From assembly GCA_018830295.1 (NCBI GenBank), contig JAHJSM010000001.1, positions 1,980 through 65,979 of the forward strand: a DNA stretch of 64,000 nucleotides, read 5' to 3'. Made by a program: the position numbers and the translations under genes. Below, piece by piece: positions 1-64,000 of this stretch; positions within the stretch are counted from its first letter, which is position 1, and each line of letters opens with the position of its first letter. Source of the stretch: Patescibacteria group bacterium (GTDB lineage: Bacteria; Patescibacteriota; Minisyncoccia; Portnoybacterales; UBA2143). The notes under the pieces were generated by a model, which saw only the letters and a list, made by a program, of their open reading frames with translations, made no database searches and had not been told where the DNA came from.

Positions 1-275
1 TCTAATTTTTTAACATTAATTATTTTCAAATCGTAAGCCACCCTTAAATGAATTCTTAATCGTTCAATTCTCGTGTTTATTTCCGGAAAATAAATCCCCT
101 TATCCTCTTTGGAATTGGTTATAATAATCCAATCCAAAAGTTCGCTGGCTGTTTCTTTTAATTTTTGGCCTAAGGAATATTTATATTCTCTGGGAAAATT
201 ATGCGTCGCGCGATAAACTTCAAGGTTTAAATCATATCCCTTTTGAAAAATTGGCAAATGAATATAGCGCGACAT
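1..275 (-). CDS. Four-helix-bundle protein (family often encoded in 23S rRNA intervening sequences); 5' partial, runs off the window edge
   Basis: Reverse-complement translation from the ATG at 273-275 gives MSRYIHLPIFQKGYDLNLEVYRATHNFPREYKYSLGQKLKETASELLDWII..., matching the conserved N-terminal region of four-helix-bundle / rRNA-IVS proteins. Absent from the ORF track because it has no stop in the window. Confidence 0.55.
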   Translation of the reverse strand, partial: MSRYIHLPIFQKGYDLNLEVYRATHNFPREYKYSLGQKLKETASELLDWIIITNSKEDKGIYFPEINTRIERLRIHLRVAYDLKIINVKKL

Positions 276-285
276 ATCCCTCCCT

Positions 286-812
286 CCCCCACAAATCTAT
301 AAATCTACAACAAATCTACAAATTTCTGGGAGATAGAACTCTAAAAAATTTAACACCGTTTGATGTAAAATTAGCAAGTATTGCCAACTTCATATCTGTT
401 GCTTTTAAATATCCCTTGACTTGTTCTATATTTCTCTTTGAAAAGTAATTCCCTTTTTTGATTTCAAGTACTATTTTATCCTCAATAATAAAATCTAAAT
501 AATATCTGCCTATAACTTCATTTTTAACGGATATTTTATAAGGAGCTTGTCTTCTAAATTTTATCTTTTCCGCAATAAAATATTTTTCTATCGCTTTTTC
601 GTAATACTTTTCTTGATAGCCGTAACCTAATTCATTATAGACATCAAATAATACACCGACAATTTTATAGCTTAATCTTTTATAAATTACTTTGTTTGTG
701 TTTTGTCTTTCTTCTATCATTGTTCATATTATACATTTTTCCCATAAATCAACCAGCCCCCACAAATCTATAAATATTCAACATCCATCTTATTCGGTAT
801 TTGTAGATTTGT
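286..812. repeat. Inverted/direct repeat frame around the GxxExxY gene: 14-bp perfect inverted repeats (310-323 ACAAATCTACAAAT and 799-812 ATTTGTAGATTTGT) plus 19-bp direct repeats CCCCCACAAATCTATAAAT (286-304 and 757-775)
   Basis: Exact string matches read directly from the sequence. There is also a local tandem AAATCTA(C/T)A x3 at 292-320. Confidence 0.8.
316..720 (-). CDS. GxxExxY family protein (PD-(D/E)XK-like)
   Basis: 134-aa ORF carrying the motif ...NELGYGYQEKYYEKA... (G-x-x-E-x-x-Y). This family is commonly found beside four-helix-bundle proteins. Confidence 0.7.
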   Translation of the reverse strand: MIEERQNTNKVIYKRLSYKIVGVLFDVYNELGYGYQEKYYEKAIEKYFIAEKIKFRRQAPYKISVKNEVIGRYYLDFIIEDKIVLEIKKGNYFSKRNIEQVKGYLKATDMKLAILANFTSNGVKFFRVLSPRNL

Positions 813-894
813 GAGATGATTTGTTGATTTGCGGGAGATTAAGAAAATAATTAAATTAAGAGAATTATCAAATCATAAAATATTGCCAGGGGGG

Positions 895-2286
895 CTAACG
901 CACACAGCGCGAGTCATACTCATTAGTCTTAAGATTGGTGTCCGTGCTCCCGTGGCGCAAGTCCGTGTACCAAGCGCTGTGGGTACTGTAAGATTTAGTA
1001 GTAGCCGACCAAAAGTTGAAGTTAGCGTGAGGGAGATTCCCCCAGGAACCGTCAATATAGGCCTGCATTAACTCCTTTTGGTGCGGCAAACGCCAATTAC
1101 CGTCTCCTATGGCTTTGCAACCTGTAATATTCGGCGTGCTGGTCGCGGTGACGCATTGACAAGCGTCATCGCCATCGGCGGTACAAGTTCCCGGATTTGC
1201 CCAACTTCCTGGCGCCCAGCAATTATTCGCCCACCACCAATTATGATTGGTCCCGCTATCTAAATAATCAGACCAAATCTGACCCGTATTATTATCTTGA
1301 TAACAAACATCGCCCGTACATGCCGTAGAATCTCCTGTTTTGCAATAATTATTGGCCGCGGCGCATTGTGTCCAAGAAGCGGCAAAACTGTCAGTCGGTC
1401 TTGCGCCATTATCATTATAATCATCTACCCCGCCTAAGGCCTGCGTGTAAAAAGCGAAATCAGTCGCGGGACTAGTCGCCGAGCCGTTTTTTATATTCAC
1501 AACCGAAAACATACTTCTGTTATTCAAATATTCCAGCCGCTCTAAAATATTTCCATCTATATTGGCGGCTATTGTGGTTGAACTGTAGCCCGACTGAGCG
1601 AGCGCGTCTAAATAACCCGCCCGCGCGTCTGTCCAAGTGTTGGTTGTTAAAGCGGTTGAAGAAGGCGCTGTGTAATCATAATTGGTTTTAAACCAGCCAA
1701 AAAGCGTATCGGTGCTGGTGGCAACCGTGGAAGAGCCGAGATGATAAGCGATACTGCCGGCGAACGGAGTGGTTGAAGCGGTTGAACTTGAAATTAAAAA
1801 TCTCAAATCTGAATTAAGCAAATCTAAATAATTGGCTCTTGCGTCTGTCCAAGTATTGGTCGTTAAGGCGGTTGAAGAAGGAGCGGTGTAATTATAAGTT
1901 GTCTTGAACCAGCCAAAAAGCGTATCAGTGCTGGTGGCGGCGGTCATATCCATATTATCCACAATCAGTTTGCCAATGCTTCCGGCAGTAGTCAATTCCG
2001 AAGTCGCTTTGTCCCAGATATTGGCGGCCAAACTCGCTATCGCTTCGCTCATCGCCTCCAAACTATCCGTCGTTCGGTCAAAAGTGTCATTAATATCTTT
2101 CGCCGCCATTTCTAAAAGAGAATGCATTGTCCCCGCCGGACTCGCCGAGGGCTCTAAATCCCCTGCTCTAACAATCGTATAAACAGCCATTATGGAAATA
2201 ATAATCACAATCATTAAACTCCATAAACCTGGTTTATGGGCGAAGATAATCTTGCTCAAGCGCCCTTTTTTAAATTTTTTTGCCAT
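895..2286 (-). CDS. Membrane-anchored secreted protein with an internal ~70-aa tandem duplication and a Cys/Trp-rich C-terminal DUF1566-like (Lcl C-terminal-like) domain
   Basis: N-terminal KK-rich region followed by a TM helix (LWSLMIVIIISIMAVYTIV). A duplicated block (STDTLFGWFKT.Y.YTAPSSTALTTNTWTDARA.YLD) occurs twice. The C-terminal motif ...GNWRLPHQKELMQAY... fits DUF1566. Confidence 0.6.
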   Translation of the reverse strand: MAKKFKKGRLSKIIFAHKPGLWSLMIVIIISIMAVYTIVRAGDLEPSASPAGTMHSLLEMAAKDINDTFDRTTDSLEAMSEAIASLAANIWDKATSELTTAGSIGKLIVDNMDMTAATSTDTLFGWFKTTYNYTAPSSTALTTNTWTDARANYLDLLNSDLRFLISSSTASTTPFAGSIAYHLGSSTVATSTDTLFGWFKTNYDYTAPSSTALTTNTWTDARAGYLDALAQSGYSSTTIAANIDGNILERLEYLNNRSMFSVVNIKNGSATSPATDFAFYTQALGGVDDYNDNGARPTDSFAASWTQCAAANNYCKTGDSTACTGDVCYQDNNTGQIWSDYLDSGTNHNWWWANNCWAPGSWANPGTCTADGDDACQCVTATSTPNITGCKAIGDGNWRLPHQKELMQAYIDGSWGNLPHANFNFWSATTKSYSTHSAWYTDLRHGSTDTNLKTNEYDSRCVR

Positions 2287-2309
2287 AAATTTTTATCAAC
2301 AAAAAAACG

Positions 2310-2343
2310 GGCTTTTTGTTTTAAGAAAACAAAAAACCCGCTC
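2310..2343 (-). terminator. Rho-independent terminator candidate: 14-bp stem GGGCTTTTTGTTTT/AAAACAAAAAACCC, followed on the minus strand by a T-run
   Basis: Near-perfect inverted repeat. The minus-strand reading gives a hairpin followed by TTTTTTTGTTG. It lies downstream of the 2472-2873 gene. Confidence 0.5.
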
Positions 2344-2380
2344 CTCGCCAAAACTCATTATTTTTAACAAATAGCGAAAG

Positions 2381-2422
<42 letters not shown>

Positions 2423-2471
2423 TATTGCTCATATTTTATCCCTCTTGGAAGTTCGGATTCTAAGTAGGTTT

Positions 2472-2873
2472 TTAAACACTTAGTTTTAATTCTAATCTTT
2501 CAATTCTTCGTTTATGATTTTCTAATTTTTTATCTTGACGCTTATAAATTTTCATTCCTGATTTATTTTCGGTTTGTAAATCAGTAAGTTGTTTGCAAAT
2601 TTTATCTTGTCCGCTTAAAACTTTATCAAATTTTTCTTTGATTTGCTCATCAACTTTTTCAAATTTTTTGTCTATTTTGTCAAATCTTTCAGCAGCTACC
2701 TCAAATTGCCTATCTATGCCTTCAAATTTTTTGTCGTTTTTTCTAAACCCATAATCAACCGCCTCTAAAATAACCTTGCTTTGGCTCGCCAGCGCTTTAT
2801 CTAAGGTTTTTTCTAAAGTTTCTTCTAAATCTTTTTTGGTAACGAATTGATCGTCTTTATTTTTTCCTAACAT
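2472..2873 (-). CDS. Small coiled-coil protein, paralog 1 of a three-member family in this window
   Basis: Its C-terminal half (DKIDKKFEKVDEQIKEKFDKVLSGQDKICKQLTDLQTEN...LENHKRRIERLELK) aligns at about 50% identity with the 48354-48596 product and shares the GF.N.DKKF and LE.LELKL motifs with the 8323-8736 product. Confidence 0.55.
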   Translation of the reverse strand: MLGKNKDDQFVTKKDLEETLEKTLDKALASQSKVILEAVDYGFRKNDKKFEGIDRQFEVAAERFDKIDKKFEKVDEQIKEKFDKVLSGQDKICKQLTDLQTENKSGMKIYKRQDKKLENHKRRIERLELKLSV

Positions 2874-3069
2874 TTTTTTTATTTTCTTTAATTTTTAAAT
2901 ACTTTCTAATATATTTTAACATTTTTTCAGAACATTTGCCACATAAAGCAAAAGACAGCCATTCTCCTCTTCCATTTATTCGACAATCAATCCACTTGGA
3001 TTTCTCGGATATAGAAGAATGTTTTTCTTTTTTTGTTTTATTGCAAATATCGCACTTTGTAATTTCCAT
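2857..3069 (-). CDS. Small zinc-ribbon-like protein (CxxC...CxxC)
   Basis: 70-aa ORF with the pairs CDIC ... CGKC. It overlaps the upstream gene by 17 nt. No recognisable family. Confidence 0.4.
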   Translation of the reverse strand: MEITKCDICNKTKKEKHSSISEKSKWIDCRINGRGEWLSFALCGKCSEKMLKYIRKYLKIKENKKNVRKK

Positions 3070-3123
3070 ACTGGCATCTTACCACAAAACGCCCAAAACA
3101 ACAAAACAAGGTTGTGGATAAAA

Positions 3124-3303
3124 TTATTCTTCAACCTCAATCGCCTGGACCGGACAGACATCAACCGCCTCCTGGGCGCATTTCAAATCGCCGCCATCCT
3201 TAAGAACCGCTTTATTATCGCTGTCCATCTCAAAACAGTCCGAACAAACAGCGACGCAACTGCCGCACCCGATGCACTTATCTTTGTCTATTTTTATTTT
3301 CAT
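3124..3303 (-). CDS. Ferredoxin, small single [4Fe-4S]-type, 59 aa
   Basis: Manual translation gives MKIKIDKDKCIGCGSCVAVCSDCFEMDSDNKAVLKDGGDLKCAQEAVDVCPVQAIEVEE, with a CxxCxxC...C pattern. It starts 2 nt after the fba stop and was missed by the ORF track because it is under 60 aa. Confidence 0.6.
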   Translation of the reverse strand: MKIKIDKDKCIGCGSCVAVCSDCFEMDSDNKAVLKDGGDLKCAQEAVDVCPVQAIEVEE

Positions 3304-3305
3304 AT

Positions 3306-4157
3306 TTATAATTTAAATAATTTTATTTTCTCTTCAACGACCTTTTGGACCGCCTCAACAACAGGCGCCATAATATTATGCGGTTTTGTCTCGTCTGGAT
3401 TTTTTTGGAGAAATTTTCTTAACGACCCCGCGTAAGCCATTCTTAATTCTGTATTAATATTAATCTTAACGATTCCTAATTCAATCGCTTTTTTAATATC
3501 CTCTTCTGGAGTGCCCGAACCGCCATGCAGGCATAAAAACGCTTTTTCGCCTAAAATATCGCTAATTTCCTTTAATCGCTCAAGAAAAAGATGCGGATTT
3601 TTTAAGTTTTCATTTTTAACAATCCCGTGAATGTTCCCAATAGCAATCGCCAAAGTGTCAATTCCCGTCTCTTGAACAAACCTCAACGCCTCCTCGGGAA
3701 CAGTCAAATCCTCCTCTTTTATTTCCACCGCCTCATGCAATTCCGAACCGCCCCTTAAATATCCCATCTCGCCTTCAACATTCAAAACGCCATTGTTTTT
3801 GGCAAACTCAACAACTCTTTTCGTTATTTCCGCGTTCTCCTTAAAACTCAACGCCGAACCGTCAAAATGAACTGAATCGTATCCGTCTTGAATCGCTTCT
3901 TCAACAATCTCAAACGATTTTCCATGGTCTAAATGCAAAACAATCGGCAGACCTGTTTCTTCCCGCCAAGCATCAATCGCCGCCTTGATTTGTTTGCCGC
4001 CAATAAACTTTTTTTCGCTTTCAGAGGTGGAGATAATAACGGGGCTTTTTAATTTTCGCGCCGCTTGAACAATCGCCCTAACCCCTTCTAAACCTGACGC
4101 GTTAAAAGCGCCAATCGCGTTCTTATTTTGTCTTGCTTCTTTAAATATGTTTAACAT
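3306..4157 (-). CDS. fba: Class II fructose-bisphosphate aldolase
   Basis: HLDHG, GNIHG and LHGGSG motifs; 283 aa. Confidence 0.9.
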   Translation of the reverse strand: MLNIFKEARQNKNAIGAFNASGLEGVRAIVQAARKLKSPVIISTSESEKKFIGGKQIKAAIDAWREETGLPIVLHLDHGKSFEIVEEAIQDGYDSVHFDGSALSFKENAEITKRVVEFAKNNGVLNVEGEMGYLRGGSELHEAVEIKEEDLTVPEEALRFVQETGIDTLAIAIGNIHGIVKNENLKNPHLFLERLKEISDILGEKAFLCLHGGSGTPEEDIKKAIELGIVKININTELRMAYAGSLRKFLQKNPDETKPHNIMAPVVEAVQKVVEEKIKLFKL

Positions 4158-4161
4158 AGTT

Positions 4162-5433
4162 TTATAAACTAATATATCCCTTATCTAAATTCTCCATCGT
4201 TAATTTATTAATCGTCTTCTCGCCCATATATTCGGAAAAAACCTTATTCCAAAGCGCTTCTTTTTGATGGTAAAGATGTCTGGAATTAAAATCCGCCTTC
4301 CTTAAAAAAGAAATTCCATTATCAAACAAATCAAAACTAATTAACTCCCCCTTCGCGGATTTGCCAGATGGAAAATATTGGGCGACCATATCTAACCCCT
4401 GCCAAAACCCAAGTTCCAAATCGTTAAACCGCTGAGCAAACTTCTCAATTGTCGCCGCCGCTTGGGTGTAATGTAATGACTCTGGATTGATGTGGGGCTC
4501 GGCCAACAAAGGGTCTTCTGGATTTTTCTTGCCTAAATATTTCGGAATAATCCGCCAATTAATTTCGTCCTTGCCTGATGGGGGCATCTCCCCGACTCCC
4601 ACTTTGAGCGCGCCAACTAATTTACGAGCGAAATCCGATTTCTGGCTATATATCTCAAAAAGACGCGAATGCCAATTTACTTCATAAATGTAATGAAGAA
4701 TCATAAAAAATAGATAAAGCATTTCATTCGGACCGCTCGCGCCAGTCGGGATAATAAAAACCATCCCCGCTTCTTTAAGATGGCTCATGTGGTGGAGTTT
4801 GTTGCCAAAAAAATTTTTGCCAAGCCCTGTCCACCTTTCCGGCAAAACCATAACTTTTATTTCTCTCTTTTCAAAATCATCTTTTTTGAGTTCGCTATAT
4901 GGTTTAAAAAAAACATTGTTCAGCCATTCCCCGTCCTCCGCGAACCTCAAAGCGGAAAAAATTTCAAAGCAATCCTCTTTTTCAATCATTTTATCAATGT
5001 CGCTGCCATAGCCCAAACTATTCATAATTTGCTTAGGAGGATTTAGTTTAAGCAGTTCTTCGGCTTTTTCTTTTTTAAGGTAAAATCCATTTAAATTGCC
5101 CGTTAATTCGCCGGTAGCGTGAATTAAACTGCGACAACCAGCTGCTGTCATGAGGTCTGGCTTTTGAAAATGTTCAAAAAGAGATTGATTTGTTTTTTTT
5201 GTTTTCTTTATAAGCGCCTGATAAACCTCTTCCGCTTGAATATCAAAAAAATTCTCATCCGCTCCAAACCCTAAGCCAACCAATGATTGCCTAACTTTAT
5301 GCTCGTTCTCGCGAACAATACTTTCTATAACCCCCTCTTTCCCGCTCGCCCGCCCCATTACCTTCTCCAAATCCAAAACAACCTTCTCGGATGTCCCCAA
5401 TAACTTCGCTAATTGTAAAACTTCCGTCCGCAT
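4162..5433 (-). CDS. Conserved hypothetical protein (423 aa) embedded in the sugar-phosphate operon
   Basis: Long intact ORF tightly packed between the PfkB kinase and fba genes. No family recognised by eye. Confidence 0.6.
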   Translation of the reverse strand: MRTEVLQLAKLLGTSEKVVLDLEKVMGRASGKEGVIESIVRENEHKVRQSLVGLGFGADENFFDIQAEEVYQALIKKTKKTNQSLFEHFQKPDLMTAAGCRSLIHATGELTGNLNGFYLKKEKAEELLKLNPPKQIMNSLGYGSDIDKMIEKEDCFEIFSALRFAEDGEWLNNVFFKPYSELKKDDFEKREIKVMVLPERWTGLGKNFFGNKLHHMSHLKEAGMVFIIPTGASGPNEMLYLFFMILHYIYEVNWHSRLFEIYSQKSDFARKLVGALKVGVGEMPPSGKDEINWRIIPKYLGKKNPEDPLLAEPHINPESLHYTQAAATIEKFAQRFNDLELGFWQGLDMVAQYFPSGKSAKGELISFDLFDNGISFLRKADFNSRHLYHQKEALWNKVFSEYMGEKTINKLTMENLDKGYISL

Positions 5434-5445
5434 AAAATTAATATT

Positions 5446-6435
5446 TTAATGTATTACAACTTTGACTTTTTCCCACTCTCCCCATTCGCCCCTTTTTAAG
5501 AGGCCGTTGGTGGCGCCCATTTTTTGGACGACTGATGTGGCGTTGGCAGTCGCTAATTGGATGGCGTAAGAAATATCTTCTTTTTCAATCCAGCCCGCGA
5601 CAAAAGCAGCGCTAAAAGCGTCTCCTGCGCCGGTGCGGTCAACTAATCCCGATTTTGGAATACCGGCTGAATATATTTTTTTGCCGTCCGAGACAACCAC
5701 TCCCTCGGGGCCTTTTGTCATAACCGCAATTCCTTTAACTAATTTATCTAATTTCTTAAAAATTTCTTCTTCATTCTTAAAATCAACTTGAGTTAAAAGA
5801 GAGGCCTCTTCTTGATTAACTATTAAAATATCAACTTTATCAAGCAAAGCGCGCGTTTTCTCCAACCCTTCGCCTAACTGGCTTTCGCCAACCGGACTTG
5901 CGGCTATTTTAATCTTGTTTTCCACGGCAAAATCAAACAAGGCGCCAAGCGATTTATACGCCTCGCCCGATAAAGAACCAGCGTAAATCCATTTTGTTTT
6001 AATTTTTTCAAACGGAATATCTTGTTCGGTCATTTCATGGCAAGCCCCTAATTTTTTTAAAATACTTCGCTCGGTTTCAGGCAAAGAGAGAATAACCGAA
6101 AAAGCGGTTGGATATTTATCTGTTTCAATTAATAAATCGGTTGAAACGCCTTGAGCCGCGAGTTCATCCTTAATCATTTGCCCAGGATAATCCTTGCCAA
6201 CCAAACCCAAATAAGCCGTTTTTAATCCCTGCCTGGCGAATGTCACAGCCGCGTTTGTCCCGCATCCCCCCATGGCGAAATGAACGCTATCAACTTTCAT
6301 TTTTGAACCCAAGGGAACGCAAAGCCCTTTTTTGGTAATGAATTTTTCGCTTTCAATCACTTTTAAATTCTTGCTACTCATAAAAATATCTTGAGTAGCC
6401 GAACCAAGAGTTATAATGTCGTATTCCATAAGCAA
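5446..6435 (-). CDS. PfkB-family carbohydrate kinase (ribokinase/fructokinase-like)
   Basis: C-terminal DRTGAGDAF signature of the PfkB family; 329 aa. Confidence 0.85.
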   Translation of the reverse strand: MLMEYDIITLGSATQDIFMSSKNLKVIESEKFITKKGLCVPLGSKMKVDSVHFAMGGCGTNAAVTFARQGLKTAYLGLVGKDYPGQMIKDELAAQGVSTDLLIETDKYPTAFSVILSLPETERSILKKLGACHEMTEQDIPFEKIKTKWIYAGSLSGEAYKSLGALFDFAVENKIKIAASPVGESQLGEGLEKTRALLDKVDILIVNQEEASLLTQVDFKNEEEIFKKLDKLVKGIAVMTKGPEGVVVSDGKKIYSAGIPKSGLVDRTGAGDAFSAAFVAGWIEKEDISYAIQLATANATSVVQKMGATNGLLKRGEWGEWEKVKVVIH

Positions 6436-6438
6436 AAT

Positions 6439-7410
6439 TTATTTTCTTTTCAAAACCCTCATGACCGCTTTTTGAATGTGTTTTGCGGTTAATCCGAATT
6501 TATCCATTAATTCGTCAGTTGTTCCCGACTCGCCCCAGCGATCTTGAACGCCAATCATTTCCACGGGAACCGGACATTCTCTCGCCAAAACCTCGCAAAC
6601 GGCGCTCCCCATTCCACCCTGAACTTGATGGTCTTCCGCTGTGACGATCGCGCCTGTTCTTTCAGCCGCCTCAATAATCGTTTCTTCGTCAATCGGCTTG
6701 ATAGTGTGATTATTGATTACACCTATGGAAAGACCTTTTTCTTCTAAATTATGAGCCGCCAAAAGCGCTTCGTGAACAGTCGGGCCGCAAGCGATAATTG
6801 TCGCGTCAGCGCCCTTGCGGAAAACATTCGCTTTTCCAATTTTAAAAGGTGTTTCTTTTGTGGTAAAAATCGGTGTCGCTTCTCGCGCGAACCTCAAATA
6901 GACCGGTCCGTTCATTTCCCCCGCCGCGATTGTCGCTTTTTTCGTCTCAATCATATCACAAGGAGCCAAAACAGTCATATTAGGCAAACAGCGAGTAATG
7001 GCGATATCTTCCAGTCCTTGATGAGTAGCGCCATCCGCTCCGACGGAAATCCCCGCATGCGCGCCAGTTAATTTAACATTCGCCTTGTTATAGGCGACGC
7101 TAATTCGTATCTGGTCCCAGTTCCGCCCCGGACAAAAAACCGAATAAGTTGAAGCAAAAGGAACCTTCCCCGCCAAAGCCAATCCAACCGCCACGCCCGC
7201 CATATTCTGCTCGGCAATCCCGCATTGAATAAACCTGTCCGGATATTTATCCCTAAACCAATCAACCCTCGTTGAGGCGGTTAAATCAGCGCCCAAAGCG
7301 ACCACATTCTCGTTTTTATCCCCAAGTTCAACCAACCCCTCGCCGAACCCGTCGCGAGTCGGCTTTTGTTCTAACTTTTCTTTTTGATAAACATTTTTGT
7401 CTAAGTTCAT
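6439..7410 (-). CDS. Transketolase, C-terminal (pyrimidine-binding) subunit. The ORF-track start at 7461 is an artefact of the upstream palindromic repeat; the likely start is M18 (MNLDKN...)
   Basis: Pyrimidine-binding and C-terminal domain motifs (GIAEQNM, GPTHQG-like GATHQG). The first 17 codons of the tracked ORF (MGAAPATGAAP...) are the translated repeat. Confidence 0.85.
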   Translation of the reverse strand: MNLDKNVYQKEKLEQKPTRDGFGEGLVELGDKNENVVALGADLTASTRVDWFRDKYPDRFIQCGIAEQNMAGVAVGLALAGKVPFASTYSVFCPGRNWDQIRISVAYNKANVKLTGAHAGISVGADGATHQGLEDIAITRCLPNMTVLAPCDMIETKKATIAAGEMNGPVYLRFAREATPIFTTKETPFKIGKANVFRKGADATIIACGPTVHEALLAAHNLEEKGLSIGVINNHTIKPIDEETIIEAAERTGAIVTAEDHQVQGGMGSAVCEVLARECPVPVEMIGVQDRWGESGTTDELMDKFGLTAKHIQKAVMRVLKRK

Positions 7411-7428
7411 AATATTATTGGTTAAATT

Positions 7429-7459
7429 GGGGGCTGCCCCCGTTGCGGGGGCAGCCCCC
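7429..7459. repeat. Family-A GC-rich perfect palindrome GGGGGCTGCCCCC-GTTGC-GGGGGCAGCCCCC
   Basis: Read directly; 13-bp arms. It lies in the spacer between the two transketolase subunit genes. Confidence 0.95.
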
Positions 7460-7467
7460 AAACTTAC

Positions 7468-8316
7468 TTAATCATTTTCACTTTTAATCTTTCCGCCTAA
7501 AGTCCTTAAACAAGCAAGCGCTTTCTTTGCTTCTTCAGGGCAAGGCGTTTTGCCGTGCCATGAATATTCCCATTCTATAAAATCAACTCCCTTGCCCGGA
7601 ATCGTATGGGCAATAATCAAAGTTGGTTTCTCAAAAATCGCTTTTGATTTATTGCAAGCGTCAATAATTTCCCTAATATTATGCCCGTCAACATCCAAAA
7701 CATGCCACCCAAACGCCTCGTATTTTTCTTTGAGCGGCTCTATTGGCATAACATCTTCTGTATAACCGTCAATTTGAATATTATTCCTATCCATAATTTG
7801 CGTCAGATTAAAAAGACGATACTTGCCCGCAAACATAACCGCTTCCCAAACCTGACCCTCATTATGTTCGCCGTCGCTCCCTAAACACCAAACCCAATTA
7901 TCTTTTTTATCAATCTTGCTAAACGAATAAGCCATTCCGCAAGCGATTGACAACCCCTGCCCCAAAGAACCGCCCGAGGTCTCAAGCCCCGGCAATTCCA
8001 ATCGGTTAGGATGTCCTTGCAAACGGCTGCCTAATTTTCGCAGTGTCTTTAATTCGCTCACGGGAAAATATCCCGCGCGCGCCATCGCCGCGTACATGAC
8101 TGGACAAATATGAGCGTTAGAAAGAATGAGGCGGTCTCTTTCTTCCCAGTCGGGTTTTTTGGGATTATGCTTCATTACCCCGCCTAAATAAAGAGCGGTA
8201 AAAACATCCGCCATCCCAAGCGACCCCGCCGAATGCCCCGACTTTGCTTCGGTCAGCATTTTAATAATATCCTCCCTAATCTCATTCGCCTTTTTGTCTA
8301 ATTCTTGTGTGTCCAT
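7468..8316 (-). CDS. Transketolase, N-terminal (thiamine diphosphate-binding) subunit
   Basis: GHSAGSLG and GSDGE...NEG motifs; 282 aa. Forms a split transketolase with the 6439-7410 product. Confidence 0.85.
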   Translation of the reverse strand: MDTQELDKKANEIREDIIKMLTEAKSGHSAGSLGMADVFTALYLGGVMKHNPKKPDWEERDRLILSNAHICPVMYAAMARAGYFPVSELKTLRKLGSRLQGHPNRLELPGLETSGGSLGQGLSIACGMAYSFSKIDKKDNWVWCLGSDGEHNEGQVWEAVMFAGKYRLFNLTQIMDRNNIQIDGYTEDVMPIEPLKEKYEAFGWHVLDVDGHNIREIIDACNKSKAIFEKPTLIIAHTIPGKGVDFIEWEYSWHGKTPCPEEAKKALACLRTLGGKIKSEND

Positions 8317-8322
8317 ATTTTT

Positions 8323-8736
8323 TTATGTTAATTTTAATTCTAATTTTTCAACTCTATTTTCTAAATTAAGCAATTGTTTTTTGTCATTTTTTTGATTAAG
8401 TTTAATTTCTCTTATGTCAGCTTTAATGTCCGCAAATTCCTGACTGTGTTTTCTTATAATTTTGCCGTGCTTTGTTAAAATATCTTCTATCGCTAAAACC
8501 CTTCGTTCTATGCTATTTAATTTAGTTTTTATATCTGATATATCTTCCTTCATTTTATCAAATTTCTCGTCCATCTTATTGAATTTTTTATCAACATTAT
8601 CAAATCCATTTTTAGTTATCATAGCCAAATTCTCAATCTCTTTTTTAAGATTTTTGTCAACATTTTCAAAACCTTGTTTGACTATAGAAGCCAAATTCTC
8701 AATTGTCATTTTTTTCTTTTCTTTTATAAATGGCAT
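8323..8736 (-). CDS. Small coiled-coil protein, paralog 2
   Basis: Repeated GF.NVDKK blocks and a C-terminal LENRVEKLELKLT, comparable to IERLELKLSV at the end of the 2472-2873 product. Confidence 0.5.
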   Translation of the reverse strand: MPFIKEKKKMTIENLASIVKQGFENVDKNLKKEIENLAMITKNGFDNVDKKFNKMDEKFDKMKEDISDIKTKLNSIERRVLAIEDILTKHGKIIRKHSQEFADIKADIREIKLNQKNDKKQLLNLENRVEKLELKLT

Positions 8737-9365
8737 GATTTTAATTCCTCAATTGATTTTTTGATATCTTCGCTTTTAAAAATGGCGCTTCCGACGGCTA
8801 AAATATCCGCGCCCGCTCGAACGACTTTTTGAGCCGTTTCTAAATTAATTCCTCCATCAACCTCTATTTTAACATTTTCATCCCTCTCCCGCAAAGCCCT
8901 AATTTTCCCCAAGGTCGCTTCTATAAATTCTTGTCCGCCGCGGCCAGGACGGACGGTCATTATTAAAACACTTAAAATACTTGAAACATTAAGAAATGGG
9001 CTTAACTCGTTTGCGGAGGTTTCGGGGTTGATGGCGATACTCGCTTCCAGACCGGCGTCTTGAATTTTTTTAATCACTTCGCCTAATTTTTTTGTCGCTT
9101 CGTAGTGGATAATAATCCTTTTGACGCCTGATTTAATCCAACTATCAATTACATCCTCCGGTTTCTCAACCATTAAATGCGCTTCCAGTTTTAAGTTTGT
9201 TTTTAACTTTTTTAAATCGGATGGATGATTCCATGTTATATTATCCACAAATTTCCCGTCCATCACATCTAATTGCGCCCACTCAACAAACGGCTCAATT
9301 TGCTTGATTTTATCTTTCAATTCCTCAAAATCTTTCGCGATAATAGCGGGAATAACTTGTATCAT
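8724..9365 (-). CDS. rpe: Ribulose-phosphate 3-epimerase
   Basis: DVMDGKFV and HLMV motifs; 213 aa. Confidence 0.9.
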   Translation of the reverse strand: MIQVIPAIIAKDFEELKDKIKQIEPFVEWAQLDVMDGKFVDNITWNHPSDLKKLKTNLKLEAHLMVEKPEDVIDSWIKSGVKRIIIHYEATKKLGEVIKKIQDAGLEASIAINPETSANELSPFLNVSSILSVLIMTVRPGRGGQEFIEATLGKIRALRERDENVKIEVDGGINLETAQKVVRAGADILAVGSAIFKSEDIKKSIEELKSCHL

Positions 9366-9368
9366 AAA

Positions 9369-9809
9369 TTATCTATTATCTATCTCTTTAATTTTACTCA
9401 ACCTCCTCTTATGCCTCTCTTCTCCGCTGAATTCTGTTTCTAGCCAGACGCGCGTAATTTTTTTAGCCGTTTCGGTGTCTAACGCTTTTCCCGCCAAGCA
9501 AAGGACATTCGTATCGTTATGCTCGCGCGATTGCAAGGCGGTAAAATCATCCCAGCAAACCGCCGCCCGAACCCCCGCAACTTTATTGGCGGCAATCGCC
9601 ATTCCCAACCCAGTGGAACAAATTAAAAGCCCCCTTCCTCCCGTTTCAGATACTTTCTTCCCCACGGCCAACGCAAAATCAGGATAATCATCCAAAGGAT
9701 CCAAATCCTTATTGCCTAAATCTTCAAACTCGTATCCTAATTCTAAAAGATATTTTTTAAGCTCTTCTTTTAAATAAAAGCCCGCGTGGTCACTGCCAAT
9801 GTAAAGCAT
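9369..9809 (-). CDS. rpiB: Ribose-5-phosphate isomerase B
   Basis: MLYIGSDHAGF... with LICSTG and VLCLAG motifs; 146 aa. Confidence 0.9.
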   Translation of the reverse strand: MLYIGSDHAGFYLKEELKKYLLELGYEFEDLGNKDLDPLDDYPDFALAVGKKVSETGGRGLLICSTGLGMAIAANKVAGVRAAVCWDDFTALQSREHNDTNVLCLAGKALDTETAKKITRVWLETEFSGEERHKRRLSKIKEIDNR

Positions 9810-9825
9810 AATAATAAAAATTTAA

Positions 9826-10833
9826 TTATTTCCCTCCAATAAACGCCGCGAAATCCGCTAAACGACAGGCGTATCCCCACTCATTGTCATACCATGCCAA
9901 AACCTTAACCAAATTTTTTCCTTGAACCATTGTTGACGACGCATCTATAATCGCCGAATAGGAATCTTCTTTGTAGTCAATAGAAACCAAAGGCGCCTCT
10001 TCAACTCTCAAAATCCCTTTCCATTTTTCTTCCTCCGCCGCTTTTTTGAAAACCGCGTTCACTTCTTCAACACTCGTTTCTTTTTTAACCCGAGCCGTAA
10101 AATCAACTAAAGAAACGGTTGGAGTTGGAACGCGAATCGCCATCCCGTGTATTTTTCCTTTTAATTCCGGGATTGTTTTTGTCACGGCGATAGCCGCTCC
10201 CGTAGTCGTCGGGACTAAAGACAAAGCCGCCGCCCTCGCCCGACGCAAATCTTTATGCGGAGAATCAAGCAAGCGTTGGTCGTTGGTATAACTATGAATT
10301 GTCGTCATTAACCCCGTTTCTATTTCAAAATTGTCGTTCAAAATTTTTGCCACTGGCGCCAAACAATTGGTCGTGCAAGAACCCATGGAAACAACATCGT
10401 CTTTTCCAAAATCATATTTATCGCTATTAACGCCTAAGATAAAATGAGGAACTTCCGAACCCTTGCAAGGCGCGGAAATAATCGCTTTTTGGGCTCCCGC
10501 CGCAAGATGCTTTTGCCCGCCTTCTAAATTCGTAAAAAATCCCGTGCACTCCAAAACAACTTCCACGCCCAAGTCCTTCCAGGGAAGTTTGCTTGGGTCT
10601 CTTTCCGCCAAGACCTTGACCGCTTTGCCGCCGACAACTATGCCGCTCTCGGTAAAATCAATCTCTTTGTCGTAGATTCCATAAACAGAATCATACTTCA
10701 AAAGATGAGCCAATGTCTTCGTGTCTGTCAAATCATTAACAACAGAAATATCCAAATCAGGATATTTTTCCAAAATCCTCCGAAAAACCGCCCGCCCAAT
10801 CCGCCCAAAACCATTTATCGCAATTTTTGTCAT
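9826..10833 (-). CDS. gap: Glyceraldehyde-3-phosphate dehydrogenase
   Basis: NGFGRIGR and SCTTNCLAP motifs; 335 aa. Confidence 0.95.
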   Translation of the reverse strand: MTKIAINGFGRIGRAVFRRILEKYPDLDISVVNDLTDTKTLAHLLKYDSVYGIYDKEIDFTESGIVVGGKAVKVLAERDPSKLPWKDLGVEVVLECTGFFTNLEGGQKHLAAGAQKAIISAPCKGSEVPHFILGVNSDKYDFGKDDVVSMGSCTTNCLAPVAKILNDNFEIETGLMTTIHSYTNDQRLLDSPHKDLRRARAAALSLVPTTTGAAIAVTKTIPELKGKIHGMAIRVPTPTVSLVDFTARVKKETSVEEVNAVFKKAAEEEKWKGILRVEEAPLVSIDYKEDSYSAIIDASSTMVQGKNLVKVLAWYDNEWGYACRLADFAAFIGGK

Positions 10834-10847
10834 ATTTTTTTTATAAT

Positions 10848-11381
10848 TTAACCCTCAAATCCACCTGTCACCCAATCCATTTCATTTTGCCAATTTCTGC
10901 TTGGGCAGCTCCATCCAGAACTTTCTGGATGAGGCCTGCCGCTTGTTTCCATATCTACAACACCTAAAACGAAAAATGCTCCTCGGGAAGAATCACAGCC
11001 AGAACTTCCTGCGCCGTAGCGATAATATCTATATCCGCCGCAAGATGCTGTAGTTTTTGGATCTCCCGATACGCTCGCTATAATTCCAGCTGTTTCTAAT
11101 GGCAAAATGAAAGGATCTCCGCTCCCTGGTCCACCGTTATATCCCACATCCCAGCCGCCACAATCATTATCTGTATTTCCTGGATAAACGCCATTGCTGT
11201 CATAATACAAATTCAAACCAAGAATTATTTGTCGCATATCTGATAATCTTGTCGCGTCCCGGCTCTTCTTCCGCGCGCTATTAATGCTGACCAAAACAAT
11301 GCTCGCCAAAATCCCGATAATAGCGATAACGACGAGAAGTTCAATTAGAGTAAAACCTTTTTTGTTTTTGAGATATTTCAT
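10848..11381 (-). CDS. Type IV pilin / pseudopilin-like protein with a prepilin N-terminal methylation motif
   Basis: KGFTLIELLVVIAIIGILASI at the N-terminus, with a Gly/Cys-rich C-terminal domain. Confidence 0.85.
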   Translation of the reverse strand: MKYLKNKKGFTLIELLVVIAIIGILASIVLVSINSARKKSRDATRLSDMRQIILGLNLYYDSNGVYPGNTDNDCGGWDVGYNGGPGSGDPFILPLETAGIIASVSGDPKTTASCGGYRYYRYGAGSSGCDSSRGAFFVLGVVDMETSGRPHPESSGWSCPSRNWQNEMDWVTGGFEG

Positions 11382-11389
11382 GCTAATTA

Positions 11390-11420
11390 GGGGGCTGCCC
11401 CCGCAACGGGGGCAGCCCCC
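11390..11420. repeat. Family-A palindrome (GCAAC spacer)
   Basis: Exact copy of GGGGGCTGCCCCCGCAACGGGGGCAGCCCCC, between the pilin start and the glutaredoxin stop. Confidence 0.95.
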
Positions 11421-11428
11421 GTCTTAAA

Positions 11429-11683
11429 TTACAACCCTAATTTTTCAACAATCTTATCCCTGTCAAATCCGACGATCATTTCTCCGTTAATTTCAATCAC
11501 AGGCACGCCCATTTGTCCTGATTTTTCAATCATTTCCTCCCTCGCTTTTTCATCCTCCGCCACATTAATATGTTCGTACTGAACGCCTTTTTCGTCCAAA
11601 AACGCCCCCAAAGTTACGCAATATGGGCAAGATGGAGTGCTGAAAACTCTAACTTTATTTTGACTATTTGTATTGTTTTCCAT
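11429..11683 (-). CDS. Glutaredoxin / NrdH-like redoxin. The likely start is M10 (MENN...); the tracked N-terminus MGTVPG is the translated B-repeat
   Basis: CPYC active site in a thioredoxin-fold context. Confidence 0.75.
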   Translation of the reverse strand: MENNTNSQNKVRVFSTPSCPYCVTLGAFLDEKGVQYEHINVAEDEKAREEMIEKSGQMGVPVIEINGEMIVGFDRDKIVEKLGL

Positions 11684-11695
11684 AATTTTAACACC

Positions 11696-11730
11696 GGGGA
11701 CAGTCCCCATTCAGAATGGGGACTGTCCCC
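11696..11730. repeat. Family-B palindrome GGGGACAGTCCCC-ATTCAGAAT-GGGGACTGTCCCC
   Basis: Read directly; 13-bp arms with a 9-nt spacer. Confidence 0.95.
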
Positions 11731-11747
11731 TTTTAATTACTGTCCCC

Positions 11748-12662
11748 TCACTCATTATTACTGATATACTTATACGCGCTTAACGCCGCTTTTGCCCCTT
11801 CGCCCGCCGCGATAATCATTTGTTTGTATAAGACCCCGCTCACATCTCCCGCGGCGAAAATATTAGGTCGCGAGGACGCGTTGCGTGAATTAATTTTTAT
11901 CTCGCCCCACTCATTTAATTCTACCACATTTTTAACTAAAGAGGAATTGGGGATAGAACCGATTGCGACAAAAATCCCTTCCACCGACATTTCTTTCATT
12001 TCTTCGGAAGCGCCGTTCTGATAAACCAAGCCGCTCACAAATTTATCCCCCTTTATTTCCTGAACCGTCGCGCCCGTCATAATCTCAATTTTGTCCGACT
12101 TTTCAAGCCGCTCCTGGAGAACCTCATCCGCCCTTAAAACCGAACGCGCCAAAAGATAGACCTTAGAAGCGTAAACAGCCGCCTCCAAAGCCGTATTCGC
12201 CGCCGAATTGCCCCCGCCAATCACAGCGACTTCTTTATCTTTAAACATGGGCGCGTCGCAGGTCGCGCAGAAAACAATTCCCTTCCCGATAAATTTTTCC
12301 TCATTTGGAAGACCCAATCTTTTTGGCGTTCTGCCCGTCGCAATAATAAGCGCCCTTCCCTCATAAGAACCGTCTTCCGTTTCCACCTCAACCGTCAATC
12401 CGTTATCCACAAGCAAGACATTTTTAACCCCCAAACCTTCTTTAATTTCTATTTCGTTTTTTTTCAACTGCCCAACCATCCTCTCAACCAATTCCGCGCC
12501 AGAGACCGGTTCAACCCCCGCGTAATTCTCAACCAAAGGCGCCAAGGCCGCCTGCCCGCCCCAACTCTTGGCAATCAAAAGCGTCTTCATTTTTTTCCGA
12601 GCCGCATAAATCCCCGCCGAAATAGCAGCCGGCCCCCCACCGATAATAATTAAATCATACAT
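11748..12662 (-). CDS. trxB: Thioredoxin-disulfide reductase
   Basis: GGGPAA FAD-binding site, CATCD redox motif and GGGNSA NADPH-binding site. Confidence 0.9.
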   Translation of the reverse strand: MYDLIIIGGGPAAISAGIYAARKKMKTLLIAKSWGGQAALAPLVENYAGVEPVSGAELVERMVGQLKKNEIEIKEGLGVKNVLLVDNGLTVEVETEDGSYEGRALIIATGRTPKRLGLPNEEKFIGKGIVFCATCDAPMFKDKEVAVIGGGNSAANTALEAAVYASKVYLLARSVLRADEVLQERLEKSDKIEIMTGATVQEIKGDKFVSGLVYQNGASEEMKEMSVEGIFVAIGSIPNSSLVKNVVELNEWGEIKINSRNASSRPNIFAAGDVSGVLYKQMIIAAGEGAKAALSAYKYISNNE

Positions 12663-12673
12663 AAGGTTATTTA

Positions 12674-13165
12674 CTATTTTAATTGGTTTTCTTTTGTTAA
12701 ATCAATCTTTAACTGATCAACCACCACAACTTTACTTTTTTCAAAAATATTCATCAAATTAGAATATTCTTTAAATAAATCCGGTGTATTAATGTTTTTA
12801 TAATCAAATTGAATTTGTAAATACTTGTCTTTTTGAATTTGTTCAATAAAATTATCAAAGTTGAAATCAACAACAGGATACAGGGTTTTATTAAAATCTA
12901 CAAATCCATACATTCTTATATTTAATTTGCCTTTTAATTTATCGAATAATTCTAAACTGAATGTTTTTGAATTTACAATAAAAACAAAATAAATTTCATT
13001 ATTATACAAACCAATTTCGCAAAAATCTGTTGTAATTGTTGGTAAATCTTCTTTAATCAGATTTCCATTATTATCATAATTATTTTTCGTATATTCTAAT
13101 TTAGAAACAAATTCCTTATTCTTGATCAGTATTTTGCGAAATTGGTTCAAGTCTTCAATGTTCAT
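12674..13165 (-). CDS. Hypothetical protein in a very AT-rich region
   Basis: 163-aa ORF rich in N, K, I and F. No family recognised. Its composition differs from the flanking core genes. Confidence 0.5.
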   Translation of the reverse strand: MNIEDLNQFRKILIKNKEFVSKLEYTKNNYDNNGNLIKEDLPTITTDFCEIGLYNNEIYFVFIVNSKTFSLELFDKLKGKLNIRMYGFVDFNKTLYPVVDFNFDNFIEQIQKDKYLQIQFDYKNINTPDLFKEYSNLMNIFEKSKVVVVDQLKIDLTKENQLK

Positions 13166-13326
13166 ATATAAATTTATTCTATTATAAACTCTGTCGGCTA
13201 TCCTATAGCCGACCTACATCGCGGGTTGTAAAATTTTGACTTCATAGCGCAATCTTTCGGATAGTTGTTCCGCAATGTTAAACCCCCGAGGTCTAACACC
13301 TCACCTTATCTGTGTATAAATAGATA

Positions 13327-13415
13327 TTGACAATAACAGTTATTTTGATACAATATAGTTAATCACTACGAAAAAGACCCTGATGCGGTTTCGTCCGCAT
13401 TGGGGGCTTTTTTGT
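13327..13415 (+). ncRNA. Candidate small antisense RNA: a strong sigma70-like promoter (TTGACA-N16-TGaTACAAT, 13327-13354) followed about 30 nt later by a hairpin plus T-run (13384-13415)
   Basis: Motifs read on the plus strand. There is no plus-strand ORF here. The transcript would overlap the 3' end of the BRO-N gene on the opposite strand. Confidence 0.3.
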
Positions 13416-14253
13416 TTTCAAGCATTTTTTTATCTTGCGGTTGTTTTAAATAATTTCTTTTTGTTGATACTTGTTTGCCTGTCCTTCTTTCAATGTCTTT
13501 TCTGGTTGACCCAGCCACTTCTCCACCTTCGTTGGCATCCTTTTTTAATGGAATAAATCCTTTTGAATTTCTGTCCTTGGTTATTTTAGTTGTTGTCGCT
13601 TCGCCTAACATGGTTAAAATCAACTCTAAATCTTCCATGTGGTCTCTTAAATTCTCTCTTTTTAATTTCTTAAACTTTTTATATTCCGATGGCGTCATGC
13701 CAAAAGTCGCTTTTGAAATTTCTGCTGTTAAAATCTCATATTCTTTTTGCTGTTTAACGCCCCGTTTCTGCCATTCATCAGTCAATGTATCGCGAACTTC
13801 AATCCCACGCATTCTTTTGGCAATCCATGAATCAGAATATCCCTTTGCTTTGTATAAAAATCTTGTTCTTTTGGTCGCCAATTCAGGGTCCTCAATTTCC
13901 TGAATTCTTTCATAGCCAACTCGCGCCAGCCATCGTTTGAAAGGTTCTGCTTTTGGAGAAGGGATAGATTGAACAATACGCAAAATCCCTTCGGCATTGG
14001 CGCAATTCAACTTTTGCTTGCCGCCAGCCGTATTTATGGAAAGGGGGGTGGCAATTTGCCCCCACCCTTTGTTTAATTCTAAGTCGCGCCTGCGCATATC
14101 TTTCAAATATCCATCGGACTGAACAGAATCAGTTAATACAGCCACCACATCAACAATCGCAAACCACCATTCATTATTATGAATAATTTTTCTAATCTCT
14201 TTCTTGTGGAAAATTGCTATTTGGGTTGTAGTTTTTATTTTTTTCTTAGGCAT
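13366..14253 (-). CDS. BRO-N domain protein (phage antirepressor/DinD-like family)
   Basis: The N-terminal segment FHKKEIRKIIHNNEWWFAIVDVVAVL...GILRIVQSIPSPKAEPFKRWLARV matches the BRO-N architecture. Confidence 0.7.
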   Translation of the reverse strand: MPKKKIKTTTQIAIFHKKEIRKIIHNNEWWFAIVDVVAVLTDSVQSDGYLKDMRRRDLELNKGWGQIATPLSINTAGGKQKLNCANAEGILRIVQSIPSPKAEPFKRWLARVGYERIQEIEDPELATKRTRFLYKAKGYSDSWIAKRMRGIEVRDTLTDEWQKRGVKQQKEYEILTAEISKATFGMTPSEYKKFKKLKRENLRDHMEDLELILTMLGEATTTKITKDRNSKGFIPLKKDANEGGEVAGSTRKDIERRTGKQVSTKRNYLKQPQDKKMLENKKAPNADETASGSFS

Positions 14254-14268
14254 AATTTATGGCAAAAA

Positions 14269-15036
14269 TTATCCTTTATTCGCTAAATTTATACTTTCCT
14301 GCGTATATTTTTTTAAATAATTAATTTGTTTTTTATTTAAGAACTCGCAAGCGAATTCCCAGTGGAAGGAAACCCATTGACCAATTCGCGGCTCTTTGAT
14401 AAAACCGTCTTGATTCATCTCAAATAAAATTTTTTGCGGAATTAAATTCCCAAGTTTTAACTCATCTTTTTCCAAAATCAACGGCTGATATTCCACTTCC
14501 AAATACGGCTTTTTAATTTTCTTAATTTTCCCCCAACTAATCCGACATAAATCCATCGTGCTTAATGTGTGCGCGACATCTAAATTTCCCGTCCGTTTCC
14601 AAACATTAAAAACATGAAAACTATGATGCGGCTTGGCGCCCAAGGGAATCTTGCTAACCGTTTGCTTAAATAATTTAGGGTTTAATTTTTTCTTAAGTTG
14701 CTGCTCGTCAATTAAATGATGATACAACGCCGATTTATCAATATTTTCCAAAAGTTGATTGCCGATCCAATACGCTTCAATTACTCTTTCGTCAAAAGGA
14801 TCTCTAATCTGATTAGCGCGCGCGATTAATTCCAAATACGGATAAAGCGTTTGAAATTTTTCTAAAATTAAATTTAATCCCCCGTCAACCTCTCCTGTCT
14901 GGCAATAATAGAGCAAGTCCCTGTTTTTATCCGGCCCGCAAAAACTTAATTTGTTGGGCATAAAAGCGTATCGCGCGCATCTTAAAATTCCTTCGCAATT
15001 AAGCGACAATCGCTGATTTTCTTTCTTTTCCAACAT
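14269..15036 (-). CDS. Hypothetical protein (255 aa, Cys-containing N-terminus)
   Basis: Intact ORF. It overlaps the upstream transporter gene by about 38 nt; an alternative start at M26 would remove the overlap. Confidence 0.5.
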   Translation of the reverse strand: MLEKKENQRLSLNCEGILRCARYAFMPNKLSFCGPDKNRDLLYYCQTGEVDGGLNLILEKFQTLYPYLELIARANQIRDPFDERVIEAYWIGNQLLENIDKSALYHHLIDEQQLKKKLNPKLFKQTVSKIPLGAKPHHSFHVFNVWKRTGNLDVAHTLSTMDLCRISWGKIKKIKKPYLEVEYQPLILEKDELKLGNLIPQKILFEMNQDGFIKEPRIGQWVSFHWEFACEFLNKKQINYLKKYTQESINLANKG

Positions 15037-15895
15037 AAAAGTAGATTATTCCGAGCGCCGTAAAAATCAAAGAAATACCTAAAATCTGATTAACCGCCAA
15101 ACTTCCGCCCAAAAACAAAACTGACAGCAGTGTTGTAATCGGACTCGCCAAAAGCAGAATTGTCGCCGCGACGGAAACTTTGACATATTTCAATCCAGTA
15201 TACCATGTCGCGACATACCCAAAAAGCAAAACTGCCGTGATCATAACCCATCCCGTTTGTTCTAAATTTAAAGAGCCAAGCGAACTAAATTGTCCCGTCG
15301 CCAGCAAGAAGAGAATAATAAAAATTGAGCCAAAAAACATTCTTCCCCATATAACAATTCTTGCGGGAAGTTCTTTGAGCAGATGCTTGCTTAAAACATT
15401 TTCAGAAGCCCAAAGCAAGGTCGCTAAAAAAATGAGCAAGTCGCCATATCCAAATTGATGGGGTAATATTTTCAAGAGAAAAATGTTGCCTAAAAACAAA
15501 AGTAATCCGCCAATTAAAAAATTTTTGCTAATTTTTTCTTTCAAAAAAACAACCGCTAAAAGAGCGACAAAAACAAACATCGTTTTGTGGATAAAAGCGG
15601 CTTGTATCGGAGCGGTTAAAGACAATCCTTTAAAGTATAAAAGAAAAGGAATTGAGCCGCCGACCAATCCAACCGCCAAAAGCGAGAGCCATTGCGTTTT
15701 CCCGAGCTCTTTTAAAACACGCCAGTCCTTCATCATTAAAAGCCAGCAAACAACCAACAAGGCGACAATAATATTTTTTAGTCCCGTGAAAATATACGGG
15801 TTAACCACACTCACGCCAAACTTGCTAATAAAGACAACCCCACCCGAAATAAATGCTGTAATTAAAATTAAAAGAAACCCTTTGTTTTTGTTCAT
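14999..15895 (-). CDS. EamA/DMT-family transporter (10 predicted TM helices)
   Basis: Two repeated 5-TM halves of hydrophobic helices, typical of EamA. Confidence 0.8.
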   Translation of the reverse strand: MNKNKGFLLILITAFISGGVVFISKFGVSVVNPYIFTGLKNIIVALLVVCWLLMMKDWRVLKELGKTQWLSLLAVGLVGGSIPFLLYFKGLSLTAPIQAAFIHKTMFVFVALLAVVFLKEKISKNFLIGGLLLFLGNIFLLKILPHQFGYGDLLIFLATLLWASENVLSKHLLKELPARIVIWGRMFFGSIFIILFLLATGQFSSLGSLNLEQTGWVMITAVLLFGYVATWYTGLKYVKVSVAATILLLASPITTLLSVLFLGGSLAVNQILGISLIFTALGIIYFYVGKERKSAIVA

Positions 15896-15915
15896 ATTTG
15901 TATTATAATATTTTT

Positions 15916-16146
15916 ATGTGTTTAGCTATTCCAAGCAAGGTTGTTAAAATTGAAGGAAAATGGGCGAATGTCCAAGCGGGCGACCATCAACATCGGGTTG
16001 ATTTGAGTTTGCTTAAAAATGTAAAAGTCGGCGATTATATTTTCATCCACGACGAACTGGCAATTAACAAAATTCCCAAGACCGAAGCGAAGAAAATCCT
16101 GAAAATGATAAAAGACCATACTCATACCTGCGACCATCATCATTAA
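15916..16146 (+). CDS. hypC: Hydrogenase maturation chaperone HypC/HupF family, with a His-rich C-terminal tail
   Basis: Begins MCLAIPSKVVKI, the canonical HypC N-terminus, and ends ...DHTHTCDHHH. The tracked ORF starts 18 nt earlier at a non-conserved Met. Confidence 0.8.
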   Translation: MCLAIPSKVVKIEGKWANVQAGDHQHRVDLSLLKNVKVGDYIFIHDELAINKIPKTEAKKILKMIKDHTHTCDHHH

Positions 16147-17348
16147 TGCGCTGAACAACTAATACAGGGATCGTACGCCCTGACTAACATTGTCAACAAT
16201 TTCTCCATCTCTTCTCGCGATTTATTTTTCGTTTGTCCCAAAAGCGCCTTGGCGCTTTTTTCAATTGATGTCAAATTCTGAACCGTCGGCGTAATAATGT
16301 TGGCGTAAATAATATCGTTATCCTGACTCAAATGAACCTCATGATAAAGCCCGCCTCGCGGCGCCTCCGTAGAACCAATCCCCTTTAATGACGGATTGGA
16401 TGATTGTTTAATCGCTTCAGCGTTAATTTTCATTTCAAGCAATTTTTCAACAATTTCTATCGCTTTTTGGTGGTAATAAAGGGTCTCAATCGCTTGGGCG
16501 ATATTATTATGAAAAGGATTGGCAAAATCTATTTTTTCGCCCCTTTTAATTTTTTCGTTAACCGCCAAGCGCGCCAAAGAACCGACTAGGGTTTCTTCGC
16601 CTTTGTATTTGCTGAATTTAGCGGTTGAATATTCTCTGACTTCTTCTTCTATGTTTTTTTTGTAATCCGTAATGAGCGACTTGTCTTTCTTCTCTATATC
16701 TGTTGAAGAAACTGCAATAATATATTCCCCTTCTTGAGCGGCCAATTTCAAATCCACTTTTAATTCGGGATACTCAATCCCTTCAAAAATCTGAATTGTT
16801 TTTCGCGCCGCGTCTTCGGTCTCTTTTAATTTTTTGAGAAGAACTTTCAGAGCGGATTTGGTCGGGACTTTATGAAAACCGCCAATTGTGGTCGTAGTCG
16901 GATGAACAATTCGCCCGCCGACAATTTGAACAATTTTATCGGAAACCTCTTTCAGCGATAAAGCGTCCTTAAAAGCGGCTGGATTTTTTGGAGCCAATTC
17001 AGTCGCTCGGTCAATGCCGATATAATCAGGCAAAACCAAAAAGAAAAGATGAAGTACATGACTCTGAATCATCTGTCCGCATTGCATTAAATCGCGCAAA
17101 AGAACGGTCGTTTTGCTCGGCTTAATTCCCAAAGCGTTTTCAATCGCGTTCAAAGAAGCCAAATTATGAGCGGTCGGACAAACGCCGCAAATCCGCGGAG
17201 TAATCCACGCCATTTCTTCGGCTGTTCTGCCAACCAAGATTCCCTCAAAAAGCCGCTCTCCCTCAAAAATATTGAGTTTGACCTCGCCCGCGTCCCAATC
17301 AATATTCAAATTCCCATGCCCCTCAATTTTCGCGATAAAATTTTGCAT
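16143..17348 (-). CDS. [NiFe] hydrogenase large (alpha) subunit, group 3 (sulfhydrogenase-like)
   Basis: N-terminal RICGVCPTAH and C-terminal DPCISCSAH Ni-Fe ligand motifs. Confidence 0.9.
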   Translation of the reverse strand: MQNFIAKIEGHGNLNIDWDAGEVKLNIFEGERLFEGILVGRTAEEMAWITPRICGVCPTAHNLASLNAIENALGIKPSKTTVLLRDLMQCGQMIQSHVLHLFFLVLPDYIGIDRATELAPKNPAAFKDALSLKEVSDKIVQIVGGRIVHPTTTTIGGFHKVPTKSALKVLLKKLKETEDAARKTIQIFEGIEYPELKVDLKLAAQEGEYIIAVSSTDIEKKDKSLITDYKKNIEEEVREYSTAKFSKYKGEETLVGSLARLAVNEKIKRGEKIDFANPFHNNIAQAIETLYYHQKAIEIVEKLLEMKINAEAIKQSSNPSLKGIGSTEAPRGGLYHEVHLSQDNDIIYANIITPTVQNLTSIEKSAKALLGQTKNKSREEMEKLLTMLVRAYDPCISCSAH

Positions 17349-17441
17349 TTTTAAAAATAAGTATTCTGAAATTTATGAGCGTGTTGGGAGCCCTTTGGGC
17401 TAAAACGCGAAAAAATTTAGAATACGAAGTTTTTGTTTGTT

Positions 17442-18188
17442 TTATTCCTGATCTACTTTATTTAAGAACATACTAAAATATCTCTCAATTTCTTTTTTGT
17501 CCGTGATATTATTTAAAATTTTTAATAAAGCGTCAATATTCGCGTCCTCGCGTAAGCCAAAGCAACCATAACAGGGCGAACCGCCGTTGACGCAAACAGC
17601 CCCGCATCCGCCTTGGGTAATCGGTCCTAAACAAGGTTTCTCGTCTATAAGACGGCAAGGATTGCCCGCCTGCTTACATTCAAAACAAACCGAATAGCCG
17701 CGATAAGACGGCTTTTTCCCGCTTAATAATTCTTCCACTGTTCTGACTAATTCGCTTTCTTCAATCGGACAGCCGTGAATTAAAAAATCAACATGGATAT
17801 AGGCGCTTAATGGCAAGGCGTCAATTCCTCTCGGCTTGTATTTTTCTCCGTAAATTTTCTTGCACCATTTCTCCCTCTCGCTCTTTTCCATAATCGCCGG
17901 AATACCGCCCAGGGTGGCGCAACTTCCCAACCCAATCAAAAACTTTGATTTCTCGCGCAATGATTTAATTAAATCAATCTCTTCTTGCGTAATCGGCGCT
18001 CCTTCAATGAGCGTCACATCAAATGGCCCGTCTTCTTTCCGCTCCTGCCCCAAACGCCAGTCAACAATATCAATTCTTTTTTCCAAAACCAAAAGTTTCT
18101 CCCTTAAAGAGACGATTTTCACCTCACACCCCTCGCAATCAGTCAGGTCGTAAATAGCAACTCTTGGATTTGAATTTTTTTTAGTCAT
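17442..18188 (-). CDS. [NiFe] hydrogenase small (delta) subunit. The likely start is M47 (MTKKN...); the tracked extension overlaps the gamma-subunit gene
   Basis: DCEGCE and GSCATLGG motifs, with C-terminal Cys clusters. Confidence 0.85.
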   Translation of the reverse strand: MTKKNSNPRVAIYDLTDCEGCEVKIVSLREKLLVLEKRIDIVDWRLGQERKEDGPFDVTLIEGAPITQEEIDLIKSLREKSKFLIGLGSCATLGGIPAIMEKSEREKWCKKIYGEKYKPRGIDALPLSAYIHVDFLIHGCPIEESELVRTVEELLSGKKPSYRGYSVCFECKQAGNPCRLIDEKPCLGPITQGGCGAVCVNGGSPCYGCFGLREDANIDALLKILNNITDKKEIERYFSMFLNKVDQE

Positions 18189-19014
18189 GATTTTTATCAA
18201 TCTCGTCAAAATTAAAAACTGGACCGTCTTGGCAGACATATTTGCTCCCAGTCGCGCAGTGCTGGCACTTGCCCAACCCGCACTGCATCTTTCTTTCCAC
18301 ATTAACAAAAATTCTTCTATCGGCAATTCCCAATGGCCTCAATATTTTTTCAAGCGCCTCCATCATGGGCCCGGGGCCGCACATCGCCGCGACCGCATCA
18401 ACCGCGTTTATCTTTATATCATCAATTAATTCCGAAACCATTCCGACATATCCCTTCCAATTTTTATCCGGCTTATCAACCGTCAACAAAACCTTAATAT
18501 CTTTTTCCCATTTCTTAATCGCGTCCATCATTAATAAGTCCTTGGGCGTTCGCGCTCCGTAAATTAAATAGACATTCCCAAAATCTCCCCTGTTTTTAAT
18601 AATATACTCAATCAAAGCGGCAATGGGAGGAATGCCACATCCGCCCGTAACCATGACGACATCCTTGCCCGACATAAAATCAACGGGAAATCCATTTCCA
18701 TAAGGACCTCGCAAAAACGCTTCATCGCCTTCTTTTAATTGATGCAACTTCTCCGTCAAAACACCGGCCTTTCTAACAACCAAATCCAGATACCTTTTTT
18801 CATAAGGTGAGGAAGCCGCCCCAAAAGGCGCTTCGCCCCAGCCAAAAAGCCCAAACAAAAGAAATTGCCCCGGATTAAAAACCAGACCATTTTCATCCGC
18901 CTTAAACACACTCTTGCCTGGCTTCGGCGAGGCAAGGCGAAAACGGCTCACATTAGAAGAAAGTTTTTCTATCTTAATAATTTTAACTTTTTCTGGTTCG
19001 TAAATATTTTTCAT
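18181..19014 (-). CDS. Hydrogenase gamma subunit (FAD/NAD(P)-binding oxidoreductase with a [2Fe-2S] cluster)
   Basis: Flavin/NAD-binding fold, with CGLGKCQHC...C at the C-terminus. Confidence 0.85.
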   Translation of the reverse strand: MKNIYEPEKVKIIKIEKLSSNVSRFRLASPKPGKSVFKADENGLVFNPGQFLLFGLFGWGEAPFGAASSPYEKRYLDLVVRKAGVLTEKLHQLKEGDEAFLRGPYGNGFPVDFMSGKDVVMVTGGCGIPPIAALIEYIIKNRGDFGNVYLIYGARTPKDLLMMDAIKKWEKDIKVLLTVDKPDKNWKGYVGMVSELIDDIKINAVDAVAAMCGPGPMMEALEKILRPLGIADRRIFVNVERKMQCGLGKCQHCATGSKYVCQDGPVFNFDEIDKNHD

Positions 19015-19912
19015 AATCCTCCACTATCTCCATTAAAACGCCTGCGATTCCGATGCCGGCGGGACAGTTGTTTTTGCAATTTCCGCAGGCGACACATTGC
19101 GATTTTCCATATTCCTTGTAGGCGCGGACGAATTTGTGATAAAACCAATTGTAATACCGCTCTTTAACCGTCGGATGAAATTTATGCCCTCCGGCGATTT
19201 TTGAAAAATTAGGCAGAGTACAAGCGTCCCACTGGCGACAACGAGAACAACTCTCGCCGTCTAAATTAACTCTGTCCTCAATAGAAAAACAATGACATAA
19301 GGGACAAACATAAGTGCAAATTCCGCAACCCAAACATTTTTTCGCCAATTCGTCCCAAATTTTATGATTCGCCGACCAGGCGACCGCTTCCGCCAGCAAC
19401 TCCGAATCAAGAAGCATCTCTTTCATTGGATTTGAATCGGTTGAATATTTCTTAATAACTGGCTTGGCTATTTTTTTAATCAATTTACTTTTAATCGCCT
19501 TCTTTCCTTTTTCTGTTAAAACCAAAACCTGATATTGTTTAGAATTTATTTTTTCTAAAATAATATCCCCGCCCATTGGGACAATAACTGTATTATCAGT
19601 CAAACCGACTAAAACCGATTTTTCTCTTCTTCGCCAATAATAAAAATCTTTTCGCGGCTTCTCCATGATTTCGTCCAACTGCGTCATCGCTTCCAAATGC
19701 GCCATATTTAAACCAAAAAGCAAAACTCGCCCCTCATAATCGGGAACGCTTAACTTTTGGCTTTTCAAGTCAAAGTTAAATGTTTCTTCCTTAGGCGGAA
19801 AAAAATATTGCTTCGGAGGCAAGACGCTTTTCCGAACATCAAAAACCGCGAAGCCCTTTTTTAACTCCTTCAGCCAGTTTTTTATTTCTTTTTTTTCTAT
19901 TACTAAAGGCAT
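18983..19912 (-). CDS. Hydrogenase beta subunit (multi-cluster Fe-S protein)
   Basis: Several CxxCxxC...CP clusters (CLGCGICTYVCP, CVACGNCKNNCP). Confidence 0.85.
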   Translation of the reverse strand: MPLVIEKKEIKNWLKELKKGFAVFDVRKSVLPPKQYFFPPKEETFNFDLKSQKLSVPDYEGRVLLFGLNMAHLEAMTQLDEIMEKPRKDFYYWRRREKSVLVGLTDNTVIVPMGGDIILEKINSKQYQVLVLTEKGKKAIKSKLIKKIAKPVIKKYSTDSNPMKEMLLDSELLAEAVAWSANHKIWDELAKKCLGCGICTYVCPLCHCFSIEDRVNLDGESCSRCRQWDACTLPNFSKIAGGHKFHPTVKERYYNWFYHKFVRAYKEYGKSQCVACGNCKNNCPAGIGIAGVLMEIVEDYEKYLRTRKS

Positions 19913-19946
19913 TATTATTATAATATCACAAAACTCAAAAAAACAA

Positions 19947-19982
19947 AAATCCTGATTCTATTTTTATTTAAGAATCAGGATT
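19947..19982 (-). terminator. Rho-independent terminator: 12-bp stem AAATCCTGATTCT/AGAATCAGGATT, followed on the minus strand by TTTTGTTTTTTT
   Basis: Perfect inverted repeat spanning the stop of the 19975-20391 gene, just upstream of the hydrogenase operon. Confidence 0.55.
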
Positions 19983-20391
19983 CGTTCCGAATTTTTTTTA
20001 AAATTTTAACACAGAGATCCTCCACAGAATCTCTCTCGTTGACAATAACTGCCGGTATTCTGCTAAACATATTTCTTCTTCCTCTCCCTCGCGTTCTCGC
20101 TCGCGCTGTTATATTTTCGTGTTCCAACGCTCCAATCCAGGAACTTTTCGCATTCAATCCCACCGCCAAGTGATAGGCGCCCTTTATAATAATGACGATA
20201 AAATCAATTTTGCGTTTATCTATTGATTTAATTGTTGATGTCTTAAAAAAGTTAACAATTAATCTCTTTCTCTTAAGACGCCCAAGGGCTTCTTCCACTT
20301 TTTTTTCTGAAATATTGCCCCTCTCTCTTGTTCCGATATCACTCCTAAAAAAATCTTTCTTTTTGATTAAGTCAAAACCTATTCTTGCCAA
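19975..20391 (-). CDS. Hypothetical protein, possibly nuclease-like (weak)
   Basis: 138-aa basic protein with no firm family match. Confidence 0.4.
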   Translation of the reverse strand: MARIGFDLIKKKDFFRSDIGTRERGNISEKKVEEALGRLKRKRLIVNFFKTSTIKSIDKRKIDFIVIIIKGAYHLAVGLNAKSSWIGALEHENITARARTRGRGRRNMFSRIPAVIVNERDSVEDLCVKILKKIRNES

Positions 20392-20421
20392 GAGACCACC
20401 TCCTTTTTAATTATTAAAAAA

Positions 20422-21063
20422 CTACTTCGCAAGCGCTTTTTCAATCGCGTCTCTAAAAACGCTATACGGTTGATTACCGACAATTTGCTCGCCATTAACA
20501 AAGAAATTAGGCGTTCCGCTCACGCCATCTTCCTGCGCTTGTTCAAACCATTTTTCCACGCTCGTTTTATATTTCTCCGCGTCAAAACACAAATTAAATT
20601 CTTTCTGGTTTAATCCCAAATCAGCCGCTATTATTTTGATATCCTCCGCCGCCTTAAGTTCTGCCGCTTTTTCAAAAAGCTTCTCGTTAAATTCCGCGAA
20701 TTTGCCCTGGTCTTGCGCGCACAAAATGGCCATTCCTAATTCAAGCGGGGAAAGCAAACGGGAAATAAATTTAACCTTTCCTGTTTTAATATATTCATCC
20801 ATAATCAAGGGCAGGGTATCCCTGTGAAAATTAGCGCAATGCCCGCAAAAATGACTTGAATAATCTATGAGCGTTACTGGCGCGTCTGGGTTGCCTAAAA
20901 AAAACTCTTCGCCTAAAACAGCGTCTGTCTGCTTCTCGCCGCTTCCCAAAACAGAAGCCGCCTGCTTTGCCACATCCAACCCGTAATTCCCCGCGTACCA
21001 AACAACACCCGCCAAAAACGCGATTGCCACCACTCCGAAAATAATTGTTTTATTGTTTTGCAT
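20422..21063 (-). CDS. DsbA-family thiol:disulfide oxidoreductase (membrane-anchored)
   Basis: N-terminal TM helix and a CGHC active site. Confidence 0.8.
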   Translation of the reverse strand: MQNNKTIIFGVVAIAFLAGVVWYAGNYGLDVAKQAASVLGSGEKQTDAVLGEEFFLGNPDAPVTLIDYSSHFCGHCANFHRDTLPLIMDEYIKTGKVKFISRLLSPLELGMAILCAQDQGKFAEFNEKLFEKAAELKAAEDIKIIAADLGLNQKEFNLCFDAEKYKTSVEKWFEQAQEDGVSGTPNFFVNGEQIVGNQPYSVFRDAIEKALAK

Positions 21064-21097
21064 AAATTTAAGTTTAAAGTTTTATTTTTATTTCCCC

Positions 21098-21134
21098 CAT
21101 TTTACCACTAATCAAAAATCAACGCAAATTTTTC
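21098..21134 (-). promoter_or_regulatory. 37-bp repeat copy 1. Its reverse complement contains TTGCGT-N17-TGgTAAAAT, an extended -10 sigma70-like promoter, about 35 nt upstream of the dsbA-like start
   Basis: Identical to 22250-22286. Motif spacing was read directly. Confidence 0.5.
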
Positions 21135-21171
21135 AAAACAAAAAAACAACCCAAGCAAAAGGATTGTTTTT

Positions 21172-21555
21172 TTATTTAACGAAATCTTTTTTTAATTCCT
21201 TGGAAACGCACGGACTGCTTCTTATCAAGGCCTTCAATTCTTTAATGTCTTTGTCCGATACGGATATTCCAATAGGTTCAATTCCTGTCGCTTTAATAAG
21301 GTCATTTCCTGTCATATGAAATGACGCAATTCTTTTTTTAAATTCTTTCGTGTCTAAAGTTACAAAAGCAAATATTGTTCTACTCTCAAGGTCCCTTCCG
21401 CCATTAGATATTCTGCGATTATAAAGAGATGATATTTTTTCACTATCCTTTTTGTTTAAAATCCAAGCCGCGTATATTGTATCAGGGGTAATCTTTAAAA
21501 ATATGTATTCTTTGCCATTGTATCTAAAGACATCGCCAAAAGTTATAGTTATCAT
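21172..21555 (-). CDS. Hypothetical 127-aa protein, translationally coupled to the Panacea-domain gene; candidate toxin partner
   Basis: Its start codon lies 1 nt after the stop of the 21557-22099 gene. No recognisable family. Confidence 0.55.
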   Translation of the reverse strand: MITITFGDVFRYNGKEYIFLKITPDTIYAAWILNKKDSEKISSLYNRRISNGGRDLESRTIFAFVTLDTKEFKKRIASFHMTGNDLIKATGIEPIGISVSDKDIKELKALIRSSPCVSKELKKDFVK

Positions 21556-21556
21556 C

Positions 21557-22099
21557 TTATTTGATTAAATCCATTAGCAATTTTATTTCTTCCTTAGTAA
21601 CCTTGCAATCAGCATCATCAGCAGCGAGTATATATGGAATTTTGTCTAAAAGTTCCGTGCTATTCCATGGAGATTCTTTATGCGATTCATCCTCTATTTT
21701 TCTTGTGTTAACATTTCCAAATCTAATACATACTTTTTGAAGTATATCTAATTCGTTTTCAGAAAAATATTTTTCATCATCTTTGCTAAATTTTCTTAGC
21801 GGCAAAATTCTATGTATTTTTTGTCCTTCTAATGTTTCTATTTTTATCGTATCTGACAAAATTGCGTCATCCATATCGTCATCAACATTATCAACTAAAT
21901 TTTTTATGTTTGATGGTATTGGCCCGCGTTCTAAATGAACATAATCGTCATAAGTTACCGGCGATCCATACTGTTTTACATGCATAAAATCCAAAAAGTA
22001 GAAAAGTTTCATCAACTTAACTTTGCCCAAAAATCTAGGATTAGTATGCGCGCAAAAATACAAAAGAATAGCTTTTAATTTTGATATAGATATACGCAT
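21557..22099 (-). CDS. Panacea (DUF4065, SocA-like) antitoxin-domain protein
   Basis: KLMKLFYFLDFMHVKQYGSPVTYDDYVHLERGPIPS matches the Panacea/DUF4065 core (KLqKLlYfad...GrPit...Y.a...GPV). Confidence 0.7.
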   Translation of the reverse strand: MRISISKLKAILLYFCAHTNPRFLGKVKLMKLFYFLDFMHVKQYGSPVTYDDYVHLERGPIPSNIKNLVDNVDDDMDDAILSDTIKIETLEGQKIHRILPLRKFSKDDEKYFSENELDILQKVCIRFGNVNTRKIEDESHKESPWNSTELLDKIPYILAADDADCKVTKEEIKLLMDLIK

Positions 22100-22210
22100 T
22101 TTTATAATTTAGGCAAGACTCAAAACCACTCAAGATGATTATAACACATTAGAAACCCGCAAAAAAGGGTTCCTGACACCTTTTTCTTCCTTCTATGTTG
22201 ATTTTATTAC

Positions 22211-22237
22211 ATTATCAACATTGCCAATGTTGATAAT
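22211..22237. promoter_or_regulatory. 27-bp perfect palindrome ATTATCAACATTG-C-CAATGTTGATAAT in the leader between the promoter repeat and the Panacea gene; operator candidate
   Basis: 13-bp arms, read directly. Confidence 0.45.
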
Positions 22238-22249
22238 ACATTTATTTGA

Positions 22250-22286
22250 CATTTTACCACTAATCAAAAATCAACGCAAATTTTTG
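22250..22286 (-). promoter_or_regulatory. 37-bp repeat copy 2 (same promoter-like sequence), about 150 nt upstream of the Panacea gene
   Basis: Exact duplicate of 21098-21134. Confidence 0.5.
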
Positions 22287-22294
22287 TAAATAAA

Positions 22295-22323
22295 AAAGTG
22301 TTCAACCCTGAAGGTTGAACACT
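22295..22323 (-). terminator. Terminator hairpin GTGTTCAACC-CTGA-AGGTTGAACAC with a minus-strand T-run; a second copy lies at 30540-30566
   Basis: Perfect 10-bp stem. It lies just downstream of the 22337-23143 gene. Confidence 0.6.
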
Positions 22324-22336
22324 TTTTACTCTTCTC

Positions 22337-23143
22337 TTATTGTATTTTCCGCTTTCTCTTCCTAATCACAATCAAAACGCACAAAACTAATAAAACAATT
22401 CCTAAAATAATCAGCCATTCGCCTGAACCCAATCCCGCAATGCCGGCCAAAAGACCATTCTGATTATTTTCTTCCTCTTGGTCTAAAACTATTACTTGTT
22501 CATCGTCCTGCTTCTCGCTAACCTCATCTTTTGTTCCCAAACCCTCTCCTTCGTCTTTCCCCTCATCTTCTTTCGCGTCTTCTGAAAAAACTGGCGTTTC
22601 CGCTTTTGGCGTCTTTACCGATGGCGCAACTGGCGCGGCTGGAATTGTTGGAACTGGCGCTGGCGCCGCAATATTCACAGCCGTTTGAACTATTGAACCG
22701 CTTAAAATGTCTTGATTTTCCGCGTTAAGAACCATTGAATTACTTCCTAATCCAATCACTCCGCTACCAGATTTTTTGGCTGTAAACGAAACTGTCCCAA
22801 AAGCAACCGCCGAAGACAGCCCGCCCGGGTAGCCAGCCGTTTTAATAAGAATGCCGTTGGTATTATCAATTAAATCGTATCCCGACGCAGAAAGAGCCAT
22901 CCAGTTACTGCCAAAATTAAACGACTTTACTTCTAATAAATCAGCGGGATACTCAAGTTCTGCTTTCGTTGTATAACTTTTAACCCCTTGAGGATTGATT
23001 GACACAACCAAATCAAAATTCTCTCCTTGAACAACATTGACATTAACTGGCGAAAATGAAATAGTCGCCGCCGCAAAAACAGAACTCGCTAAAACAATTC
23101 CTCCTAAAACAGTTAGTATAGTTATTAATTTAGTTTTATTCAT
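22337..23143 (-). CDS. Cell-surface protein with a cohesin-like N-terminal domain, a Pro/Ala linker, an acidic region and a C-terminal TM anchor plus basic tail
   Basis: Signal peptide. GENFDLVVSINPQGVKSYTTKAELEYPADLLEV resembles the cohesin core. C-terminal LIILGIVLLVLCVLIVIRKRKRK. Confidence 0.6.
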   Translation of the reverse strand: MNKTKLITILTVLGGIVLASSVFAAATISFSPVNVNVVQGENFDLVVSINPQGVKSYTTKAELEYPADLLEVKSFNFGSNWMALSASGYDLIDNTNGILIKTAGYPGGLSSAVAFGTVSFTAKKSGSGVIGLGSNSMVLNAENQDILSGSIVQTAVNIAAPAPVPTIPAAPVAPSVKTPKAETPVFSEDAKEDEGKDEGEGLGTKDEVSEKQDDEQVIVLDQEEENNQNGLLAGIAGLGSGEWLIILGIVLLVLCVLIVIRKRKRKIQ

Positions 23144-23157
23144 AATTTTTTGTCAAC

Positions 23158-23781
23158 CTATCCCGTCCAATAAGTCATTAATAAATTAAAGTCAAAAATA
23201 TCAACTGTTCCATTATTATCAAAGTCAGCCACATTACCACTCCCCGTCTTTCCCCAATTAATTACTAATGAGTTAAAGTCCAAAATATCAATTTTGTCAT
23301 CTCCATTAGTATCTACTACTTGAGCCGCCGCGCTAAGCGGACTTACTGGAGAAGGAGTTGACGAACCGCCGCTGCTGCTACCGCCAGAAGACACAGGAGG
23401 CGCCGGGGGTGGAGAAACTGGACTAATAACAGATAAATCAAGATAAACAATTGGATTCGTAGCAACATTAAGAGATTCGCATTGATTAGCATCATCAGCA
23501 ATCCCAATAACTTTGAATTTTATCATTTTGCCTTCATTAACGCTACCATCAGGGACATCAATAGAATATCTACCCTGAATTGTTACTGTTGTATTAGCAA
23601 CTTCTTTATCTTCTATTTCCGCTGTGATTATAGCGCCAACCGGCGCTAAACTACCATCAACTTCAACACTACCATAAACCAAAAGAGGTATTGATGGAGG
23701 AGAAGATTGGGCTAACGCCATCACAGGTATAATCAAAGCAGAAATTGTTAAGATAGTTAATAATTGTAATTTTGTTTTCAT
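23158..23781 (-). CDS. Secreted protein with a C-terminal dockerin-like tandem Ca-binding repeat
   Basis: Signal peptide. DTNGDDKIDILDFNSLVINWG ... DFDNNGTVDIFDFNLLMTYW is a dockerin type I-like duplicated EF-hand-like segment. Confidence 0.65.
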   Translation of the reverse strand: MKTKLQLLTILTISALIIPVMALAQSSPPSIPLLVYGSVEVDGSLAPVGAIITAEIEDKEVANTTVTIQGRYSIDVPDGSVNEGKMIKFKVIGIADDANQCESLNVATNPIVYLDLSVISPVSPPPAPPVSSGGSSSGGSSTPSPVSPLSAAAQVVDTNGDDKIDILDFNSLVINWGKTGSGNVADFDNNGTVDIFDFNLLMTYWTG

Positions 23782-23823
23782 AATTATTTTCTTAATGTTA
23801 AATACACCAAGTATTTAAGCATT

Positions 23824-26800
23824 TTATTTTTCGTTAAAAGTTACAATATTTCCTGCTTGATTCATCCACAACCAATATCCTTCTCCTGAATTCATATAGT
23901 CATCAGTTCTATTTACATTATTCTCATCTGATAGTATATAACTTCCTGTTAAACTTTGAAGATAAGTTGAGCTTAACATGCGAGCTGAAGTCGATTTCAA
24001 TCCAATAAGATTCCATCCTTGTACCACTTCATAGGTAGGCGATGGATTAGAAAATTCTGGCATCTCTGTCCCTGTTACAGTCAAAACAGCAGGGTTGGTC
24101 ATGTTTACCCAATAACCTTTTCCGTCTTCCATTGTTGTTAATGTTTTTACTTGACCAGGAACATAGTTTAACCATTCACCTGAATTATAATATTTTACTA
24201 ATATAATCTTATCGTTTATACCAGTAAGCACTGTGGCTATGTCAGTATTGCTAAATATCACTGGCAATGAAATTAAGTTCCAACCAGTGTTTAATTGAAT
24301 ATCGCAAGTCCATGTTCCACCGCCATTATCAGTACAAATCGGAGTTGGTTCAACCACCGCTTCTGTAATACTAATACTTCTAGCACTTGAGCCTTCCTTG
24401 CCAACTTCATCAGTAACAATAATTCTTATTGCTACATTCTCCCCAATAGCTTCTTCTGGCACAGTCCATTGGTAAAATGGTTGTGGATTATTATCGCTTT
24501 CTATAATCGTTGTCCAATTTGTTCCGCCATCCTTGGAATAATCTAATTTTGTTTTCAAATCTCCCATTGCAGTAATATTATCCGAAGCGTCCCAAGTAAT
24601 ATTATGGACTGAACCTGCTTGCCAATTCTCGCCTCCGTTAGGATTAATTAATTCAACGGTTGGAGAAGTGCTATCAACGCTTATTCCAAAAGCATCCACA
24701 TTTTGAGATATAATATTGTTTCCCGCTAAATCAGTAACTGTTATTTTTATATAACATTTAGAACTATTAACATTGGGAACAAGCCATGAATATTCACCAT
24801 CATTTGCTGTATTTATCACAATATCGTTCCAACTGTATTTATTATCATCAGAATATTTTAGTTTAATAGGCGCATTACTAAAATTATCATCTATGGCATC
24901 CCATTTTATAAGATATTGAGAACCGCCTTGTAGTGTTGAAGGGAAAACAAGAAGCGCGACTGTCGGCGTGTTGGCATCAATAGTTTTAGCAACATCACTT
25001 CCATCAACTGCAATTGAAACATTGCCTGCTGGGTCAGTTGCTTGCGCTCCTGTTAATTGTAAGGTAGTAGTTTGATCACTTTGCCCCTCTTCTACTGTAT
25101 AAGTTGCGGTATAAATATCTCCGCCGCTAACTGCAGTCCAAGTTAAATTTCCGCCGTTATAAGTGGCAGGGGTAATAGTTAAACCAGTTTCAGTAGTAGC
25201 GACATCAACTGTAAAAGTGACAGTATCTCCGATTTTTAACCAGCCTGCGCCAGTAGCGTCTGAAGTAACTGAACTGATTACTGGGGTATTAGCGTCAATT
25301 GCTAAAGTGTTGGCAGTTACGGTCGTATAGGCGATATTTTCATTACCTGCTGTGTCTTTTAGAATTACACTCGCTGTGATTGCGCCAGAAGCTACATCAA
25401 GATTTCCTTCTACCACAAGATAAGTTGCCGTATATGTATTATCGTTATTATCAACTAACGGGGCAGTAACATCTACGCTATTTACAGTGATAACACTGGC
25501 AGTATAACCAACCGCATCGGCAGTAATAGTTAAAATGACTGTATCGCCTACTTTAGCGGTTCCCGAATTTGGACTAACTTCAATTTTACTGATAGTCGGT
25601 GCGACTGTATCTACCGTCCAAGTATAAGTTGTCGCGCTTCCTTCTGCCTGCCAATTACCTGCTTGATCTCTTCCAATTACAGAAATTATATGAGAATCCT
25701 CGCTTAATCCGGTCTCACTTATTGCGGTAGCGAACGGTGTTTCTGCTCCATAACCTCTATCGTCTAAATCATATTTATAATAAACAACTTGATCACCGCT
25801 TACACTTAAAGTAATTTCATCACTGCTAATTGGACTAACTACATCTGGTAATATTGCAATTGGCGCAGTTTCGTCAATCAGATCGCAACTTTCATTAGTA
25901 CACCAAGGTCTGTAATTAAAATTACCACTTAAACTACCGATGCCGATTCCGTTTGGATTATCCGCATGAATTGGTCCTGAGGCGCTTCCCCACCAATTTT
26001 CCGCAAAAGCTTGACTAATTGACCCATAATTAATTACTGGGGAATTAAATTTATTTCTTTGTACTAAATAATTACTAGCATAATCAGCAATTCCTATATC
26101 TTCCGCATTGTCATGAAAATAATTTAACTTTACAGTCGCGTAGTTGATAGCGCCTATGCCAGCCGTATTATTATAGAATTCATTATTCTCTATATTAACA
26201 ATCCCGCTTCCGCTATTACCTAAATAAACCCCGGAAGTTAAATCGTGTATTGTATTATTTGTTATATTAACTCCATATACACCGGGTCTATCAAATAATA
26301 CACCTCTTCCACCAACGCTTGCTCCTTGCCCTACAAGAATATTATTAGATATTACAACACTAGTTACGCCAACTGGCAAATCTATTAAAACGCCGCCTGC
26401 GGATATTGTAAATTCCGTTACAGATACATCGTTGGCTGTAATTTCTAAATTACCATTAATAGTAGTGATGTTTTTTCCAGCGCCAACTAGATTTAACGCT
26501 TTATTAATTGTTAAATTTTCAGCATAAGTCCCAGCCGAGACATTAATTGTATCTCCCTCTGTCGCCTTGTTAATCGCTTCTTGAATGTTTATAAAATCAA
26601 CATCAGTTGTCCCAAAAGTAACATCAACAATCAATATTTTATTATAATTATAAACAAAAGAAACTGAATCTTTACTAACAGTATTCCCAGCAGAATCAGT
26701 AGCCGAAAGAACTAATGCATTTCTTCCATCATTTAAGTTAGCATTAGGAATCATTGCACCTAAACAACTAACATCAATTAGTGTTCCGCCATTTATAGTG

Positions 26801-29800
26801 TAGGAACAAGCAACTGAATTAGCATCGGTCGCTGTAAATGTTAGTGGTATATCAGCGATGTAAACAGTGTCTGCCACAGGGGAAATAAAGCTACTAATAA
26901 CTGGATTCGTTTTATCCCAAACCAAAGTCATTGTATCAGAAGAACTTTTTCCTGCATTATCAACAACTGTTAAACGGATTGTATAAGTATCGTCTGGGTT
27001 TGTTCCGTTTGCTTCAATTGTTGTATCTTCTGTGCTTGGTGTTCCAAAAGTAATTGTTCCAGCTCCACTTGTGGTTACATCTGTCCATAAATAACTTGCT
27101 ACTCCAGAAACACTATCATCAACTGTTGCATCTTGAGTAAATAGAGCGTTAACAATTTTATTTGTTCCAGCCTCTACATTAGGATCAGTTAAATCAACTT
27201 TAAATGTTTGATTTGCTATTTCTTCGTCATTCCCTGCAACATCTACTGAGTAATAATACAAAGTATCAGTGCCTTCTGAAGCAGTTAATATTCCTGTATA
27301 TTCTGCATAAGTTCCAGATGTCCCCCATTTATAATAAATTTTATCACAACCGCTTGTATCATCAGCGCAAGTCAATGTTATTGTTGGTTGCGTCACATAC
27401 CAGTTGCTCGTTCCATTTGGACTTACAGGACTTGTAATAAGAGTTGTTGCCGGAACAACTGTGTCCTTGATAATTCCACCCTCGCTGTCAGCTCCTATAT
27501 TTCCAGATGTATCAGCATCTTTGAAATATAAAGTAAATGAAGCGCCTTCTACCACTCCGCTAAATTCAGCGATAGCAGACATTTTTGTGACCCCGCTTGC
27601 GCAAACTGTCCAATTAGTGTCATCAACAGAACATTGCGAATTAGTTGAATCAGTTGCAAAAGTTATTACAGTATCACTATTTACATAAGCGCCAGTCAAC
27701 GGAGCAGTTATATTTACTACTGGAGCAATCATATCTTTAGTTGCGATACTGATTCCGGCTGAACTAACATTTCCCGCCGCATCAGTTAAAGTCGCGGAAG
27801 CTGTTAAATTTCCATCAGCCAAAGCTGAAACATCTATACTGGTAATATTAATATTCTCGCTTCCATCAACACTACTTACTCCCGTTATTTCTAAGGCTTC
27901 TTTATCTTTTACTGAATAACTTACAACAGCATTTGCTTCGCCAGTACCAGTAATAGTCATTGTTGAATTAACAATATTAATATCTGTTGCTAATATAGTC
28001 GGAGCGCCCGGCGTATTCGCGTCAATAGTTTTTACAACATCAATTCCATTTATTGAACCGCCGATATTTCCAACCAAATCAGTTAATGTAACGCCTGTTA
28101 ATTGCAAAGGTGAAGTTTGGTCCAATTGATCTTCCTCAACCGTATAAGTCGCCGTATAAGTTGTGCCATCAACAGTTAACCAAATCAAAGTTCCGCCATT
28201 ATAAACAGTTGGGCTAATAACCAAACCTGTTTCTGGAATAGTAGGGGTAACTGTAAAAATAATAGTATTCCCTACTTTTAATATTCCTGCTGTTGTTGCA
28301 TTAGAAATTACCGATGTTATAGCGGGAGCAAATGTATCAATATCATAACTAGCAGAACTTGTAGGTCCAACTGGAGCATTTCCGGCTACATCAGTCCAGT
28401 TAGTGCCAACGGTGATAACATTTTCATTATCATCAATATCTATTGCAGGAGTAAGGGTAGCTGTATAGATTTTTGCATCTCCATTGTCAATAGTAAAATT
28501 AGATAATGTCCCGTTTTCAATAACCGTCACATCATCGACAGTAAATCCAGTTGGTACTTCTGAAAATGCAAAGGTTACTGCGGCGGTTTCTCCGACTTTT
28601 AGAGCTGTGTCATTAAGAGTAATTGTAACTGTTGGTTCTAATGTATCAACATCAAATATTCCTGTGCTATCAGCATCCATCACATTCCCAGGTGTAGCTA
28701 AATCTACCGCGTCAGACACAATAATTATTGCCGTTGCTTCTTCGTTCGCATCTGAGAGAGTGAATATTTCTGTCCAAGTATTTCCAGACCAAGCGCCATC
28801 ACTTTGAGTTATTATAACGCCTATTATTCCCGTAAAGCTAAAAGTCGGGGCTGTAGAATTCATCGCCTCGCTAAATACAACAGTTATCGTAACATCTCCC
28901 ACTTTTGCCAAACTTGGGTTTGCTGTCACGCTAACAATAGTTGGCTTTGCTCCATCACTTACATCTTGATTTTCTACTTGAAGCAAGGCATTCTTTGAAT
29001 TATCCTCAAATGCGCCAACTGCAATTTCTAAATCTTCAGAATCGTCTGTAATCGCTGATGTTCCTAAATCTGAACCAAAAGTCAATACCACTACATCATC
29101 TTTGAATTCATTAATAAAAAACCCTGTCGGATTAATCCCTTTTAAAGTTATATTTTCAAGAGGATCTATGTAACCCCCAATGTCGTCTTCGCTAAATGTT
29201 AATTCAACGGTGGTTGAATTTGTTAAAACAGCTGTTTCCAATATTGGAGCAATACCATCAAAAGTAATAGGGCTTGCCACTGGAGCAGAAAGTCCAGCTA
29301 AATCTTTAACATCCCCAACGTAACCTACATTAGGAGTTTCTCCTGTCCCGAAATTAGTTCCCAACGTTAAAGTGATAACCCCATTTAATTCACTAGTGCC
29401 TGTTATTGTATAGCCCTCTACACTAAAATCAGCTATTGCATCTGTAGTTCCATCCAAATCCTCAGAAAATGCCAATTCAATAGTATTTATCGTTTTAGTT
29501 CTGGTTGACCAAAGTACAGGGTTAGCCTCATCTGTAGAAGTTTGAGAAAAACTTGCCAATGGATTACCAACCATATCTGCTCCACTTCCAGCAGTATAAA
29601 CAACAACTTTCGCTTCCGTTCCAGTTGCTTTATTTTCCACAACAATATCAAAAGTATTATCGTTTACTATGCCTCCAGTATCTATGGTAATTACAGGAGC
29701 TGAACCACATATAAAATCGCCTGCAGAAAAAGTTGAGTCATCTACTGCTTCACTAAATACAATAGTAGCCATTTCCACATTTCCATCACCATTGGTATCT

Positions 29801-30351
29801 TTAGTGGTGATTGATAAAATTGTCGGCGCTGTCACATCAACAGTTGTTTTTGTATCAGTGTTAAATGTATAACCCTCATTTACATCTCTTGTCGCAACAC
29901 CCCATGTATATTCCGTGTCTACTGTAGGCGTTGGAGATGTAGCATTAAAAGCAACATTAACGCTATTGTCAGCAGTTAAAATACTATCGCTAAATACATC
30001 TGTCATGCAAACAGCTTGTAAACTAGAAGATTCTGAATCATTTGTCCACCCCGCAGGGCAAGAAATAGTGCTTGTGTCTATTAAAAAACCAGATCCACTT
30101 TCAACGCTTATAGTGATTTTATACACAGAATCCGCTCCATTATTCGTCACTGTAAATCCATAAGCATCAGTAGAACCGCCAGCAACAAATTCCGGCGCAG
30201 TAGTCGCTGTCGCCGTATGTTCCGCCAAAACAAAATTATAAACAAAAAAACCGCCCATGATTAAGACGGCAAACAAAATTAAAAAAGGCGACCACCTAAG
30301 CCCCCCCCCAGAAACTTTTTCCCTCCAACGAGAAATATGAGAATTATTCAT
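23824..30351 (-). CDS. Giant (2175 aa) surface adhesin-like protein with Ig-like (Big) repeats and a right-handed beta-helix segment
   Basis: N-terminal TM/signal region. A ~105-aa repeat unit ending in TIDANTP occurs three times. The NxxNxI.NN repeats (NITNNTIHD...NIENNEFYNN) are typical of parallel beta-helix. Confidence 0.85.
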   Translation of the reverse strand: MNNSHISRWREKVSGGGLRWSPFLILFAVLIMGGFFVYNFVLAEHTATATTAPEFVAGGSTDAYGFTVTNNGADSVYKITISVESGSGFLIDTSTISCPAGWTNDSESSSLQAVCMTDVFSDSILTADNSVNVAFNATSPTPTVDTEYTWGVATRDVNEGYTFNTDTKTTVDVTAPTILSITTKDTNGDGNVEMATIVFSEAVDDSTFSAGDFICGSAPVITIDTGGIVNDNTFDIVVENKATGTEAKVVVYTAGSGADMVGNPLASFSQTSTDEANPVLWSTRTKTINTIELAFSEDLDGTTDAIADFSVEGYTITGTSELNGVITLTLGTNFGTGETPNVGYVGDVKDLAGLSAPVASPITFDGIAPILETAVLTNSTTVELTFSEDDIGGYIDPLENITLKGINPTGFFINEFKDDVVVLTFGSDLGTSAITDDSEDLEIAVGAFEDNSKNALLQVENQDVSDGAKPTIVSVTANPSLAKVGDVTITVVFSEAMNSTAPTFSFTGIIGVIITQSDGAWSGNTWTEIFTLSDANEEATAIIIVSDAVDLATPGNVMDADSTGIFDVDTLEPTVTITLNDTALKVGETAAVTFAFSEVPTGFTVDDVTVIENGTLSNFTIDNGDAKIYTATLTPAIDIDDNENVITVGTNWTDVAGNAPVGPTSSASYDIDTFAPAITSVISNATTAGILKVGNTIIFTVTPTIPETGLVISPTVYNGGTLIWLTVDGTTYTATYTVEEDQLDQTSPLQLTGVTLTDLVGNIGGSINGIDVVKTIDANTPGAPTILATDINIVNSTMTITGTGEANAVVSYSVKDKEALEITGVSSVDGSENINITSIDVSALADGNLTASATLTDAAGNVSSAGISIATKDMIAPVVNITAPLTGAYVNSDTVITFATDSTNSQCSVDDTNWTVCASGVTKMSAIAEFSGVVEGASFTLYFKDADTSGNIGADSEGGIIKDTVVPATTLITSPVSPNGTSNWYVTQPTITLTCADDTSGCDKIYYKWGTSGTYAEYTGILTASEGTDTLYYYSVDVAGNDEEIANQTFKVDLTDPNVEAGTNKIVNALFTQDATVDDSVSGVASYLWTDVTTSGAGTITFGTPSTEDTTIEANGTNPDDTYTIRLTVVDNAGKSSSDTMTLVWDKTNPVISSFISPVADTVYIADIPLTFTATDANSVACSYTINGGTLIDVSCLGAMIPNANLNDGRNALVLSATDSAGNTVSKDSVSFVYNYNKILIVDVTFGTTDVDFINIQEAINKATEGDTINVSAGTYAENLTINKALNLVGAGKNITTINGNLEITANDVSVTEFTISAGGVLIDLPVGVTSVVISNNILVGQGASVGGRGVLFDRPGVYGVNITNNTIHDLTSGVYLGNSGSGIVNIENNEFYNNTAGIGAINYATVKLNYFHDNAEDIGIADYASNYLVQRNKFNSPVINYGSISQAFAENWWGSASGPIHADNPNGIGIGSLSGNFNYRPWCTNESCDLIDETAPIAILPDVVSPISSDEITLSVSGDQVVYYKYDLDDRGYGAETPFATAISETGLSEDSHIISVIGRDQAGNWQAEGSATTYTWTVDTVAPTISKIEVSPNSGTAKVGDTVILTITADAVGYTASVITVNSVDVTAPLVDNNDNTYTATYLVVEGNLDVASGAITASVILKDTAGNENIAYTTVTANTLAIDANTPVISSVTSDATGAGWLKIGDTVTFTVDVATTETGLTITPATYNGGNLTWTAVSGGDIYTATYTVEEGQSDQTTTLQLTGAQATDPAGNVSIAVDGSDVAKTIDANTPTVALLVFPSTLQGGSQYLIKWDAIDDNFSNAPIKLKYSDDNKYSWNDIVINTANDGEYSWLVPNVNSSKCYIKITVTDLAGNNIISQNVDAFGISVDSTSPTVELINPNGGENWQAGSVHNITWDASDNITAMGDLKTKLDYSKDGGTNWTTIIESDNNPQPFYQWTVPEEAIGENVAIRIIVTDEVGKEGSSARSISITEAVVEPTPICTDNGGGTWTCDIQLNTGWNLISLPVIFSNTDIATVLTGINDKIILVKYYNSGEWLNYVPGQVKTLTTMEDGKGYWVNMTNPAVLTVTGTEMPEFSNPSPTYEVVQGWNLIGLKSTSARMLSSTYLQSLTGSYILSDENNVNRTDDYMNSGEGYWLWMNQAGNIVTFNEK

Positions 30352-30539
30352 GATGTCTTTTTTGCAAACGCCTGACCAAGTAGAAAATAATTTTTCACTC
30401 GCGCCGAAAACGATTACAAAATTTTATTTATTAAATTTTAATTTTTACAAAAAACCAAAAAGTAAAATTCTAACTTAATTACATCCTATATTTTCAATCC
30501 TAAAATGTCAAGTGTTTTGGGCGCGATTGCTTGCTGAAA

Positions 30540-30566
30540 AGTGTTCAACCCTGAAGGTTGAACACC
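30540..30566 (-). terminator. Second copy of the GTGTTCAACC...GGTTGAACAC hairpin (terminator candidate)
   Basis: Same stem as 22295-22323, downstream of the 30567-31781 gene. Confidence 0.5.
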
Positions 30567-31781
30567 TTATTTCTCCAACTGTCTAATATCAACAACTGGA
30601 ATGTTATTAATTTTTTCCTTAATCCTATTGATAGTGGCAATATAAAATTTTATTTTAGGATAGGTTTCAATAAATTTTTTATACTTATTCTTATTGAATT
30701 TCTCTGAATTTACTTTAACTTCGTAAGCTGTCTCTTCCTCAACCACAAAATCAACTTCGTGTTTCTGGATAGTTCGCCAAAATTTTATCTCTGAAAAATC
30801 ATACTTTTCCAACAACTCTCTATACAAAGCATTTTCTAAGAGCTGTCCTTTGTCTTCGCGCAAATCATAAGAATCTAAATTTTTTAATAAAAAATTTCTC
30901 AATCCCAAATCCAAAAAATAAACTTTTGGCATTTTAGTAATTTCCTTTCTTAAATTTCCGTAAAAAGGACTAACTAATCTGATATGAAATGACCTCTCCA
31001 TAATAGACAAATAGTCCTCTACCGTCGAACGGGATATTTTTAAGGTTGAGGCAAGTTCCGAACTATTAACCAAATTGCCAGTTTGAGAAGCCAAAATTCT
31101 CATTAAATTATAAAACACTTCTTCCTGTTTAATGTTGGCCTCAAAAATATCTTTTTTAATGTAAGAATGAACCAAGTCCCCTAAAACTTCTTTTTTCTGG
31201 GCTCTATCCGATAAAACAACTCTTGGATATCCGCCATAAGTTAAATACTCGCGGTAATATAAATCAACTTTCTCTTTTTCAGATAAACTAATTTTGTTAA
31301 AATTCTTTTTTGCCAAATCCTCTTTATTTTTAAATTTTAAAAACTCTCTAAAGGACAAAGGCAATAATCTAAAAATCTTTTTGCGGCCAACTAAAGAATC
31401 TTTAAATCTGCGGTCTATGTAAAAAGCAGATGAGCCAGTCGCGATAATTTTTATCTTTCCCTTATATTCATCATAAAAATATTTTAAGAAATTAGTCGGG
31501 TCATCAAGATATTGAACTTCATCAACTAAAACATAAGTTTTTTGTTTCAAATCAAAAGGAAAGATTTTAAAAAGATTTTTGGGCGTTTTTTTTAACAAAG
31601 AAAGATATTCATAATCCTCTAAGTTGAGAAAATGAACAGCATTGCCTTTTTCTTGAATAAAATCCTCTATTTGACGCAAAATAGTCGTCTTGCCAGATTG
31701 CCTCGGACCAATAATCAGCGCTATTTCGTTGTTGTCAATTTCTTTTTTAATTTTAATAGTCAAATCCCTTATAATACTCAT
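30567..31781 (-). CDS. AAA-family ATPase (AAA_14 plus DUF4143 architecture)
   Basis: Walker A GPRQSGKTT and Walker B LVDEVQ; 404 aa. Confidence 0.85.
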   Translation of the reverse strand: MSIIRDLTIKIKKEIDNNEIALIIGPRQSGKTTILRQIEDFIQEKGNAVHFLNLEDYEYLSLLKKTPKNLFKIFPFDLKQKTYVLVDEVQYLDDPTNFLKYFYDEYKGKIKIIATGSSAFYIDRRFKDSLVGRKKIFRLLPLSFREFLKFKNKEDLAKKNFNKISLSEKEKVDLYYREYLTYGGYPRVVLSDRAQKKEVLGDLVHSYIKKDIFEANIKQEEVFYNLMRILASQTGNLVNSSELASTLKISRSTVEDYLSIMERSFHIRLVSPFYGNLRKEITKMPKVYFLDLGLRNFLLKNLDSYDLREDKGQLLENALYRELLEKYDFSEIKFWRTIQKHEVDFVVEEETAYEVKVNSEKFNKNKYKKFIETYPKIKFYIATINRIKEKINNIPVVDIRQLEK

Positions 31782-31910
31782 AAAAAATACTTTAATTTAA
31801 TTATTAACCTCATATTATCAGATATTATGTTCTTGTCAAGAGCATAATATCCACAAATTTTTAGACGCTATTTAGGGATTGGTATAAATAATGCGCCTTG
31901 CGCGGTTTTC

Positions 31911-32741
31911 CTATTTCAAATCTTTTATTTTGTTTCTTAAAATATCTTTAATATTTTTGCCCAATTTTTTTACAAACGCTATGTCGCTAATAAAATTTTC
32001 TAAATCCAAGGTAATGCTTTTATAGTCAATTTTTTCCACGATTGCCAGAAGTTTCTTCTTTAAATCATCAATTGTCTCCACCTCTTCAATACAATCTAAA
32101 TTAGGACTTATTCCCTGCTCTAAATACCACATCAAATCAAAATAGTCGCGACCCTTAACGCTAATTAACTTTTTTCCTTTTTTATCTGTCTTTCCCCATT
32201 TTCTGCGCAAAACGGCCTTGATTTTGGTCGCCATTAATGTCGGCAAATCAAAAGTTTTTATTAAAATAGATTTATTGTTTTTAAACAACGGCTTAATTTC
32301 AGTTTTGTATTTACGGCAAAAATTAAAATTCTTGAATATTTCTATTTTTAAATGTAAAAAATCAGATTCAGCGCCGCTTGATAATCCAAAATCTTTTAGA
32401 ATCGGAAATTTTAAGTATATTCTAAACTTCTGCGGTTTAATTGAAACAGAAAAATCTGTTTTTTTACAGAAAAAGTTTTTTAAATCATCAGCCAATTCTT
32501 CTATTGATACTTTTTTTTCAATATCAACAAAGTCAAGATCCTCGGAGAGTCGTGGCAGAGAATAGCATTGGGAAAGGCAAGAACCGCCATAGAACACCAA
32601 TTTATTATATTTTTCATTAGAATATATGTAGTCAAGCGCGAGAACCTGAAAATATTCCTTTAATAAGTTTCTTTTATATAAGTTTGATTTTTCAAAATTT
32701 TTTTTGATTATATCTTTGATAATTGTTTCTGTTTCGTTCAT
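31911..32741 (-). CDS. Nucleotidyltransferase AbiEii/AbiGii toxin family (DUF1814)
   Basis: LVFYGGSCLSQCYSLPRLSEDLDF matches the AbiEii GG(T)..(R)(F)SED(I/L)D signature. Overlaps the upstream gene by 4 nt. Confidence 0.75.
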   Translation of the reverse strand: MNETETIIKDIIKKNFEKSNLYKRNLLKEYFQVLALDYIYSNEKYNKLVFYGGSCLSQCYSLPRLSEDLDFVDIEKKVSIEELADDLKNFFCKKTDFSVSIKPQKFRIYLKFPILKDFGLSSGAESDFLHLKIEIFKNFNFCRKYKTEIKPLFKNNKSILIKTFDLPTLMATKIKAVLRRKWGKTDKKGKKLISVKGRDYFDLMWYLEQGISPNLDCIEEVETIDDLKKKLLAIVEKIDYKSITLDLENFISDIAFVKKLGKNIKDILRNKIKDLK

Positions 32742-33406
32742 ATTCTTGATTTAAATAAATAATTAAATATGTCAGTCATTTTTTTACTGCTTTCTAATTT
32801 GACATATTTTTCCAATTCTTTAATATCTTTTTTTCTAAAATCGCCAAGATTAAGCCGCAGTTCTTTAACTGCCGTTTTATGTCGCAAAATATTTTTTCTT
32901 AAATACAAAAAATCAAATAATGCTTTCGCTAAACTGGCTTTTTTAATTAAGTACTCGCCTTTTCTATGAAGTTCAAAACCGATAAATAAATTTTCTTTAA
33001 TGTGATGATAATCAAAAAGTCCCAGTTTATTGGAAAACTTTTTTGTCTTTTTTTCGGTGATTAATGTGAAGCTGTTTGAGGTCTCGCTTAAAATATTATT
33101 TTTCCCAAGCGCGTATTCAAGGCTGATATAAGCGGGCTCATATAAAATATTAGCAATAAATTCCAAATATTCATTCATGCCATTGCTTTTTTCAATAAAT
33201 TCCAAATATTTTTTGGAAACATAAACTCCCTTTTTCAAAGAAATTACTTCGCCTTTTTTTGACAACCTGGACAATAATATTCTTAGATATTTTTTATTTT
33301 CTTCAATAACGGTTAAATTTTCAATACGAAAATAAGGCAAATTTTTTATCGCGCTTTTAATTTTTTCTGAACGAAAACCTTTGGATTTTTTATTTATTTT
33401 TACCAT
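32738..33406 (-). CDS. AbiEi-like antitoxin / transcriptional regulator partner
   Basis: The position and 4-nt overlap with AbiEii are typical of abiEi-abiEii operons; 222 aa with the N-terminal wHTH-like region of this class. Confidence 0.6.
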   Translation of the reverse strand: MVKINKKSKGFRSEKIKSAIKNLPYFRIENLTVIEENKKYLRILLSRLSKKGEVISLKKGVYVSKKYLEFIEKSNGMNEYLEFIANILYEPAYISLEYALGKNNILSETSNSFTLITEKKTKKFSNKLGLFDYHHIKENLFIGFELHRKGEYLIKKASLAKALFDFLYLRKNILRHKTAVKELRLNLGDFRKKDIKELEKYVKLESSKKMTDIFNYLFKSRI

Positions 33407-33458
33407 AAAACTTGTTTCTTATAATATACATATATTGTATATTATGAGAAACAGATTG

Positions 33459-34751
33459 TCAACATTTATCCACGATTTTCTGAACCTGTCTCAAAACCGC
33501 CTTCTCGTCAACGCCTTGAATTTTTCCCTTTTCCATAACTATTTTCCCGTTGATGATTATTGTCTCCACATCGCTTCCTTGAGCGGCGTAAACTATATTT
33601 GAGACCAAATTATGGCAAGGTGTCAAACGCGGTTTTTCAAAATCAAGAATGATTATATCCGCCTTTTTGCCTTCTTCTAAGGAACCGAGTTCTTTTTCTA
33701 ATCCCAACGCTTTGGCTCCGTTGATTGTCGCCATATCTAAAACAGTTTGCGCGTCAGCAATGAGCGGATTAAGACGATACCCTTTGTGCGTCAAGGCGGC
33801 GACTTTCATTTCTCCAAACATATCCAAGCAATTATTTGAACAAGCGCCATCCGTCCCAAGACAAACATTCACGCCCGCTTCCATCATTTCTTCCAAGGGC
33901 ATTATTCCAGAACCCAGCTTCATGTTTGAAATCGGACAGTGCGCGACCGAGGCGCCCGAACGCGCTAAAATTTTAATTTCTTTTTTATTTAACCAACAAC
34001 AATGCGCTAAAAGCGTTTTTTCGTCCAAAATACCTGCCTCGTCCAGCGCTTCCACAGGCCTTTTTTTGTATTTTTTTAGCGAAAAATCAACCTCTTGTTT
34101 TGTTTCGCTTAAATGAGTTGTTAAAAGAAGATTGCGGCGGCGCGCGATTTCTTTCGCCTTTTTGTATGTCTTCAACGAGGTTGTCTGAAACATATGCGGC
34201 GCAAGCGCGTAATCGGTCAGACCGATTTTTGTTTTTGCTAATTTCTCAATTTTCCTGAAAGCATCCGCAGGGTTTTTGGAATAGAAAGAAGGAAAATCCA
34301 AAACAGCGCAACCAAGCGCGCCCCTCATTCCCACTTTTTGAGCCGCTTTTCCGACTTCGTCTTCGTGATAATAGAAATCGGTAAAATAGGTCGTTCCCGA
34401 TTTTACCATTTCCATGAGCGCTAAAAGAGAACCCCAATAGACCTCCTTTCGGCCGAACTTGGATTCAATTGGATAGATATAGTTTTGCCACCAATCCTCC
34501 AAAGACAAGTCGTCGGCATAGCCGCGCAAAAGAGACATCGCTAAGTGCGTATGCGCGTTAACTAAGCCAGGCAAAGCAACCCGTCCCCGCCCATCAATTA
34601 TTTTTTTCGCCTGGCTCCTGTATTTCTTTCCAATCTCCGCGCTCGCTCCAATTTCTTTTATCTTATTCCCGTTAATAAGAATTGCTCCGTTTTTAATAAT
34701 CTCTCGCTTTTTGTTTTGAGTGATAACATTAATGTTTTCAATTAAAATCAT
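33459..34751 (-). CDS. Amidohydrolase, MTA/SAH deaminase-like (MtaD/TM0936 family)
   Basis: [11 protein letters not shown] metal-binding motif, plus HCPISN and GTDG motifs. Confidence 0.8.
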
Positions 34752-34754
34752 GGG

Positions 34755-35258
34755 TTATCTTAAATTCAATAACGCATCCAACTCTTCAATCACGGATTGC
34801 CTTTTATGATAATGAATAATATGGCAGATGTCACCGGCCTTTTTTCTCAAAAAATCAACAATGTCCCATCTGTCTTCAACATAAAAAGCGCAATTTGTCT
34901 CCTTAATTTTTTCCAGTTTGAATTTTTTATGCGAATCTCCGTTAGGGCAAAGATACAAATCGTGAAAGAAAATATTGTTCCTCTTTAAACAGTCGGTCAC
35001 ATCTGCTTCACACTCGGCGGAATGTCCAGAAATAGCCACTATTTTATAGCCCTTCTTTTTTAAATTTTTCAACAACTCTTTGATTTGGCTATTAATTTTC
35101 ATGCCGTCGTAAAAAAATTTTCTAAAAGCGTTTTTTCCTTTTAATTTACTCACCAAAAAATTAAAATCAATCCCTTTAATTAAGCCATAAAAAGGCACGG
35201 GCGGTCTAAAGACCACCCCATCTAAATCAAAACCGATAATATTTATTTTTCTCCCCAT
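34755..35258 (-). CDS. HAD-superfamily hydrolase-like small protein
   Basis: N-terminal FDLDGV motif. Confidence 0.55.
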   Translation of the reverse strand: MGRKINIIGFDLDGVVFRPPVPFYGLIKGIDFNFLVSKLKGKNAFRKFFYDGMKINSQIKELLKNLKKKGYKIVAISGHSAECEADVTDCLKRNNIFFHDLYLCPNGDSHKKFKLEKIKETNCAFYVEDRWDIVDFLRKKAGDICHIIHYHKRQSVIEELDALLNLR

Positions 35259-35908
35259 TTAAACATTTTAAAACTTTTTCTGTGGATTGGACATAAACCA
35301 AATTCTTTTAATTTTTCTGAATGTATTTTTGTTCCGTATCCTTTATGCCGCGCGAATTCGTATTGAGGATATTCTTGGTGAAATTTTCGCATCAAGCGGT
35401 CGCGGCTGACTTTGGCAATAATGGAAGCGAGAGAAACCAAGAAAATTTTTTTATCGGCGCCGACGATGGGCATCTGTGTTAGTCCATTATTGAACGCTGG
35501 TTTTGAACATCTGCAAAAACTGCCATCTAAATAGAAATTGCCGTCTAAAAACAAAAAATTCGGCTGGCAATCTAATTTCTTAAGACACCCATTCCACGCC
35601 GCGAGCGTCGCTTGCCAAATGTTAACTTTGTCAATAATCGCGGAATGAATAAAACTAACTTTCCATTCTATATTCGGATTTTTAATAATCGCGTCAAAAA
35701 CCTCTTCTCTTCTCTTTTCAGAAAGTTGTTTAGAATCAGTAATAAATTTGCCAGTTTCTCCAAAAGATATTTTCTCCAACGCGTCTTTTCTGACCGCCAC
35801 AACAGCAGCTGCCACCGGACCAGCCAACGCTCCCCTTCCCGCCTCATCAATTCCGGCAACCACATCATATCCGTCTCCAAAAACCTTTTTTTCTAAATCA
35901 GAAAACAT
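35243..35908 (-). CDS. rnhB: Ribonuclease HII
   Basis: GIDEAGRGALAGPV motif. Confidence 0.9.
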   Translation of the reverse strand: MFSDLEKKVFGDGYDVVAGIDEAGRGALAGPVAAAVVAVRKDALEKISFGETGKFITDSKQLSEKRREEVFDAIIKNPNIEWKVSFIHSAIIDKVNIWQATLAAWNGCLKKLDCQPNFLFLDGNFYLDGSFCRCSKPAFNNGLTQMPIVGADKKIFLVSLASIIAKVSRDRLMRKFHQEYPQYEFARHKGYGTKIHSEKLKEFGLCPIHRKSFKMFKWGEK

Positions 35909-35913
35909 AATCT

Positions 35914-36873
35914 CTACTCCACCAAATTAGACGGCGTCTGACCTTCAAGCGAGGCAATAATATTTTGCGCTGCCATTTCCGACATTTTATTTCTCGTCCC
36001 AATCGTCGCCGAAGCGATATGTGGCGTTAAAATCGCGTTGTCTAATTCTATCAAACCGGGCGACAATTCGGGTTCGTTTTCAAAAACATCCAAAGCCGCG
36101 CCAGCAATCCCTTTATTTTTTAAAACTTCTACCAACGCCTTCTCATCAATAATCGGACCGCGCGAAGTATTAACCAAATAAGCAGTTGGCTTCATTAATT
36201 CCAGCCGTTCAGCATTAATCAAATGTTTTGTTTCGTCAGTCAAGGCAGTGTGCAAACTCACGAAATCCGCTTCTTTCAATAAATCATTAATTTCGCGATA
36301 TTCTATATTATGTTCTTTCTCTAATTCCTCATTTCTTTTTATATCATAATAGATAACTTTCATCTCAAAGCCCTTCATTAGTCGTTCCGCAACCGCGAAA
36401 CCAATCCTGCCTAAACCAACGATGCCAAGCGTCTTACCCTTGATATCGCCTCCTAAAAATAATTTCGGTCCCCACGCTTTGTATTTTCCCTCTCGCGTAT
36501 ATTTATCCCCCTCCGCGATTCTTTGCGCGACTGCTAAAATTAAACCAACCGCGTGGTCCGCGACCGTGTCCGTTAAAACACCGGGCGTATTTGTCACCAC
36601 CACTCCGCGCTTCTTCGCTTCCGCGACATCAATATTATTATATCCAACCGCGTAATTGGCGACTATTTTCAATTGCGAACCAGCCGCGTCCATGACTTCT
36701 CCATCAATTTTTTCTGTCAAAACGGAAAGAATGGCGTCAACCCCCTTTACTCCCTCTAACAAATCCTCTCGCGAAATACTTCCTTCGGGACCAACCAAAA
36801 CATCCCACCCCTTTTCCTCTAACAAATTAATCCCAACTTCGGGAATCTGTCGTGTCACAAATATTTTTGGCAT
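35914..36873 (-). CDS. D-isomer-specific 2-hydroxyacid dehydrogenase (glyoxylate/hydroxypyruvate reductase-like)
   Basis: GIVGLGRIG NAD-binding motif and the catalytic R/E/H pattern. Confidence 0.85.
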   Translation of the reverse strand: MPKIFVTRQIPEVGINLLEEKGWDVLVGPEGSISREDLLEGVKGVDAILSVLTEKIDGEVMDAAGSQLKIVANYAVGYNNIDVAEAKKRGVVVTNTPGVLTDTVADHAVGLILAVAQRIAEGDKYTREGKYKAWGPKLFLGGDIKGKTLGIVGLGRIGFAVAERLMKGFEMKVIYYDIKRNEELEKEHNIEYREINDLLKEADFVSLHTALTDETKHLINAERLELMKPTAYLVNTSRGPIIDEKALVEVLKNKGIAGAALDVFENEPELSPGLIELDNAILTPHIASATIGTRNKMSEMAAQNIIASLEGQTPSNLVE

Positions 36874-37120
36874 ATTATTATTTATTTATTAATTTATTAT
36901 TTCTTCTTCAAGACCTTTTCAATTTCTTCAACCACTTGCGAAGGCGTCACATTGGACTTTAAGCCAATTCCTTTGAATTATAATAACATAATTAATAAAA
37001 TATACAAAACACTCTCCAAAAAAATGGCTGGTGTTGTTGTGAAAAATAATCTGGAAAGCGTAAAAAATTTGGAAATAAAAAGGACAGAGTTTATTAGACC
37101 TCTGCCCTTTTTGTTAAGAG

Positions 37121-37747
37121 TTAAAAGTTTATTTTAATTAGTGCTGTACAAAAACCGCCGCTTGTTTCCCAATCGCGATTGGTAAACATTTCAATATCTC
37201 CGCCATAACGATATCCTCCGCTAATACCAAGCACAATTTTAGAAACAACAGGAATGCTTGCCCCTACTTTAACATACCCACCCCAAGCGCCACCACTGTC
37301 CGATTCGGTGGATTCCGGATCTGAAACCTTAATATCAACAAGGCATAGGTACCCTCCTAACCCGGCATTTAAGGTAATTTTCTCCGCGATTTTATAAGAA
37401 AAAACAGGTCCCAAGGAAATATAATCCACGTCTACATCGGCCACCTCTTGATTTTCAGCAAGTAGATCAAGATCTGATTCGTCAAGCCTGAATCCAGACC
37501 AAGACGCTTCAATTCCGATACTATCAGTAATTTTAACTCCCATTCCTACATTAAGGCCTAGTTTGCCGTCAATATTAATATCAGATTTGTCATCAACCTT
37601 TAAGCTTCCGAAAAACATATATTCCGGACCGGCAAAGATGGTGACTCTTCCAAAATCTTCCTCGGCTCTTTCTTCTGCCAATGAGATTGGAACCGCAAAA
37701 CAAACTACCATAAACAACGCAAATACTAAAACTATAATCCTTTTCAT
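37121..37747 (-). CDS. Outer-membrane-type beta-barrel protein (OmpA-like porin family, PF13505-like)
   Basis: Signal peptide, alternating hydrophobic beta-strand pattern, Gly/aromatic-rich, and a C-terminal ...LIKINF ending in Phe. Confidence 0.6.
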   Translation of the reverse strand: MKRIIVLVFALFMVVCFAVPISLAEERAEEDFGRVTIFAGPEYMFFGSLKVDDKSDINIDGKLGLNVGMGVKITDSIGIEASWSGFRLDESDLDLLAENQEVADVDVDYISLGPVFSYKIAEKITLNAGLGGYLCLVDIKVSDPESTESDSGGAWGGYVKVGASIPVVSKIVLGISGGYRYGGDIEMFTNRDWETSGGFCTALIKINF

Positions 37748-38000
37748 AACAATGCCCTCCTTACAAGCATAATACTATTATTAATAAAAATAAAAAATCT
37801 GAACAAATTGTCTACCTCCTTTCATTTGCTTAAATTATTTCGTTAACAATAGCGAAAAATTTTAAAAGATCAGAAATTATAACAAAAAAAACATTAATCC
37901 AATGAATTCTTGTTTAATTTTGAATAAACACTATATTATAACTTAAATCTTGTCAAGTTTATTTAGTAATACGCAAAAACTTATGGCAGTTTTTCAAAAA

Positions 38001-39437
38001 CTACTCTACAATTTCCAACAATCTAATTTTACACCTCTCCGCCATGTCTTCAATGATAATTCCCTCTTTTAGTAAATCCCCCCTGATTTTATCCGCCTCC
38101 GCGTAATTTTTTTCTTTTCTCGCTTTCCCTCTATTTGAAATCATCGTTTGAACCGTTTTAGTCGCCAATATTTTAGTCAGCCGCTCCTGATAATTTTCAA
38201 AAAGCGGTTTGATAAATCCGAAAACTTGGTCAATTTCAAAAATATATTTTTCTATCTCCCGCGCTTGGCTAGATGATATTCGCGGCATTATTTTATAAAC
38301 CTCTTCTATAAAATCAAAGAGAGCCGCCAGAGCTAAACTAATATTTAAATCACTATCCATCGCTTTTTTAAATTCTTCCCTATTTCGCGATATTGTATTT
38401 TTAATATCTAAATTATTACTCCCGCCGTTAGTAATAAAAGAAAGCTCCGCCAAAAAACTCAAAAACTTTTCCGCAATTATTTTCGCTTCCTTAAAATCAT
38501 CAAAAGAAAAATCCAGAATCTTGCGGTAATGCGTTTTTAATAAAACCAATCTTAATAAAAGCGGATTGCATCCCTTCTCTTGAATGTCGCGCAGAGTGTA
38601 AAAATTCCCGAGCGACTTGCTCATTTTTTTGCCATTCACAAGCAAATGCTCGTTATGCGCCCAGTAATTGACGAATTTTTTTTCCGTCGCCGCTTCCGAT
38701 TGGGCGATTTCGTTCGTGTGGTGCGGAAAAACCAAATCCGCCCCGCCCGTGTGAATATCAAACCGTTCTCCTAAATATTTCATTGACATTGCCGAACATT
38801 CAATATGCCAGCCCGGCCGTCCTTTTCCAAGTTCCGTCTCCCAAAAAACATCCCCGTCCTCCTTCTGCCACGCCTTCCATAAAACAAAATCATTCGCTTC
38901 TTCTTTTTCATATTCGTCGCTAATATTTAGCCGCCCGCTAGCATTCTTTTTTAATGTTCTTTTTTCTAATCGCGCCAATTCGCCGTATTTTTTAAATTTC
39001 GAAATATCAAAATAGATTGAACCGCCTGACTCGTAGGCAGAGCCATTTTTAAGTAATTTTTGAACCAAAGCGACCATTTCGGAAATATGCTCCGTCGCCT
39101 TGGGCAGAACATTCGGCATTTCCACATTCAACGCCTCCATGTCTTTAATAAATTCTTTTGTGTAAAATTCAGTAAATTCTTTAAGCGTCTGGCCTTTTTT
39201 TTGGCTATCTCTAATCGTCTTATCGTCAATATCTGTAATATTCATCACCTGCTCAACCTCAAAACCGCTGAACGCCAAATACCGCCTCAAAAGGTCGGCA
39301 AAAACATACGCTCTCAAATTTCCGATATGGGCGAAATCATAAACAGTCGGTCCGCAAGAATACATCCCGACCTTGCCTTTTTTAATCGGCTTAAAAACCT
39401 CGCTTTTCCTCGTTAGGGTATTAAACAATCTCAACAT
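38001..39437 (-). CDS. cysS: Cysteine--tRNA ligase
   Basis: HIGN (HIGH-type) and KMSKSLGN motifs; 478 aa. Confidence 0.95.
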   Translation of the reverse strand: MLRLFNTLTRKSEVFKPIKKGKVGMYSCGPTVYDFAHIGNLRAYVFADLLRRYLAFSGFEVEQVMNITDIDDKTIRDSQKKGQTLKEFTEFYTKEFIKDMEALNVEMPNVLPKATEHISEMVALVQKLLKNGSAYESGGSIYFDISKFKKYGELARLEKRTLKKNASGRLNISDEYEKEEANDFVLWKAWQKEDGDVFWETELGKGRPGWHIECSAMSMKYLGERFDIHTGGADLVFPHHTNEIAQSEAATEKKFVNYWAHNEHLLVNGKKMSKSLGNFYTLRDIQEKGCNPLLLRLVLLKTHYRKILDFSFDDFKEAKIIAEKFLSFLAELSFITNGGSNNLDIKNTISRNREEFKKAMDSDLNISLALAALFDFIEEVYKIMPRISSSQAREIEKYIFEIDQVFGFIKPLFENYQERLTKILATKTVQTMISNRGKARKEKNYAEADKIRGDLLKEGIIIEDMAERCKIRLLEIVE

Positions 39438-39508
39438 ATTTTTATTCTATCATACAAACAAAAACCGCGAAAGTTAAAAGCGGCCTTTTGGACCGCTTTG
39501 TTGTGTTA

Positions 39509-39757
39509 TTATAGTGGAAGCCCTCCGCCGCCAGGCTCAAGTTCTTTTCCGCATTTTGGGCATTTTCCGGGACGGTTAACTACCACTCTCTGGTTATGAT
39601 CATGACCGCTGATATTGTAACAAAAATGCCATTTAGAATTAATCGGCGCGAGATAACGCCCTTCCTCGCAAACCCCTTGATTGCGATTGTCCATATAATC
39701 ATTTACTATCACGCTTCTTTCCTCTTCGCCATGTTCTGTGTCAAGCATATCGACCAT
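39509..39757 (-). CDS. Small hypothetical protein with a CPKCG motif
   Basis: 82-aa ORF; weak. Confidence 0.35.
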   Translation of the reverse strand: MVDMLDTEHGEEERSVIVNDYMDNRNQGVCEEGRYLAPINSKWHFCYNISGHDHNQRVVVNRPGKCPKCGKELEPGGGGLPL

Positions 39758-39793
39758 AAATACCCCTTTTTTCTCCCTAAAATTGTTAAAAAA

Positions 39794-40954
39794 CTATATC
39801 CTCTTATCTTTTTTAATATCCTGCCTTATTTTCTCCATAAAATCAAACATAAAACGCAAATTATGAATTGTCGCCAGGCGCGCCGCGAGTATTTCTTTTG
39901 CTCTGAAAAGATGATGTAAATAGGCGCGAGTGAAATTTTGACAAGTATAACACTGGCAATTTTTCATAATTGGTTTTTTATCTATTTTATAAGTTGTTTT
40001 AAAAATATCCAATTTGCCTCGCTCAGTCAATAGCGTCCCATGCCTCGCCAGTCGCGTCGGCTCAACGCAGTCAAAAAGGTCAATTCCTCTTTTAACCGCT
40101 TCTCTAACATCTTCTAAATACCCAATACCTAATAAATGGCGCAGCTTGTTTTCGGGAAGATAGGGAATAATCCAATCAAGCGCCTTTTTCATCTCGCCTT
40201 TCCCAAACGAACCTCCTATTCCAAATCCATCAAAAGGCATTTCGCCGATAAAGCGCGCGCTTTCTTTTCTTAAATCCTCAAAAAGACCGCCTTGAACAAT
40301 GCCAAAAAGAAATTGATTATCTTTATTTTTCGCCTTTAAACATCTTTCTGCCCAGCGATGCGTCCGTCCCATCGCCTTTTTTGTGTAATCATAATCTGCC
40401 AAAGGAGAAGAACATTCATCAAAAGCGAAAATAATATCAGCGCCTAAGTCCTCTTGAATCTTGATTGAAATTTCTGGCGTAAAGCGATGCGCGGAACCGT
40501 CCAAATGAGAGGTAAAATCAACCCCCTCCTCATCAATCTTGACTAATGAAGCATGGGAGGAATGGGGACAGTCCCCAATTTTTGGGGACTGTCCCCATTC
40601 CTTTTCCCCCTCTTTCAAAATCTTACCAACCTTATCTTGAATCGCCATCCCTAAACTAAAAACCTGAAAACCGCCACTATCAGTCGCCGTCACTCCTTGC
40701 CAATTCATAAATTTATGCAGCCCGCCCATCTTCTTTACAATTTTATTCCCCGGCTGAAGATACAAATGATAAGCGTTAGCCAAAACGCCCTCAAAACCAA
40801 TTTTTTTAATATCTTCCGGGGTTAATCCTTTAACCGACGCCTTAGTCGCCACGGGAAAAAACGCCGGCGTTCTCATTACCCCGTTAGCGGTTTTAATCAC
40901 TCCCAACCGCGCCTGCGATTTTGAATGTTTTTTTGTAATTTTGAAAAATGACAT
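39794..40954 (-). CDS. tgt: Queuine tRNA-ribosyltransferase. The likely start is M17 (MSFFKIT...); the tracked N-terminus MGAAPVAGAAP is repeat-derived. The gene carries an in-frame 33-nt palindromic insertion
   Basis: DSGGFQV, FDEC and CxCxxC...H zinc site motifs, collinear with E. coli Tgt. Confidence 0.9.
   Translation of the reverse strand: MSFFKITKKHSKSQARLGVIKTANGVMRTPAFFPVATKASVKGLTPEDIKKIGFEGVLANAYHLYLQPGNKIVKKMGGLHKFMNWQGVTATDSGGFQVFSLGMAIQDKVGKILKEGEKEWGQSPKIGDCPHSSHASLVKIDEEGVDFTSHLDGSAHRFTPEISIKIQEDLGADIIFAFDECSSPLADYDYTKKAMGRTHRWAERCLKAKNKDNQFLFGIVQGGLFEDLRKESARFIGEMPFDGFGIGGSFGKGEMKKALDWIIPYLPENKLRHLLGIGYLEDVREAVKRGIDLFDCVEPTRLARHGTLLTERGKLDIFKTTYKIDKKPIMKNCQCYTCQNFTRAYLHHLFRAKEILAARLATIHNLRFMFDFMEKIRQDIKKDKRI
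40564..40596. repeat. Family-B palindrome GGGGACAGTCCCC-AATTTTT-GGGGACTGTCCCC lying inside the tgt coding sequence (33 nt, in frame)
   Basis: Read directly. It translates as ...EWGQSPKIGDCPH... within a region that is about 27 aa longer than in E. coli Tgt. Confidence 0.9.
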
Positions 40955-40969
40955 AAATTTATGCTTGTT

Positions 40970-41000
40970 GGGGGCTGCCCCCGCAACGGGGGCAGCCCCC
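40970..41000. repeat. Family-A palindrome (GCAAC spacer)
   Basis: Exact copy, in the tgt / SpoU methyltransferase spacer. Confidence 0.95.
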
Positions 41001-41006
41001 AACTCT

Positions 41007-41462
41007 TTATTCTCTTATTTTATATCCCGCCACTCCAAACGCGACTACCACATTAAGCGACTCTTTCTTCCCCGCCATCGGCAAATGAATAATCTTATCT
41101 GATTTTTTCAAAACCGAAAGCGAGACGCCTTTAACTTCATTTCCAATCACCAAAGCCATCGGAAATTTCGGCTTGAATTTATTATAAGCGACGCTATTTT
41201 TCGTCTGCTCTAAAGCGACGATAAAAACGCCTTCTTTCTTAAGTTTGTCAATGACTCGCCATATTTGCGAATGATATTCCCACGGAATATTTTTTTCCGC
41301 GCCTAAAGCGGTCTTTGAAATTTTATCTCGCGGCGGCTTTCCGCAAATCCCGCATAAAAAAATTTTATCAACGCCCAAAGCATCGGCTGTCCTAAAGACC
41401 GAACCGATATTCTCCAAACTGCGAATATTATCGCAAACAACATAAAATTTATTTTTTCCCAT
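41007..41462 (-). CDS. SpoU/TrmH-family RNA 2'-O-methyltransferase. The likely start is M18; the tracked N-terminus is repeat-derived
   Basis: NIGSVFRTADALG and the C-terminal SPOUT knot motifs (LVIGNE, LNVVVA). Confidence 0.8.
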   Translation of the reverse strand: MGKNKFYVVCDNIRSLENIGSVFRTADALGVDKIFLCGICGKPPRDKISKTALGAEKNIPWEYHSQIWRVIDKLKKEGVFIVALEQTKNSVAYNKFKPKFPMALVIGNEVKGVSLSVLKKSDKIIHLPMAGKKESLNVVVAFGVAGYKIRE

Positions 41463-41476
41463 ATCGTCCTGAGTTT

Positions 41477-41507
41477 GGGGGCTGCCCCCGCAGCGGGGGC
41501 AGCCCCC
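41477..41507. repeat. Family-A palindrome (GCAGC spacer)
   Basis: GGGGGCTGCCCCCGCAGCGGGGGCAGCCCCC. Confidence 0.95.
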
Positions 41508-41557
41508 AAACAAATCAAAGTTAAAGGGCTGTCGGCATTTCCAACAACCCTTTTTTG

Positions 41558-41941
41558 TTATAAATCATACTTTAAAACCCCATCGTGATGCGCCTGCGCT
41601 CCCCTCGCTCCACTTAACATTCCACGCGTCACAACCGACTTCCCGCGAACCGGCTTTTCTTTTTGAGCGACAACCTTAAGATGTCTGCCTAAAATCTCGT
41701 CTTTAACTTCTATCCCCAATTCGCCAATAATTTCCAGAAAAACCTCCTCTTCTCTTTTGTATCCGTAGATAAGAGACTTAGAGGTGTTAATTTCCCCGCC
41801 AGCATCCTTAAATGCTAGCACGCATCTTGAAAAAAAAGCGCGGGGACGGGTTGATTGATATCTCCCTGTTTTGATAATTTGCTTAACGATATTTTTGAGT
41901 AAAACTCTGCCCTTCTCTGAAAAAATAGTCATTTTCTCCAT
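41558..41941 (-). CDS. Hypothetical protein (127 aa)
   Basis: Intact ORF. A weak LAF.D.GGE resemblance to LAGLIDADG was not judged convincing. Confidence 0.45.
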   Translation of the reverse strand: MEKMTIFSEKGRVLLKNIVKQIIKTGRYQSTRPRAFFSRCVLAFKDAGGEINTSKSLIYGYKREEEVFLEIIGELGIEVKDEILGRHLKVVAQKEKPVRGKSVVTRGMLSGARGAQAHHDGVLKYDL

Positions 41942-42035
41942 ACTCCCCCCCTTTTTTTAAAAGTTAAAGGTTAAAGAAATTTAAAGAACCAAACTTGGCT
42001 AGATTATAACAAAATGTTTTCTATTTGTCAAGCCC

Positions 42036-43067
42036 TTATTCCCACAGTTTTTTTGCCTCGGCCCAGATCGCGTTGTTCCCCTGTTCCTTTTTTTGGTACC
42101 ACCATTCAACACCCCACAAATAAAATTCATCGAGACCAGTCTGACGCGCGTATTCAATTACATCTTTAAATTTTTCTAAATCCATTGACTTTGCCTGTTC
42201 CTCTGCGCTTGTTTCTTGAATTGAGGTTTGACTCCACGGCTCGGCTTGAAGTTCAATCACAATCACTCTTTCTATTTCTGTAAAAAACCTTACGAAATCA
42301 GCCCTTTTTTTATAAAAAACAGGCGGAATAGGATACTCAACTCGTCCAAATGTATCGCTCCAAACATTACGATAAAGAGTCGTTCCTAAAACATCGCCTC
42401 GCAAAGCAGGTTGAATCCAACTACTCAATTCCCCACTGGCTGTCATAATAATTGTTTTTCCAGAGATATTCAATTCCCGAACCAAAGCAACTTCTTTATC
42501 TAAAAATTGCTTATCCAACGGCGGACATTCGCCAAATCCTCTTAAAAATGGTTCGTTTTCAACTTGCCATGCCTTAATGGTTTCGCTCTCGCTATAATGA
42601 TTAACAATTTCCTCCAACATCAACAAAATTCGCTCCTGTTGTTCAGAGACCATCAAATTATCCGCCCATTCTGGAGAATGACATTCTGGCCATCTGGGTA
42701 CTTTTCGCCCGACGACTAAAATAACATCTGCGTCCCTTTCTTCCGCTCGCGCAATCTGCCAATCCAAATCATCAAAAAAATATTCCCCTTGGCTTGGTTC
42801 TATCTTGTCCCAATAGGCGACCAAGCGAAGTTTTTTTACGCCCAATCCGTCCAAGATATCCAAATAAGCCGCCTGCCAATCAAGCCCCATTTCCTCGGCA
42901 AACTTTTGACTGAAGGTGACGCCAAAGACGGCATTCTCGGCGGGAACAGCTTCCCCCGTGAACAGATAAACAAAAACGCCCGCCAAAAGAATAACAATTA
43001 AAAGAATTGTTATAAGCAAAATGCGGAGCGGATTAAAAATATCTTTAAATAATTTTCGTTCTTCCAT
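42036..43067 (-). CDS. Membrane-anchored glycoside hydrolase, clan GH-A (GH5-like TIM barrel)
   Basis: N-terminal TM helix and the VENEP catalytic acid/base motif. Confidence 0.65.
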   Translation of the reverse strand: MEERKLFKDIFNPLRILLITILLIVILLAGVFVYLFTGEAVPAENAVFGVTFSQKFAEEMGLDWQAAYLDILDGLGVKKLRLVAYWDKIEPSQGEYFFDDLDWQIARAEERDADVILVVGRKVPRWPECHSPEWADNLMVSEQQERILLMLEEIVNHYSESETIKAWQVENEPFLRGFGECPPLDKQFLDKEVALVRELNISGKTIIMTASGELSSWIQPALRGDVLGTTLYRNVWSDTFGRVEYPIPPVFYKKRADFVRFFTEIERVIVIELQAEPWSQTSIQETSAEEQAKSMDLEKFKDVIEYARQTGLDEFYLWGVEWWYQKKEQGNNAIWAEAKKLWE

Positions 43068-43071
43068 AAAA

Positions 43072-43968
43072 CTACAACGCTAAAATTCCCAAACCGAAAA
43101 CAATAAATAAAATCGCCGTTAATTTTTGTAAAATAATTTTATAATTAACCCTCTCCTGAATAATTTTCGGAAATTTTTTGGAAAGAAATAAAACAATAAT
43201 TAAAAGAAAAACATATTGAACCCCCTGCAAAGCGTTCACTATCGAAACGCTCCCTAAATAAATGGCATAATTAAGCAAAACAAACGCGCAAGCGGAAAGA
43301 ATTTTATTGGAAATAAACAACCCGCCTATTCCTATTTTAACAGATTTTGATGTTTTGAAAATAGTCGTGCGCGCGGAGGGAATTAAGAGCAAAGAACAAG
43401 CGCCTAAAACGCCGCCTAGCCGAACCCAAATAAAGCCGTTAATAAACGACTGCCCGTTAAAAACAAACTTGGTTAAAACAAAAGAAAGAGCGAATAAAAA
43501 CGCGGCCGAAACAGCAATTAATAAGCCCTTGGATAAAAAGGTTTGAGCGCTTTTTTGAGGCAAAAACATAATTACTCCTCCAAAAACAAGAAAGCAAAAA
43601 GATATTAACTGGTGAGACGCCAATCGTTCGTTTAGAAAAAAATATGTTAAAAATAGCGTAAAAATAGGAACCAATCCGCCCACAATCGGAGCGACAACCG
43701 ACACCTCGTTCGTTTGAATAGTCCGATAAAAAAACAAAATCGCGAAGACAAAAGCGATTCCCGCGGCAAAACCACCGACCATTTGCCAAAAGGACATTAA
43801 AGAAAAACCGAACGGGATCAAAAACAAAGAAGCCGCCCCGCCCAAAAGCCCGACAAAAAAAGCGGCGGCCGCTGGTCGCAAAACCGTCTTTGAAAGCAAA
43901 AATTTATCAACTGTAAAAACAACAGCCAATAAAAAATGCGCGATGATAGCAATAAATAACCAGTCCAT
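43072..43968 (-). CDS. Polytopic membrane protein (EamA/DMT-like, about 10 TM helices). The likely start is M15
   Basis: Hydrophobic helices throughout. The tracked start overlaps the GH1 gene; M15 gives a 4-nt spacing. Confidence 0.6.
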   Translation of the reverse strand: MDWLFIAIIAHFLLAVVFTVDKFLLSKTVLRPAAAAFFVGLLGGAASLFLIPFGFSLMSFWQMVGGFAAGIAFVFAILFFYRTIQTNEVSVVAPIVGGLVPIFTLFLTYFFLNERLASHQLISFCFLVFGGVIMFLPQKSAQTFLSKGLLIAVSAAFLFALSFVLTKFVFNGQSFINGFIWVRLGGVLGACSLLLIPSARTTIFKTSKSVKIGIGGLFISNKILSACAFVLLNYAIYLGSVSIVNALQGVQYVFLLIIVLFLSKKFPKIIQERVNYKIILQKLTAILFIVFGLGILAL

Positions 43969-43972
43969 AAAA

Positions 43973-45103
43973 TTACATCTCCAGCTCATTCCGCCCGCAA
44001 ATCTCCGCATAAACGCGCGCGCTTCGCCTGACCCGTCTCTCCATTGTTTTGTAATCCACCTCCACTAATCCAAATCTCGGCCAAAAACCTTTATCCCACT
44101 CAAAATTATCAATCAGCGACCAGTGTAAATATCCCTTCACATTTACTCCATTCTTAATCGCTTTGTGAATCCAAAATAAATGCTCTTTAATAAATTTTTC
44201 TCTCCTTTTGTCTTGAGCGTCGGCTAATCCGTTTTCGGTAATATAAATCGGCTTTTCGTATTTTTCCAAATCCTTGAGAACATAATAAATGCCTTTTGGA
44301 TAAATTTCCCAACCCATATCAGTAAGTTCTTTGTTTTTGTTTTGGTTAAACCTGAACCACTTATAATAGTTAAGACCGATAAAATCCTGCTTCTCTTTAA
44401 TTTTATTCAGAAAATATTTATTCCAAAAATAATCAGCGAACTTTGCCAACAATCCGCCCTCAAAATAGATATTGTTTTTAGCGACGCCCACTTGGCAATC
44501 CAAGTCAATCAAATGCAAGGAACGATAAGCCAAGTGATGCGCTTTGGCTAAATTATTCAAAACCTTAAAATATTTAAAAATATTTTTATTCTGCGGCGTC
44601 CATTTTCCTGTCAAAAAAGATTGCGCCGTGTAAATATTCGGCTCGTTCAAAGTAATCCAAAAATCAACCAAATCAAATAAATTCTCGCTAATAATTTTTA
44701 CAAATCTATCAAAATAATAAGGCGCCTTTGGATTAAGCCACCCGCCTTTTTCTGCGAACCAAATAGGCAAGGTCCAATGATTAAGCGTGACAAATGGTTC
44801 TATTCCTCTTTTTTTCAAAGCCAAAAGAACTTGGCGGTAATGTTCAATTTCTCCCTTATTAATCATCCCTTCCTTCGGCTCAATCCGCGACCACTCAATT
44901 GAAAAACGATGCGCATTATGATTAAGCGATTTGGCAAGAGCAAAATCCTCCTCAAATCTCTGATAATGCTCGCAAGCCCGGCCAGCATCCCCTTTCTCCC
45001 ACTCCGACCAATTATTAACATTCCCGCCCTCAACCTGATGAGCGGCCGTCCCCGCCCCCCACAAAAACCCGTCTGGAAATTTATATGTTTTAATTTTAGA
45101 CAT
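43973..45103 (-). CDS. GH1-family beta-glucosidase. The likely start is M25 (MSKIKTYKFPDGFLWG...)
   Basis: FLWGAGTAAHQVEG N-terminal signature, TLNEP acid/base motif and ITENG nucleophile motif. Confidence 0.85.
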   Translation of the reverse strand: MSKIKTYKFPDGFLWGAGTAAHQVEGGNVNNWSEWEKGDAGRACEHYQRFEEDFALAKSLNHNAHRFSIEWSRIEPKEGMINKGEIEHYRQVLLALKKRGIEPFVTLNHWTLPIWFAEKGGWLNPKAPYYFDRFVKIISENLFDLVDFWITLNEPNIYTAQSFLTGKWTPQNKNIFKYFKVLNNLAKAHHLAYRSLHLIDLDCQVGVAKNNIYFEGGLLAKFADYFWNKYFLNKIKEKQDFIGLNYYKWFRFNQNKNKELTDMGWEIYPKGIYYVLKDLEKYEKPIYITENGLADAQDKRREKFIKEHLFWIHKAIKNGVNVKGYLHWSLIDNFEWDKGFWPRFGLVEVDYKTMERRVRRSARVYAEICGRNELEM

Positions 45104-45115
45104 TTTCTTAAATTT

Positions 45116-45146
45116 GGGGGCTGCCCCCGCAACGGGGGCAGCCCCC
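45116..45146. repeat. Family-A palindrome (GCAAC spacer)
   Basis: Exact copy, between the GH1 start and the mutM stop. Confidence 0.95.
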
Positions 45147-45153
45147 AAATTTC

Positions 45154-45960
45154 TTACCTCTGACATCGCGGACAAAAATACGATGAACGACTGCCTGTTT
45201 TTACCCTTTTAATTTTTTCTCCGCAAACGCGGCAATCTTCTCCCTCACGCTGATAAACCTTCGCAAGCGGCATATACCCTCCCTTTCTCCCGTAAGCGTC
45301 AAGATAATCCCTGTCCGAACTCCCTTTCTTTTTTAAAGCAAGCGACAAAACATTTTTAATCGCCTCATAAATCGCCTTTATCTCTTTTTCTTTTAATGTC
45401 CCCGCGTTTCTATCAGGCAAAACCCCGGCAGAAAACAAAATCTCGCAAGCGTAAATATTGCCAATCCCCGCGATAAATTTTTGGTCCATCAAAAGCGTTT
45501 TAATGACCGACTTTTTCCTTTTCTCAATCCGTTCCTTAAATAAATTAAAAGAAAAACTTTTATCAAGCGGCTCGGGACCAAAATTCATTTCATCAAAAAA
45601 ATTGCCCAAATCTTTTTCCGAAATCAATTTAACAAAACCAAACTTCCGCAAGTCATTATGAAGCAAATAACTCCCGTCCGTAAAATAATAAACAATATGA
45701 CTATGCTTCCCCACCTCTCCGTTAAAAATCAGTTGCCCGCTCAATTTCAAATGAATAACTAAAAAGTTCCCACTAGACAGTTTAATCAAAAGCAACTTCG
45801 CCCGCCTCTCAACACCCTCTATTTTCGCCCCCACGACCGCCTTCTTAAATTTCCCCAAAGACGCCTTAACCATTCCTGGCAAAGAAACCAAAACCCGCTC
45901 AATCTTTTTCCCTTTGAGCGCCTGCCCCAACTGCCTCCCAATTGTCTCCACCTCCGGCAT
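45154..45960 (-). CDS. mutM: Formamidopyrimidine-DNA glycosylase
   Basis: MPEVET N-terminus (the catalytic Pro after Met) and a C-terminal CxxC...CxxC zinc finger. Confidence 0.85.
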   Translation of the reverse strand: MPEVETIGRQLGQALKGKKIERVLVSLPGMVKASLGKFKKAVVGAKIEGVERRAKLLLIKLSSGNFLVIHLKLSGQLIFNGEVGKHSHIVYYFTDGSYLLHNDLRKFGFVKLISEKDLGNFFDEMNFGPEPLDKSFSFNLFKERIEKRKKSVIKTLLMDQKFIAGIGNIYACEILFSAGVLPDRNAGTLKEKEIKAIYEAIKNVLSLALKKKGSSDRDYLDAYGRKGGYMPLAKVYQREGEDCRVCGEKIKRVKTGSRSSYFCPRCQR

Positions 45961-45980
45961 TTCCGGCATAGTAATTAATT

Positions 45981-47033
45981 TTATCTTGGCGTTTCTTTGT
46001 ATTGAGTAGCGACGAGAACGCCTTTTAGCGCATCTATGTCTTCTAAGACCACTCCTGTCCCGCGGACGACTGCCGTAAGGGGGTCTTCAACCAATTTAAC
46101 TGGCATTTCTGTTTGCTCGGCAATTAATCGGTCAAGCCCTCGCAACAAACCGCCACCGCCCACTAAAAAGATACCTCGGGTCATAATATCAGCCACTAAT
46201 TCCGGAGGCGTTTCTTCAATAGTCGCTTTAATTGAATTAACTAATAATTTAATTGAATGATTTAACGCTTTTCGGATTTGGCTGTCATTCACAATAACCT
46301 CTTTTGGCAGGCCGGTAATAATATCTCTCCCTCTCATCGCTGTTTCTATTGGTTCATCTAACGCGCAAGCCGAACCAACCGCTATCTTTATATCCTCCGC
46401 CGTTTTTTCGCCTAAAAGAAGATTAAATTCTTCGCGCGCGTAATTAACAATATCCTCGTTAAATTTATCTCCGGCAATCCGCAAACTGCGGCTAACGACA
46501 ATCCCGCCCAGAGAAATGACAGCGACTTCCGATGTCCCGCCGCCAATATCAACGATCATATTGCCCGTCGCTTCTTGAACAGGCATTCTGACTCCAATCG
46601 CCGCCGCCATCGGTTCTTCAATTAGATAGACCTCGCGCGCGCCGGCGTTTCTGACCGCATCTTCAACCGCCCTTTTCTCCACTTCCGTCACGCCCGAAGG
46701 GATGCCAACCACGACGCGCGGTCGCGGCAAAATAGAAAAACTTTCTCGGTGAACTTTATCAATAAAAAATTTGAGCATCTGCTCGGTCACTTCAAAATCG
46801 GAAACAACCCCCGCCACCAAAGGCCGCGAAGCGACAATGTGCGCCGGCGTCCGTCCAACCATTTTTTTCGCTTCCTGCCCAATAGACAAAATCTGACCTG
46901 TTTTTTGGTTAATCGCCACGACTGACGGCTCATTAATAACAATCCCTCGTCCTTTGACATAGACGAGAGTGTTCGCTGTCCCTAAATCAATTCCGATATC
47001 CTTTGAAAAAAATCCGAAAAATTTATTAAGCAT
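45981..47033 (-). CDS. mreB: Rod-shape-determining protein MreB
   Basis: DLGTANTLV and DIGGGT actin-fold motifs. Confidence 0.9.
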   Translation of the reverse strand: MLNKFFGFFSKDIGIDLGTANTLVYVKGRGIVINEPSVVAINQKTGQILSIGQEAKKMVGRTPAHIVASRPLVAGVVSDFEVTEQMLKFFIDKVHRESFSILPRPRVVVGIPSGVTEVEKRAVEDAVRNAGAREVYLIEEPMAAAIGVRMPVQEATGNMIVDIGGGTSEVAVISLGGIVVSRSLRIAGDKFNEDIVNYAREEFNLLLGEKTAEDIKIAVGSACALDEPIETAMRGRDIITGLPKEVIVNDSQIRKALNHSIKLLVNSIKATIEETPPELVADIMTRGIFLVGGGGLLRGLDRLIAEQTEMPVKLVEDPLTAVVRGTGVVLEDIDALKGVLVATQYKETPR

Positions 47034-48270
47034 TGATTTCTTCTAATAAGTTCTGTTTTTTGACTAATTTTATCTCTTCGCTGTCTCTTTTTTTAATTTC
47101 AACCGAATCTGATTCAACCGTTTTCCCGCTAACCACTAAACGCCAAGGAATGCCAATTAAGTCGGCGTCGGCAAACTTCGCGCCAGGAGAAGCGTTGTCT
47201 CGGTCATCATAAAGAACCTCTATTTTATTTTCTATTAATTTATTATAAATATCATCGGCGAAATCTCGCGTTTCTTTTTCTTTGCCCAAAGACAACAAAT
47301 GAACAGCGTAAGGGGCCACTTCTTCAGGCCAAATAATTCCTTTCTCATCATGATGAACTTCAACGATCGTCCCCATTGTTCGACTCGGTCCAAGACCATA
47401 ACATCCCATCTCAACAAAATGGATTTTATCGCTCGCATCTGCATACGAAAAACCAAACGGCTCGGAAAATCGCGTTCCCAGTTTAAAAATATTTCCGACT
47501 TCAACCGCTTTTTCCACTCGCAAATCGCCGCTTTGACAAACGGGGCATTCTTTTTGCTCTTCAATGATTTCTTTATTAACCGCCACCTTGCATTTATCGC
47601 AGATATAAATCGTATCTTCGCCGGCGTCCGTTAGCGTTTGAAATTCATGGGAATATTTTGAAAACGCTCCACCCGAAGCAAAGGTCAGATAAGTGATGTC
47701 TCCCAATCCGCATCTTTTGTAAACCTTAAAATACGCTTCCTTCGCTACTTCGTAAAATTTATCCAAGTCCTCTTTGTCGGTATGAAAAGAATACAAATCC
47801 TTCATGGAAAATTCCCTCCCCCGAATCAGTCCTGCTTTGGCGCGCAACTCGTTTCTGAATTTGGTTTGAATTTGATAGACATAAGCGGGCAATTCTTTGT
47901 ATGAAGAAACATATTTTTTAACTAAGGGGACAACGATTTCCTCGTGGGTCGCGCCCAAAGCGTATTCTTTTTTGTCGGCGCCCGCCAACTTGAAAAGAAC
48001 ATCAAAGTTATCCCAACGACCTGTTTGCTCCCAAACCTTTTTCGGCGTCAGAGAAGGCATCAAAATTTCCTGCCCGCCAATCGCATTCATCTCTTCGCGA
48101 ATTATATGACAAATCTTGTTATGAACTCTCAACCCCAAAGGCAAAAACGAGTAAACGCCCGCGCTCACTTTTTCTATAAAACCGCCTCTAATTAAAACTT
48201 CCGCGTTAAAACTGGTCTCATCCTTCGGCGCCTCTTTAATTGTTTTTGTAAAAAGTTTTGATTGTCTCAT
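47026..48270 (-). CDS. proS: Proline--tRNA ligase, short form without an editing insertion and with a CxxC...CxxC zinc-ribbon insert
   Basis: Collinear with the ProRS class II catalytic core (YQIQTKFRNE, GREFSMKD) and anticodon-binding domain. Confidence 0.85.
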   Translation of the reverse strand: MRQSKLFTKTIKEAPKDETSFNAEVLIRGGFIEKVSAGVYSFLPLGLRVHNKICHIIREEMNAIGGQEILMPSLTPKKVWEQTGRWDNFDVLFKLAGADKKEYALGATHEEIVVPLVKKYVSSYKELPAYVYQIQTKFRNELRAKAGLIRGREFSMKDLYSFHTDKEDLDKFYEVAKEAYFKVYKRCGLGDITYLTFASGGAFSKYSHEFQTLTDAGEDTIYICDKCKVAVNKEIIEEQKECPVCQSGDLRVEKAVEVGNIFKLGTRFSEPFGFSYADASDKIHFVEMGCYGLGPSRTMGTIVEVHHDEKGIIWPEEVAPYAVHLLSLGKEKETRDFADDIYNKLIENKIEVLYDDRDNASPGAKFADADLIGIPWRLVVSGKTVESDSVEIKKRDSEEIKLVKKQNLLEEINA

Positions 48271-48279
48271 AAGTTAATT

Positions 48280-48310
48280 GGGGGCTGCCCCCGCAACGGG
48301 GGCAGCCCCC
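48280..48310. repeat. Family-A palindrome (GCAAC spacer)
   Basis: Exact copy, upstream of the proS start. Confidence 0.95.
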
Positions 48311-48353
48311 AATTTTAACTAAAACAACCACTCAATGGGGTTGTTTTTTTGCT

Positions 48354-48596
48354 TTATGATTTAATTTCCAGCGCGAGTATTCTTTCGTCGTGTTCTTCTA
48401 TTTTATTGTCATGTCTTTTATAAAGTTCAGTTGATGCTGTGTTCTCCTGCTCTAAATCACCCAATTTTTTAAAAATCTTATCTTGACCAGTTAAAATTTT
48501 ATCAAACTTATCTTTAATTTGATTATCAACACTAGCAAATTTCTTATCAATATTATTAAATTTTTTATCTAAGTAATCTACAAATTCTTTATCCAT
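48354..48596 (-). CDS. Small coiled-coil protein, paralog 3 (80 aa)
   Basis: NIDKKFASVDNQIKDKFDKILTGQDKIFKKLGDLEQEN...IEEHDERILALE aligns with the C-terminal half of the 2472-2873 product. Confidence 0.5.
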   Translation of the reverse strand: MDKEFVDYLDKKFNNIDKKFASVDNQIKDKFDKILTGQDKIFKKLGDLEQENTASTELYKRHDNKIEEHDERILALEIKS

Positions 48597-48641
48597 TTTG
48601 TTTTCCCTCCTTATTTTTATTCTACCACAAAATCAACAAAA

Positions 48642-49742
48642 CTAAAACAGCCGCGCCACATCTCTCCATGTAATCGCGACCATTAGAAGAATTAAAAGCG
48701 CGAAGCCAGCCGTGTGCGTAATTCTTTCAATATTTTGGCTAATCGGCGAACCCTTGATTTTCTCAATTCCCAAGAAAAGCAATCGCCCCCCGTCAAGCGC
48801 CGGGAAAGGAAGAATGTTAATAATCGCCAAGTTAATATTAAGAACAGCCGCCAATTGGATGATATAAATCAAGCCGAGCTGCGCCGCCTGACCGGTTAAA
48901 TTGAAAATATAGACGGGACCGCCGCCTTCTATCGCTGACTTTCCCGTTGAAACCAATTGCCAAAGCAAACCACCCAAAGCGATCACAATGGCATAAGTCA
49001 TATAAAAAACATCCGCGACGCCCGAATAAATCGCCTGATACCACGGTTGAGAAACAATCGTCGTTCTCGCCAAAGCGACTCCCAAACTGCCTTCACCCGA
49101 TGGCGGATTAACTCGCGCGAACATTTTCTTTTCCAAGACCTCATCTCCTCTGTGGATAACCGCCGTAATCTCTTCGCCCTCATGCGCGGTAATAAAATAT
49201 TGCATCTCTCCAACCATCTCCACTTCTATTTCTTCATCCCCCGCCTTGAGTCGCGCAACTGTGTCGCCCATCTGAATTCCCGCTTGCTCGGCGGGAGAAC
49301 CAAAAGCGACCTGGACAATCTGAACCTTCGCTCCGCTCGCGCCTACCGCATCTTCATCCTCAATCATCGTCGGAAGTCCAACCCAATGCCCAACGCCCAA
49401 AAGAAAAGCCGCCAAAACCAAATTCATCGTCACCCCCGCGACCAAAACAATCGCGCGAGTTCCGATCGGTTTGTCGCCAAAAGCCCGCCCTTTATCGGCT
49501 GGTTGAATATCTTTTTTATCAAGCCCATCCTCGCCGTAAATTTTAACAAACCCGCCCAAAGGCAAAAGATTAATGGAGTAAATTGTCTCTCCCCGCTTAA
49601 TCCCAAAAACCCTCGGCGGAAAACCAAATCCAAACTCCTCCACCTTAATCCCCGCCCGCTTCGCCATAACAAAATGCCCCAACTCATGGACAAAAACAAG
49701 CAACCCTAAAATCAAAACAAAAACAATAATAGTTAAAAACAT
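48642..49742 (-). CDS. rseP: RIP zinc metalloprotease RseP (site-2 protease)
   Basis: HELGHF motif in TM1, PDZ-like middle region and a C-terminal LDGG motif. Confidence 0.85.
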   Translation of the reverse strand: MFLTIIVFVLILGLLVFVHELGHFVMAKRAGIKVEEFGFGFPPRVFGIKRGETIYSINLLPLGGFVKIYGEDGLDKKDIQPADKGRAFGDKPIGTRAIVLVAGVTMNLVLAAFLLGVGHWVGLPTMIEDEDAVGASGAKVQIVQVAFGSPAEQAGIQMGDTVARLKAGDEEIEVEMVGEMQYFITAHEGEEITAVIHRGDEVLEKKMFARVNPPSGEGSLGVALARTTIVSQPWYQAIYSGVADVFYMTYAIVIALGGLLWQLVSTGKSAIEGGGPVYIFNLTGQAAQLGLIYIIQLAAVLNINLAIINILPFPALDGGRLLFLGIEKIKGSPISQNIERITHTAGFALLILLMVAITWRDVARLF

Positions 49743-49745
49743 ATT

Positions 49746-50303
49746 TTATACCTTCATTATCTCCTCTTCTTTTTTCTTTTTTAATTCCTCTATTTTTTTA
49801 TTATACTCATCAACTATTTTTTGGATTTCGTCTTTGGCTCGGAATTTGGCGTCTTCGGAAATTTCTTTGGCGCGCTCCAAGTCCTGAATTTGACGCCAGA
49901 TTTCTTCTCTCTGACGGCGAATACTAATGCGCGATTCTTCTGTTTTTTCTTGAAGAATTTTGACCAGTTCGCGCCTTCTTTCCTCACTTAAAGGCGGGAT
50001 GTTCAAGCGAATGGAATCCTCGTCCACCATCGGTGTTATCCCTAAACTGGATTGCTTAATGGCTTGCGTAATTTGAGTAATAATTTCTTTATCCCACGGG
50101 CGGATAATAATCATCCGCGGCTCGGGCGTTTGAATCGCCGCCAATTGCTTGATCGGCAATTGTTGGTTATAGCAATCAACCGTCAAATTTTCTATCAGGC
50201 CCGGCGTCGCCCGCCCAACTTGCAAAGAAGCCAGTTCGCTCTTCAAATACTCGTATGACTTTTCTAAATTTGGTTTTAGTTTTTTGATTATTTCTTGATG
50301 CAT
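49746..50303 (-). CDS. frr: Ribosome recycling factor
   Basis: 185 aa; the conserved RRF core with a C-terminal extension. Confidence 0.9.
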   Translation of the reverse strand: MHQEIIKKLKPNLEKSYEYLKSELASLQVGRATPGLIENLTVDCYNQQLPIKQLAAIQTPEPRMIIIRPWDKEIITQITQAIKQSSLGITPMVDEDSIRLNIPPLSEERRRELVKILQEKTEESRISIRRQREEIWRQIQDLERAKEISEDAKFRAKDEIQKIVDEYNKKIEELKKKKEEEIMKV

Positions 50304-50330
50304 AGTTTTAAATTTTTGATTTTATAATTT

Positions 50331-51122
50331 CTACTTACTCACTCCCGCGTAAATTAAATTGGGATTTTGGGGGTCAATGACTATTTCTTTAATTTTGCGG
50401 CTGGTGGGCAATTGGCGGATTGTCCAATTTTCTCCTCCGTCTAAACTGCGATACAAAACTGAATCCGCTTTGTAAAATAATTGGCTCGCGTTGCTCAACA
50501 CTAACTCTGCCTCCGGGTTAATCGCGATTTTCGAAATAGCGTCTTCAAACCATTTAACTATCTGCCATGTTTTGCCGTAATCGGCGCTTTTTAAAAATTC
50601 ACCCTCGCTTGTTTTAATATAAATTACTGACGAGTCGTAATTGTCAATTGCAATTTCAGAAACAATTTGCTTTTTATCCGCGATAATATAAACCTCTTCC
50701 CATGAGCCCCCGCCATCCTCGCTTCTTAAAACTCTCCCTCTTTTATTCTGCCCGACAGCCAAATAAATTCTATCTGGATTTTCCGAATCAATGGCAATGT
50801 CATAAATATCAGCCCCATCAGAAAGCTCTTCTCCCTCGCCCGTGATTTGATGCCAATACTTTCCGCGCGAATAACTTTTATAAAGCCCGCCTCCTTTAGA
50901 GCCCAAATAAAGAATCTCCGCATCATCAGGATGAACCGCCAAACTCAAAACATCTAAGGAGGTAATTAAAAAGCGGTTTTCCATAACGGCCATTTGTTCC
51001 CATGTTTCCCCTCCATTTTCCGAATAATAAATCCCTCCATCGCCAATTCTTTTCTCAATTTCCGCCGGAACAATATTCCAAAGAACAAAAAGAAAAGCGG
51101 CAACTATAAAAAATTCTTTCAT
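50331..51122 (-). CDS. Secreted BNR/Asp-box repeat beta-propeller protein
   Basis: Signal peptide and four S.DGG.TW-type Asp-box motifs (SENGGETW, SEDGGGSW, SADYGKTW, SLDGGENW). Confidence 0.7.
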   Translation of the reverse strand: MKEFFIVAAFLFVLWNIVPAEIEKRIGDGGIYYSENGGETWEQMAVMENRFLITSLDVLSLAVHPDDAEILYLGSKGGGLYKSYSRGKYWHQITGEGEELSDGADIYDIAIDSENPDRIYLAVGQNKRGRVLRSEDGGGSWEEVYIIADKKQIVSEIAIDNYDSSVIYIKTSEGEFLKSADYGKTWQIVKWFEDAISKIAINPEAELVLSNASQLFYKADSVLYRSLDGGENWTIRQLPTSRKIKEIVIDPQNPNLIYAGVSK

Positions 51123-51125
51123 AAT

Positions 51126-52052
51126 CTAAAATTCCATCATCAGAACTTCCAAAGATAATCGCGCGTTGATGCTTGAATTGGACAAAAGATTGTCTGTCTT
51201 TCTAATCGCTTGAATAATATTTTTTAATTTTGGCAAAGAATAAAATCCGCTAGCTCGCGACGACTCGGGGTAAAGAGATAAATCAGCGCATCCAGCGGCC
51301 GATAAAAGCAAATCCCTAAACCAGATTGTCCAATATCCTAAATTCCTTCGCGCTTCGGGCGTGTTTTTCGCCGCTTTCTCGGCATACTGACATCGCTCGT
51401 TGAAGTTCGCCCTTAATAATTTTTCTAAATCAGCAATCGCTTCATTTTGTTCTTCTAAAAGTTTCGGATTTTTGCAATATTCTATCGCCAAGCCCGGACG
51501 GCCATTCGCCAACCGCGCCGCTTTCTTCGCCTCTGAACTGCCGCAAAGAGAAACGAGCCCTTTTTCTATTTCCTCTCCTGCCACCGGCAAAAAATTAATC
51601 AACTGGCAGCGAGAAACAATTGTCGGCAGAAGCGATTGGAAAGACGAGGTGATTAAAATCAAAACCGTTCCGCCCGTCGGCTCTTCCAAAGTTTTTAAAA
51701 GACAATTGCTCGCCTCTCTTGTCATCCGATCCGCCTGATTGATAATCGCGATTTTATGAGACGACTGACAGGCGAACAAGCTTATCCGCCGCTGGGCTTC
51801 CCTAATTTGCGGAATGCCTATTTCCATCTCTTTTTGAACGCCCTCTTTTTCAATAATTTGCGGCTCAATGATTAAAATATCTGGATGAACCGTTTCGCTA
51901 ATTTCTATCCCCGTCAACATCTTCACGAATTCAGACGCGACCGCCTTCTTGCCTAAATGAGCGGGACCGGAAAATAAATAGGCGTGAGAAAGCCGCTCAT
52001 GCTCAATGCTCTTTTCTAAGAAATTTAAAATTCGTTTATGCCCGATTATCAT
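51126..52052 (-). CDS. holB: DNA polymerase III delta-prime subunit-like AAA+ protein. The likely start is M17
   Basis: Clamp-loader P-loop-like GPAHLGKK and SRC motif; the tracked N-terminus MGTVPATGTVP is repeat-derived. Confidence 0.7.
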   Translation of the reverse strand: MIIGHKRILNFLEKSIEHERLSHAYLFSGPAHLGKKAVASEFVKMLTGIEISETVHPDILIIEPQIIEKEGVQKEMEIGIPQIREAQRRISLFACQSSHKIAIINQADRMTREASNCLLKTLEEPTGGTVLILITSSFQSLLPTIVSRCQLINFLPVAGEEIEKGLVSLCGSSEAKKAARLANGRPGLAIEYCKNPKLLEEQNEAIADLEKLLRANFNERCQYAEKAAKNTPEARRNLGYWTIWFRDLLLSAAGCADLSLYPESSRASGFYSLPKLKNIIQAIRKTDNLLSNSSINARLSLEVLMMEF

Positions 52053-52067
52053 AAGGAAATGAAATTT

Positions 52068-52098
52068 GGGGACTGTCCCTGTTGCGGGGACAGTCCCC
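52068..52098. repeat. Family-B palindrome with the A-type spacer (GGGGACTGTCCCT-GTTGC-GGGGACAGTCCCC)
   Basis: Read directly. It links the A and B families, which share the GTTGC/GCAAC spacer. Confidence 0.95.
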
Positions 52099-52116
52099 AA
52101 TCTGGTTTACATTATA

Positions 52117-53229
52117 TCACGCTACCTTATTTTCCTCAATGATTTTTATAATCGCCTCCTTTATTCCTATCTCAAACCTCTCCTCGGAAAATTTCTCAGC
52201 TCTTTTTCTGATAACAGCAGGACTGTAGGCGTCAAAATTTATTAGCAACCTGCGAACGCCATCCGCCAGAACTTCTGTCACTGGCTCGTCAAAAAATTCG
52301 CCAGTGATTCCTTCTATGACCGTTTCAACGGCGCCGCCTTTGCGGTATGCTAAAACCGGTTTGCCAAAACTCATCGCTTCAACAGGCGCGATGCCAAAAT
52401 CATCCTCGCCGGGAAAAATAAAAGCGCGGCAATTTTTAAGACATTCTCGCGCTGTCTCATCCGATTGCCAGCCCAAAAACCTAACATTAGAATGAGCCAT
52501 TTTTTTAAGCCGTTTAGAATCAGGACCTTCGCCGATAATAACCAAAGGCAATTCCAATTTATTAAAAGCGTCAATCGCCAAATCAATCCTCTTGTAAGGG
52601 GTTAATTGGGAAATAATCAAAAAGAAGCCATCATCGCGAGCGGACTGCCAATCAGCGCCCGTCAAAAAAGCCGGCGGGTAAATCACTTTTGCTTCCCGCC
52701 CGTAATATTTTTTAATCCGCTCGGCTGTTGTTTTTGAATTGGCGATAAAATAGTCAACGCGATTAGAGGCCGCTCTATCCCACATTCGGATATAGTGCAT
52801 GACAATCTTAATCGCCGCGTTAGTGAAAAATCCTTTTTTCTGCTCTTTAATATAGCGGCAATACCTGTCCCAACTAAAACTCATCGGGCTGTGACAATAG
52901 CAAATATGAACCGTTTTCGGTCGTGTAATCACGCCCTTGATAAAACTACTTGAAGAGGAAATAACCAAATCAAAATCCCTCAAATCAATCGTCTCGGCCG
53001 CCGTCGGAATAAAAGGCAAAAGATATTTCTGCCGCCGACGCCAAAACTTCGGAAACTTCTGTAAAAAAGAAGTCCTGATTTTTTTCCCGGGAAAATACTT
53101 TCCCATTTTCTCCTCATCATAAAGAAGAGTATAAATCTCCGCCTTTGGAAAAATTTTCCGCAAACATAAAAAGACCCTCTCGGCCCCTCCAAAGCGGATT
53201 AAATAATCATGCAATAAAGCGATTTTCAT
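52117..53229 (-). CDS. GT4-family glycosyltransferase. The likely start is M17 (MKIALLHDY...), giving an ATGA overlap with the upstream gene
   Basis: GT-B fold; the EDDFGIAPVEAMSFGKPV segment fits the E-x7-E GT4 motif. Confidence 0.8.
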   Translation of the reverse strand: MKIALLHDYLIRFGGAERVFLCLRKIFPKAEIYTLLYDEEKMGKYFPGKKIRTSFLQKFPKFWRRRQKYLLPFIPTAAETIDLRDFDLVISSSSSFIKGVITRPKTVHICYCHSPMSFSWDRYCRYIKEQKKGFFTNAAIKIVMHYIRMWDRAASNRVDYFIANSKTTAERIKKYYGREAKVIYPPAFLTGADWQSARDDGFFLIISQLTPYKRIDLAIDAFNKLELPLVIIGEGPDSKRLKKMAHSNVRFLGWQSDETARECLKNCRAFIFPGEDDFGIAPVEAMSFGKPVLAYRKGGAVETVIEGITGEFFDEPVTEVLADGVRRLLINFDAYSPAVIRKRAEKFSEERFEIGIKEAIIKIIEENKVA

Positions 53230-54356
53230 CTTGACATATTTTGTTTGGTTAAAACTCCCAGCGTTTCCCGCGCGCATTTTTCCCAGGAGAATTTTTTAAT
53301 GTTCTGAAAGCCCTTTTCAATTAAACCCCTTCTCAACTCCCCGTCGCTTATTACTTTATACACTGCTTCTGATATTTTTTCAATGTTTTTTGGCGAAACG
53401 AAGAGCGCGCCCTCGCCCGCTACCTCCGGCAAAGAAGATGTCTCTGAAGCAATGACTGGACAACCCATCGCCTGCGCTTCCAAAATCGGCATTCCAAAGC
53501 CCTCGTAAAAAACAGGAAAAAGAAAAGCGGCGGCGTTTTTTAACAACTCCCATTTCTTCGCCTCGCTCACAAAACCCATTTCAACAATATCTTTATTCCC
53601 CGCAATTCTCCCAGCGAACGCCTCATAACCATACCCTCTTCCCCCCGCCAAAACCAACTTATGCGGCAACCCGTATTTTTTTTTAAACAACTCAAACGCC
53701 CCAATCATCCCCCCAATATTCTTCTTCCCCTCCAACCGCCCAATAAAAAGAATATAGGGACTGGAAAATGGGGGCTGCCCCCGAAACGGGGGGCAGCCCC
53801 CATTTTTATCAGGGGACAGTCCCCCGCCGCGGGGGCTGCCCCCGTCTTCATAGCCGTGATAAACAACTGATATTTTCTCCGGATTGGCTTTATATATTTT
53901 AACTAAATCGTTTTTAGTGTTTTGGGAAATGGCGATAACGCGCGCTGAATTTTTTAACGCGTATTTTGCGCTCCAACGGAGATACGCCAAACGCTTTTTG
54001 GGATACATTTCGGGGTAATGCTCATACTCCAATCCGTGAATAGTTGTGACTGAGTTTTTTGGATGAACAAGCGGCAGAACATGGACAGGAATAAAAAGAA
54101 TATCTGGCTCACGCGCCGCCATTTCAGCGGACAACCTGCATTGCGTCCACGACGGCAAGCCCCAGCGAAGCCGCTTAATTTTAAAATTCTCCGGCAATGG
54201 AAAATCAAAAATTTTGTTAAAAGGAGAATATAAAACAAAACGATGCTCTTCGCTTTCCTTAAGCATCGTTAAATGTTTAATTAACTGATAAGTATATTCT
54301 TCAACGCCCGTCCGCGGCTCAACAAAAGCCGCCATAGCGTTAATGCCGATTTTCAT
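53226..54356 (-). CDS. GT4-family glycosyltransferase carrying an in-frame 75-nt insertion built from palindromic repeats
   Basis: The GT4 C-terminal domain (FYEGFGMPILEAQAMGCPVIAS). The segment DGGSPRGGGLSPDKNGGCPPFRGQPPFS is encoded by the repeats at 53770-53844. Confidence 0.75.
   Translation of the reverse strand: MKIGINAMAAFVEPRTGVEEYTYQLIKHLTMLKESEEHRFVLYSPFNKIFDFPLPENFKIKRLRWGLPSWTQCRLSAEMAAREPDILFIPVHVLPLVHPKNSVTTIHGLEYEHYPEMYPKKRLAYLRWSAKYALKNSARVIAISQNTKNDLVKIYKANPEKISVVYHGYEDGGSPRGGGLSPDKNGGCPPFRGQPPFSSPYILFIGRLEGKKNIGGMIGAFELFKKKYGLPHKLVLAGGRGYGYEAFAGRIAGNKDIVEMGFVSEAKKWELLKNAAAFLFPVFYEGFGMPILEAQAMGCPVIASETSSLPEVAGEGALFVSPKNIEKISEAVYKVISDGELRRGLIEKGFQNIKKFSWEKCARETLGVLTKQNMSR
53770..53844. 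repeat. Family-A palindrome (GAAAC spacer, one extra G) fused to a chimeric B-left/A-left unit (GGGGACAGTCCCCC-GCCGC-GGGGGCTGCCCCC), all inside a coding sequence
   Basis: Read directly; 75 nt, a multiple of three. Confidence 0.9.
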
Positions 54357-54360
54357 AGGT

Positions 54361-55374
54361 TTACATCTGTTTCTTAGACATAATGCTTCTTTTGTAAACA
54401 TCTAAATGTTCCAAAGCAAGACCAGTTCCTTTTGCTACGCAAAGCAGGGGCTCTTTCGCGATGCGGCAATTAACGCCTGTCGCTTCGGTAATTAGAGCGT
54501 CCAAATTTCTTAACAACGCGCCGCCGCCGCTTAAAACCATACCCATATCCATAATATCAGCCACCAGTTCCGGAGGCGTCCCGCGCAAAACGGTTTTGAC
54601 CGTTTTAATAATTTCTCTAAGATTTTCCGACATCGCTTCCGTGATCTCGTTGCTTTTAACTTCAATCGTTTTAGGCAGTCCGCCGACCAAATCGCGACCC
54701 TGGATTTTCAAAGTCGTTTCTTCTTTTTGCGGCAAAGCGCTCCCTATTTTAATTTTAATCCTTTCCGCCGTTCCGTCGCCAATTGCTAAATTATGTTTTT
54801 TTCTAATATACTCGCTAATCGCCTGGTCAAGTTTGTCTCCGCCCACCCGAACCGATTCGCAGGAAACGATCCCGCCTAAAGAAATAACAGCCATCTCCGA
54901 AGTTCCGCCGCCAATGTCAATAATCATGTTACCCGCCGGTTTGTTGATGGCAAGCCCCGCCCCAATCGCCGCCAAAACCGGCTCTTTGACGATGTATGCG
55001 TTCTTGGCGCCCGCTTTAATAGTCGCCTCAATTACAGCTCGCCTTTCGGTGGACGAAACGCCCGCCGGAACAGAAACCATAATGTCTGGCTTAATAATCC
55101 GCCAACGCCCCAAAACCTTGCTGATAAAATAGCGAAGCATCGCCTCAGTAATGCGATAATCGGCGATTACCCCATCCTTCATTGGTCTGGAAACATTAAT
55201 CGTTTCAGGCGCTTTCCCAAGCATTTCTTTCGCTTGATTGCCAACCGCCAAAATTCTATTGTCTTCAATAGAAACAGCCACCACCGTCGGCTCGTTGACA
55301 ACAACGCCCTTTTTAGGAAGAAAAACCAAAGTATTAGCCGTCCCTAAGTCAATACCAATTTTTGTGATAAACAT
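54361..55374 (-). CDS. Second MreB-family actin homolog (Mbl/MreB paralog)
   Basis: DLGTANTLV and DIGGGTSE motifs; about 45% identical to the 45981-47033 product by eye. Confidence 0.85.
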   Translation of the reverse strand: MFITKIGIDLGTANTLVFLPKKGVVVNEPTVVAVSIEDNRILAVGNQAKEMLGKAPETINVSRPMKDGVIADYRITEAMLRYFISKVLGRWRIIKPDIMVSVPAGVSSTERRAVIEATIKAGAKNAYIVKEPVLAAIGAGLAINKPAGNMIIDIGGGTSEMAVISLGGIVSCESVRVGGDKLDQAISEYIRKKHNLAIGDGTAERIKIKIGSALPQKEETTLKIQGRDLVGGLPKTIEVKSNEITEAMSENLREIIKTVKTVLRGTPPELVADIMDMGMVLSGGGALLRNLDALITEATGVNCRIAKEPLLCVAKGTGLALEHLDVYKRSIMSKKQM

Positions 55375-55379
55375 AATAA

Positions 55380-56642
55380 TTAAGTGTTGACGCGCTTTAT
55401 TTCCGCTCCCATTTTTCTCAATCTTTCCTCAATCCTCTCGTATCCGCGGTCTATTTGGTAGATGTTTTCAATGACCGATTCGCCTTGAGCGGAGAGAGCG
55501 GCCGAGACCAACGCGATGCCGGCGCGAATATCGGGACTGACTAATCGCCGGCCATATAATTTCGTTGGACCTTGGACAATCACGCGATGAGGATCGCACA
55601 TAATAATATTCGCCCCCATTTGTTTGAGCGTATCAGTATAAAAAAGGCGTCCTTCAAAAATCGTTTCGTGAATTAAAGAAATTCCTTTCGCTTGAGTCAT
55701 TAAAACGGTAAATGGCGCTTGTAAATCGGTGGGAAATCCTGGATATTCATGCGTTTTTAAATCAACCGATTTCAATCGCGGCGACGGTTTGACCAAAACA
55801 AAATCCTTGCCTATTTCCAAATTAGCGCCCGCCTTATCAAGCAAAGACCAAAGCGCGTCCAAGTGATTCGGGTTCAACCCCGAAACCTTAATCGCGCTGC
55901 CCGCGGTTAATCCCAAGAGAACAAAACTCCCCGCTTCAATCCTGTCTGGAATAATTTGGCAATCCCCTTTGGTTAAATTTTCAACTCCTTCAATCTCCAC
56001 AAAAGGCGTTCCCGCTCCCTTTATTTTCGCGCCACGATCGTTTAAAAAATCAGCCAAAGAGGCGACTTCCGGTTCGCAGGCCGCGTTTTTTAAAAGTGTT
56101 TTTCCTTTAGCTAAAACGGCCGTTAAAATCATTGTCTCGGTGGCAGTCACGCTAATGACGGGAAATGTAAAATTAATTCCTTGAAGCCGTTTTTTTGCCG
56201 TTAAATTATACCCTTCTCCGTTTTCTTTAATCTTAACCCCAAACGCTCTGAACCCGTCCAAAAATATATCTCTCGGTCTTTGCCCAATGACGCATCCGCC
56301 CGGTCGCGGGAAAACAGCTGAACCGCAACGCGCCAATAATGGCCCTGTCATTAAAATTGAGCCCTTCAATCTGCTGGCGATGTCTGAATCAAAAGAAGCA
56401 GTTTGAATATTTTTTGCCCTGACCGTATAGACGCCCTTTAAGCCGTTTTTTATTTCAACGCCCACTCCTTTTAAAAGTTCCAACAAACGGAAAATATCTT
56501 CAATTTGAGGAACATTGGAAATCTTCCATTCTTGGTCCGTTAAAAGCGAAGCCGCCAAAACCTTCAAAGCGGCGTTCTTAGCGCCGTTCACTTTAATCTC
56601 CCCGCTCAATTTTCGCCCGCCTTGGATAATAAACTTTTCCAT
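55380..56642 (-). CDS. murA: UDP-N-acetylglucosamine 1-carboxyvinyltransferase
   Basis: GAKNAALK N-terminal motif and a Cys-containing active-site loop; 420 aa. Confidence 0.95.
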   Translation of the reverse strand: MEKFIIQGGRKLSGEIKVNGAKNAALKVLAASLLTDQEWKISNVPQIEDIFRLLELLKGVGVEIKNGLKGVYTVRAKNIQTASFDSDIASRLKGSILMTGPLLARCGSAVFPRPGGCVIGQRPRDIFLDGFRAFGVKIKENGEGYNLTAKKRLQGINFTFPVISVTATETMILTAVLAKGKTLLKNAACEPEVASLADFLNDRGAKIKGAGTPFVEIEGVENLTKGDCQIIPDRIEAGSFVLLGLTAGSAIKVSGLNPNHLDALWSLLDKAGANLEIGKDFVLVKPSPRLKSVDLKTHEYPGFPTDLQAPFTVLMTQAKGISLIHETIFEGRLFYTDTLKQMGANIIMCDPHRVIVQGPTKLYGRRLVSPDIRAGIALVSAALSAQGESVIENIYQIDRGYERIEERLRKMGAEIKRVNT

Positions 56643-56711
56643 TAAGTTTATATTATCTCATCGCAACCCGCTTGGCAAGACGGTTAATCGGTGTTAAAAT
56701 CGTAAAAGTAT

Positions 56712-57701
56712 ATGACTTTAAGAACGCGCCGCATTATTCTTTGTTTTGTTTTCCTTCTTTTTGTTTTTGCCGCGCCGGCAATCCTTTTTTATTCGTGGGG
56801 ATACGGCTTTGATTGGCAAAAGAAAAAACCCGTCTTAACTGGCGGATTTTATTTTGAATCCATCCCAAAAAAAGCGCGAATCGCGCTCAATGACAAACCG
56901 TCAAAAGAAACCCCTGTTTTTATTAAACGGCTTCTGCCTGGGGAATATCAGGTTAAGATAACCAAAGACGAATTTCAGCCCTGGCAAAAAAAATTAAAAA
57001 TTGAATCGGGACTGGTCGGCGAAGCGAGAAATATTCTTCTCATTCCTTTATCTCCTCAAATTGAGGTGATAGACGAAAATCTGCCCGATGATTTTTCTCT
57101 TGAAAAATTTCTTCTCCAAGAAAAAACAAATACCGATATTTTTTATATTGAAAAGCAAAATTATATTCTCTACAAAACAAACGCGAACAATTCCGCGCAA
57201 GAGCAAATCTGTCTCACCCCTTTGCCCGCGCAAGAATATAGCATTATCATTTCTCCTGTTCAAAAAATCTCCGTTTTGGGCGAAAACAATGAAATGTATC
57301 TCCTGAACCCCGAAACAAAGGCCTTTGAATTAATCGCGCGCGATGTCCAGAATGTTCAATTTTCCAGCGATAATAAAAAAGTCCTCTATTCCACGCCCAA
57401 TGAAATCTGGGTCTATTACTTGGAAGATATTTTAGGCCAGCCAAACAAAAAAGCAAAAGATAAAGAACTCATCACCCGCCTCGGAGAAAAAATTAAAAAC
57501 GCGGTCTGGTATGGAAAAACCAACGAACATATTATTTTCTCAACTGGACAAACCATTAAAATCGCTGAATTAGATGGACGCGACGAAAGAAACATCACTG
57601 ATATCATTAAATTAAACACTGACCAAATCGCCTACGACCCCAAAAAAGAAACCATCCTCGCCGTCAAAAACAAAAAACTCATCCAAATTTCCTTGAAGTA
57701 G
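56712..57701 (+). CDS. Membrane-anchored PEGA-domain protein
   Basis: N-terminal TM helix. IALNDKPSKETPVFIKRLLPGEYQVKITKDEFQPW fits the PEGA domain pattern. One of only two plus-strand genes. Confidence 0.7.
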   Translation: MTLRTRRIILCFVFLLFVFAAPAILFYSWGYGFDWQKKKPVLTGGFYFESIPKKARIALNDKPSKETPVFIKRLLPGEYQVKITKDEFQPWQKKLKIESGLVGEARNILLIPLSPQIEVIDENLPDDFSLEKFLLQEKTNTDIFYIEKQNYILYKTNANNSAQEQICLTPLPAQEYSIIISPVQKISVLGENNEMYLLNPETKAFELIARDVQNVQFSSDNKKVLYSTPNEIWVYYLEDILGQPNKKAKDKELITRLGEKIKNAVWYGKTNEHIIFSTGQTIKIAELDGRDERNITDIIKLNTDQIAYDPKKETILAVKNKKLIQISLK

Positions 57702-57706
57702 TTTTT

Positions 57707-57786
57707 GGGGACAGTCCCTCGCAACAGAGAGGGACTGTCCCCGAAACGCGTGATCGGGGGCTGCCCCCGCAACGGGGGCAGCCCCC
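57707..57786. repeat. Composite element copy 1: B-palindrome (GGGGACAGTCCCTC-GCAACAGAG-AGGGACTGTCCCC), linker GAAACGCGTGATC, then A-palindrome
   Basis: Read directly; AGATTA follows it. Confidence 0.95.
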
Positions 57787-57792
57787 AGATTA

Positions 57793-58000
57793 AAGATCTC
57801 TGTTATAAGGTCAGACCTTCTGAGCGCGACCTTTAGAAAGAAATAAAAGGTCAGACCTTTCCATCAGTTTGTCACGAGAAAATAAACTGTTACGAGTTGT
57901 CGTCTTGAAAGGTCTGACCTTTTATTTCTTTCAGAAGGTCTGACATCGCAAGTAGCGACATTTCTTAAGGTCGCGCTTGAGAGGTCTGACCTTTGAATTT
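57793..58000. repeat. About 200-bp nested imperfect palindrome built from AAGGTCAGACCTT / AAGGTCTGACCTT units between convergent genes
   Basis: At least six copies of the 13-bp palindrome. Arms of about 60 nt (57810-57862 against the reverse complement of 57905-57996) with a 35-nt extra segment in the right arm. Confidence 0.8.
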
Positions 58001-58008
58001 TGAATTGA

Positions 58009-58115
58009 AAAACCCCGCGAAAGCGGGGTTTTATCTTTGGGGACAGTCCCTCGCCGCGAGGGACTGTCCCCGGAACGCGTGATCGGGGGCTGCCCCCGCA
58101 ACGGGGGCAGCCCCC
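58009..58115. repeat. Hairpin AAAACCCCGCGAAAGCGGGGTTTTATC followed by composite element copy 2 (B-palindrome, GGAACGCGTGATC, A-palindrome)
   Basis: Read directly. The ORF-track peptide MGTVPRREGLSPERVIGGCPRNGGSPQI is its translation. Confidence 0.95.
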
Positions 58116-58187
58116 AGATTAACTTTGAAATGAAAAAAGGGATATTCAATTATGAATATCCCTTTTATTTTTTTGAAAAACGAACAA

Positions 58188-60323
58188 CTAACTCCAACAA
58201 TCAGGACTTAATTGACCGCTTCTTTTTACATACGGGCACATTTGATTGAATTTATCATATACCCATTTAATTTGTTTAAGAAACTGCCATAATAAGATAA
58301 ATGGCCCAAAAAACATTTTGATGGCTTTAATAACCATTTCTCTTCTTTCATACTTTATTCTTGATTTTTCATCTATTTGATGAATCGCTTCATCAAACTC
58401 CATCCCGCCTACAACCATCTGAAATGCTTTGAACAACTTGTCTGAAAAAGAACGCGTTTGAAGTTTTCCAAACTTTCCTAAGAATTTTTCAAGAATATCT
58501 ACGATTTCCTCTGACATAACAGGCAGTAATATTCTACATGCTTGCGCTTTGTTTTCTTCGTAGGCAAAAATAGAATATATTATCAGATAAGCCCGGCGAA
58601 GCAACTTAGCTTGTTGTATTTCATCTATGTTTTTATAATAACGATTTTTGTTAAGAAGCCGTTTAAGTTTGAATCGACTAATCGGCAAAAATACCATTGT
58701 CTTGTCGTCAGAGAACCATTGACTATATCGTAGCGCTTCTGGGTCATAATTAAGCGTTAGATATACCATCCAGCCAGAAAAACATAAGCACATTATCCAC
58801 GCAGAAGTAACAAGCAATACTTGAAAAATTGACATTACTTCAACAGCAAGAATTATATTATAAATCATCAATATCAGACCACCTACAATTATCGCGCCGC
58901 TAATACCCGTGGCAAAACTAATAAGCCAATTTAACGCTTTTTCGTTCGTAATTAAAGAACATATCGCGAAAAGTAATATAGATAAAGCCATTAGCCCAAA
59001 GATAAACAATCCCGGAATTCCAAGCATAAGCAACGCTTTCCAAAATATCGCCCAAAATACGGCAATCGCCTCGCTAAACAGATGTCCATAACGCAGAAAA
59101 AGTTCCGCTACAATACGCGCGCCGAACATAAGATAGATGAATTGAAAAACAAAATGATGTTCATTAAAGTTCGGAAGCCTGTGTCTGTCGTTATAAACCG
59201 CCCAATTCCCAAAATATAAACAAAAAACCGCGATAATGGCTATAGCGCCGAGAACGCCAAATCCTGGAAATAGGAAGTCAAAAAGCATTTTAGATACCGC
59301 AGCAAAAGCAAGCAATGCGAAAACAACAACAGATACAATCAAAACTACATCGGCATATTTTTTTGTTGAATCCTCAAGCCGGTCAGAGTAAGCCCTTAAA
59401 ACTTCTCTTTTATTTGGTGGTAAAATCCAACGGATAAGCGACCATAATAAAGCGCTAACAATCCAAAGCGGCGTTATTAACCCCAAAACAAAAAGCGGTC
59501 CCGCCCATTGCAAATCCGACCATGAAGCAACTGAATCGTAGAATAACCCGCCGCAAACAGCAGCCGCAGGAGAAAGAACCCAGAATACCAAATGCGCGAT
59601 TATTGTCCACCAAAACCCGGGACAGATATGACTTTTAAGTTGGACTGTTTGATCTCTCATCCATCCATAACTGCTTCTGGCTGTCCTATACAACCACCAA
59701 TATTTCCCAAATTCCTGATTAACGATAAAATCATTCGCATGATTTTTAATAGACAAGAAGTCGCGCCATGTTTTTACCTGGGCTCTAATATCATCATTCA
59801 ATCCGTTGCGATAAGCGCTAAACCCCATATCAAGACCCATTAAATTGTATGACCAAGACCCCCTTCCTTTGTCATGAACGGAATAATCAACTTCTTCCGC
59901 TAAAAGAGATTCAACCTTAAAGCGTTTTTGCCATCGCTCAAAACGAGTCAAAACGCGCGGTTGTTTTTGGTTTACAATTAGGTCTAAATAATTTTGTCTA
60001 ATGGCGTCTATCTCCTCCTTTGATATTCGCCGCAGAAACGATGAATACGACTCAAAATTAATATTATACCTCCACAATACCCGACGCCAAATTGAGACAG
60101 GCAACGATTCAATCATTGAGATAATGAATATGTATTGATTGCTATGTCCTATAAACATATTCAAAAATTTCCCTCGTGTTTCCCTGTCCTGAATCCGAAC
60201 TTCTGTTTGCGTAAATTCCCAGAATTTTAACGCTTGATGAATACTGTCATCAGGTCGTCGCGGCGTATTATCTACGCCAATACAATCAACAACTCTTTGA
60301 TATAGATCATTAATCTTGTTCAT
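58188..60323 (-). CDS. Large polytopic membrane protein (711 aa) with an N-terminal soluble domain, about 10 TM helices and a C-terminal soluble domain; function unknown
   Basis: Long intact ORF with an extended hydrophobic core. No family recognised. Confidence 0.7.
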   Translation of the reverse strand: MNKINDLYQRVVDCIGVDNTPRRPDDSIHQALKFWEFTQTEVRIQDRETRGKFLNMFIGHSNQYIFIISMIESLPVSIWRRVLWRYNINFESYSSFLRRISKEEIDAIRQNYLDLIVNQKQPRVLTRFERWQKRFKVESLLAEEVDYSVHDKGRGSWSYNLMGLDMGFSAYRNGLNDDIRAQVKTWRDFLSIKNHANDFIVNQEFGKYWWLYRTARSSYGWMRDQTVQLKSHICPGFWWTIIAHLVFWVLSPAAAVCGGLFYDSVASWSDLQWAGPLFVLGLITPLWIVSALLWSLIRWILPPNKREVLRAYSDRLEDSTKKYADVVLIVSVVVFALLAFAAVSKMLFDFLFPGFGVLGAIAIIAVFCLYFGNWAVYNDRHRLPNFNEHHFVFQFIYLMFGARIVAELFLRYGHLFSEAIAVFWAIFWKALLMLGIPGLFIFGLMALSILLFAICSLITNEKALNWLISFATGISGAIIVGGLILMIYNIILAVEVMSIFQVLLVTSAWIMCLCFSGWMVYLTLNYDPEALRYSQWFSDDKTMVFLPISRFKLKRLLNKNRYYKNIDEIQQAKLLRRAYLIIYSIFAYEENKAQACRILLPVMSEEIVDILEKFLGKFGKLQTRSFSDKLFKAFQMVVGGMEFDEAIHQIDEKSRIKYERREMVIKAIKMFFGPFILLWQFLKQIKWVYDKFNQMCPYVKRSGQLSPDCWS

Positions 60324-60451
60324 TAGCCCCCTCCTTTTCTGATTTAATGAATTATAAGATGCTTATATTATTTATTTATTTTTAAAGATCCAACCAAAAT
60401 ATAACAAATTATGTCGTTTTTGTCAAAATTTCCTTGGAATGATTGAGATGT

Positions 60452-60566
60452 GGGGACAGTCCCTCGCAACAGAGAGGGACTGTCCCCGGAACGCGTGAAT
60501 GGGGGCTGCCCCCGCAACGGGGGCAGCCCCCAGATTAAAAAAACCCCGCGAAAGCGGGGTTTTATC
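60452..60566. repeat. Composite element copy 3 (B-palindrome, GGAACGCGTGAAT, A-palindrome), followed by the same CCCCGCGAAAGCGGGG hairpin
   Basis: Read directly; it has the same components, in the same orientation, as copy 2. Confidence 0.95.
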
Positions 60567-60575
60567 TTTTGTTTC

Positions 60576-61121
60576 TTATCTCTTCCTCCACTGCGGAGCT
60601 CGGCGGGCTTTTTTGAGTCCTGGCTTTTTTCTTTCTACACTGCGCGGGTCGCGAGTAAGATAACCTGCTCTTTTTAATTTCTTTGAAAAATCAGCGTTAA
60701 ATTTAACTAAAGCGCGCGCCAATCCATGACGAATCGCGTCCGCTTGTCCTCTCATGCCGCCGCCTTTTACCTTAGCCGTCACCTCGAACCTATTAAGCGA
60801 CTTCATTTTTGAAAGCGCGTTGATAACCGTCTGACGCAACTCAAAAGTAGTAAAAAATTCATCGTACGGCTTTCCGTTAACCGTAATTCTTCCTTTTTCA
60901 TCTTCAAACGGCTGGCAAGTAAAAAGACGAACGCGAGCCGTCGCTTCTTTGCGCCGTCCTACCGCTTCGTAATATCGTTTAACCTCGTCTTTTTTGACTA
61001 ATTTTTTTTCCACTTTCACAACTGGTTTTTTCTTTACGACTGGCTTTTTCTTCGCGACTGTTTTTTTAGACGCGACTTTTTTAGTCAAAACTTTCTTTAT
61101 AACTTTCTTTTTTTCAGTCAT
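60576..61121 (-). CDS. rpsI: 30S ribosomal protein S9 with a lysine-rich N-terminal extension
   Basis: The C-terminal ~130 aa match S9 (GGGMRGQADAIRHGLARAL...KKARRAPQWRKR). About 50 extra K/V-rich residues at the N-terminus. Confidence 0.9.
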   Translation of the reverse strand: MTEKKKVIKKVLTKKVASKKTVAKKKPVVKKKPVVKVEKKLVKKDEVKRYYEAVGRRKEATARVRLFTCQPFEDEKGRITVNGKPYDEFFTTFELRQTVINALSKMKSLNRFEVTAKVKGGGMRGQADAIRHGLARALVKFNADFSKKLKRAGYLTRDPRSVERKKPGLKKARRAPQWRKR

Positions 61122-61486
61122 TATTTTGAAATTTCTCCTTTATACAATGTCAATTTTTTAATAAACTTATCACGCAGTTTATTTTTAGGAAGCATCCCGT
61201 AAACAGCCGTCTTAATCACTTTGCGAGAATCCCTCTTAAGTAGGTTTTCCAAAACCTCTTCCTTAATTCCGCCTGGATATCCCGTGTGTCGATAATATAT
61301 TTTTTGCTTTAACTTATTTCCCGTCACTCGGATTTGATCAGTGTTTATAACAACCACATTATCGCCCATATCTAAATAAGGGACAAAATCCGCCTTGCCC
61401 TTGCCGCGCAATAAATTAGCCACCTCAACGGCCATCCGCCCTAATATTTGATTTTTTGCGTCAATAATATGCTTTTTCATAATCAT
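61121..61486 (-). CDS. rplM: 50S ribosomal protein L13
   Basis: LGRMAVEVANLLRGK and YYRHTGYPGGIK motifs. Confidence 0.9.
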   Translation of the reverse strand: MIMKKHIIDAKNQILGRMAVEVANLLRGKGKADFVPYLDMGDNVVVINTDQIRVTGNKLKQKIYYRHTGYPGGIKEEVLENLLKRDSRKVIKTAVYGMLPKNKLRDKFIKKLTLYKGEISK

Positions 61487-61836
61487 TAAGCGACCAATTC
61501 AATTATCGCCATTTTAGCTCCATCCGTTTTACGCGGGTTTAATTTAATAATCCTCGTATATCCGCCCGCTCTTTCTTTAAAGCGAGGTCCAATTTCCGTA
61601 ACAATCTTCTTGCGCGCCTTTTCAGGAAGATATTTTGCCAAATACTTAATCGCCGATAAATCGCCCTTCTTCCCTTTGGTAATTAATTTTTCAACAAAAG
61701 GCCTTGTCTCTTTCGCTTTTGCTTCAGTCGTAGTAATTTTTTCCTTCAAAATTAAATTAGCCGCCAGAGTTTTCAGCAAAGCCGCGCGTTGTCCTTTTTC
61801 ACGCCCTAATTTTCTTATTTTATTTCCGTGCTTCAT
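61486..61836 (-). CDS. rplQ: 50S ribosomal protein L17
   Basis: KLGR..G.R.ALL..L...L and GGYTRIIKL motifs. Confidence 0.9.
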   Translation of the reverse strand: MKHGNKIRKLGREKGQRAALLKTLAANLILKEKITTTEAKAKETRPFVEKLITKGKKGDLSAIKYLAKYLPEKARKKIVTEIGPRFKERAGGYTRIIKLNPRKTDGAKMAIIELVA

Positions 61837-62825
61837 TGTTTTAGAGTTAACCCTAACTTGCCCAACGCTCTTTTAATCTCAACAATACCTTTGCCGCCTA
61901 ATCCTTCAATCTCCCCTAAATCACTCTCGTTTTTTCTAATTAAACCCGCCGCTGTCTTTATTCCAGCCGCTTCAAGAACAGCAACAATTCGCGAGGACAA
62001 TTTCAAATCCTCCACTCGATGCTTCGCCATTCCTTCTTTTGTCTCAAGAGCTGGTTTAGCTTTTTGAACTGCTTTCTTTTCTTTTTTCTTTTTCTCCACA
62101 TTTTCTGCGGCAGTCTTCTTTTTCAATTTCTTTTTTTTGCTTTCCTTTTCCAAAAGAGTAAAAACCTTAAATTGATCAACCAAAATCTTGCCCGCGCTCA
62201 AAAACGCTTCTTCGGGAGTAATTGTCCCGTCCGTTTCTACATCAAAAACCAAGCGGTCATAATCTGTTCTCTCGCCCACTCGCATATTCTCTATGATATA
62301 ATTCACTTTAAGAATCGGGCTAAAAATAGCGTCAATCGCGATTTTGCCAACTTCCAACTTTTCTTTCTTGCGGCTTTCAGTGGAAGAATACCCCAAACCA
62401 AAACCAACTTCAATTTCTATTTCCAATTCCGCGTTTTTATCGCTTAAAGAAGCGATATGCGCGTCTTTATTAACAACTTCCAGTCCCGTCACCATTTTAA
62501 TATCACCCGCTTTTACTTCGCCCGCTCCTTTTGCTTTAAGCGAAACCGCGACCAGACCTTCTGTTTGCATTTTGAACCTGACTTGTTTCAGGTTAAGAAT
62601 AATTTGAACAACATCTTCCACAACGCCAGAAATGGCCGAAAACTCGTGAAGAATACCTTTAATTTTAATATTAACAATCGCCGCCCCGCCAAGCGAAGAC
62701 AAAAGAATTCTTCGAAAAGCGTTCCCTAAAGTAATCCCATATCCAGGATAGCATTCCTCTATTTCAAACGATGCCCTATTATTCCCTGTTTTGGTAATTT
62801 TTGGTTTTTTAGGTATTGTAATCAT
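61833..62825 (-). CDS. rpoA: DNA-directed RNA polymerase subunit alpha
   Basis: N-terminal domain (GYGITLGNAFRRILLSS) and C-terminal alpha-CTD (LGEIEGLGGKGIVEI). Confidence 0.95.
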   Translation of the reverse strand: MITIPKKPKITKTGNNRASFEIEECYPGYGITLGNAFRRILLSSLGGAAIVNIKIKGILHEFSAISGVVEDVVQIILNLKQVRFKMQTEGLVAVSLKAKGAGEVKAGDIKMVTGLEVVNKDAHIASLSDKNAELEIEIEVGFGLGYSSTESRKKEKLEVGKIAIDAIFSPILKVNYIIENMRVGERTDYDRLVFDVETDGTITPEEAFLSAGKILVDQFKVFTLLEKESKKKKLKKKTAAENVEKKKKEKKAVQKAKPALETKEGMAKHRVEDLKLSSRIVAVLEAAGIKTAAGLIRKNESDLGEIEGLGGKGIVEIKRALGKLGLTLKQ

Positions 62826-62855
62826 AAAATTTTTACTATTTTTTAAAATTAATTA

Positions 62856-63482
62856 TTACCGACTATAAAATTCTACAATCCTGCTTATTTCCGCGACTTT
62901 TTCCCAATTATCTAAGCCAGGCATGGTCTTTACTTCTCCAACAAATTTTTGTTTATCTGAAGAAATCCAAACGGGAATTTCGCATTTTTTTAAATTCGCT
63001 TTGATTGTTTCAAAAATAGCCAATTTTTTGGTTCTTTCTTTAATCTTAATAATATCTCCCTTTTTAACTTGATAAGAAGGAATATCAATCTTCCGCCCGT
63101 TGACTAAAATATGGCCATGATTAACTAATTGCCTAGACAGTCGTCTTGAATTCGCCCAGCCCAAACGAAAAACAATATTATCAAGGCGATTTTCCAATTT
63201 TTGGACCAAAAGTATTTCTTTGTCCCCTTCTTGCTGAACGATCTCTTTGAAATAATTTTTAAATTGCTTTTCAGAAACGCCGTAAGCATACCGCGCTTTT
63301 TGTTTCTCCGCTAATTGCAAACCATATTCTGAAGGTCTTCTTTTGAACGCTTTGCCGTGAACTCCGGGAGCGTAAGGCCGCCGCGTCATAGCGCATTTTT
63401 GGCCAAAGCACCGCTCACCCTTCAAAAAAAGCTTTTGATTGGCTCGCCTACATTTTTTACATTTAGCTTCAAGAATAATCAT
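62856..63482 (-). CDS. rpsD: 30S ribosomal protein S4 (zinc-ribbon type)
   Basis: CKKCRR...C...C N-terminus and an S4 RNA-binding domain. Confidence 0.9.
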   Translation of the reverse strand: MIILEAKCKKCRRANQKLFLKGERCFGQKCAMTRRPYAPGVHGKAFKRRPSEYGLQLAEKQKARYAYGVSEKQFKNYFKEIVQQEGDKEILLVQKLENRLDNIVFRLGWANSRRLSRQLVNHGHILVNGRKIDIPSYQVKKGDIIKIKERTKKLAIFETIKANLKKCEIPVWISSDKQKFVGEVKTMPGLDNWEKVAEISRIVEFYSR

Positions 63483-63504
63483 AACTACAAAATAAATAAA
63501 TTTA

Positions 63505-63978
63505 TTACACTCTCCTTGGTTTGCGCGGACGACAGCCGTTATGAGGAACGGGAGTCAAATCTTTAATCGCGCTTATTTCCAATCCATGGTTGACTAAGGC
63601 GCGAATGGCCGCGTCGCGACTACTCCCCACGCCCTTAACAAAAACCTCTATCTCTCTAATGTTAAATTTTTTCACTTTTTCTATCAATGTTTCTATCACC
63701 CGCGAAGCTGCGAAAGGAGTCGCTTTTTTAGGACCCTTAAAGCCAACTGAGCCGGCGCTTGACCAAGCAATCACACTTCCTTGAGCATTAGCAAAAGTGA
63801 CAATCGTATTATTATAACTTGATTGGATATAAACATGAGCGCGTCCAACTAAGCCGACTTTGCTTTTTCCGCTTTTCGGCTGGACGCTTTGGGATGCTTT
63901 TTTCTCAACCGATTCTCTGTTCTCGGCCTCCTTCAAAAGATCCTCTTTAGTGCTTTTTATAACTTTCTTTTTACCCAT
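63505..63978 (-). CDS. rpsK: 30S ribosomal protein S11 with an N-terminal extension
   Basis: HVYIQSSYNNTIVTFANAQG...GPKKATPFAA matches the S11 core. Confidence 0.9.
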   Translation of the reverse strand: MGKKKVIKSTKEDLLKEAENRESVEKKASQSVQPKSGKSKVGLVGRAHVYIQSSYNNTIVTFANAQGSVIAWSSAGSVGFKGPKKATPFAASRVIETLIEKVKKFNIREIEVFVKGVGSSRDAAIRALVNHGLEISAIKDLTPVPHNGCRPRKPRRV

Positions 63979-64000
63979 AAAAATTATTATTCTCTATTTA

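Follow-up and report, generated by a model that had tools for sequence, protein, structure and literature searches.

How does a perfect palindrome come to lie within the coding region of tgt, the gene for tRNA-guanine(34) transglycosylase (Tgt), and what becomes of an enzyme that is translated through it? The question is raised by a 64,000-nucleotide stretch (hereafter the window) of an AT-rich (39.6% GC) Patescibacteria genome; the relevant features of the window are collected in Table 1. The answer we favor, with a probability of about 0.78, is that the palindrome is a copy of a REP-like repeat family that landed in a permissive loop of Tgt and is translated in frame, the same loop having been hit repeatedly among related lineages.

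The palindrome consists of two arms of 21 nt each (40558-40578 and 40582-40602), 100% complementary and separated by a 3-nt spacer, with the layout AGGAAT-GGGGACAGTCCCC-AATTTTT-GGGGACTGTCCCC-ATTCCT. The first-pass annotation of this DNA had placed a 33-nt palindrome at 40564-40596; the inverted repeat was confirmed, but that span takes in just the two 13-nt cores, and the true extent is 45 nt. The translation proposed for it within tgt, ...KEWGQSPKIGDCPHSS..., matches exactly on the minus strand, where the palindrome in full is read as K118-S133 of Tgt (KEWGQSPKIGDCPHS). It lacks a stop codon in all six frames, a property held by 0.2% of random 45-mers and 1.9% of those from the window, and its outer 6 nt (AGGAAT/ATTCCT), themselves complementary, are peculiar to the tgt copy.

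The protein matches Pfam TGT (PF01702) over its full length (E=1.6e-136) and, by phmmer against the PDB, the structure 2ash (E=4.6e-98). The catalytic aspartates (D92, D179, D295) and the four Zn-binding residues (C333, C335, C338, H364), which align to Asp102/Asp156/Asp280 and Cys318/Cys320/Cys323/His349 in Z. mobilis numbering, are invariant among 84 orthologues, and a dN/dS of 0.07-0.12 shows, at the level of codon comparison, the signature of purifying selection acting on tgt. NCBI names the identical or 98%-identical proteins Tgt of Candidatus Portnoybacteria. Assemblers can be misled by repeats and the contig stems from a metagenome assembly, so that a repeat-induced misassembly, or else a dead tgt gene, might be suspected. 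Nevertheless, the repeat peptide is unchanged in all seven members of the Tgt cluster, which come from four data sources (ENA, NCBI, JGI and Logan assemblies) and include 98%-identical variants; with the ORF intact, all catalytic and Zn residues in place and dN/dS at ~0.1, we regard such an artefact as scarcely credible, and the earlier view of an intact frame rather than a pseudogene holds.

The repeat is far from solitary. When up to two mismatches were allowed on both strands of the window, the 13-nt core GGGGACWGTCCCC (family B) gave 47 matches against 0.21 expected from shuffles, and in the same search a sister unit, GGGGGCWGCCCCC (family A), gave 49 against 0.33. These matches fall into seven loci of family B and about 12 of family A, i.e., ~19 repeat loci in 64 kb, nearly all of them dimers and all but two intergenic; the tgt copy measures 45 nt (15 aa) and the other copies 31-43 nt. 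Across the whole window, Rfam returned nothing at gathering score, and the sub-threshold matches at palindromes were to generic miRNA-hairpin models. Target-site duplications were not visible in filled-versus-empty tgt comparisons or at the mosaic copies. Among viral contigs, full A or B dimers were unmatched and a 15-mer had 37 single matches, a number estimated rather than computed to be at or below chance; no link of the repeats to phages was found in this search.

Table 1. Location of tgt, its loop and palindrome, and repeat copies in the window (strand as recorded; "." where no strand applies)
Feature	Position	Strand	Basis
tgt, tRNA-guanine(34) transglycosylase, 386 aa, intact	39794..40954	-	ORF from ATG (MSFFKIT), Pfam
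Coding region of Patescibacteria-specific Tgt loop, residues 102-136	40547..40651	-	Alignments, loop survey, pLDDT
Perfect 45-nt palindrome, family B dimer	40558..40602	.	Inverted-repeat detection
Left 13-nt core GGGGACAGTCCCC, palindromic on its own	40564..40576	.	Family matches
Right 13-nt core GGGGACTGTCCCC, inverted copy of left	40584..40596	.	Family matches
Family A palindrome, 50-nt spacer between SpoU-methylase stop and tgt start	40967..41003	.	
Family A palindrome upstream of SpoU methylase gene	41473..41511	.	
Family A dimer, intergenic	7427..7461	.	
Family A dimer, intergenic	11390..11420	.	
Family B dimer, intergenic	11696..11730	.	
Family A dimer between fpg and GH1 gene, swallowed by over-extended ORF call	45110..45152	.	
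Family A dimer, intergenic	48276..48314	.	
Family B dimer, gap upstream of ATG at 52052 of minus-strand gene	52068..52098	.	
Three repeat units (A, B, A) in frame inside GT4 glycosyltransferase ORF 53226-54401	53765..53843	-	
Compound B+A mosaic element (BIME-like), copy 1/3	57703..57790	.	
Compound B+A mosaic element, copy 2/3	58039..58120	.	
Compound B+A mosaic element, copy 3/3	60452..60537	.	

The loop that hosts the palindrome starts with a conserved segment (GMAIQDKVGKILK, following the pattern GxAxxxKVGKILK in Patescibacteria Tgt) and ends in a hypervariable one, where the repeat resides. According to our survey of 112 Tgt orthologues, the loop is lineage-wide with a baseline of 33 aa, and repeat-derived peptides occur in ~10 of the 112. 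An excess of about 27 aa had been put forward earlier with E. coli Tgt as the reference; in the alignment to T. maritima Tgt, residues 102-137 stand against two residues, which raises the figure to ~34 aa. Judged by alignment, the repeat supplies ~15 of the ~33-34 extra residues and the remainder is the lineage-wide Patescibacteria insert; the repeat amounts to 15 codons, with a net gain of ~9 residues over the baseline loop. The original proposal of an in-frame insertion resembling the Rickettsia palindromic elements (RPE) is thus supported by orthologues and model and corrected on the repeat's share of the excess.

The AlphaFold model of Tgt has a pLDDT of 89 overall and below 50 at residues 102-134, and Foldseek aligns it with solved TGT structures, that of Z. 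mobilis included, at TM 0.88-0.91 and an rmsd of 1.4-1.8 Å. The model supports retention of the TGT fold, and a pLDDT this low would be expected of an unstructured loop at the surface. The first-pass annotation had proposed modelling to see whether the insert forms a surface loop away from the active site. A position away from it is less secure: the loop begins immediately after residues that correspond to Tyr106-Leu111 in the Z. mobilis enzyme, a segment that lines the active-site pocket according to the literature. Because the loop start is strongly conserved and adjoins this segment, the neutrality of the insert is here an assumption.

At 75-86% identity, Tgt orthologues differ in what occupies this loop, some having the same repeat through independent acquisition and others a palindrome of family A, a repeat of a third type, degenerate vestiges or nothing at all. 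The repeat was anticipated to be missing in near relatives, as proved to be the case: P0005 and P0009 (82-83% identical) as well as P0014 have a repeat-free loop of ancestral type (...KTQxAKLVKID), and others hold different repeats at the site. A clean 54-nt in-frame insertion of the third repeat, which encodes "IAASRTPRND", distinguishes P0008 from P0009, and the P0002 loop reads GGGGGCAGCCCCCGTTGCGGGGGCTGCCCCC, then AAAAATT and CCCCATTCC, with remnants in common with the window. P0011 carries ATGGGGACAGTCCCCAAAAAATGGGGACTGTCCCCAT in the same reading frame as the window. In a loop-masked tree the sister of P0011 is P0014, which lacks the repeat (87% identity, versus 76% between P0011 and the window), and the P0011 event was a replacement of 31 nt by 37 nt rather than a simple insertion; between the window and P0011, dS of tgt reaches 1.9, and still 36 of the 37 positions of the core agree. 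The comparison shows that the P0011 lineage acquired its family B repeat independently. This empty-site comparison rests on look-ups of individual tgt orthologues; in scans of genome and metagenome contigs with the Tgt alignment, all loci among the matches listed had at most 55% identity.

One could alternatively imagine a single ancient loop palindrome that was gene-converted towards the genomic family and often lost, or loop alleles that spread by short-patch homologous recombination. Right-hand remnants (CCCCAT.. / AAAAATT) are common to the window, P0002, P0003, P0006 and P0007 and therefore point to one event older than that sub-clade, and the window and P0011 tgt copies are more alike than either is to other B copies. 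However, loops without a repeat show the motif xQxAKLVKID in many parts of the tree, the window's own clade and the sister of P0011 among them, so that a single origin would need many precise reversions. Furthermore, the flanks of the P0011 repeat resemble P0014 and not the window, and the two loop positions lie five codons apart. Both versions together are, in our judgment, quite unlikely.

Another thought is that the peptide itself is selected, WGQSPK-GDCPH being a functional motif (e.g., a Cys/His metal or tRNA contact by the active site) and the palindromy incidental. Not only do the window and P0011 agree in frame and orientation, with the half-unit of P0003 read in the same frame (IGDCPH), but the loop also emerges beside the active-site segment. 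Selection on the peptide nevertheless appears very improbable to us, given that even synonymous positions show no mismatch in the palindrome, that this 13-mer is also present in spacers that encode no protein, that unrelated sequences of varied length occupy the site in other orthologues, and that the loop has a pLDDT <50.

In the tgt surroundings of P0011 (21 kb) and P0002 (7 kb), the sole family A/B copy is the one inside tgt, and an A-rich spacer (AAAAATT / AAAAAAT) is common to the tgt-borne B copies of the window and P0011 and present in no other B copy of the window. The lone copies and the common spacer give a hint of some specificity beyond chance landing. They would also suit a palindrome retained for its hairpin, in mRNA or in DNA, as a means of tuning tgt translation, mRNA stability or local supercoiling, with the loop as a neutral "parking place", and so would the very stable RNA hairpin (-53.2 kcal/mol, z -6.5) and a core so nearly identical across lineages whose synonymous sites are saturated. 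Against such a role, P0005, P0009 and P0014 together with its 29-member cluster are palindrome-free and their tgt is equally constrained, and in other relatives the loop holds repeats of an unrelated kind or what is left of decayed ones (P0007, P0004). In addition, the sense strand at the tgt palindrome has no terminator-like site or tail that we could find, no Rfam family covers it, and a glycosyltransferase linker is colonised by the same repeats. We consider a hairpin function unlikely.

Returning to a REP-like copy in a permissive loop, we would picture the course of events as follows. The unit is the 13-nt hairpin GGGGACWGTCCCC, mostly paired with an inverted copy and at times joined to GGGGGCWGCCCCC in mosaic clusters, and such REP-like repeats occupy intergenic spacers of this Portnoybacteria-like genome. 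One dimer presumably landed in the sole tolerant part of tgt, the hypervariable distal half of the phylum-specific loop, where it would be translated through, extending the loop by ~9 residues and leaving Tgt functional, to judge from its sequence. The copy probably survived because it is stop-free in six frames, encodes a Gly/Pro/Ser/Gln-rich peptide and changes the net length by a multiple of three; selectively, the insert would be nearly neutral. In related lineages the same loop would have been hit again by family B, by family A and by the third repeat, with partial overwriting, truncation or extension as the later fate. Copies may have been transposed by some enzyme, or existing copies may have supplied the sequence through templated copying or gene conversion, and the arms may then have been perfected by quasi-palindrome template switching, which would account for the complementary, copy-specific outer AGGAAT/ATTCCT.

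We rejected two further candidates. If the hairpin were removed at the RNA level or bypassed in translation, there would be no need to keep the frame, yet the frame is preserved in every repeat-bearing orthologue. A diversity-generating retroelement (DGR) target does not fit either, the variation consisting of indels and repeats and not of A-directed substitution.

A second in-frame case exists in the window. The repeat units in the GT4 glycosyltransferase are read as GGSPRGGGLSPDKNGGCPPFRGQPPF and are located in the interdomain linker, and repeat-like peptides are found in many orthologous GT4 linkers. It is tempting to extrapolate that several stop-free GC-rich repeat families systematically colonise, overwrite and extend recurring permissive loops in core enzymes (Tgt, GT4 linker) across many Patescibacteria lineages, with repeat turnover, not point mutation, as a main source of loop variation in their reduced proteomes; we offer this as a tentative idea that is rather more likely to fail than to hold. 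If true, it would constitute a phylum-wide mode of protein-loop evolution, of which we found no description in the literature searched. The hits may moreover be targeted, with A-rich Lys-codon tracts as landing sites, or copies may be disseminated through uptake of DNA and recombination of short patches. Separately, a GC-island scan of the ORFs for more hidden repeat-derived segments was swamped by ordinary GC-rich stretches.

Among known systems, RPEs (Ogata et al. 2000, as reviewed) are described in the excerpts of PMC10969869 and PMC3733652 as ~100-150 bp elements with a family-specific peptide of 30-50 aa, RPE-4 and RPE-6 ending in CGTC. By these excerpts, the present repeats resemble RPEs in being a hairpin-forming palindromic family whose copies are read in frame within still-functional housekeeping genes, with the peptide in a loop, the fold intact in the model and several genes hit in one small AT-rich genome. 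They differ from the 100-150 bp RPEs in a unit of 13 nt and an insert of 31-45 nt (10-15 aa), in that a terminal CGTC is not a feature, and in a host that the names of orthologues place in Patescibacteria and not Rickettsiales; RPEs were compared here by description rather than by sequence.

The excerpted text of Di Nocera et al. 2013 (PMC3733652) describes REPs of the GTAG/CGTC superfamilies as 20-40 bp stem-loops, mostly intergenic and usually in inverted pairs, a minority of which lie wholly within ORFs as dimers encoding 20-30 aa, tRNA-related enzymes included; the authors inferred a lack of functional constraint on these intragenic REPs. On that description our repeats are alike in being short GC-rich stem-loops with many copies, mainly intergenic, in inverted dimers and with few in ORFs. 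Unlike those superfamilies, GTAG is absent here and CGTC follows just two of ~13 copies (11390, 53831). A cognate RAYT (Y1 transposase) gene was looked for as well, and no Y1_Tnp/RAYT domain was found among the 10 ORFs without assignment in the window; together with the unseen target-site duplications and the replacement in P0011, this counts against the reading we favor. Recolonisation of the same loop by different families in related lineages is not mentioned in the excerpt. In three places a B-dimer, a linker and an A-dimer recur as a fixed mosaic, an arrangement reminiscent of the alternating REPs of E. coli BIMEs, although the sequences differ. MITEs (ERIC, YPAL, BOX, Nezha; Delihas 2007/2011) span 70-300 bp, are bounded by terminal inverted repeats and show duplication of the target site (PMC3184786). 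The present elements are like intragenic MITEs as small repeats with open frames fused in frame to host genes (PMC3184786), but they are too short, terminal inverted repeats are not seen, and no direct repeats flank the inserts.

In-frame intragenic REP-like repeats have already been described in Rickettsia, Opitutus and Thauera, and the first-pass remark that such insertion is rare outside Rickettsia must give way to intragenic REPs documented in several phyla (PMC3733652, as excerpted). The distinctive point is that one Tgt loop has been colonised again and again. As far as we searched the literature, we found no earlier report of in-frame palindromic repeats in Patescibacteria, and the Candidate Phyla Radiation joins the short list of lineages with palindromic repeats translated inside essential-type enzymes. 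With one loop of one enzyme seen empty, filled, overwritten and decayed among relatives of 75-91% identity, both repeat movement and protein tolerance become testable. There is also a practical side for metagenome protein databases, in which stop-free repeats breed spurious "hypothetical proteins" and odd motifs (GQSP, GDCP, GAAP, GGCP, RTPRND) and push gene callers to over-long N-termini. Tgt itself is an example, having been called from a TTG at 41002 as a protein of 402 aa instead of 386 aa, with the ORF running through the upstream family A palindrome.

The gene that hosts the palindrome is a genuine tgt. Its product matches the Pfam TGT family (E=1.6e-136) as well as the T. maritima and Z. 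mobilis enzymes (E ~1e-94 to 1e-98), its catalytic aspartates and zinc ligands align with those of known Tgt and are invariant across 84 orthologues, and proteins of Candidatus Portnoybacteria / Patescibacteria that are identical to it, or 98% identical, are listed by NCBI under 'tRNA guanosine(34) transglycosylase Tgt' and share its 386-aa start. The DNA comes from a 744,622-bp metagenome contig. Within the 90% cluster of this Tgt, drawn from ENA, NCBI, JGI and Logan assemblies, the loop peptide is identical in 7/7 members, two 98%-identity variants included, which rules out an assembly artefact; together with a dN/dS of 0.07-0.12 outside the loop in every pair, those with repeat-bearing genes included, it also rules out a pseudogene, and the ORF called intact in the first-pass annotation is indeed alive.

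An inverted-repeat scan and sequence reading of 40000-41600 revealed a perfect palindrome, AGGAAT-GGGGACAGTCCCC-AATTTTT-GGGGACTGTCCCC-ATTCCT, translated as K118-S133 of Tgt (KEWGQSPKIGDCPHS); it had been recognized before at 40564-40596, an extent that covers the two 13-nt cores only. The family-B core GGGGACWGTCCCC is a small palindrome in its own right and, at up to two mismatches on both strands of the window, has 47 matches against 0.21 from shuffles, and the core of the sister family A, GGGGGCWGCCCCC, has 49 against 0.33; exact 11-mers give 7 family-B and ~12 family-A loci in 64 kb. The units form inverted dimers almost without exception, in places joined into a mosaic whose arrangement is like that of E. 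coli BIMEs, and, apart from those in tgt and in a GT4 glycosyltransferase gene, the copies in the window lie between genes, as a rule where two minus-strand genes follow each other at a short distance. No stop codon interrupts the A and B dimers in any of six frames, a property shared by only 0.2% of random and 1.9% of window 45-mers, and their six-frame peptides are rich in Gly, Pro, Ser, Gln and Ala (GAAP, GLPP, GGCP, GGSP, GQPP; GDSP, GTVP, GQSP, GLSP, GDCP). These stop-free frames and this composition would explain why the insert is tolerated in tgt. In the mRNA the palindrome folds into a highly stable hairpin (z -6.5; -53.2 kcal/mol over 101 nt); neither a U-tail on the sense strand nor an Rfam match was found for it.

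Positions of repeats and genes, in the window or, where an L-handle is given, in the syntenic tgt loci of relatives
Feature	Position	Strand	Description
tgt ORF	40954 (ATG) to 39794 (stop)	minus	386 aa; hosts palindrome
tgt palindrome	arms 40558-40578 and 40582-40602		21 nt each, 100% complementary, 3-nt spacer
GT4 glycosyltransferase ORF	53226-54401	minus	
Repeat units in GT4 ORF	53765-53843		three units (A, B, A), in frame, read GGSPRGGGLSPDKNGGCPPFRGQPPF
Mosaic	57703-57790, 58039-58120, 60452-60537		~88 nt; B dimer, GAACGCGTGA linker, A dimer, AGATTAA; 3 copies, fixed order
Membrane protein gene	58188-60323		711 aa, multi-pass; flanked by the three mosaic copies
Longest inverted repeat of window	57828-57940		34-nt arms, 94% complementary, 45 nt apart, AT-rich
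Palindromes read through by gene calls	40955-41002, 41463-41513, 45104-45175, 54357-54401		
Third repeat family	L164 4740-4800; L166 3345-3500 and 5600-5760; L168 370-420		ATTGCC(G/T)CGTCGCGGACTCCT(C/T)GCAATGAC
Fourth palindrome family	L163 4520-4568		ATTTCGGAGGTTGAACCTCCGCG / CGCGGAGGTTCAACCTCCGAAAT, 23-nt arms
Giant ORF	23824-30351	minus	2175 aa
Defence/mobile-type genes	31911-33406, 21557-22099, 316-720, 13366-14253		
MreB/actin-like paralogues	45981-47033, 54361-55374		two within 9 kb

Loop DNA of nine Tgt orthologues (P-handles), taken from syntenic SpoU-tgt-cysS loci, agrees with the insertion proposed earlier: the close relatives P0005 and P0009 (82-83% to the window) and P0014 (77%) are without the repeat and keep the widespread ...KTQxAKLVKID ending. 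P0002 (83%) holds a family-A dimer, GGGGGCAGCCCCCGTTGCGGGGGCTGCCCCC, followed by AAAAATT and CCCCATTCC, which match the window spacer and right arm; in P0003 and P0006 (~85%) a right half-unit (GGGGACTGTCCTC or GAGGGCTGCCCCC) accompanies a third repeat, ATTGCCGCGTCGCGGACTCCTCGCAATGAC, read as 'IAASRTPRND'; P0008 has the third repeat too, inserted cleanly and in frame as 54 nt that P0009 lacks, and P0004 and P0007 (82%) retain decayed remnants. The shared right-hand remnants indicate for the window sub-clade one older event and, after it, overwriting, truncation and arm extension. Compared with P0002/P0003, the window has 6 nt more on the left and 9 nt more on the right, which make up the copy-specific outer arms AGGAAT/ATTCCT, which we infer may have been lengthened by quasi-palindrome template switching.

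P0011 (76%) carries a family-B dimer, ATGGGGACAGTCCCCAAAAAATGGGGACTGTCCCCAT, in the same frame (WGQSPKNGDCPH). When the loop is masked, a neighbour-joining tree groups it with the repeat-free P0014 (87% identity), far from the window clade, and the repeat occurs in 0 of the members read of the 29-member P0014 cluster. Between the window and P0011 dS is 1.9, i.e., saturated, and the 37-nt core is nevertheless 36/37 identical; a neutral loop passed on vertically could not show such identity. By these sequence comparisons the P0011 lineage acquired its element separately, through a replacement of 31 nt by 37 nt. No target-site duplication is visible at the repeats, and a search of the window's unassigned ORFs gave no RAYT. 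In the 21 kb around the P0011 tgt (L161) and the 7 kb around the P0002 tgt (L163), the sole A/B copy is the tgt-borne one, the intergenic copies that flank tgt in the window being absent there, and both tgt-borne B dimers (window and P0011) have an A-rich spacer, unlike the other B copies of the window. A subfamily could explain this, as could selection on the loop for Lys/Ile/Asn codons or a degree of site specificity; the lone copies and common spacer thus keep a functional or targeted reading alive, improbable as we consider it. In relatives, the third family sits in the tgt loop and, in L166, also between genes and within an extended SpoU ORF; a fourth family is of like architecture.

Recurrent hits and turnover in one loop are what is distinctive here. 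The Rickettsia palindromic elements (RPEs) are the classic case of in-frame palindromic repeats (PMC10969869), and the window element is far shorter. Rarity elsewhere, as claimed in the first-pass annotation, is overstated: Di Nocera et al. (PMC3733652) showed for several genera, Opitutus, Thauera and Rickettsia among them, that short REPs of the CGTC and GTAG superfamilies can also lie entirely within ORFs, mostly as dimers encoding 20-30 aa, some of them in genes for tRNA-related enzymes, and argued that functional constraint is lacking. Our element behaves in the same way; with neither a GTAG nor a CGTC tag, it belongs to neither superfamily. Full-text searches found no literature on such repeats in Patescibacteria. 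The RPE-like reading is thus supported, once insert size, active-site proximity and rarity are corrected.

As for size, residues 102-137 align where T. maritima Tgt has two, so that the excess is ~34 aa and the earlier ~27 aa was too low. Alignments of 33 and 84 orthologues and a survey of 112 loops place the insert lineage-wide in Patescibacteria, with a conserved start (consensus GxGLxxxVGKIxK; G102, G110 and K111 invariant), a stretch variable in sequence and length, and then a conserved (A)KLVKID. The palindrome fills this variable stretch with 15 codons, a net gain of ~9; the modal loop among the 112 is 33 aa and that of the window 42 aa.

The AlphaFold2 model from the 84-sequence alignment (mean pLDDT 89.1, pTM 0.87) keeps the TGT fold (Foldseek against Z. 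mobilis / T. maritima TGT: TM 0.88-0.91, rmsd 1.4-1.8 A), and its sole stretch of pLDDT <50 is residues 102-134; consequently, the insert is predicted to protrude flexibly from an enzyme that is otherwise canonical, in line with the loop anticipated before. Along the chain, the insert follows immediately on the equivalent of Tyr106-Leu111. A Z. mobilis paper leaves this segment out of its active-site figure 'for the sake of clarity', from which we gather that the segment covers the pocket; the repeat-coded part starts 16 residues further out along the loop. The notion of a loop away from the active site would need correction on this point.

Furthermore, the GT4 units lie in the linker between two Rossmann domains, for which orthologues have a 13-17 aa baseline. 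Many Parcubacteria GT4 linkers hold peptides that, from peptide sequence, look repeat-derived (GQSLKDSPASRTVLKGQSLK type, LPRFARND, SGESQNP...KPGMT type, SEVEPP), so that permissive loops seem to be commonly colonised in frame in this clade. SEVEPP, present in the linkers of the glycosyltransferase orthologues P0123 and P0124, would be the product of one frame of the GGAGGTTGAACCTCC palindrome, intergenic in L163.

As no stop codon interrupts the palindromes, both public gene calls and ORFs delimited from stop to stop read through them, with spurious N-terminal extensions such as MGAAPVAGAAPN... (Tgt 402 aa vs 386, GT 391 vs 376). The longest inverted repeat of the window, just downstream of the first mosaic element, has no kinship to either family, A or B. 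Of the 64 predicted genes, 63 run on the minus strand, and nothing in the 64 kb, tRNA and rRNA included, reached the gathering score of an Rfam family. The small defence/mobile-type cluster comprises an AbiEii toxin with its upstream partner, a SocA/Panacea antitoxin domain, a PDDEXK_3 nuclease and a Bro-N domain protein; downstream of the giant ORF lie two proteins (207 aa and 268 aa) that look secreted.

Follow-up and report, generated by a model that had tools for sequence, protein, structure and literature searches.

The stretch of DNA analysed here (64 kb, hereafter the window) carries on its minus strand a glycosyltransferase gene in which two palindromic repeat units are translated as part of the protein (Table 1). 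The open reading frame extends over 53226..54401, with the start likely at 54356 (MKIGINA), and the gene sits on a contig of about 0.74 Mb. The host is a member of Patescibacteria that resembles Ca. Portnoybacteria. With two Rossmann domains arranged as in GT-B enzymes, both Pfam domains and an E-x7-E motif of which E285 and E293 are invariant across 34 orthologs, the protein can be assigned to the GT4 family. A Foldseek search with its AlphaFold model (alignment of the same 34 orthologs; pLDDT 87.5, pTM 0.86) recovered the retaining GT-B/GT4 enzymes MshA, BshA, PimA and WaaG. Homologs in Patescibacteria number 5043, and the gene order murA-mreB-GT4-GT4-holB is common to the orthologs examined.

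The repeats fall between the two domains. An initial annotation had placed them in the interdomain linker, and both the Pfam domain limits and the fold model agree with this location: the last strand of the N-domain (E162-164) immediately precedes the insert, and the only low-confidence part of the model is the coil of residues ~171-200 (pLDDT <55, predicted disordered) that joins the N- and C-domain strands. The match to the Glycos_transf_1 profile starts only at profile position 15, which indicates that the usual lead-in has been replaced by the insert. The same annotation had described a block of 75 nt and 25 codons. Its coordinates and translation stand, but its size needs correction, given that the two units together span 74 nt (base 53844 merely completes 25 codons) and that the quoted peptide has 28 aa. 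The region translates without a stop codon as VVYHGYEDGGSPRGGGLSPDKNGGCPPFRGQPPFSSPYILFIGRLE; peptides expected from this translation include NGGCPPFR and GQPPFSSPYILFIGR.

Full-length strain variants of the protein (n=10, 90% cluster) were drawn from NCBI, JGI, ENA and Logan assemblies, so that support for the frame is at assembly level. They are 97-100% identical and the insert peptide is the same in all ten, which together with the stop-free translation bears out the earlier claim that the repeats do not disrupt the frame. Against two of the strain variants dN/dS amounts to 0.085 and 0.26 and the insert is identical at the nucleotide level; the gene is still under purifying selection.

Table 1. 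Features of the GT4 gene, its linker repeats and the related repeat copies in the window (positions are those of the window).
Feature	Position	Strand	Basis
GT4 glycosyltransferase gene (GT-B fold), 376 aa	53226..54356	-	ORF, Pfam PF13439 + PF00534, synteny, AlphaFold, dN/dS
N-terminal Rossmann domain, Glyco_transf_4 (PF13439), aa 17-169	53850..54308	-	Pfam
C-terminal Rossmann domain, Glycos_transf_1 (PF00534), aa 199-350, with EGFGMPILE	53307..53762	-	Pfam
Perfect extended palindrome, 42 nt (AAAAT + 32-nt A hairpin + ATTTT)	53765-53806		
A unit, 32 nt: GGGGGCTGCCCCC-GAAACG-GGGGGCAGCCCCC	53770-53801	+ strand reading	
Spacer, 10 nt: ATTTTTATCA	53802-53811	+ strand reading	
Mixed-arm unit GGGGACAGTCCCC-CGCCGC-GGGGGCTGCCCCC (B-type left arm, A-type right arm)	53812-53843	+ strand reading	
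GTCTTC, codons E170-D171, possible flank of the repeat	53844..53849		tail statistics and inference
Extended B-type palindrome, 43 nt, in frame (EWGQSPKIGDCPH), inside Tgt (39794-40957, minus strand)	40559..40601		
Intergenic canonical A hairpin, 8 nt beyond the stop of the upstream gene	7429..7459		
Further intergenic copies of the same kind	11390-11420, 40970-41000, 41477-41507, 45116-45146, 48280-48310		
Intergenic B hairpin in the gap between the second GT4 gene and holB; source of a spurious ORF extension	52068..52098		
Another intergenic B hairpin	11696-11730		
B + 13 nt + A composite (family D2), next to canonical terminators	57707..57786; also 58039-58115, 60452-60531		

Both units belong to families that are dispersed over the window, where 42 matches to the A arm and 19 to the B arm compare with 0.03 and 0.01 expected, respectively. 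A canonical A unit measures 31 nt and consists of two 13-nt arms GGGGGC-W-GCCCCC (GGGGGCWGCCCCC) inverted around GCAAC/GTTGC; as DNA this doublet folds at -22.9 kcal/mol. The B unit follows the same design with GGGGAC-W-GTCCCC arms (GGGGACWGTCCCC), one compensatory base pair apart from A. In the window 17 units are spread over 13 loci. Eleven of these are intergenic, and seven of the eleven lie 5-18 nt beyond a stop codon. When 160 kb of related contigs are included, the count rises to 99 units (63 A/A, 22 B/B and a further 14 whose arms are mixed or hybrid). Stop codons are absent from every unit, whichever of the six frames is read, and the units can consequently be read through within genes as well as give rise to spurious ORF extensions such as MGTVPATGTVP.

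Mixed-arm units recur in the related contigs with the loops CGTCTTC, CGTCCGC or CGCCGC, often right behind an A unit (for example L019:4943-5018, 3044-3121 and 7276-7354). We therefore reject the reading of the linker copy as a unique recombinant chimera. The initial annotation had taken this unit as proof that the families recombine, a conclusion which cannot be upheld for a recurrent subtype; the single compensatory base pair between A and B arms makes recombination possible, though it is not demonstrated. The families have a narrow distribution. None of 185,579 reference genomes contains the exact A hairpin, and with a relaxed loop it was found in only two of them, both Patescibacteria/Portnoybacteria MAGs; in addition, the A hairpin is present in 34 contigs from a few JGI metagenomes. 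In the window and the related contigs no GTAG lies beside A or B units, and CGTC is confined to the loops of mixed-arm units.

Two other identities were considered for the hairpins. In a test for intrinsic (Rho-independent) terminators, which asks for a T-run behind the stem on the strand that is transcribed, one full hairpin passed, namely the B copy at 52066-52100. Canonical terminators are present separately from the repeats, beside them at 58010-58035, 58135-58166 and 60540-60563; on these grounds a role as terminator was rejected. Identity as MITE requires descent from an IS and terminal inverted repeats together with a target-site duplication. It was likewise rejected, since none of the 17 units is flanked by a direct duplication, the flanks consisting of 0-6 A/T pairs that extend the palindrome.

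In the GT4 linker the A unit is composed of two inverted 13-nt palindromic arms of the GGGGGCWGCCCCC type around a 6-nt loop, a loop length that among the 63 A/A units is seen only at this locus (in the window and in strain variants L018 and L024). The longer loop brings the extended palindrome to 42 nt rather than 41, i.e. to a multiple of three, as would be expected if selection had favoured a length that keeps the frame. These 42 nt (DNA fold -23.3 kcal/mol, z -6.5) correspond to 14 codons, read as KNGGCPPFRGQPPF. The mixed-arm unit is translated as GGSPRGGGLSP and forms an imperfect hairpin of -14.6 kcal/mol as DNA. A recurrent flank of the repeats is GTCTTA (TAAGAC on the opposite strand), from which the GT4 copy differs by one base. 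The GTCTTC found here avoids an in-frame TAA and is possibly the repeat's own flank.

The GT4 gene is not the only coding sequence that has taken up such units. The initial annotation had counted the GT4 block as a second case; the other one in the window is a B hairpin (40564-40596) within Tgt, which falls in a 34-residue insertion relative to Tgt of T. maritima (2ash). In the same population, copies are read through in DprA (between its two domains), GltX, a Mur ligase and a paralogous GT4, in the latter in the same linker; these and the Tgt case were confirmed through Pfam or PDB alignment. One A hairpin joins two GT4 ORFs in frame. Mixed-arm units are translated too, in DprA as GMGAAPEDEGLSPREGMGAAPVAGAAPEA and in a surface protein as DGSSPRDGGLPP. 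A further candidate (L011:497) was dropped, as its frame looks non-coding.

Comparison with orthologs shows what the repeats have added to the linker. Across 111 orthologs the segment from HHG to PYILFIGR mostly measures 15-17 aa, with a minimum of 13, against 32 aa in the window, and the base state of linkers free of repeats is 13-17 aa. When the 14 codons of KNGGCPPFRGQPPF are taken out, ...GGLSPD is joined to SSPYILF and lines up with ...KGLSPN and SPPYILF of ortholog P0005, also at the nucleotide level; the remaining linker of 18 aa is of normal length. The simple insertion of 75 nt assumed earlier is thereby rejected in favour of a demonstrable net gain of 42 nt, a boundary drawn from a single ortholog (P0005, 75% identical) in a fast-evolving linker, next to an older unit. 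Judged from these alignments, the extended A palindrome is probably the net gain, and the second unit occupies or replaces ancestral linker positions.

Long linkers are found elsewhere in the family as well. In about 40% of the orthologs the linker exceeds 18 aa and contains peptides that look repeat-like, and those examined as DNA proved to be built from palindromes themselves; an equally long linker without repeats, looked for among these orthologs, was not found. The palindromes at this site are of at least four types, unrelated to one another. The linker of L001 contains a doublet of CAAAGGTTTGACCTTTG, those of L003, L040 and L004 contain CGGAGGTTSAACCTCCG (with an additional long hairpin GTCATTGCGAG... 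in L004), and that of L043 has AAGGACWGTCCTT arms which are dispersed elsewhere in the L043 locus too.

A Y1 transposase is encoded neither in the window nor in the 34 A-bearing metagenome contigs (160 kb). Canonical A hairpins bracket such a gene at two other loci: in L047 (protein P0289) they lie 9 nt before the ATG of Y1_Tnp and 12 nt past its stop, in L050 (P0375, a cluster-mate of P0289) 9 nt before the ATG and 6 nt past the stop. L047 and the GT4 strain variant L024 both come from metagenome Ga0180015. L050 derives from the ENA contig ERZ27247117 k141_539904 of 744,622 nt, and the same figure is recorded for the contig of the exact GT4 protein, P0122. Moreover, the NCBI accessions pair by assembly (transposase MBU2579502.1 with GT4 MBU2579402.1, and MCG2809771.1 with MCG2809126.1). 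Based on the 744,622-nt figure and the accession series, L050 and the window appear to be non-overlapping sequences of one genome. The A-flanked protein scores 60.9 bits with Pfam Y1_Tnp (cut-off 23) and 73.5 bits with NCBIfam NF047646, REP_Tyr_transpos (positions 3-146 of 146; equivalog cut-off 80), and only 20.2 bits with the IS200 model; the JGI product name for its homologs is RayT.

Similar arrangements with lineage-specific palindromes are observed around the Y1 genes of L001, L042, L045, L048 and L049. In L001, the closest ortholog locus with another palindrome, the Y1_Tnp gene is flanked by the palindrome of its GT4 linker and also contains it. In L045, a Portnoybacteria reference MAG, a second Y1 type lies between identical 59-nt palindromes with TTGGAGCAGCTCCAA arms, whose architecture is as in the A arm. 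Several ORFs among the homologs of this second type run into A-type or B-type arms, and it is to this type that the A-flanked P0289 belongs; 120 homologs of the L001 type were screened for A/B peptide signatures and yielded none. The position of the Y1 gene is syntenic between L045 and L047 and between L001 and L041. We regard the link between transposase and hairpins as an association, which suggests that Y1 may mobilise the hairpins.

The closest known counterpart is formed by REP/REPIN-RAYT systems. REPs are mostly extragenic and located near the 3' ends of ORFs (Di Nocera et al. 2013, PMC3733652), and those known inside genes, in other phyla, are mostly dimers that add 20-30 aa in frame (Di Nocera et al. 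2013, PMC3733652; Bertels and Rainey, bioRxiv 10.1101/2021.07.10.451892). A REPIN consists of two short (~14 bp) inverted palindromic REPs that form a hairpin, typically of ~100 nt, and the systems are defined by the REPtron, a RAYT gene flanked by the same REPs. Our repeats resemble them in several respects: many near-identical GC-rich palindromes are dispersed in the genome, each unit is a doublet of inverted palindromic arms of ~13 nt, copies lie mainly 3' of ORFs and cluster into composites, the occasional copies in genes are mostly dimers encoding 20-30 aa, and a Y1/HUH gene is found between the same hairpins (in L047 and L050, neither physically overlapping the window). They differ in that the units, at 31-36 nt including a spacer of 5 nt, are shorter than a typical REPIN of ~100 nt, that A and B hairpins do not carry the GTAG/CGTC end tag of classical REP superfamilies, that the transposase stays slightly under the NCBIfam equivalog cut-off (73.5 against 80), and that a large proportion of the copies is translated within genes annotated as housekeeping-type of a genome of ~0.74 Mb.

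Another parallel is offered by the RPEs, which, as summarised in PMC10969869 (Ogata et al. 2000, 2002), are elements of ~100-150 bp that occur in Rickettsia only and lie in frame in many genes. Both are palindromic selfish DNA that has entered unrelated housekeeping genes in frame, at fold-compatible sites and in a reduced genome, but the sequences are unrelated, and whereas RPEs are described without a known cognate transposase, one was identified here. Given units of 31-43 nt and a Patescibacteria host, membership of the RPEs was rejected and the resemblance is functional only. Two further systems show partial similarity. BIMEs of enterobacteria are mosaics of REPs, and the fixed two-hairpin composites in which the spacer is conserved, among them the B + 13 nt + A arrangement of Table 1, are reminiscent of them, though the sequences differ. 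Yeast mitochondria harbour mobile GC clusters, some of which lie in frame in var1; these too are GC-rich palindromes of an AT-rich genome that are tolerated in coding sequence, but they are organellar and eukaryotic, unrelated in sequence and have another proposed mode of mobility. The phenomenon itself, insertion of REP- or RPE-type elements in genes, is thus already known. Particular to the present case are the host phylum, the unusually short units, the missing GTAG/CGTC tag and the recurrent occupation of one linker by lineage-specific hairpins.

Taking these observations together, we consider it highly probable that the insert is selfish DNA of the REP/REPIN type which has become fixed in a tolerant protein linker. 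A family of 31-nt A hairpins, with its sister B and mixed-arm subtypes, usually lies just past stop codons, and its mobiliser would most likely be one Y1/HUH RAYT-like transposase, encoded outside the window and acting on single-stranded hairpins. A copy that lands in a gene would be read through, and it would persist only where the extra length is divisible by three and the protein can accommodate a floppy loop rich in Gly and Pro, as in the GT4 interdomain linker. The older mixed-arm unit would fill the normal linker length, while the younger 42-nt A palindrome may have been added after the split from the P0002 and P0005 lineages, an order of events suggested by the alignments. The insert itself is probably functionless and is presumed to be neutral.

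It might be argued that the insert was co-opted instead, either because its mRNA structure pauses ribosomes for co-translational folding or attenuates expression, or because a flexible, interaction-prone Gly/Pro loop is adaptive. The predicted RNA fold of the insert is strong (-69.4 kcal/mol, z -5.6), the insert lies exactly at the domain boundary, it is unchanged in the ten strain variants although its flanks are variable, and palindromes are present in the same GT4 linker of many lineages. The invariance is not significant, however, as about 1-1.5 changes are expected per 75 nt at 2% divergence, and the recurrence in one linker is explained equally well by a selection filter for tolerant sites. 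Furthermore, the palindrome sequences are wholly different between lineages, many orthologs have a short plain linker, and identical units are seen at unrelated sites of unrelated proteins. Overall, co-option seems unlikely to us.

A selfish hairpin could also have reached the linker by a route other than a RAYT, through gene conversion or template switching with an intergenic copy as donor, through slippage during replication of a hairpin, or through mobilisation by another element. The second unit fills the base-state length without adding any, as if overwriting it, mixed arms are common, the GTAG/CGTC tag is missing, and both the window and the 160 kb of A-bearing contigs are devoid of a transposase gene, all of which would fit such a route. 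On the other hand, the sole Y1 transposase on the 744,622-nt contig is the one bracketed by canonical A hairpins, and the like arrangement recurs with lineage-specific palindromes at the five loci named above; a route of this kind therefore seems quite unlikely. An assembly or frame artefact, or a decaying pseudogene, was rejected as extremely improbable: contigs do often break at repeats, the partial protein P0124 stops right after the insert and the transposase contigs are short, but ten assemblies made independently and taken from four sources agree on the peptide, neither domain is disrupted, the catalytic motif is invariant, and dN/dS is well under 1.

The reading of the insert as fixed REP/REPIN-type DNA leads to a broader proposal, which we put forward tentatively and do not regard as the likelier outcome. 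REPIN hairpins may nest in the long term in interdomain linkers of conserved Patescibacteria genes, the active family of each lineage, co-evolving with a vertically inherited Y1, inserting into or overwriting the previous occupant. In two lineages (those of the window and of L001) the palindrome in the linker is the same as the one that flanks the transposase. If this proposal holds, part of the linker sequence would be continually rebuilt from selfish DNA across the phylum, and the GT4 linker would provide a series in which targeting rules of the RAYT type can be tested.

No new kind of biological mechanism is revealed by these results. They describe a compact REPIN-RAYT-like system with 31-nt units, and the literature searched holds nothing relevant on REP or RAYT in CPR/Patescibacteria. 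Irrespective of the broader proposal, the GT4 linker with its differing lineage-specific hairpins forms a comparative series on how such elements choose their sites and survive in them. For Patescibacteria genomes there are consequences for gene calling (spurious N-terminal extensions and gene fusions), for domain annotation and for structure prediction: odd Gly/Pro-rich stretches in the proteins of these organisms can stem from the translation of mobile hairpins and need not be native sequence.

At L026, a related locus, two neighbouring GT4 glycosyltransferase genes are linked via an intergenic A hairpin into one ORF of 761 aa (L026:3522-5807; …TMAVLGKTGAAPVAGAAPIRSKMAIDA…), and the second of them carries a mixed-arm hairpin unit in the same interdomain linker that holds the in-frame repeats of the window gene (VVYEGGVIQTGAAPESGGLPPNIQ…). 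The GT4 family has two more loops of hypervariable length (columns 48-96 and 330-400 of protein alignment A1); in some orthologs they contain peptides typical of translated palindromes, such as PPNPPLVKGGEEG and LPQPLLKEGSRSLPLELAPYLIRG. The ortholog P0007, located on a JGI contig of 13,775 nt, is devoid of the entire linker and of the beginning of its C-terminal domain (…VVHHGVS directly followed by YLPHKL…), which may be due to a repeat-mediated deletion or may indicate a pseudogene. Directly upstream of GT4 in the window lies one of two MreB paralogs, whose DNA segments (families D6 and D9) are 71-79% identical.

Features of the window and of related loci.
Feature	Sequence	Position
In-frame palindrome, L001-type Y1 transposase gene	L001	18503-18530
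In-frame palindrome, L001-type Y1 transposase gene	L041	7161-7185
MreB paralogs	window	45981-47033; 54361-55374
Hypervariable GT4 loops (alignment A1)	window protein	about aa 45-50; 240-250
Convergent intergenic region, repeat nest	window	57702-58187
Arm with GTCTTA/ATCTTA flank	window	11402-11426
Arms with GTCTTA/ATCTTA flank	L008, L009, L015, L019, L029	
Over-extended mechanical ORFs	window	51126-52100; 6439-7461; 39794-41002; 41007-41513; 43973-45175

The repeat nest harbours two B+A composites and, around 57800-58000, 3-5 copies of AAAGGTCWGACCTTT. This palindrome type (core AGGT-YNR-ACCT) is the one flanking the Y1 transposase of the L001, L041 and L042 type in relatives. At the syntenic site of that transposase, the mreB2-fpg slot (about 45969-45981), the window has just an empty gap of 11 nt. 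The copies in the nest may be remnants, now decaying, of a REPIN-RAYT pair that has been lost. L001-type transposase genes also contain a copy of their own flanking palindrome in frame within the coding sequence (…DSYKGLTFGEI…); two lineages share the position of this copy.

On the 744,622-nt contig (L050), the neighbourhood of the transposase has further A hairpins (L050:7571-7601 and 11209-11239), which lie inside a 1221-aa surface protein with fn3, LTD and beta-propeller domains and over the final codons of a gene of the sigma-70 family. Some of the terminal arms have GTCTTA or ATCTTA directly after them. Since the opposite strand then reads TAAGAC or TAAGAT, the upstream gene's stop codon appears to be a component of a conserved repeat flank.

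Several mechanical ORFs in the window have 5' ends that are too long, as they run through stop-free hairpins and gain spurious peptides such as MGTVPATGTVP… and LGAAPVAGAAP…; the transposase is likewise over-extended by gene callers (MGAAPATGAAPE…). Such 5' over-extension via hairpins is a hazard when genomes of this kind are annotated.

Follow-up and report, generated by a model that had tools for sequence, protein, structure and literature searches.

The window is a 64-kb stretch of DNA from a Portnoybacteria-like Patescibacteria genome, and the features of its rpsI-PEGA locus, together with the related palindromes found elsewhere in the window, are listed in Table 1. Between the gene of a PEGA-domain protein on the left and rpsI, encoding ribosomal protein S9, on the right, lies the gene of a 711-aa membrane protein with its own promoter and terminator, and around it are three composite repeats, two copies of a hairpin (T) and a long inverted repeat (element X). 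The gene neighbours around the locus include rps, rpl and rpoA genes, murA, mreB and GT4 genes.

Table 1. Coordinates of the features at the rpsI-PEGA locus and of A and B palindromes elsewhere in the 64-kb window.
Feature	Coordinates	Strand	Description
PEGA-domain protein gene (329 aa)	56712-57701	+	Pfam PF08308, E=3e-6; conserved left flank
Composite copy 1	57706-57794	+	B palindrome 57707-57742, A palindrome 57756-57786
Element X (C-type)	57797-58004		long inverted repeat of ~200 bp, made of AAGGTCWGACCTT motifs
T hairpin copy 1	58008-58038	readable on both	intrinsic-terminator-like
Composite copy 2	58035-58123 (repeat search); 58039-58123 (feature list)	+	B with short loop GCCGC, then linker, A
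Bidirectional terminator hairpin of 711-aa gene	58135-58166		14-bp stem, then T run
711-aa polytopic membrane protein gene (MBU2579406.1)	58188-60323	-	stand-alone transcription unit
Sigma-70-like promoter of 711-aa gene	60398-60426	-	TTGACA, 17 nt, TG-TATATT; 11/12 matches
Flank of copy 3	60423-60450	+	resembles last ~20-25 nt of PEGA coding sequence adjoining copy 1
Composite copy 3	60451-60539	+	B, linker GGAACGCGTGAAT, A
T hairpin copy 2	60539-60569		rpsI operon terminator on minus strand, then seven-T run
rpsI (ribosomal protein S9)	60576-61121	-	Pfam PF00380, E=2.5e-41; conserved right flank
Single A palindrome	7429-7459		between split transketolase halves; 8 nt past stop, 18 nt ahead of ATG
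Single A palindrome	11390-11420		between glutaredoxin gene and pilin-like gene
Single B-type palindrome	11696-11730		between trxB and glutaredoxin gene
B-type palindrome	40564-40596		in frame inside tgt
Single A palindrome	40970-41000		upstream of tgt
Single A palindrome	41477-41507		loop GCAGC
Single A palindrome	45116-45146		
Single A palindrome	48280-48310		
Single B-type palindrome	52068-52098		GT4-holB junction
A palindrome and B/A hybrid palindrome	53770-53843		in frame inside GT4 glycosyltransferase gene

A preliminary description of this DNA had taken the enclosed gene to encode an uncharacterised polytopic membrane protein with two soluble regions, and the reading frame, the hydropathy profile and an AlphaFold2 model agree, with about 8–9 membrane segments at residues 239–522 and soluble N- and C-terminal regions either side. 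The protein has no Pfam match, and its model (mean pLDDT 70.5, pTM 0.38) gave no Foldseek match below E=1 in the PDB. A profile search recovered 240 clusters, nearly all with E<1e-10, and the 150 of these that were listed are mostly 700–850 aa and match along their full length; the protein represents a small uncharacterised family of membrane proteins without a recognisable fold. An intrinsic tie of this family to the composites was rejected, because its homologues in other genomes have unrelated surroundings, and comparable flanking repeats are lacking at two of the three homologue loci examined.

The three composites, each of 83–89 bp and in the order B palindrome, linker, A palindrome, are all on the plus strand; both the repeat search and the pattern searches recover them where the preliminary description had placed them, and the identical hairpin that it saw before copy 2 and after copy 3 is likewise present, as a 31-nt exact direct repeat (AAAAACCCCGCGAAAGCGGGGTTTTATCTTT). 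Scored against shuffled sequence, the patterns match far more often than expected (B-arm, 13 against 0.10; A-arm, 44 against 0.16; T hairpin, 2 against 0.01). Copy 1, which begins 5 nt beyond the stop codon of the PEGA gene, contains the linker GAAACGCGTGATC and the tail AGATTAAA; copy 2, with the linker GGAACGCGTGATC, departs mainly in its shorter B loop. Copies 1 and 3 are 97% identical, and their similarity takes in the end of the PEGA coding sequence, spanning 117 bp at 88.9% identity (BLAST), which suggests that a segment of 117 bp or more was duplicated to give the two. Because a locus-specific linker is common to all three copies, and copies 1 and 3 also share the 3′ piece of the PEGA gene, we infer that the copies are local duplicates and not independent insertions; within the window, the same-linker composite is confined to the rpsI-PEGA locus. 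GC-rich stem-loops followed by a T run stand at gene ends at 58009–58032, 60540–60563 and 58135–58166, and both T hairpins and the 58135–58166 hairpin are ordinary intrinsic terminators; T hairpin copy 1 is probably where the PEGA transcript ends.

The palindromes themselves belong to a much wider set. The A palindrome is 31 bp long, with 13-bp arms and a 5-nt loop, and the B palindrome is 31–36 bp. The arm is a 13-mer, GGGGRCWGYCCCC (also written GGGGGCWGCCCCC), that is palindromic in itself, so that the arms are at once direct and inverted repeats. Eleven loci in the 64 kb carry A or B palindromes, with about 0.1–0.2 chance matches expected, and further copies are present in related contigs. 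Nine of the 11 loci are intergenic and the other two are in frame within genes; apart from the rpsI-PEGA locus there are eight intergenic sites and two intragenic ones in the window. The eight single palindromes lie 6–50 nt past a stop codon and 8–18 nt ahead of the next ATG. The flanks are AT-rich, with the consensus AWTT on one side and AAWY on the other, the stems are perfect, and folding predicts very stable hairpins. There is about one arm every 2.3 kb, almost never on its own, and the core sequence takes two or three distinct forms (A, B and B′). On the transcribed strand most loops read GUUGC, for which reason an RNA of the GNRA-tetraloop type was rejected. The palindrome in tgt sits within an insertion of about 35 aa that is absent from solved TGT structures, and those in the GT4 gene occur in all strain variants; since no tgt or GT4 variant without its intragenic element was found among the strains compared, both insertions are fixed in these strains.

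Element X, between copy 1 and T hairpin copy 1, is a member of a third dispersed repeat family. Its motif is found nine times in the window, with 0.9 expected, and the fold obtained for the element is a long hairpin; L018 (16128–16202), L027 and L029 have further copies. At the rpsI-PEGA locus it is shortened in L018, L020 and L021, the short form being identical in these three assemblies, and it is missing from L019. With its length of about 130–200 bp, terminal inverted repeats, presence at several loci and strain polymorphism it resembles a MITE, although neither a target-site duplication nor a parent transposon is identified for it.

Sequences from related metagenome contigs in which the flanking genes are 95–99% identical (98.2–98.6% for the PEGA gene) provide a comparison of the locus among strains, and several patterns emerge. 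First, the repeats are rearranged. L019 is without the 204 bp between copies 1 and 2, so that one composite stands in place of the composite-T-X-composite of L018, and the junction falls within the shared A palindrome, inside an identical TTAATCT+A stretch; as assembled, this is a clean repeat-to-repeat deletion, from a short-read MAG assembly of the kind that can collapse repeats. The A part of copy 3 is one-armed in L018–L021, strains also differ by flipped B loops or by which copy has the short loop, and L010 and L011 do not have the T-to-T segment adjoining rpsI. Secondly, the gene itself is exchanged. Five contigs have a 711- or 712-aa gene at the site, whereas L026, L022 and L035 have an unrelated gene for a 300-aa membrane protein. 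The order in L026 is rpsI-T-[AB]-new promoter-300-aa gene, and in L022 the 3′ end of the 300-aa gene runs into the same terminator, with [AB] and PEGA beyond it. Both have flanks 96–98.6% identical to the window, and the 300-aa gene does not resemble the 711-aa family. In L026 the left breakpoint is exactly at the B edge, the right breakpoint of the replacement precedes the terminator and is not at the composite, and the 58135–58166 terminator is kept even with the alternative gene. Judged from these alignments, the rpsI-PEGA gap is a strain-variable cassette site in which either the 711-aa gene or the unrelated 300-aa gene lies between the same modules.

These comparisons bear on the preliminary description, which had proposed a unit that could be excised, inverted or duplicated through its direct repeats. 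They support it in part. The 711-aa gene is not present in all strains, the 300-aa gene being in its place in L026 and L022, and the population invariance that was to count against the proposal does not obtain, the locus being variable among related strains. Rearrangement by the direct repeats is seen in the L019 deletion; however, neither excision of the 711-aa gene by recombination of copies 2 and 3 nor its inversion was seen among the strains compared, and no empty single-composite haplotype without a gene was found. The third pattern concerns the GT4-holB junction, where strains that are 98% identical differ: nothing is inserted there in L019 and L022, the window has a B palindrome, and L018 has an X-type element of 130 bp. 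The filled site showed no clear target-site duplication, and the elements inserted there bring extra flanking sequence along.

It is very unlikely that the structural variation is only apparent, an artefact of short-read assembly across repeats. Many contigs do end in repeats, and collapsed repeats might look like the L019 deletion and the short form of element X; but the 300-aa gene, like the sequences that join it to rpsI-T-[AB] and to terminator-[AB]-PEGA, is unique and lies within single contigs from different samples, and the three assemblies agree exactly on the short element X. The composite copies can also be told apart, because they differ in linker and loop.

A scan of related metagenome contigs revealed B+A composites at no fewer than four other loci, each with its own linker common to the local copies, and at several loci a composite separates a terminator from the strong promoter that follows. 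The preliminary description had linked the composite to the gene it brackets, naming occurrence at unrelated loci as evidence to the contrary, and such occurrence is what we find, with B+A composites and single palindromes at many unrelated loci. A scan of reference genome contigs for the composite gave one unrelated Omnitrophota match, which consists of two single arms resembling a bidirectional terminator. At three loci a transcription unit is enclosed by directly oriented composites with the same linker, and at two of these the enclosed gene is strain-variable. The map-thrS locus is one such place: a unit of promoter, gene and terminator stands between composites, and L024 and L034 differ in the body of its gene, with breakpoints inside the gene and ahead of the terminator and not at the composites. 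Neither the alternative cassette proteins nor the variable proteins of L024 and L034 have Pfam matches.

This bracketing raises the question of whether the B-linker-A composite is the attachment site of a site-specific cassette system, comparable to integron attC or phage att sites, at which promoter-gene-terminator cassettes would be inserted with duplication of the composite and then excised or swapped by a dedicated recombinase. The three bracketed loci, the variability at two of them, the L026 breakpoint at the B edge and the breakage of cassette-bearing contigs at the repeats all fit, yet we regard such a system as improbable. No integrase or recombinase is at or near any of the loci, a gene-free haplotype with one composite was not found, the breakpoints at map-thrS and the right one at rpsI-PEGA avoid the composites, the perfect palindromes do not have the extrahelical bases typical of attC, and single elements are scattered at cassette-free sites. 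A scan of viral contigs for the A palindrome was also without a match, so a phage att site is unlikely. What recalls integrons is that directly oriented, structured palindromic sites stand between genes and that the cassettes vary among strains; there is, however, neither an integrase nor attI beside the array, the hairpins are perfect where those of attC are imperfect, the cassettes have their own promoter and terminator where integron cassettes are promoterless, and the breakpoints do not regularly coincide with the sites. Similarly doubtful is that the same-linker B-A pairs are the working sites of an undescribed mechanism of cassette insertion or exchange in Patescibacteria, by which units for surface or membrane proteins would be inserted with duplication of a hairpin module of about 85–150 bp and swapped among strains with no integron-type integrase nearby.

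Searches for mobilising enzymes and for known RNAs were negative. Among the 20 window ORFs scanned, Pfam recognises housekeeping genes only, apart from a PD-(D/E)XK protein and a Bro-N protein; no transposase, integrase or recombinase was found among them or at the annotated loci, and the same holds for RAYT genes. No Rfam family matched the window at the gathering score, E-value mode gave only sub-threshold hairpin and terminator noise in both repeat regions, and a tRNA/tmRNA scan found none; the suggestion that the repeats are a structured-RNA module is accordingly unsupported at the gathering score.

Among known elements, the A and B palindromes are like the REPs and BIMEs of Enterobacteria and Pseudomonas (REP/REPIN-RAYT systems) in being short (31–36 bp, within the 20–40 bp of REP stem-loops), GC-rich and dispersed in many copies in the 64-kb window, in lying mostly outside genes just downstream of coding regions with occasional intragenic copies, in their insertion polymorphism among strains, and in forming mosaic composites with conserved linkers. 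REPs are defined by a terminal GTAG or CGTC tetranucleotide and have imperfect stems, and intragenic copies of them are also reported (PMC3733652). The palindromes described here, in contrast, have neither tetranucleotide at their ends, their stems are perfect and without a bulge, and their arms are themselves palindromes; there is also no RAYT gene in the part of the genome examined, the host being a Patescibacteria bacterium with a genome of about 0.75 Mb. As in BIMEs, palindromic units are clustered with a conserved linker, in three local copies here and with other linkers at other loci, but two different palindromes are joined and all copies have the same orientation, in place of the alternating orientation of BIMEs. 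The in-frame insertions in tgt and GT4, which spare the protein-coding genes, recall intragenic REPs and Rickettsia palindromic elements, although the latter are 100–150 bp long with a CGTC tag, and here a core of about 33 bp lies in an insertion of about 105 bp. The minimal mobile elements of Neisseria (with DUS and Correia repeats) share with the rpsI-PEGA site conserved flanks around a defined position, strain-specific whole-gene cassettes and small border repeats; the border repeats here differ in being direct composite palindromes, locus-specific paralogues of one another. Exchange could plausibly proceed as in those elements, by homologous recombination.

Two further readings make the palindromes functional signals rather than mobile DNA. 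They could be primarily selected host cis-elements (protectors of mRNA 3′ ends, modulators of translation, or insulators of transcription and supercoiling between transcription units), repeated through common function and not mobility. Their stereotyped placement after stops and 8–18 nt before start codons without a Shine-Dalgarno sequence, the location of composites between terminator and next strong promoter, and the stability of the hairpins speak for this, and REPs are reported to act in these ways in E. coli. We nevertheless consider it rather unlikely as the primary explanation, as presence and type of element differ at an orthologous site between 98%-identical strains, copies lie in frame within tgt and the GT4 gene, near-identical sequences are found at unrelated genes, and the transcribed loop is not of the GNRA type; as a secondary role, it is compatible with the preferred reading below. 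There is only a slight chance that the 13-mers are DNA-uptake-type signals, resembling the Neisseria DUS pairs that double as terminators, with the site a minimal mobile element exchanged by transformation. The arm density, with inverted pairs at gene ends, the adjoining pilin-like, dprA-like and comM-like genes, and the cassette exchange between conserved flanks would suit such signals, but the near-absence of single arms, the extra flanking sequence of inserted elements and the multiple cores would not.

The reading we prefer, to which we assign a probability of about 0.65, is that these are REP/BIME-like mobile palindromes located between transcription units, which recombine and gene-convert locally, at a strain-variable cassette site. 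The A and B hairpins would constitute a dispersed family of short, perfect, GC-rich palindromes that fill intergenic spaces and behave as small non-autonomous mobile DNA, and the B-linker-A composite would be a BIME-like cluster of two family members. Mobility is suggested by the polymorphism at GT4-holB and by the in-frame tgt insertion. The copies recombine and gene-convert mutually because they are direct repeats and also palindromes, and the strain comparison shows deletions, arm losses and loop flips as the products. Homologous recombination within the conserved flanks and modules would be the most likely route of cassette exchange, and direct repeats may be tolerated near dispensable genes, where deletion would cost little; palindromes within operons probably also affect mRNA 3′-end stability and translation, as REPs do in other bacteria. 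Set against this reading are the lack of a mobilising transposase or recombinase among the 20 window ORFs and annotated loci, the departures from classical REPs in end tag and stem imperfection, the filled GT4-holB site with no clear target-site duplication, the origin of the deletion variants (L019 and short X) in short-read MAG assemblies, where repeats may collapse, and the same-linker pairing around transcription units at three loci, which passive accumulation does not fully cover.

Genomes of Patescibacteria are tiny and streamlined, and to our knowledge the group is not known for REP-like selfish repeats; a full-text literature search for REP-like elements in Patescibacteria gave no relevant report. 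This lineage carries three or more families of palindromic elements, which lie between most of the transcription units examined and even inside essential genes, and because of these palindromic repeats the assemblies of its genomes break at such sites. The palindromes coincide with sites at which near-identical strains differ in accessory membrane proteins, and if the repeats drive or channel this variation, they would give episymbiotic bacteria a simple way of diversifying their surface.

The preliminary description placed the gene for a 711-aa membrane protein among three direct copies of a composite repeat, and sequence reading together with a repeat search bears this out. Each copy is a unit of 83-89 bp in which a B palindrome (GGGGACAGTCCCTC, loop, GAGGGACTGTCCCC) is joined by a linker, G[GA]AACGCGTGA[TA][CT], to an A palindrome (GGGGGCTGCCCCC GCAAC GGGGGCAGCCCCC) with the tail AGATTAA; the hairpin reported beside the copies, here T, likewise recurs exactly as the 31-nt AAAAACCCCGCGAAAGCGGGGTTTTATCTTT. 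The arm motifs are over-represented 100- to 300-fold relative to shuffled sequence. Reading the minus strand from rpsI to the PEGA gene, the order is the rpsI stop codon, T, composite 3, promoter, Shine-Dalgarno sequence, 711-aa gene, its own terminator hairpin, composite 2, the second T, X (a long inverted repeat of ~200 bp built on AAGGTCWGACCTT), composite 1, and the adjoining stop codon of the PEGA gene, which is convergent with the 711-aa gene. The T hairpin after rpsI, with seven T behind it on the minus strand, is a good terminator, and the 711-aa gene has a strong promoter (TTGACA-17-TGnTATATT) and the Shine-Dalgarno sequence AAGGAGG. The window has 39.6% G+C, and the rest of it is a minus-strand housekeeping run of genes for ribosomal proteins, rpoA, murA, mreB, glycolysis and the pentose-phosphate pathway; a minus-strand ORF of 2,175 aa lies at 23824-30351. 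NCBI files the 711-aa protein under 'Patescibacteria group bacterium' and a close strain under Candidatus Portnoybacteria.

Coordinates and layouts of the repeats, haplotypes and related loci (window coordinates unless a contig is named)
Feature	Location	Remarks
Composite copy 1	57706-57794	repeat search and sequence
Composite copy 2	58035-58123	repeat search and sequence
Composite copy 3	60451-60539	repeat search and sequence
B palindromes, loops compared	57707-57742, 58039-58071, 60452-60487	against L018, L021, L022, L026
T hairpins	58008-58038, 60539-60569
711-aa gene promoter	60426-60398 (-)
711-aa gene terminator	58166-58135 (-)
Single A palindromes	7429, 11390, 40970, 41477, 45116, 48280	motif search
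Single B-type palindromes	11696, 52068	motif search
Regions holding palindrome-to-gene spacers	7410-7470, 11381-11430, 40955-41007, 45112-45154, 48270-48354, 52100-52117	no Shine-Dalgarno sequence
Intragenic B-type palindrome	40564-40596	in frame, inside tgt (39794-40954, minus strand)
Intragenic palindromes	53770-53843	in frame, inside GT4 glycosyltransferase gene (53226-54356, minus strand)
B' palindrome	L010 1581-1611, L011 1599-1629
H1	window	reference layout: 711-aa gene, three composites, two T, X
H1b	L018, L020, L021	712-aa variant, 98.8% identical
H1c	L019	single composite between 711-aa gene terminator and PEGA
H2	L026 + L022	rpsI, T, composite, different promoter, 300-aa gene, same terminator, composite, PEGA
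H3	L010 + L035	rpsI, B', T, X, half A, composite, 130-bp MITE-like element, 300-aa gene, another terminator, X again
H4	L011	rpsI, B', T, left arm of X, then unrelated sequence
Composite linker TTGGGATTAAAAY	L024, L034	map-thrS locus
Composite linker AATRATGCTAAGTY	L025, L030, L031	flanks ~4-kb operon
Composite linker AAGAGAGGGGAT	L029	around 3' end of dprA-like gene
Composite linker TTTTGCATCTC	L027
Same-linker composites around variable gene	L024 10833-12075, L034 5155-6100	map-thrS locus

Population variation, proposed earlier as a check, is evident in contigs from other samples, found by exact-protein and cluster look-ups, which share 95-99% identity with the window in the genes on either side: the rpsI-PEGA site differs among strains, up to replacement of the gene in H2, and is thus structurally hypervariable within one species-level population. 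In H1b, composite 3 has one A arm only and is 18 bp shorter, X is reduced to ~85 bp between GTCAGACCTT repeats, and the B loops are flipped, or swapped among copies. H1c has lost 204 bp (T, X and one composite) with its junction within a common TTAATCT+A stretch, the product expected if direct copies 1 and 2 had recombined. The proposal that the copies serve as recombination sites therefore stands for this deletion, but neither excision of the 711-aa gene alone between composites 2 and 3 nor inversion was seen in any of the haplotypes compared. The H2 breakpoints lie at the edge of B on the left and immediately before the terminator on the right, and its 300-aa membrane protein bears no resemblance to the 711-aa family and belongs to a separate small Patescibacteria protein family. 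Relative to H1, H3 lacks a 2,531-bp segment beside rpsI delimited by both T hairpins. In contig L026 (region 1-250) the 300-aa gene is truncated after residue 204 by unrelated AT-rich sequence with an opposite-strand 67-aa ORF inside, an additional structural variant of the site. In some strains the composite's place beside the rpsI terminator is taken by B' (GAGGACACCCCTC GCGGC GAGGGGTGTCCTC), a third variant of the palindrome. A MITE-like inverted-repeat element (TGTCATGCCGAGCGAAGCCGAGGCATCC ... GGAATGACA; L035 190-300) is located upstream of the 300-aa cassette gene, and an element of similar appearance precedes a 711-family homologue in another genome (L004 5713-5833).

The linker of copies 1-3 is absent elsewhere in the window and in the scans. 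The likeness of copies 1 and 3 extends ~25 nt further, into the PEGA coding end at copy 1 (117 bp, 88.9%), which points to a probable origin of the three copies by segmental duplication of a block of PEGA end plus composite rather than by transposition of the composite. From strain to strain, the B loop at a given site is GCAACAGA or TCTGTTGC (both orientations), or a short GCGGC form; such variation indicates loop flipping or conversion between copies, and the shifting of variants between copies across strains indicates that gene conversion continues.

Single palindromes are dispersed through the window. All eight occupy short intergenic gaps whose two neighbouring genes run in the same direction: the preceding stop codon is 6-50 nt away, and a spacer of 8-18 nt separates the palindrome from the following ATG. 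This spacer contains no Shine-Dalgarno sequence, whereas the stand-alone cassette genes have strong AAGGAGG sites. Any regulatory role is putative: the palindrome hairpin may act in translation initiation or coupling of the following gene. The 13-nt arms (GGGGGCWGCCCCC, GGGGACWGTCCCC) are each palindromic by themselves, so that within an element they form both direct and inverted repeats, and A and B differ by a compensated change (G..C to A..T) that preserves the self-palindromic arms. Two separate genes encode the N- and C-terminal parts of transketolase (6439-8316), with an A palindrome inside their 57-nt gap. Other palindromes are intragenic: that in tgt lies in an in-frame insertion of ~35 residues (region 40545-40650; peptide ...WGQSPKIGDCPH...) missing in solved TGT structures, and in the GT4 gene adjacent A and B/A hybrid palindromes are translated as a Gly/Pro-rich linker joining the two Rossmann halves. 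All recorded strain variants carry both of these intragenic sites. The window also contains a PD-(D/E)XK_3 nuclease-family gene (316-720) and a Bro-N domain gene (13366-14253), neither of which adjoins a palindrome; both families are frequently linked to mobile elements or phages.

Strains differ in what the orthologous GT4-holB junction carries: no element in L019 and L022, a B palindrome in the window, and an X-type element of 130 bp in L018; X-type motifs are present at further loci too. To judge from these sequence comparisons, the A, B and X elements appear to be mobile, or at least unstable, with a mobility mechanism that we infer. The A palindrome had no match in the viral contigs scanned, and the composite no meaningful match among 185,579 reference genomes. 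A scan of JGI metagenomes for the pattern 'B arm, 5-25 nt, A arm' matched 11 stretches, and the composite proved not to be private to the 711-aa locus: leaving aside the rpsI-PEGA locus and a single unrelated Omnitrophota contig, the stretches come from at least four other loci in related contigs, the local copies at each having one common, locus-own linker. In an Omnitrophota MAG (L007 2916-2947 / L033 2150-2181) one B arm and one A arm stand next to each other, flanked by a run of A and a run of T; they resemble a bidirectional terminator, and their likeness to the composite is probably chance in another phylum.

The map-thrS locus has the same layout as the rpsI-PEGA locus (composite, promoter, gene, terminator, composite), and a TTGACA...TATAAT promoter commonly follows composites by 10-30 nt. 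Its gene encodes 308 aa in L024 and 223 aa in L034, with only the promoter and first ~45 codons (MSKKQVVGSMSEWSGVLKDFFRQI...) in common and the remainder unrelated; neither protein has a Pfam match. At two or three loci, pairs of composites with a common linker surround variable transcription units. This recurrence is the part least explained by passive accumulation, and it keeps alive a minority reading in which a site-specific cassette mechanism acts at the composites. Membership in integrons was rejected in view of the missing integrase, the perfect hairpins and the promoters carried by the cassettes.

The A/B elements work like REP/BIME sequences. One defining REP feature, the GTAG or CGTC tag (PMC3733652), is absent from the A/B elements, which differ from REP/BIME also in their perfect, doubly palindromic arms; association with RAYTs is a second REP feature. 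Full-text literature searches returned nothing relevant on REP-type elements in Patescibacteria or on palindromic intergenic repeats in the candidate phyla radiation.

The 711-aa protein, encoded by ORF 58188-60323 on the minus strand, is, as described earlier, a polytopic membrane protein with ~8-9 hydrophobic segments (residues 239-522) between two soluble regions. Remote homology was found, and structural comparison was unproductive: a word-indexed search gave 24 relatives (37% identity for the nearest one from beyond the species) and a profile search 240 clusters, nearly all with E < 1e-10, the 150 listed being mostly 700-850 aa full-length matches, but there is no Pfam match and no Foldseek match in the PDB below E=1. 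The family conserves the motifs HICPGFW and a C-terminal CP[YF]V, and the AlphaFold2 prediction is of moderate quality (pLDDT 70.5, pTM 0.38), with a confident N-terminal helical domain. The homologues are stand-alone genes in unrelated neighbourhoods; two of three loci examined are without comparable flanking repeats, and the third (L004) has unrelated palindromic elements on either side. The protein is a predicted accessory envelope protein.

The sequence comparisons directly show dispersal, polymorphism, the deletion between copies and replacement of the gene. The account best supported is fourfold. A, B, B' and X would be small REP-, BIME- and MITE-like repeats that colonise intergenic space here, and the composites at the rpsI-PEGA locus would be local paralogues. 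As repeats that are direct and also palindromic, these would give rise to deletions, loss of arms, flipped loops and conversion. The rpsI-PEGA gap itself, which matches the Neisseria minimal mobile element concept by structure, would be a cassette site of that type, where accessory genes are swapped between conserved flanks, we infer by homologous exchange.
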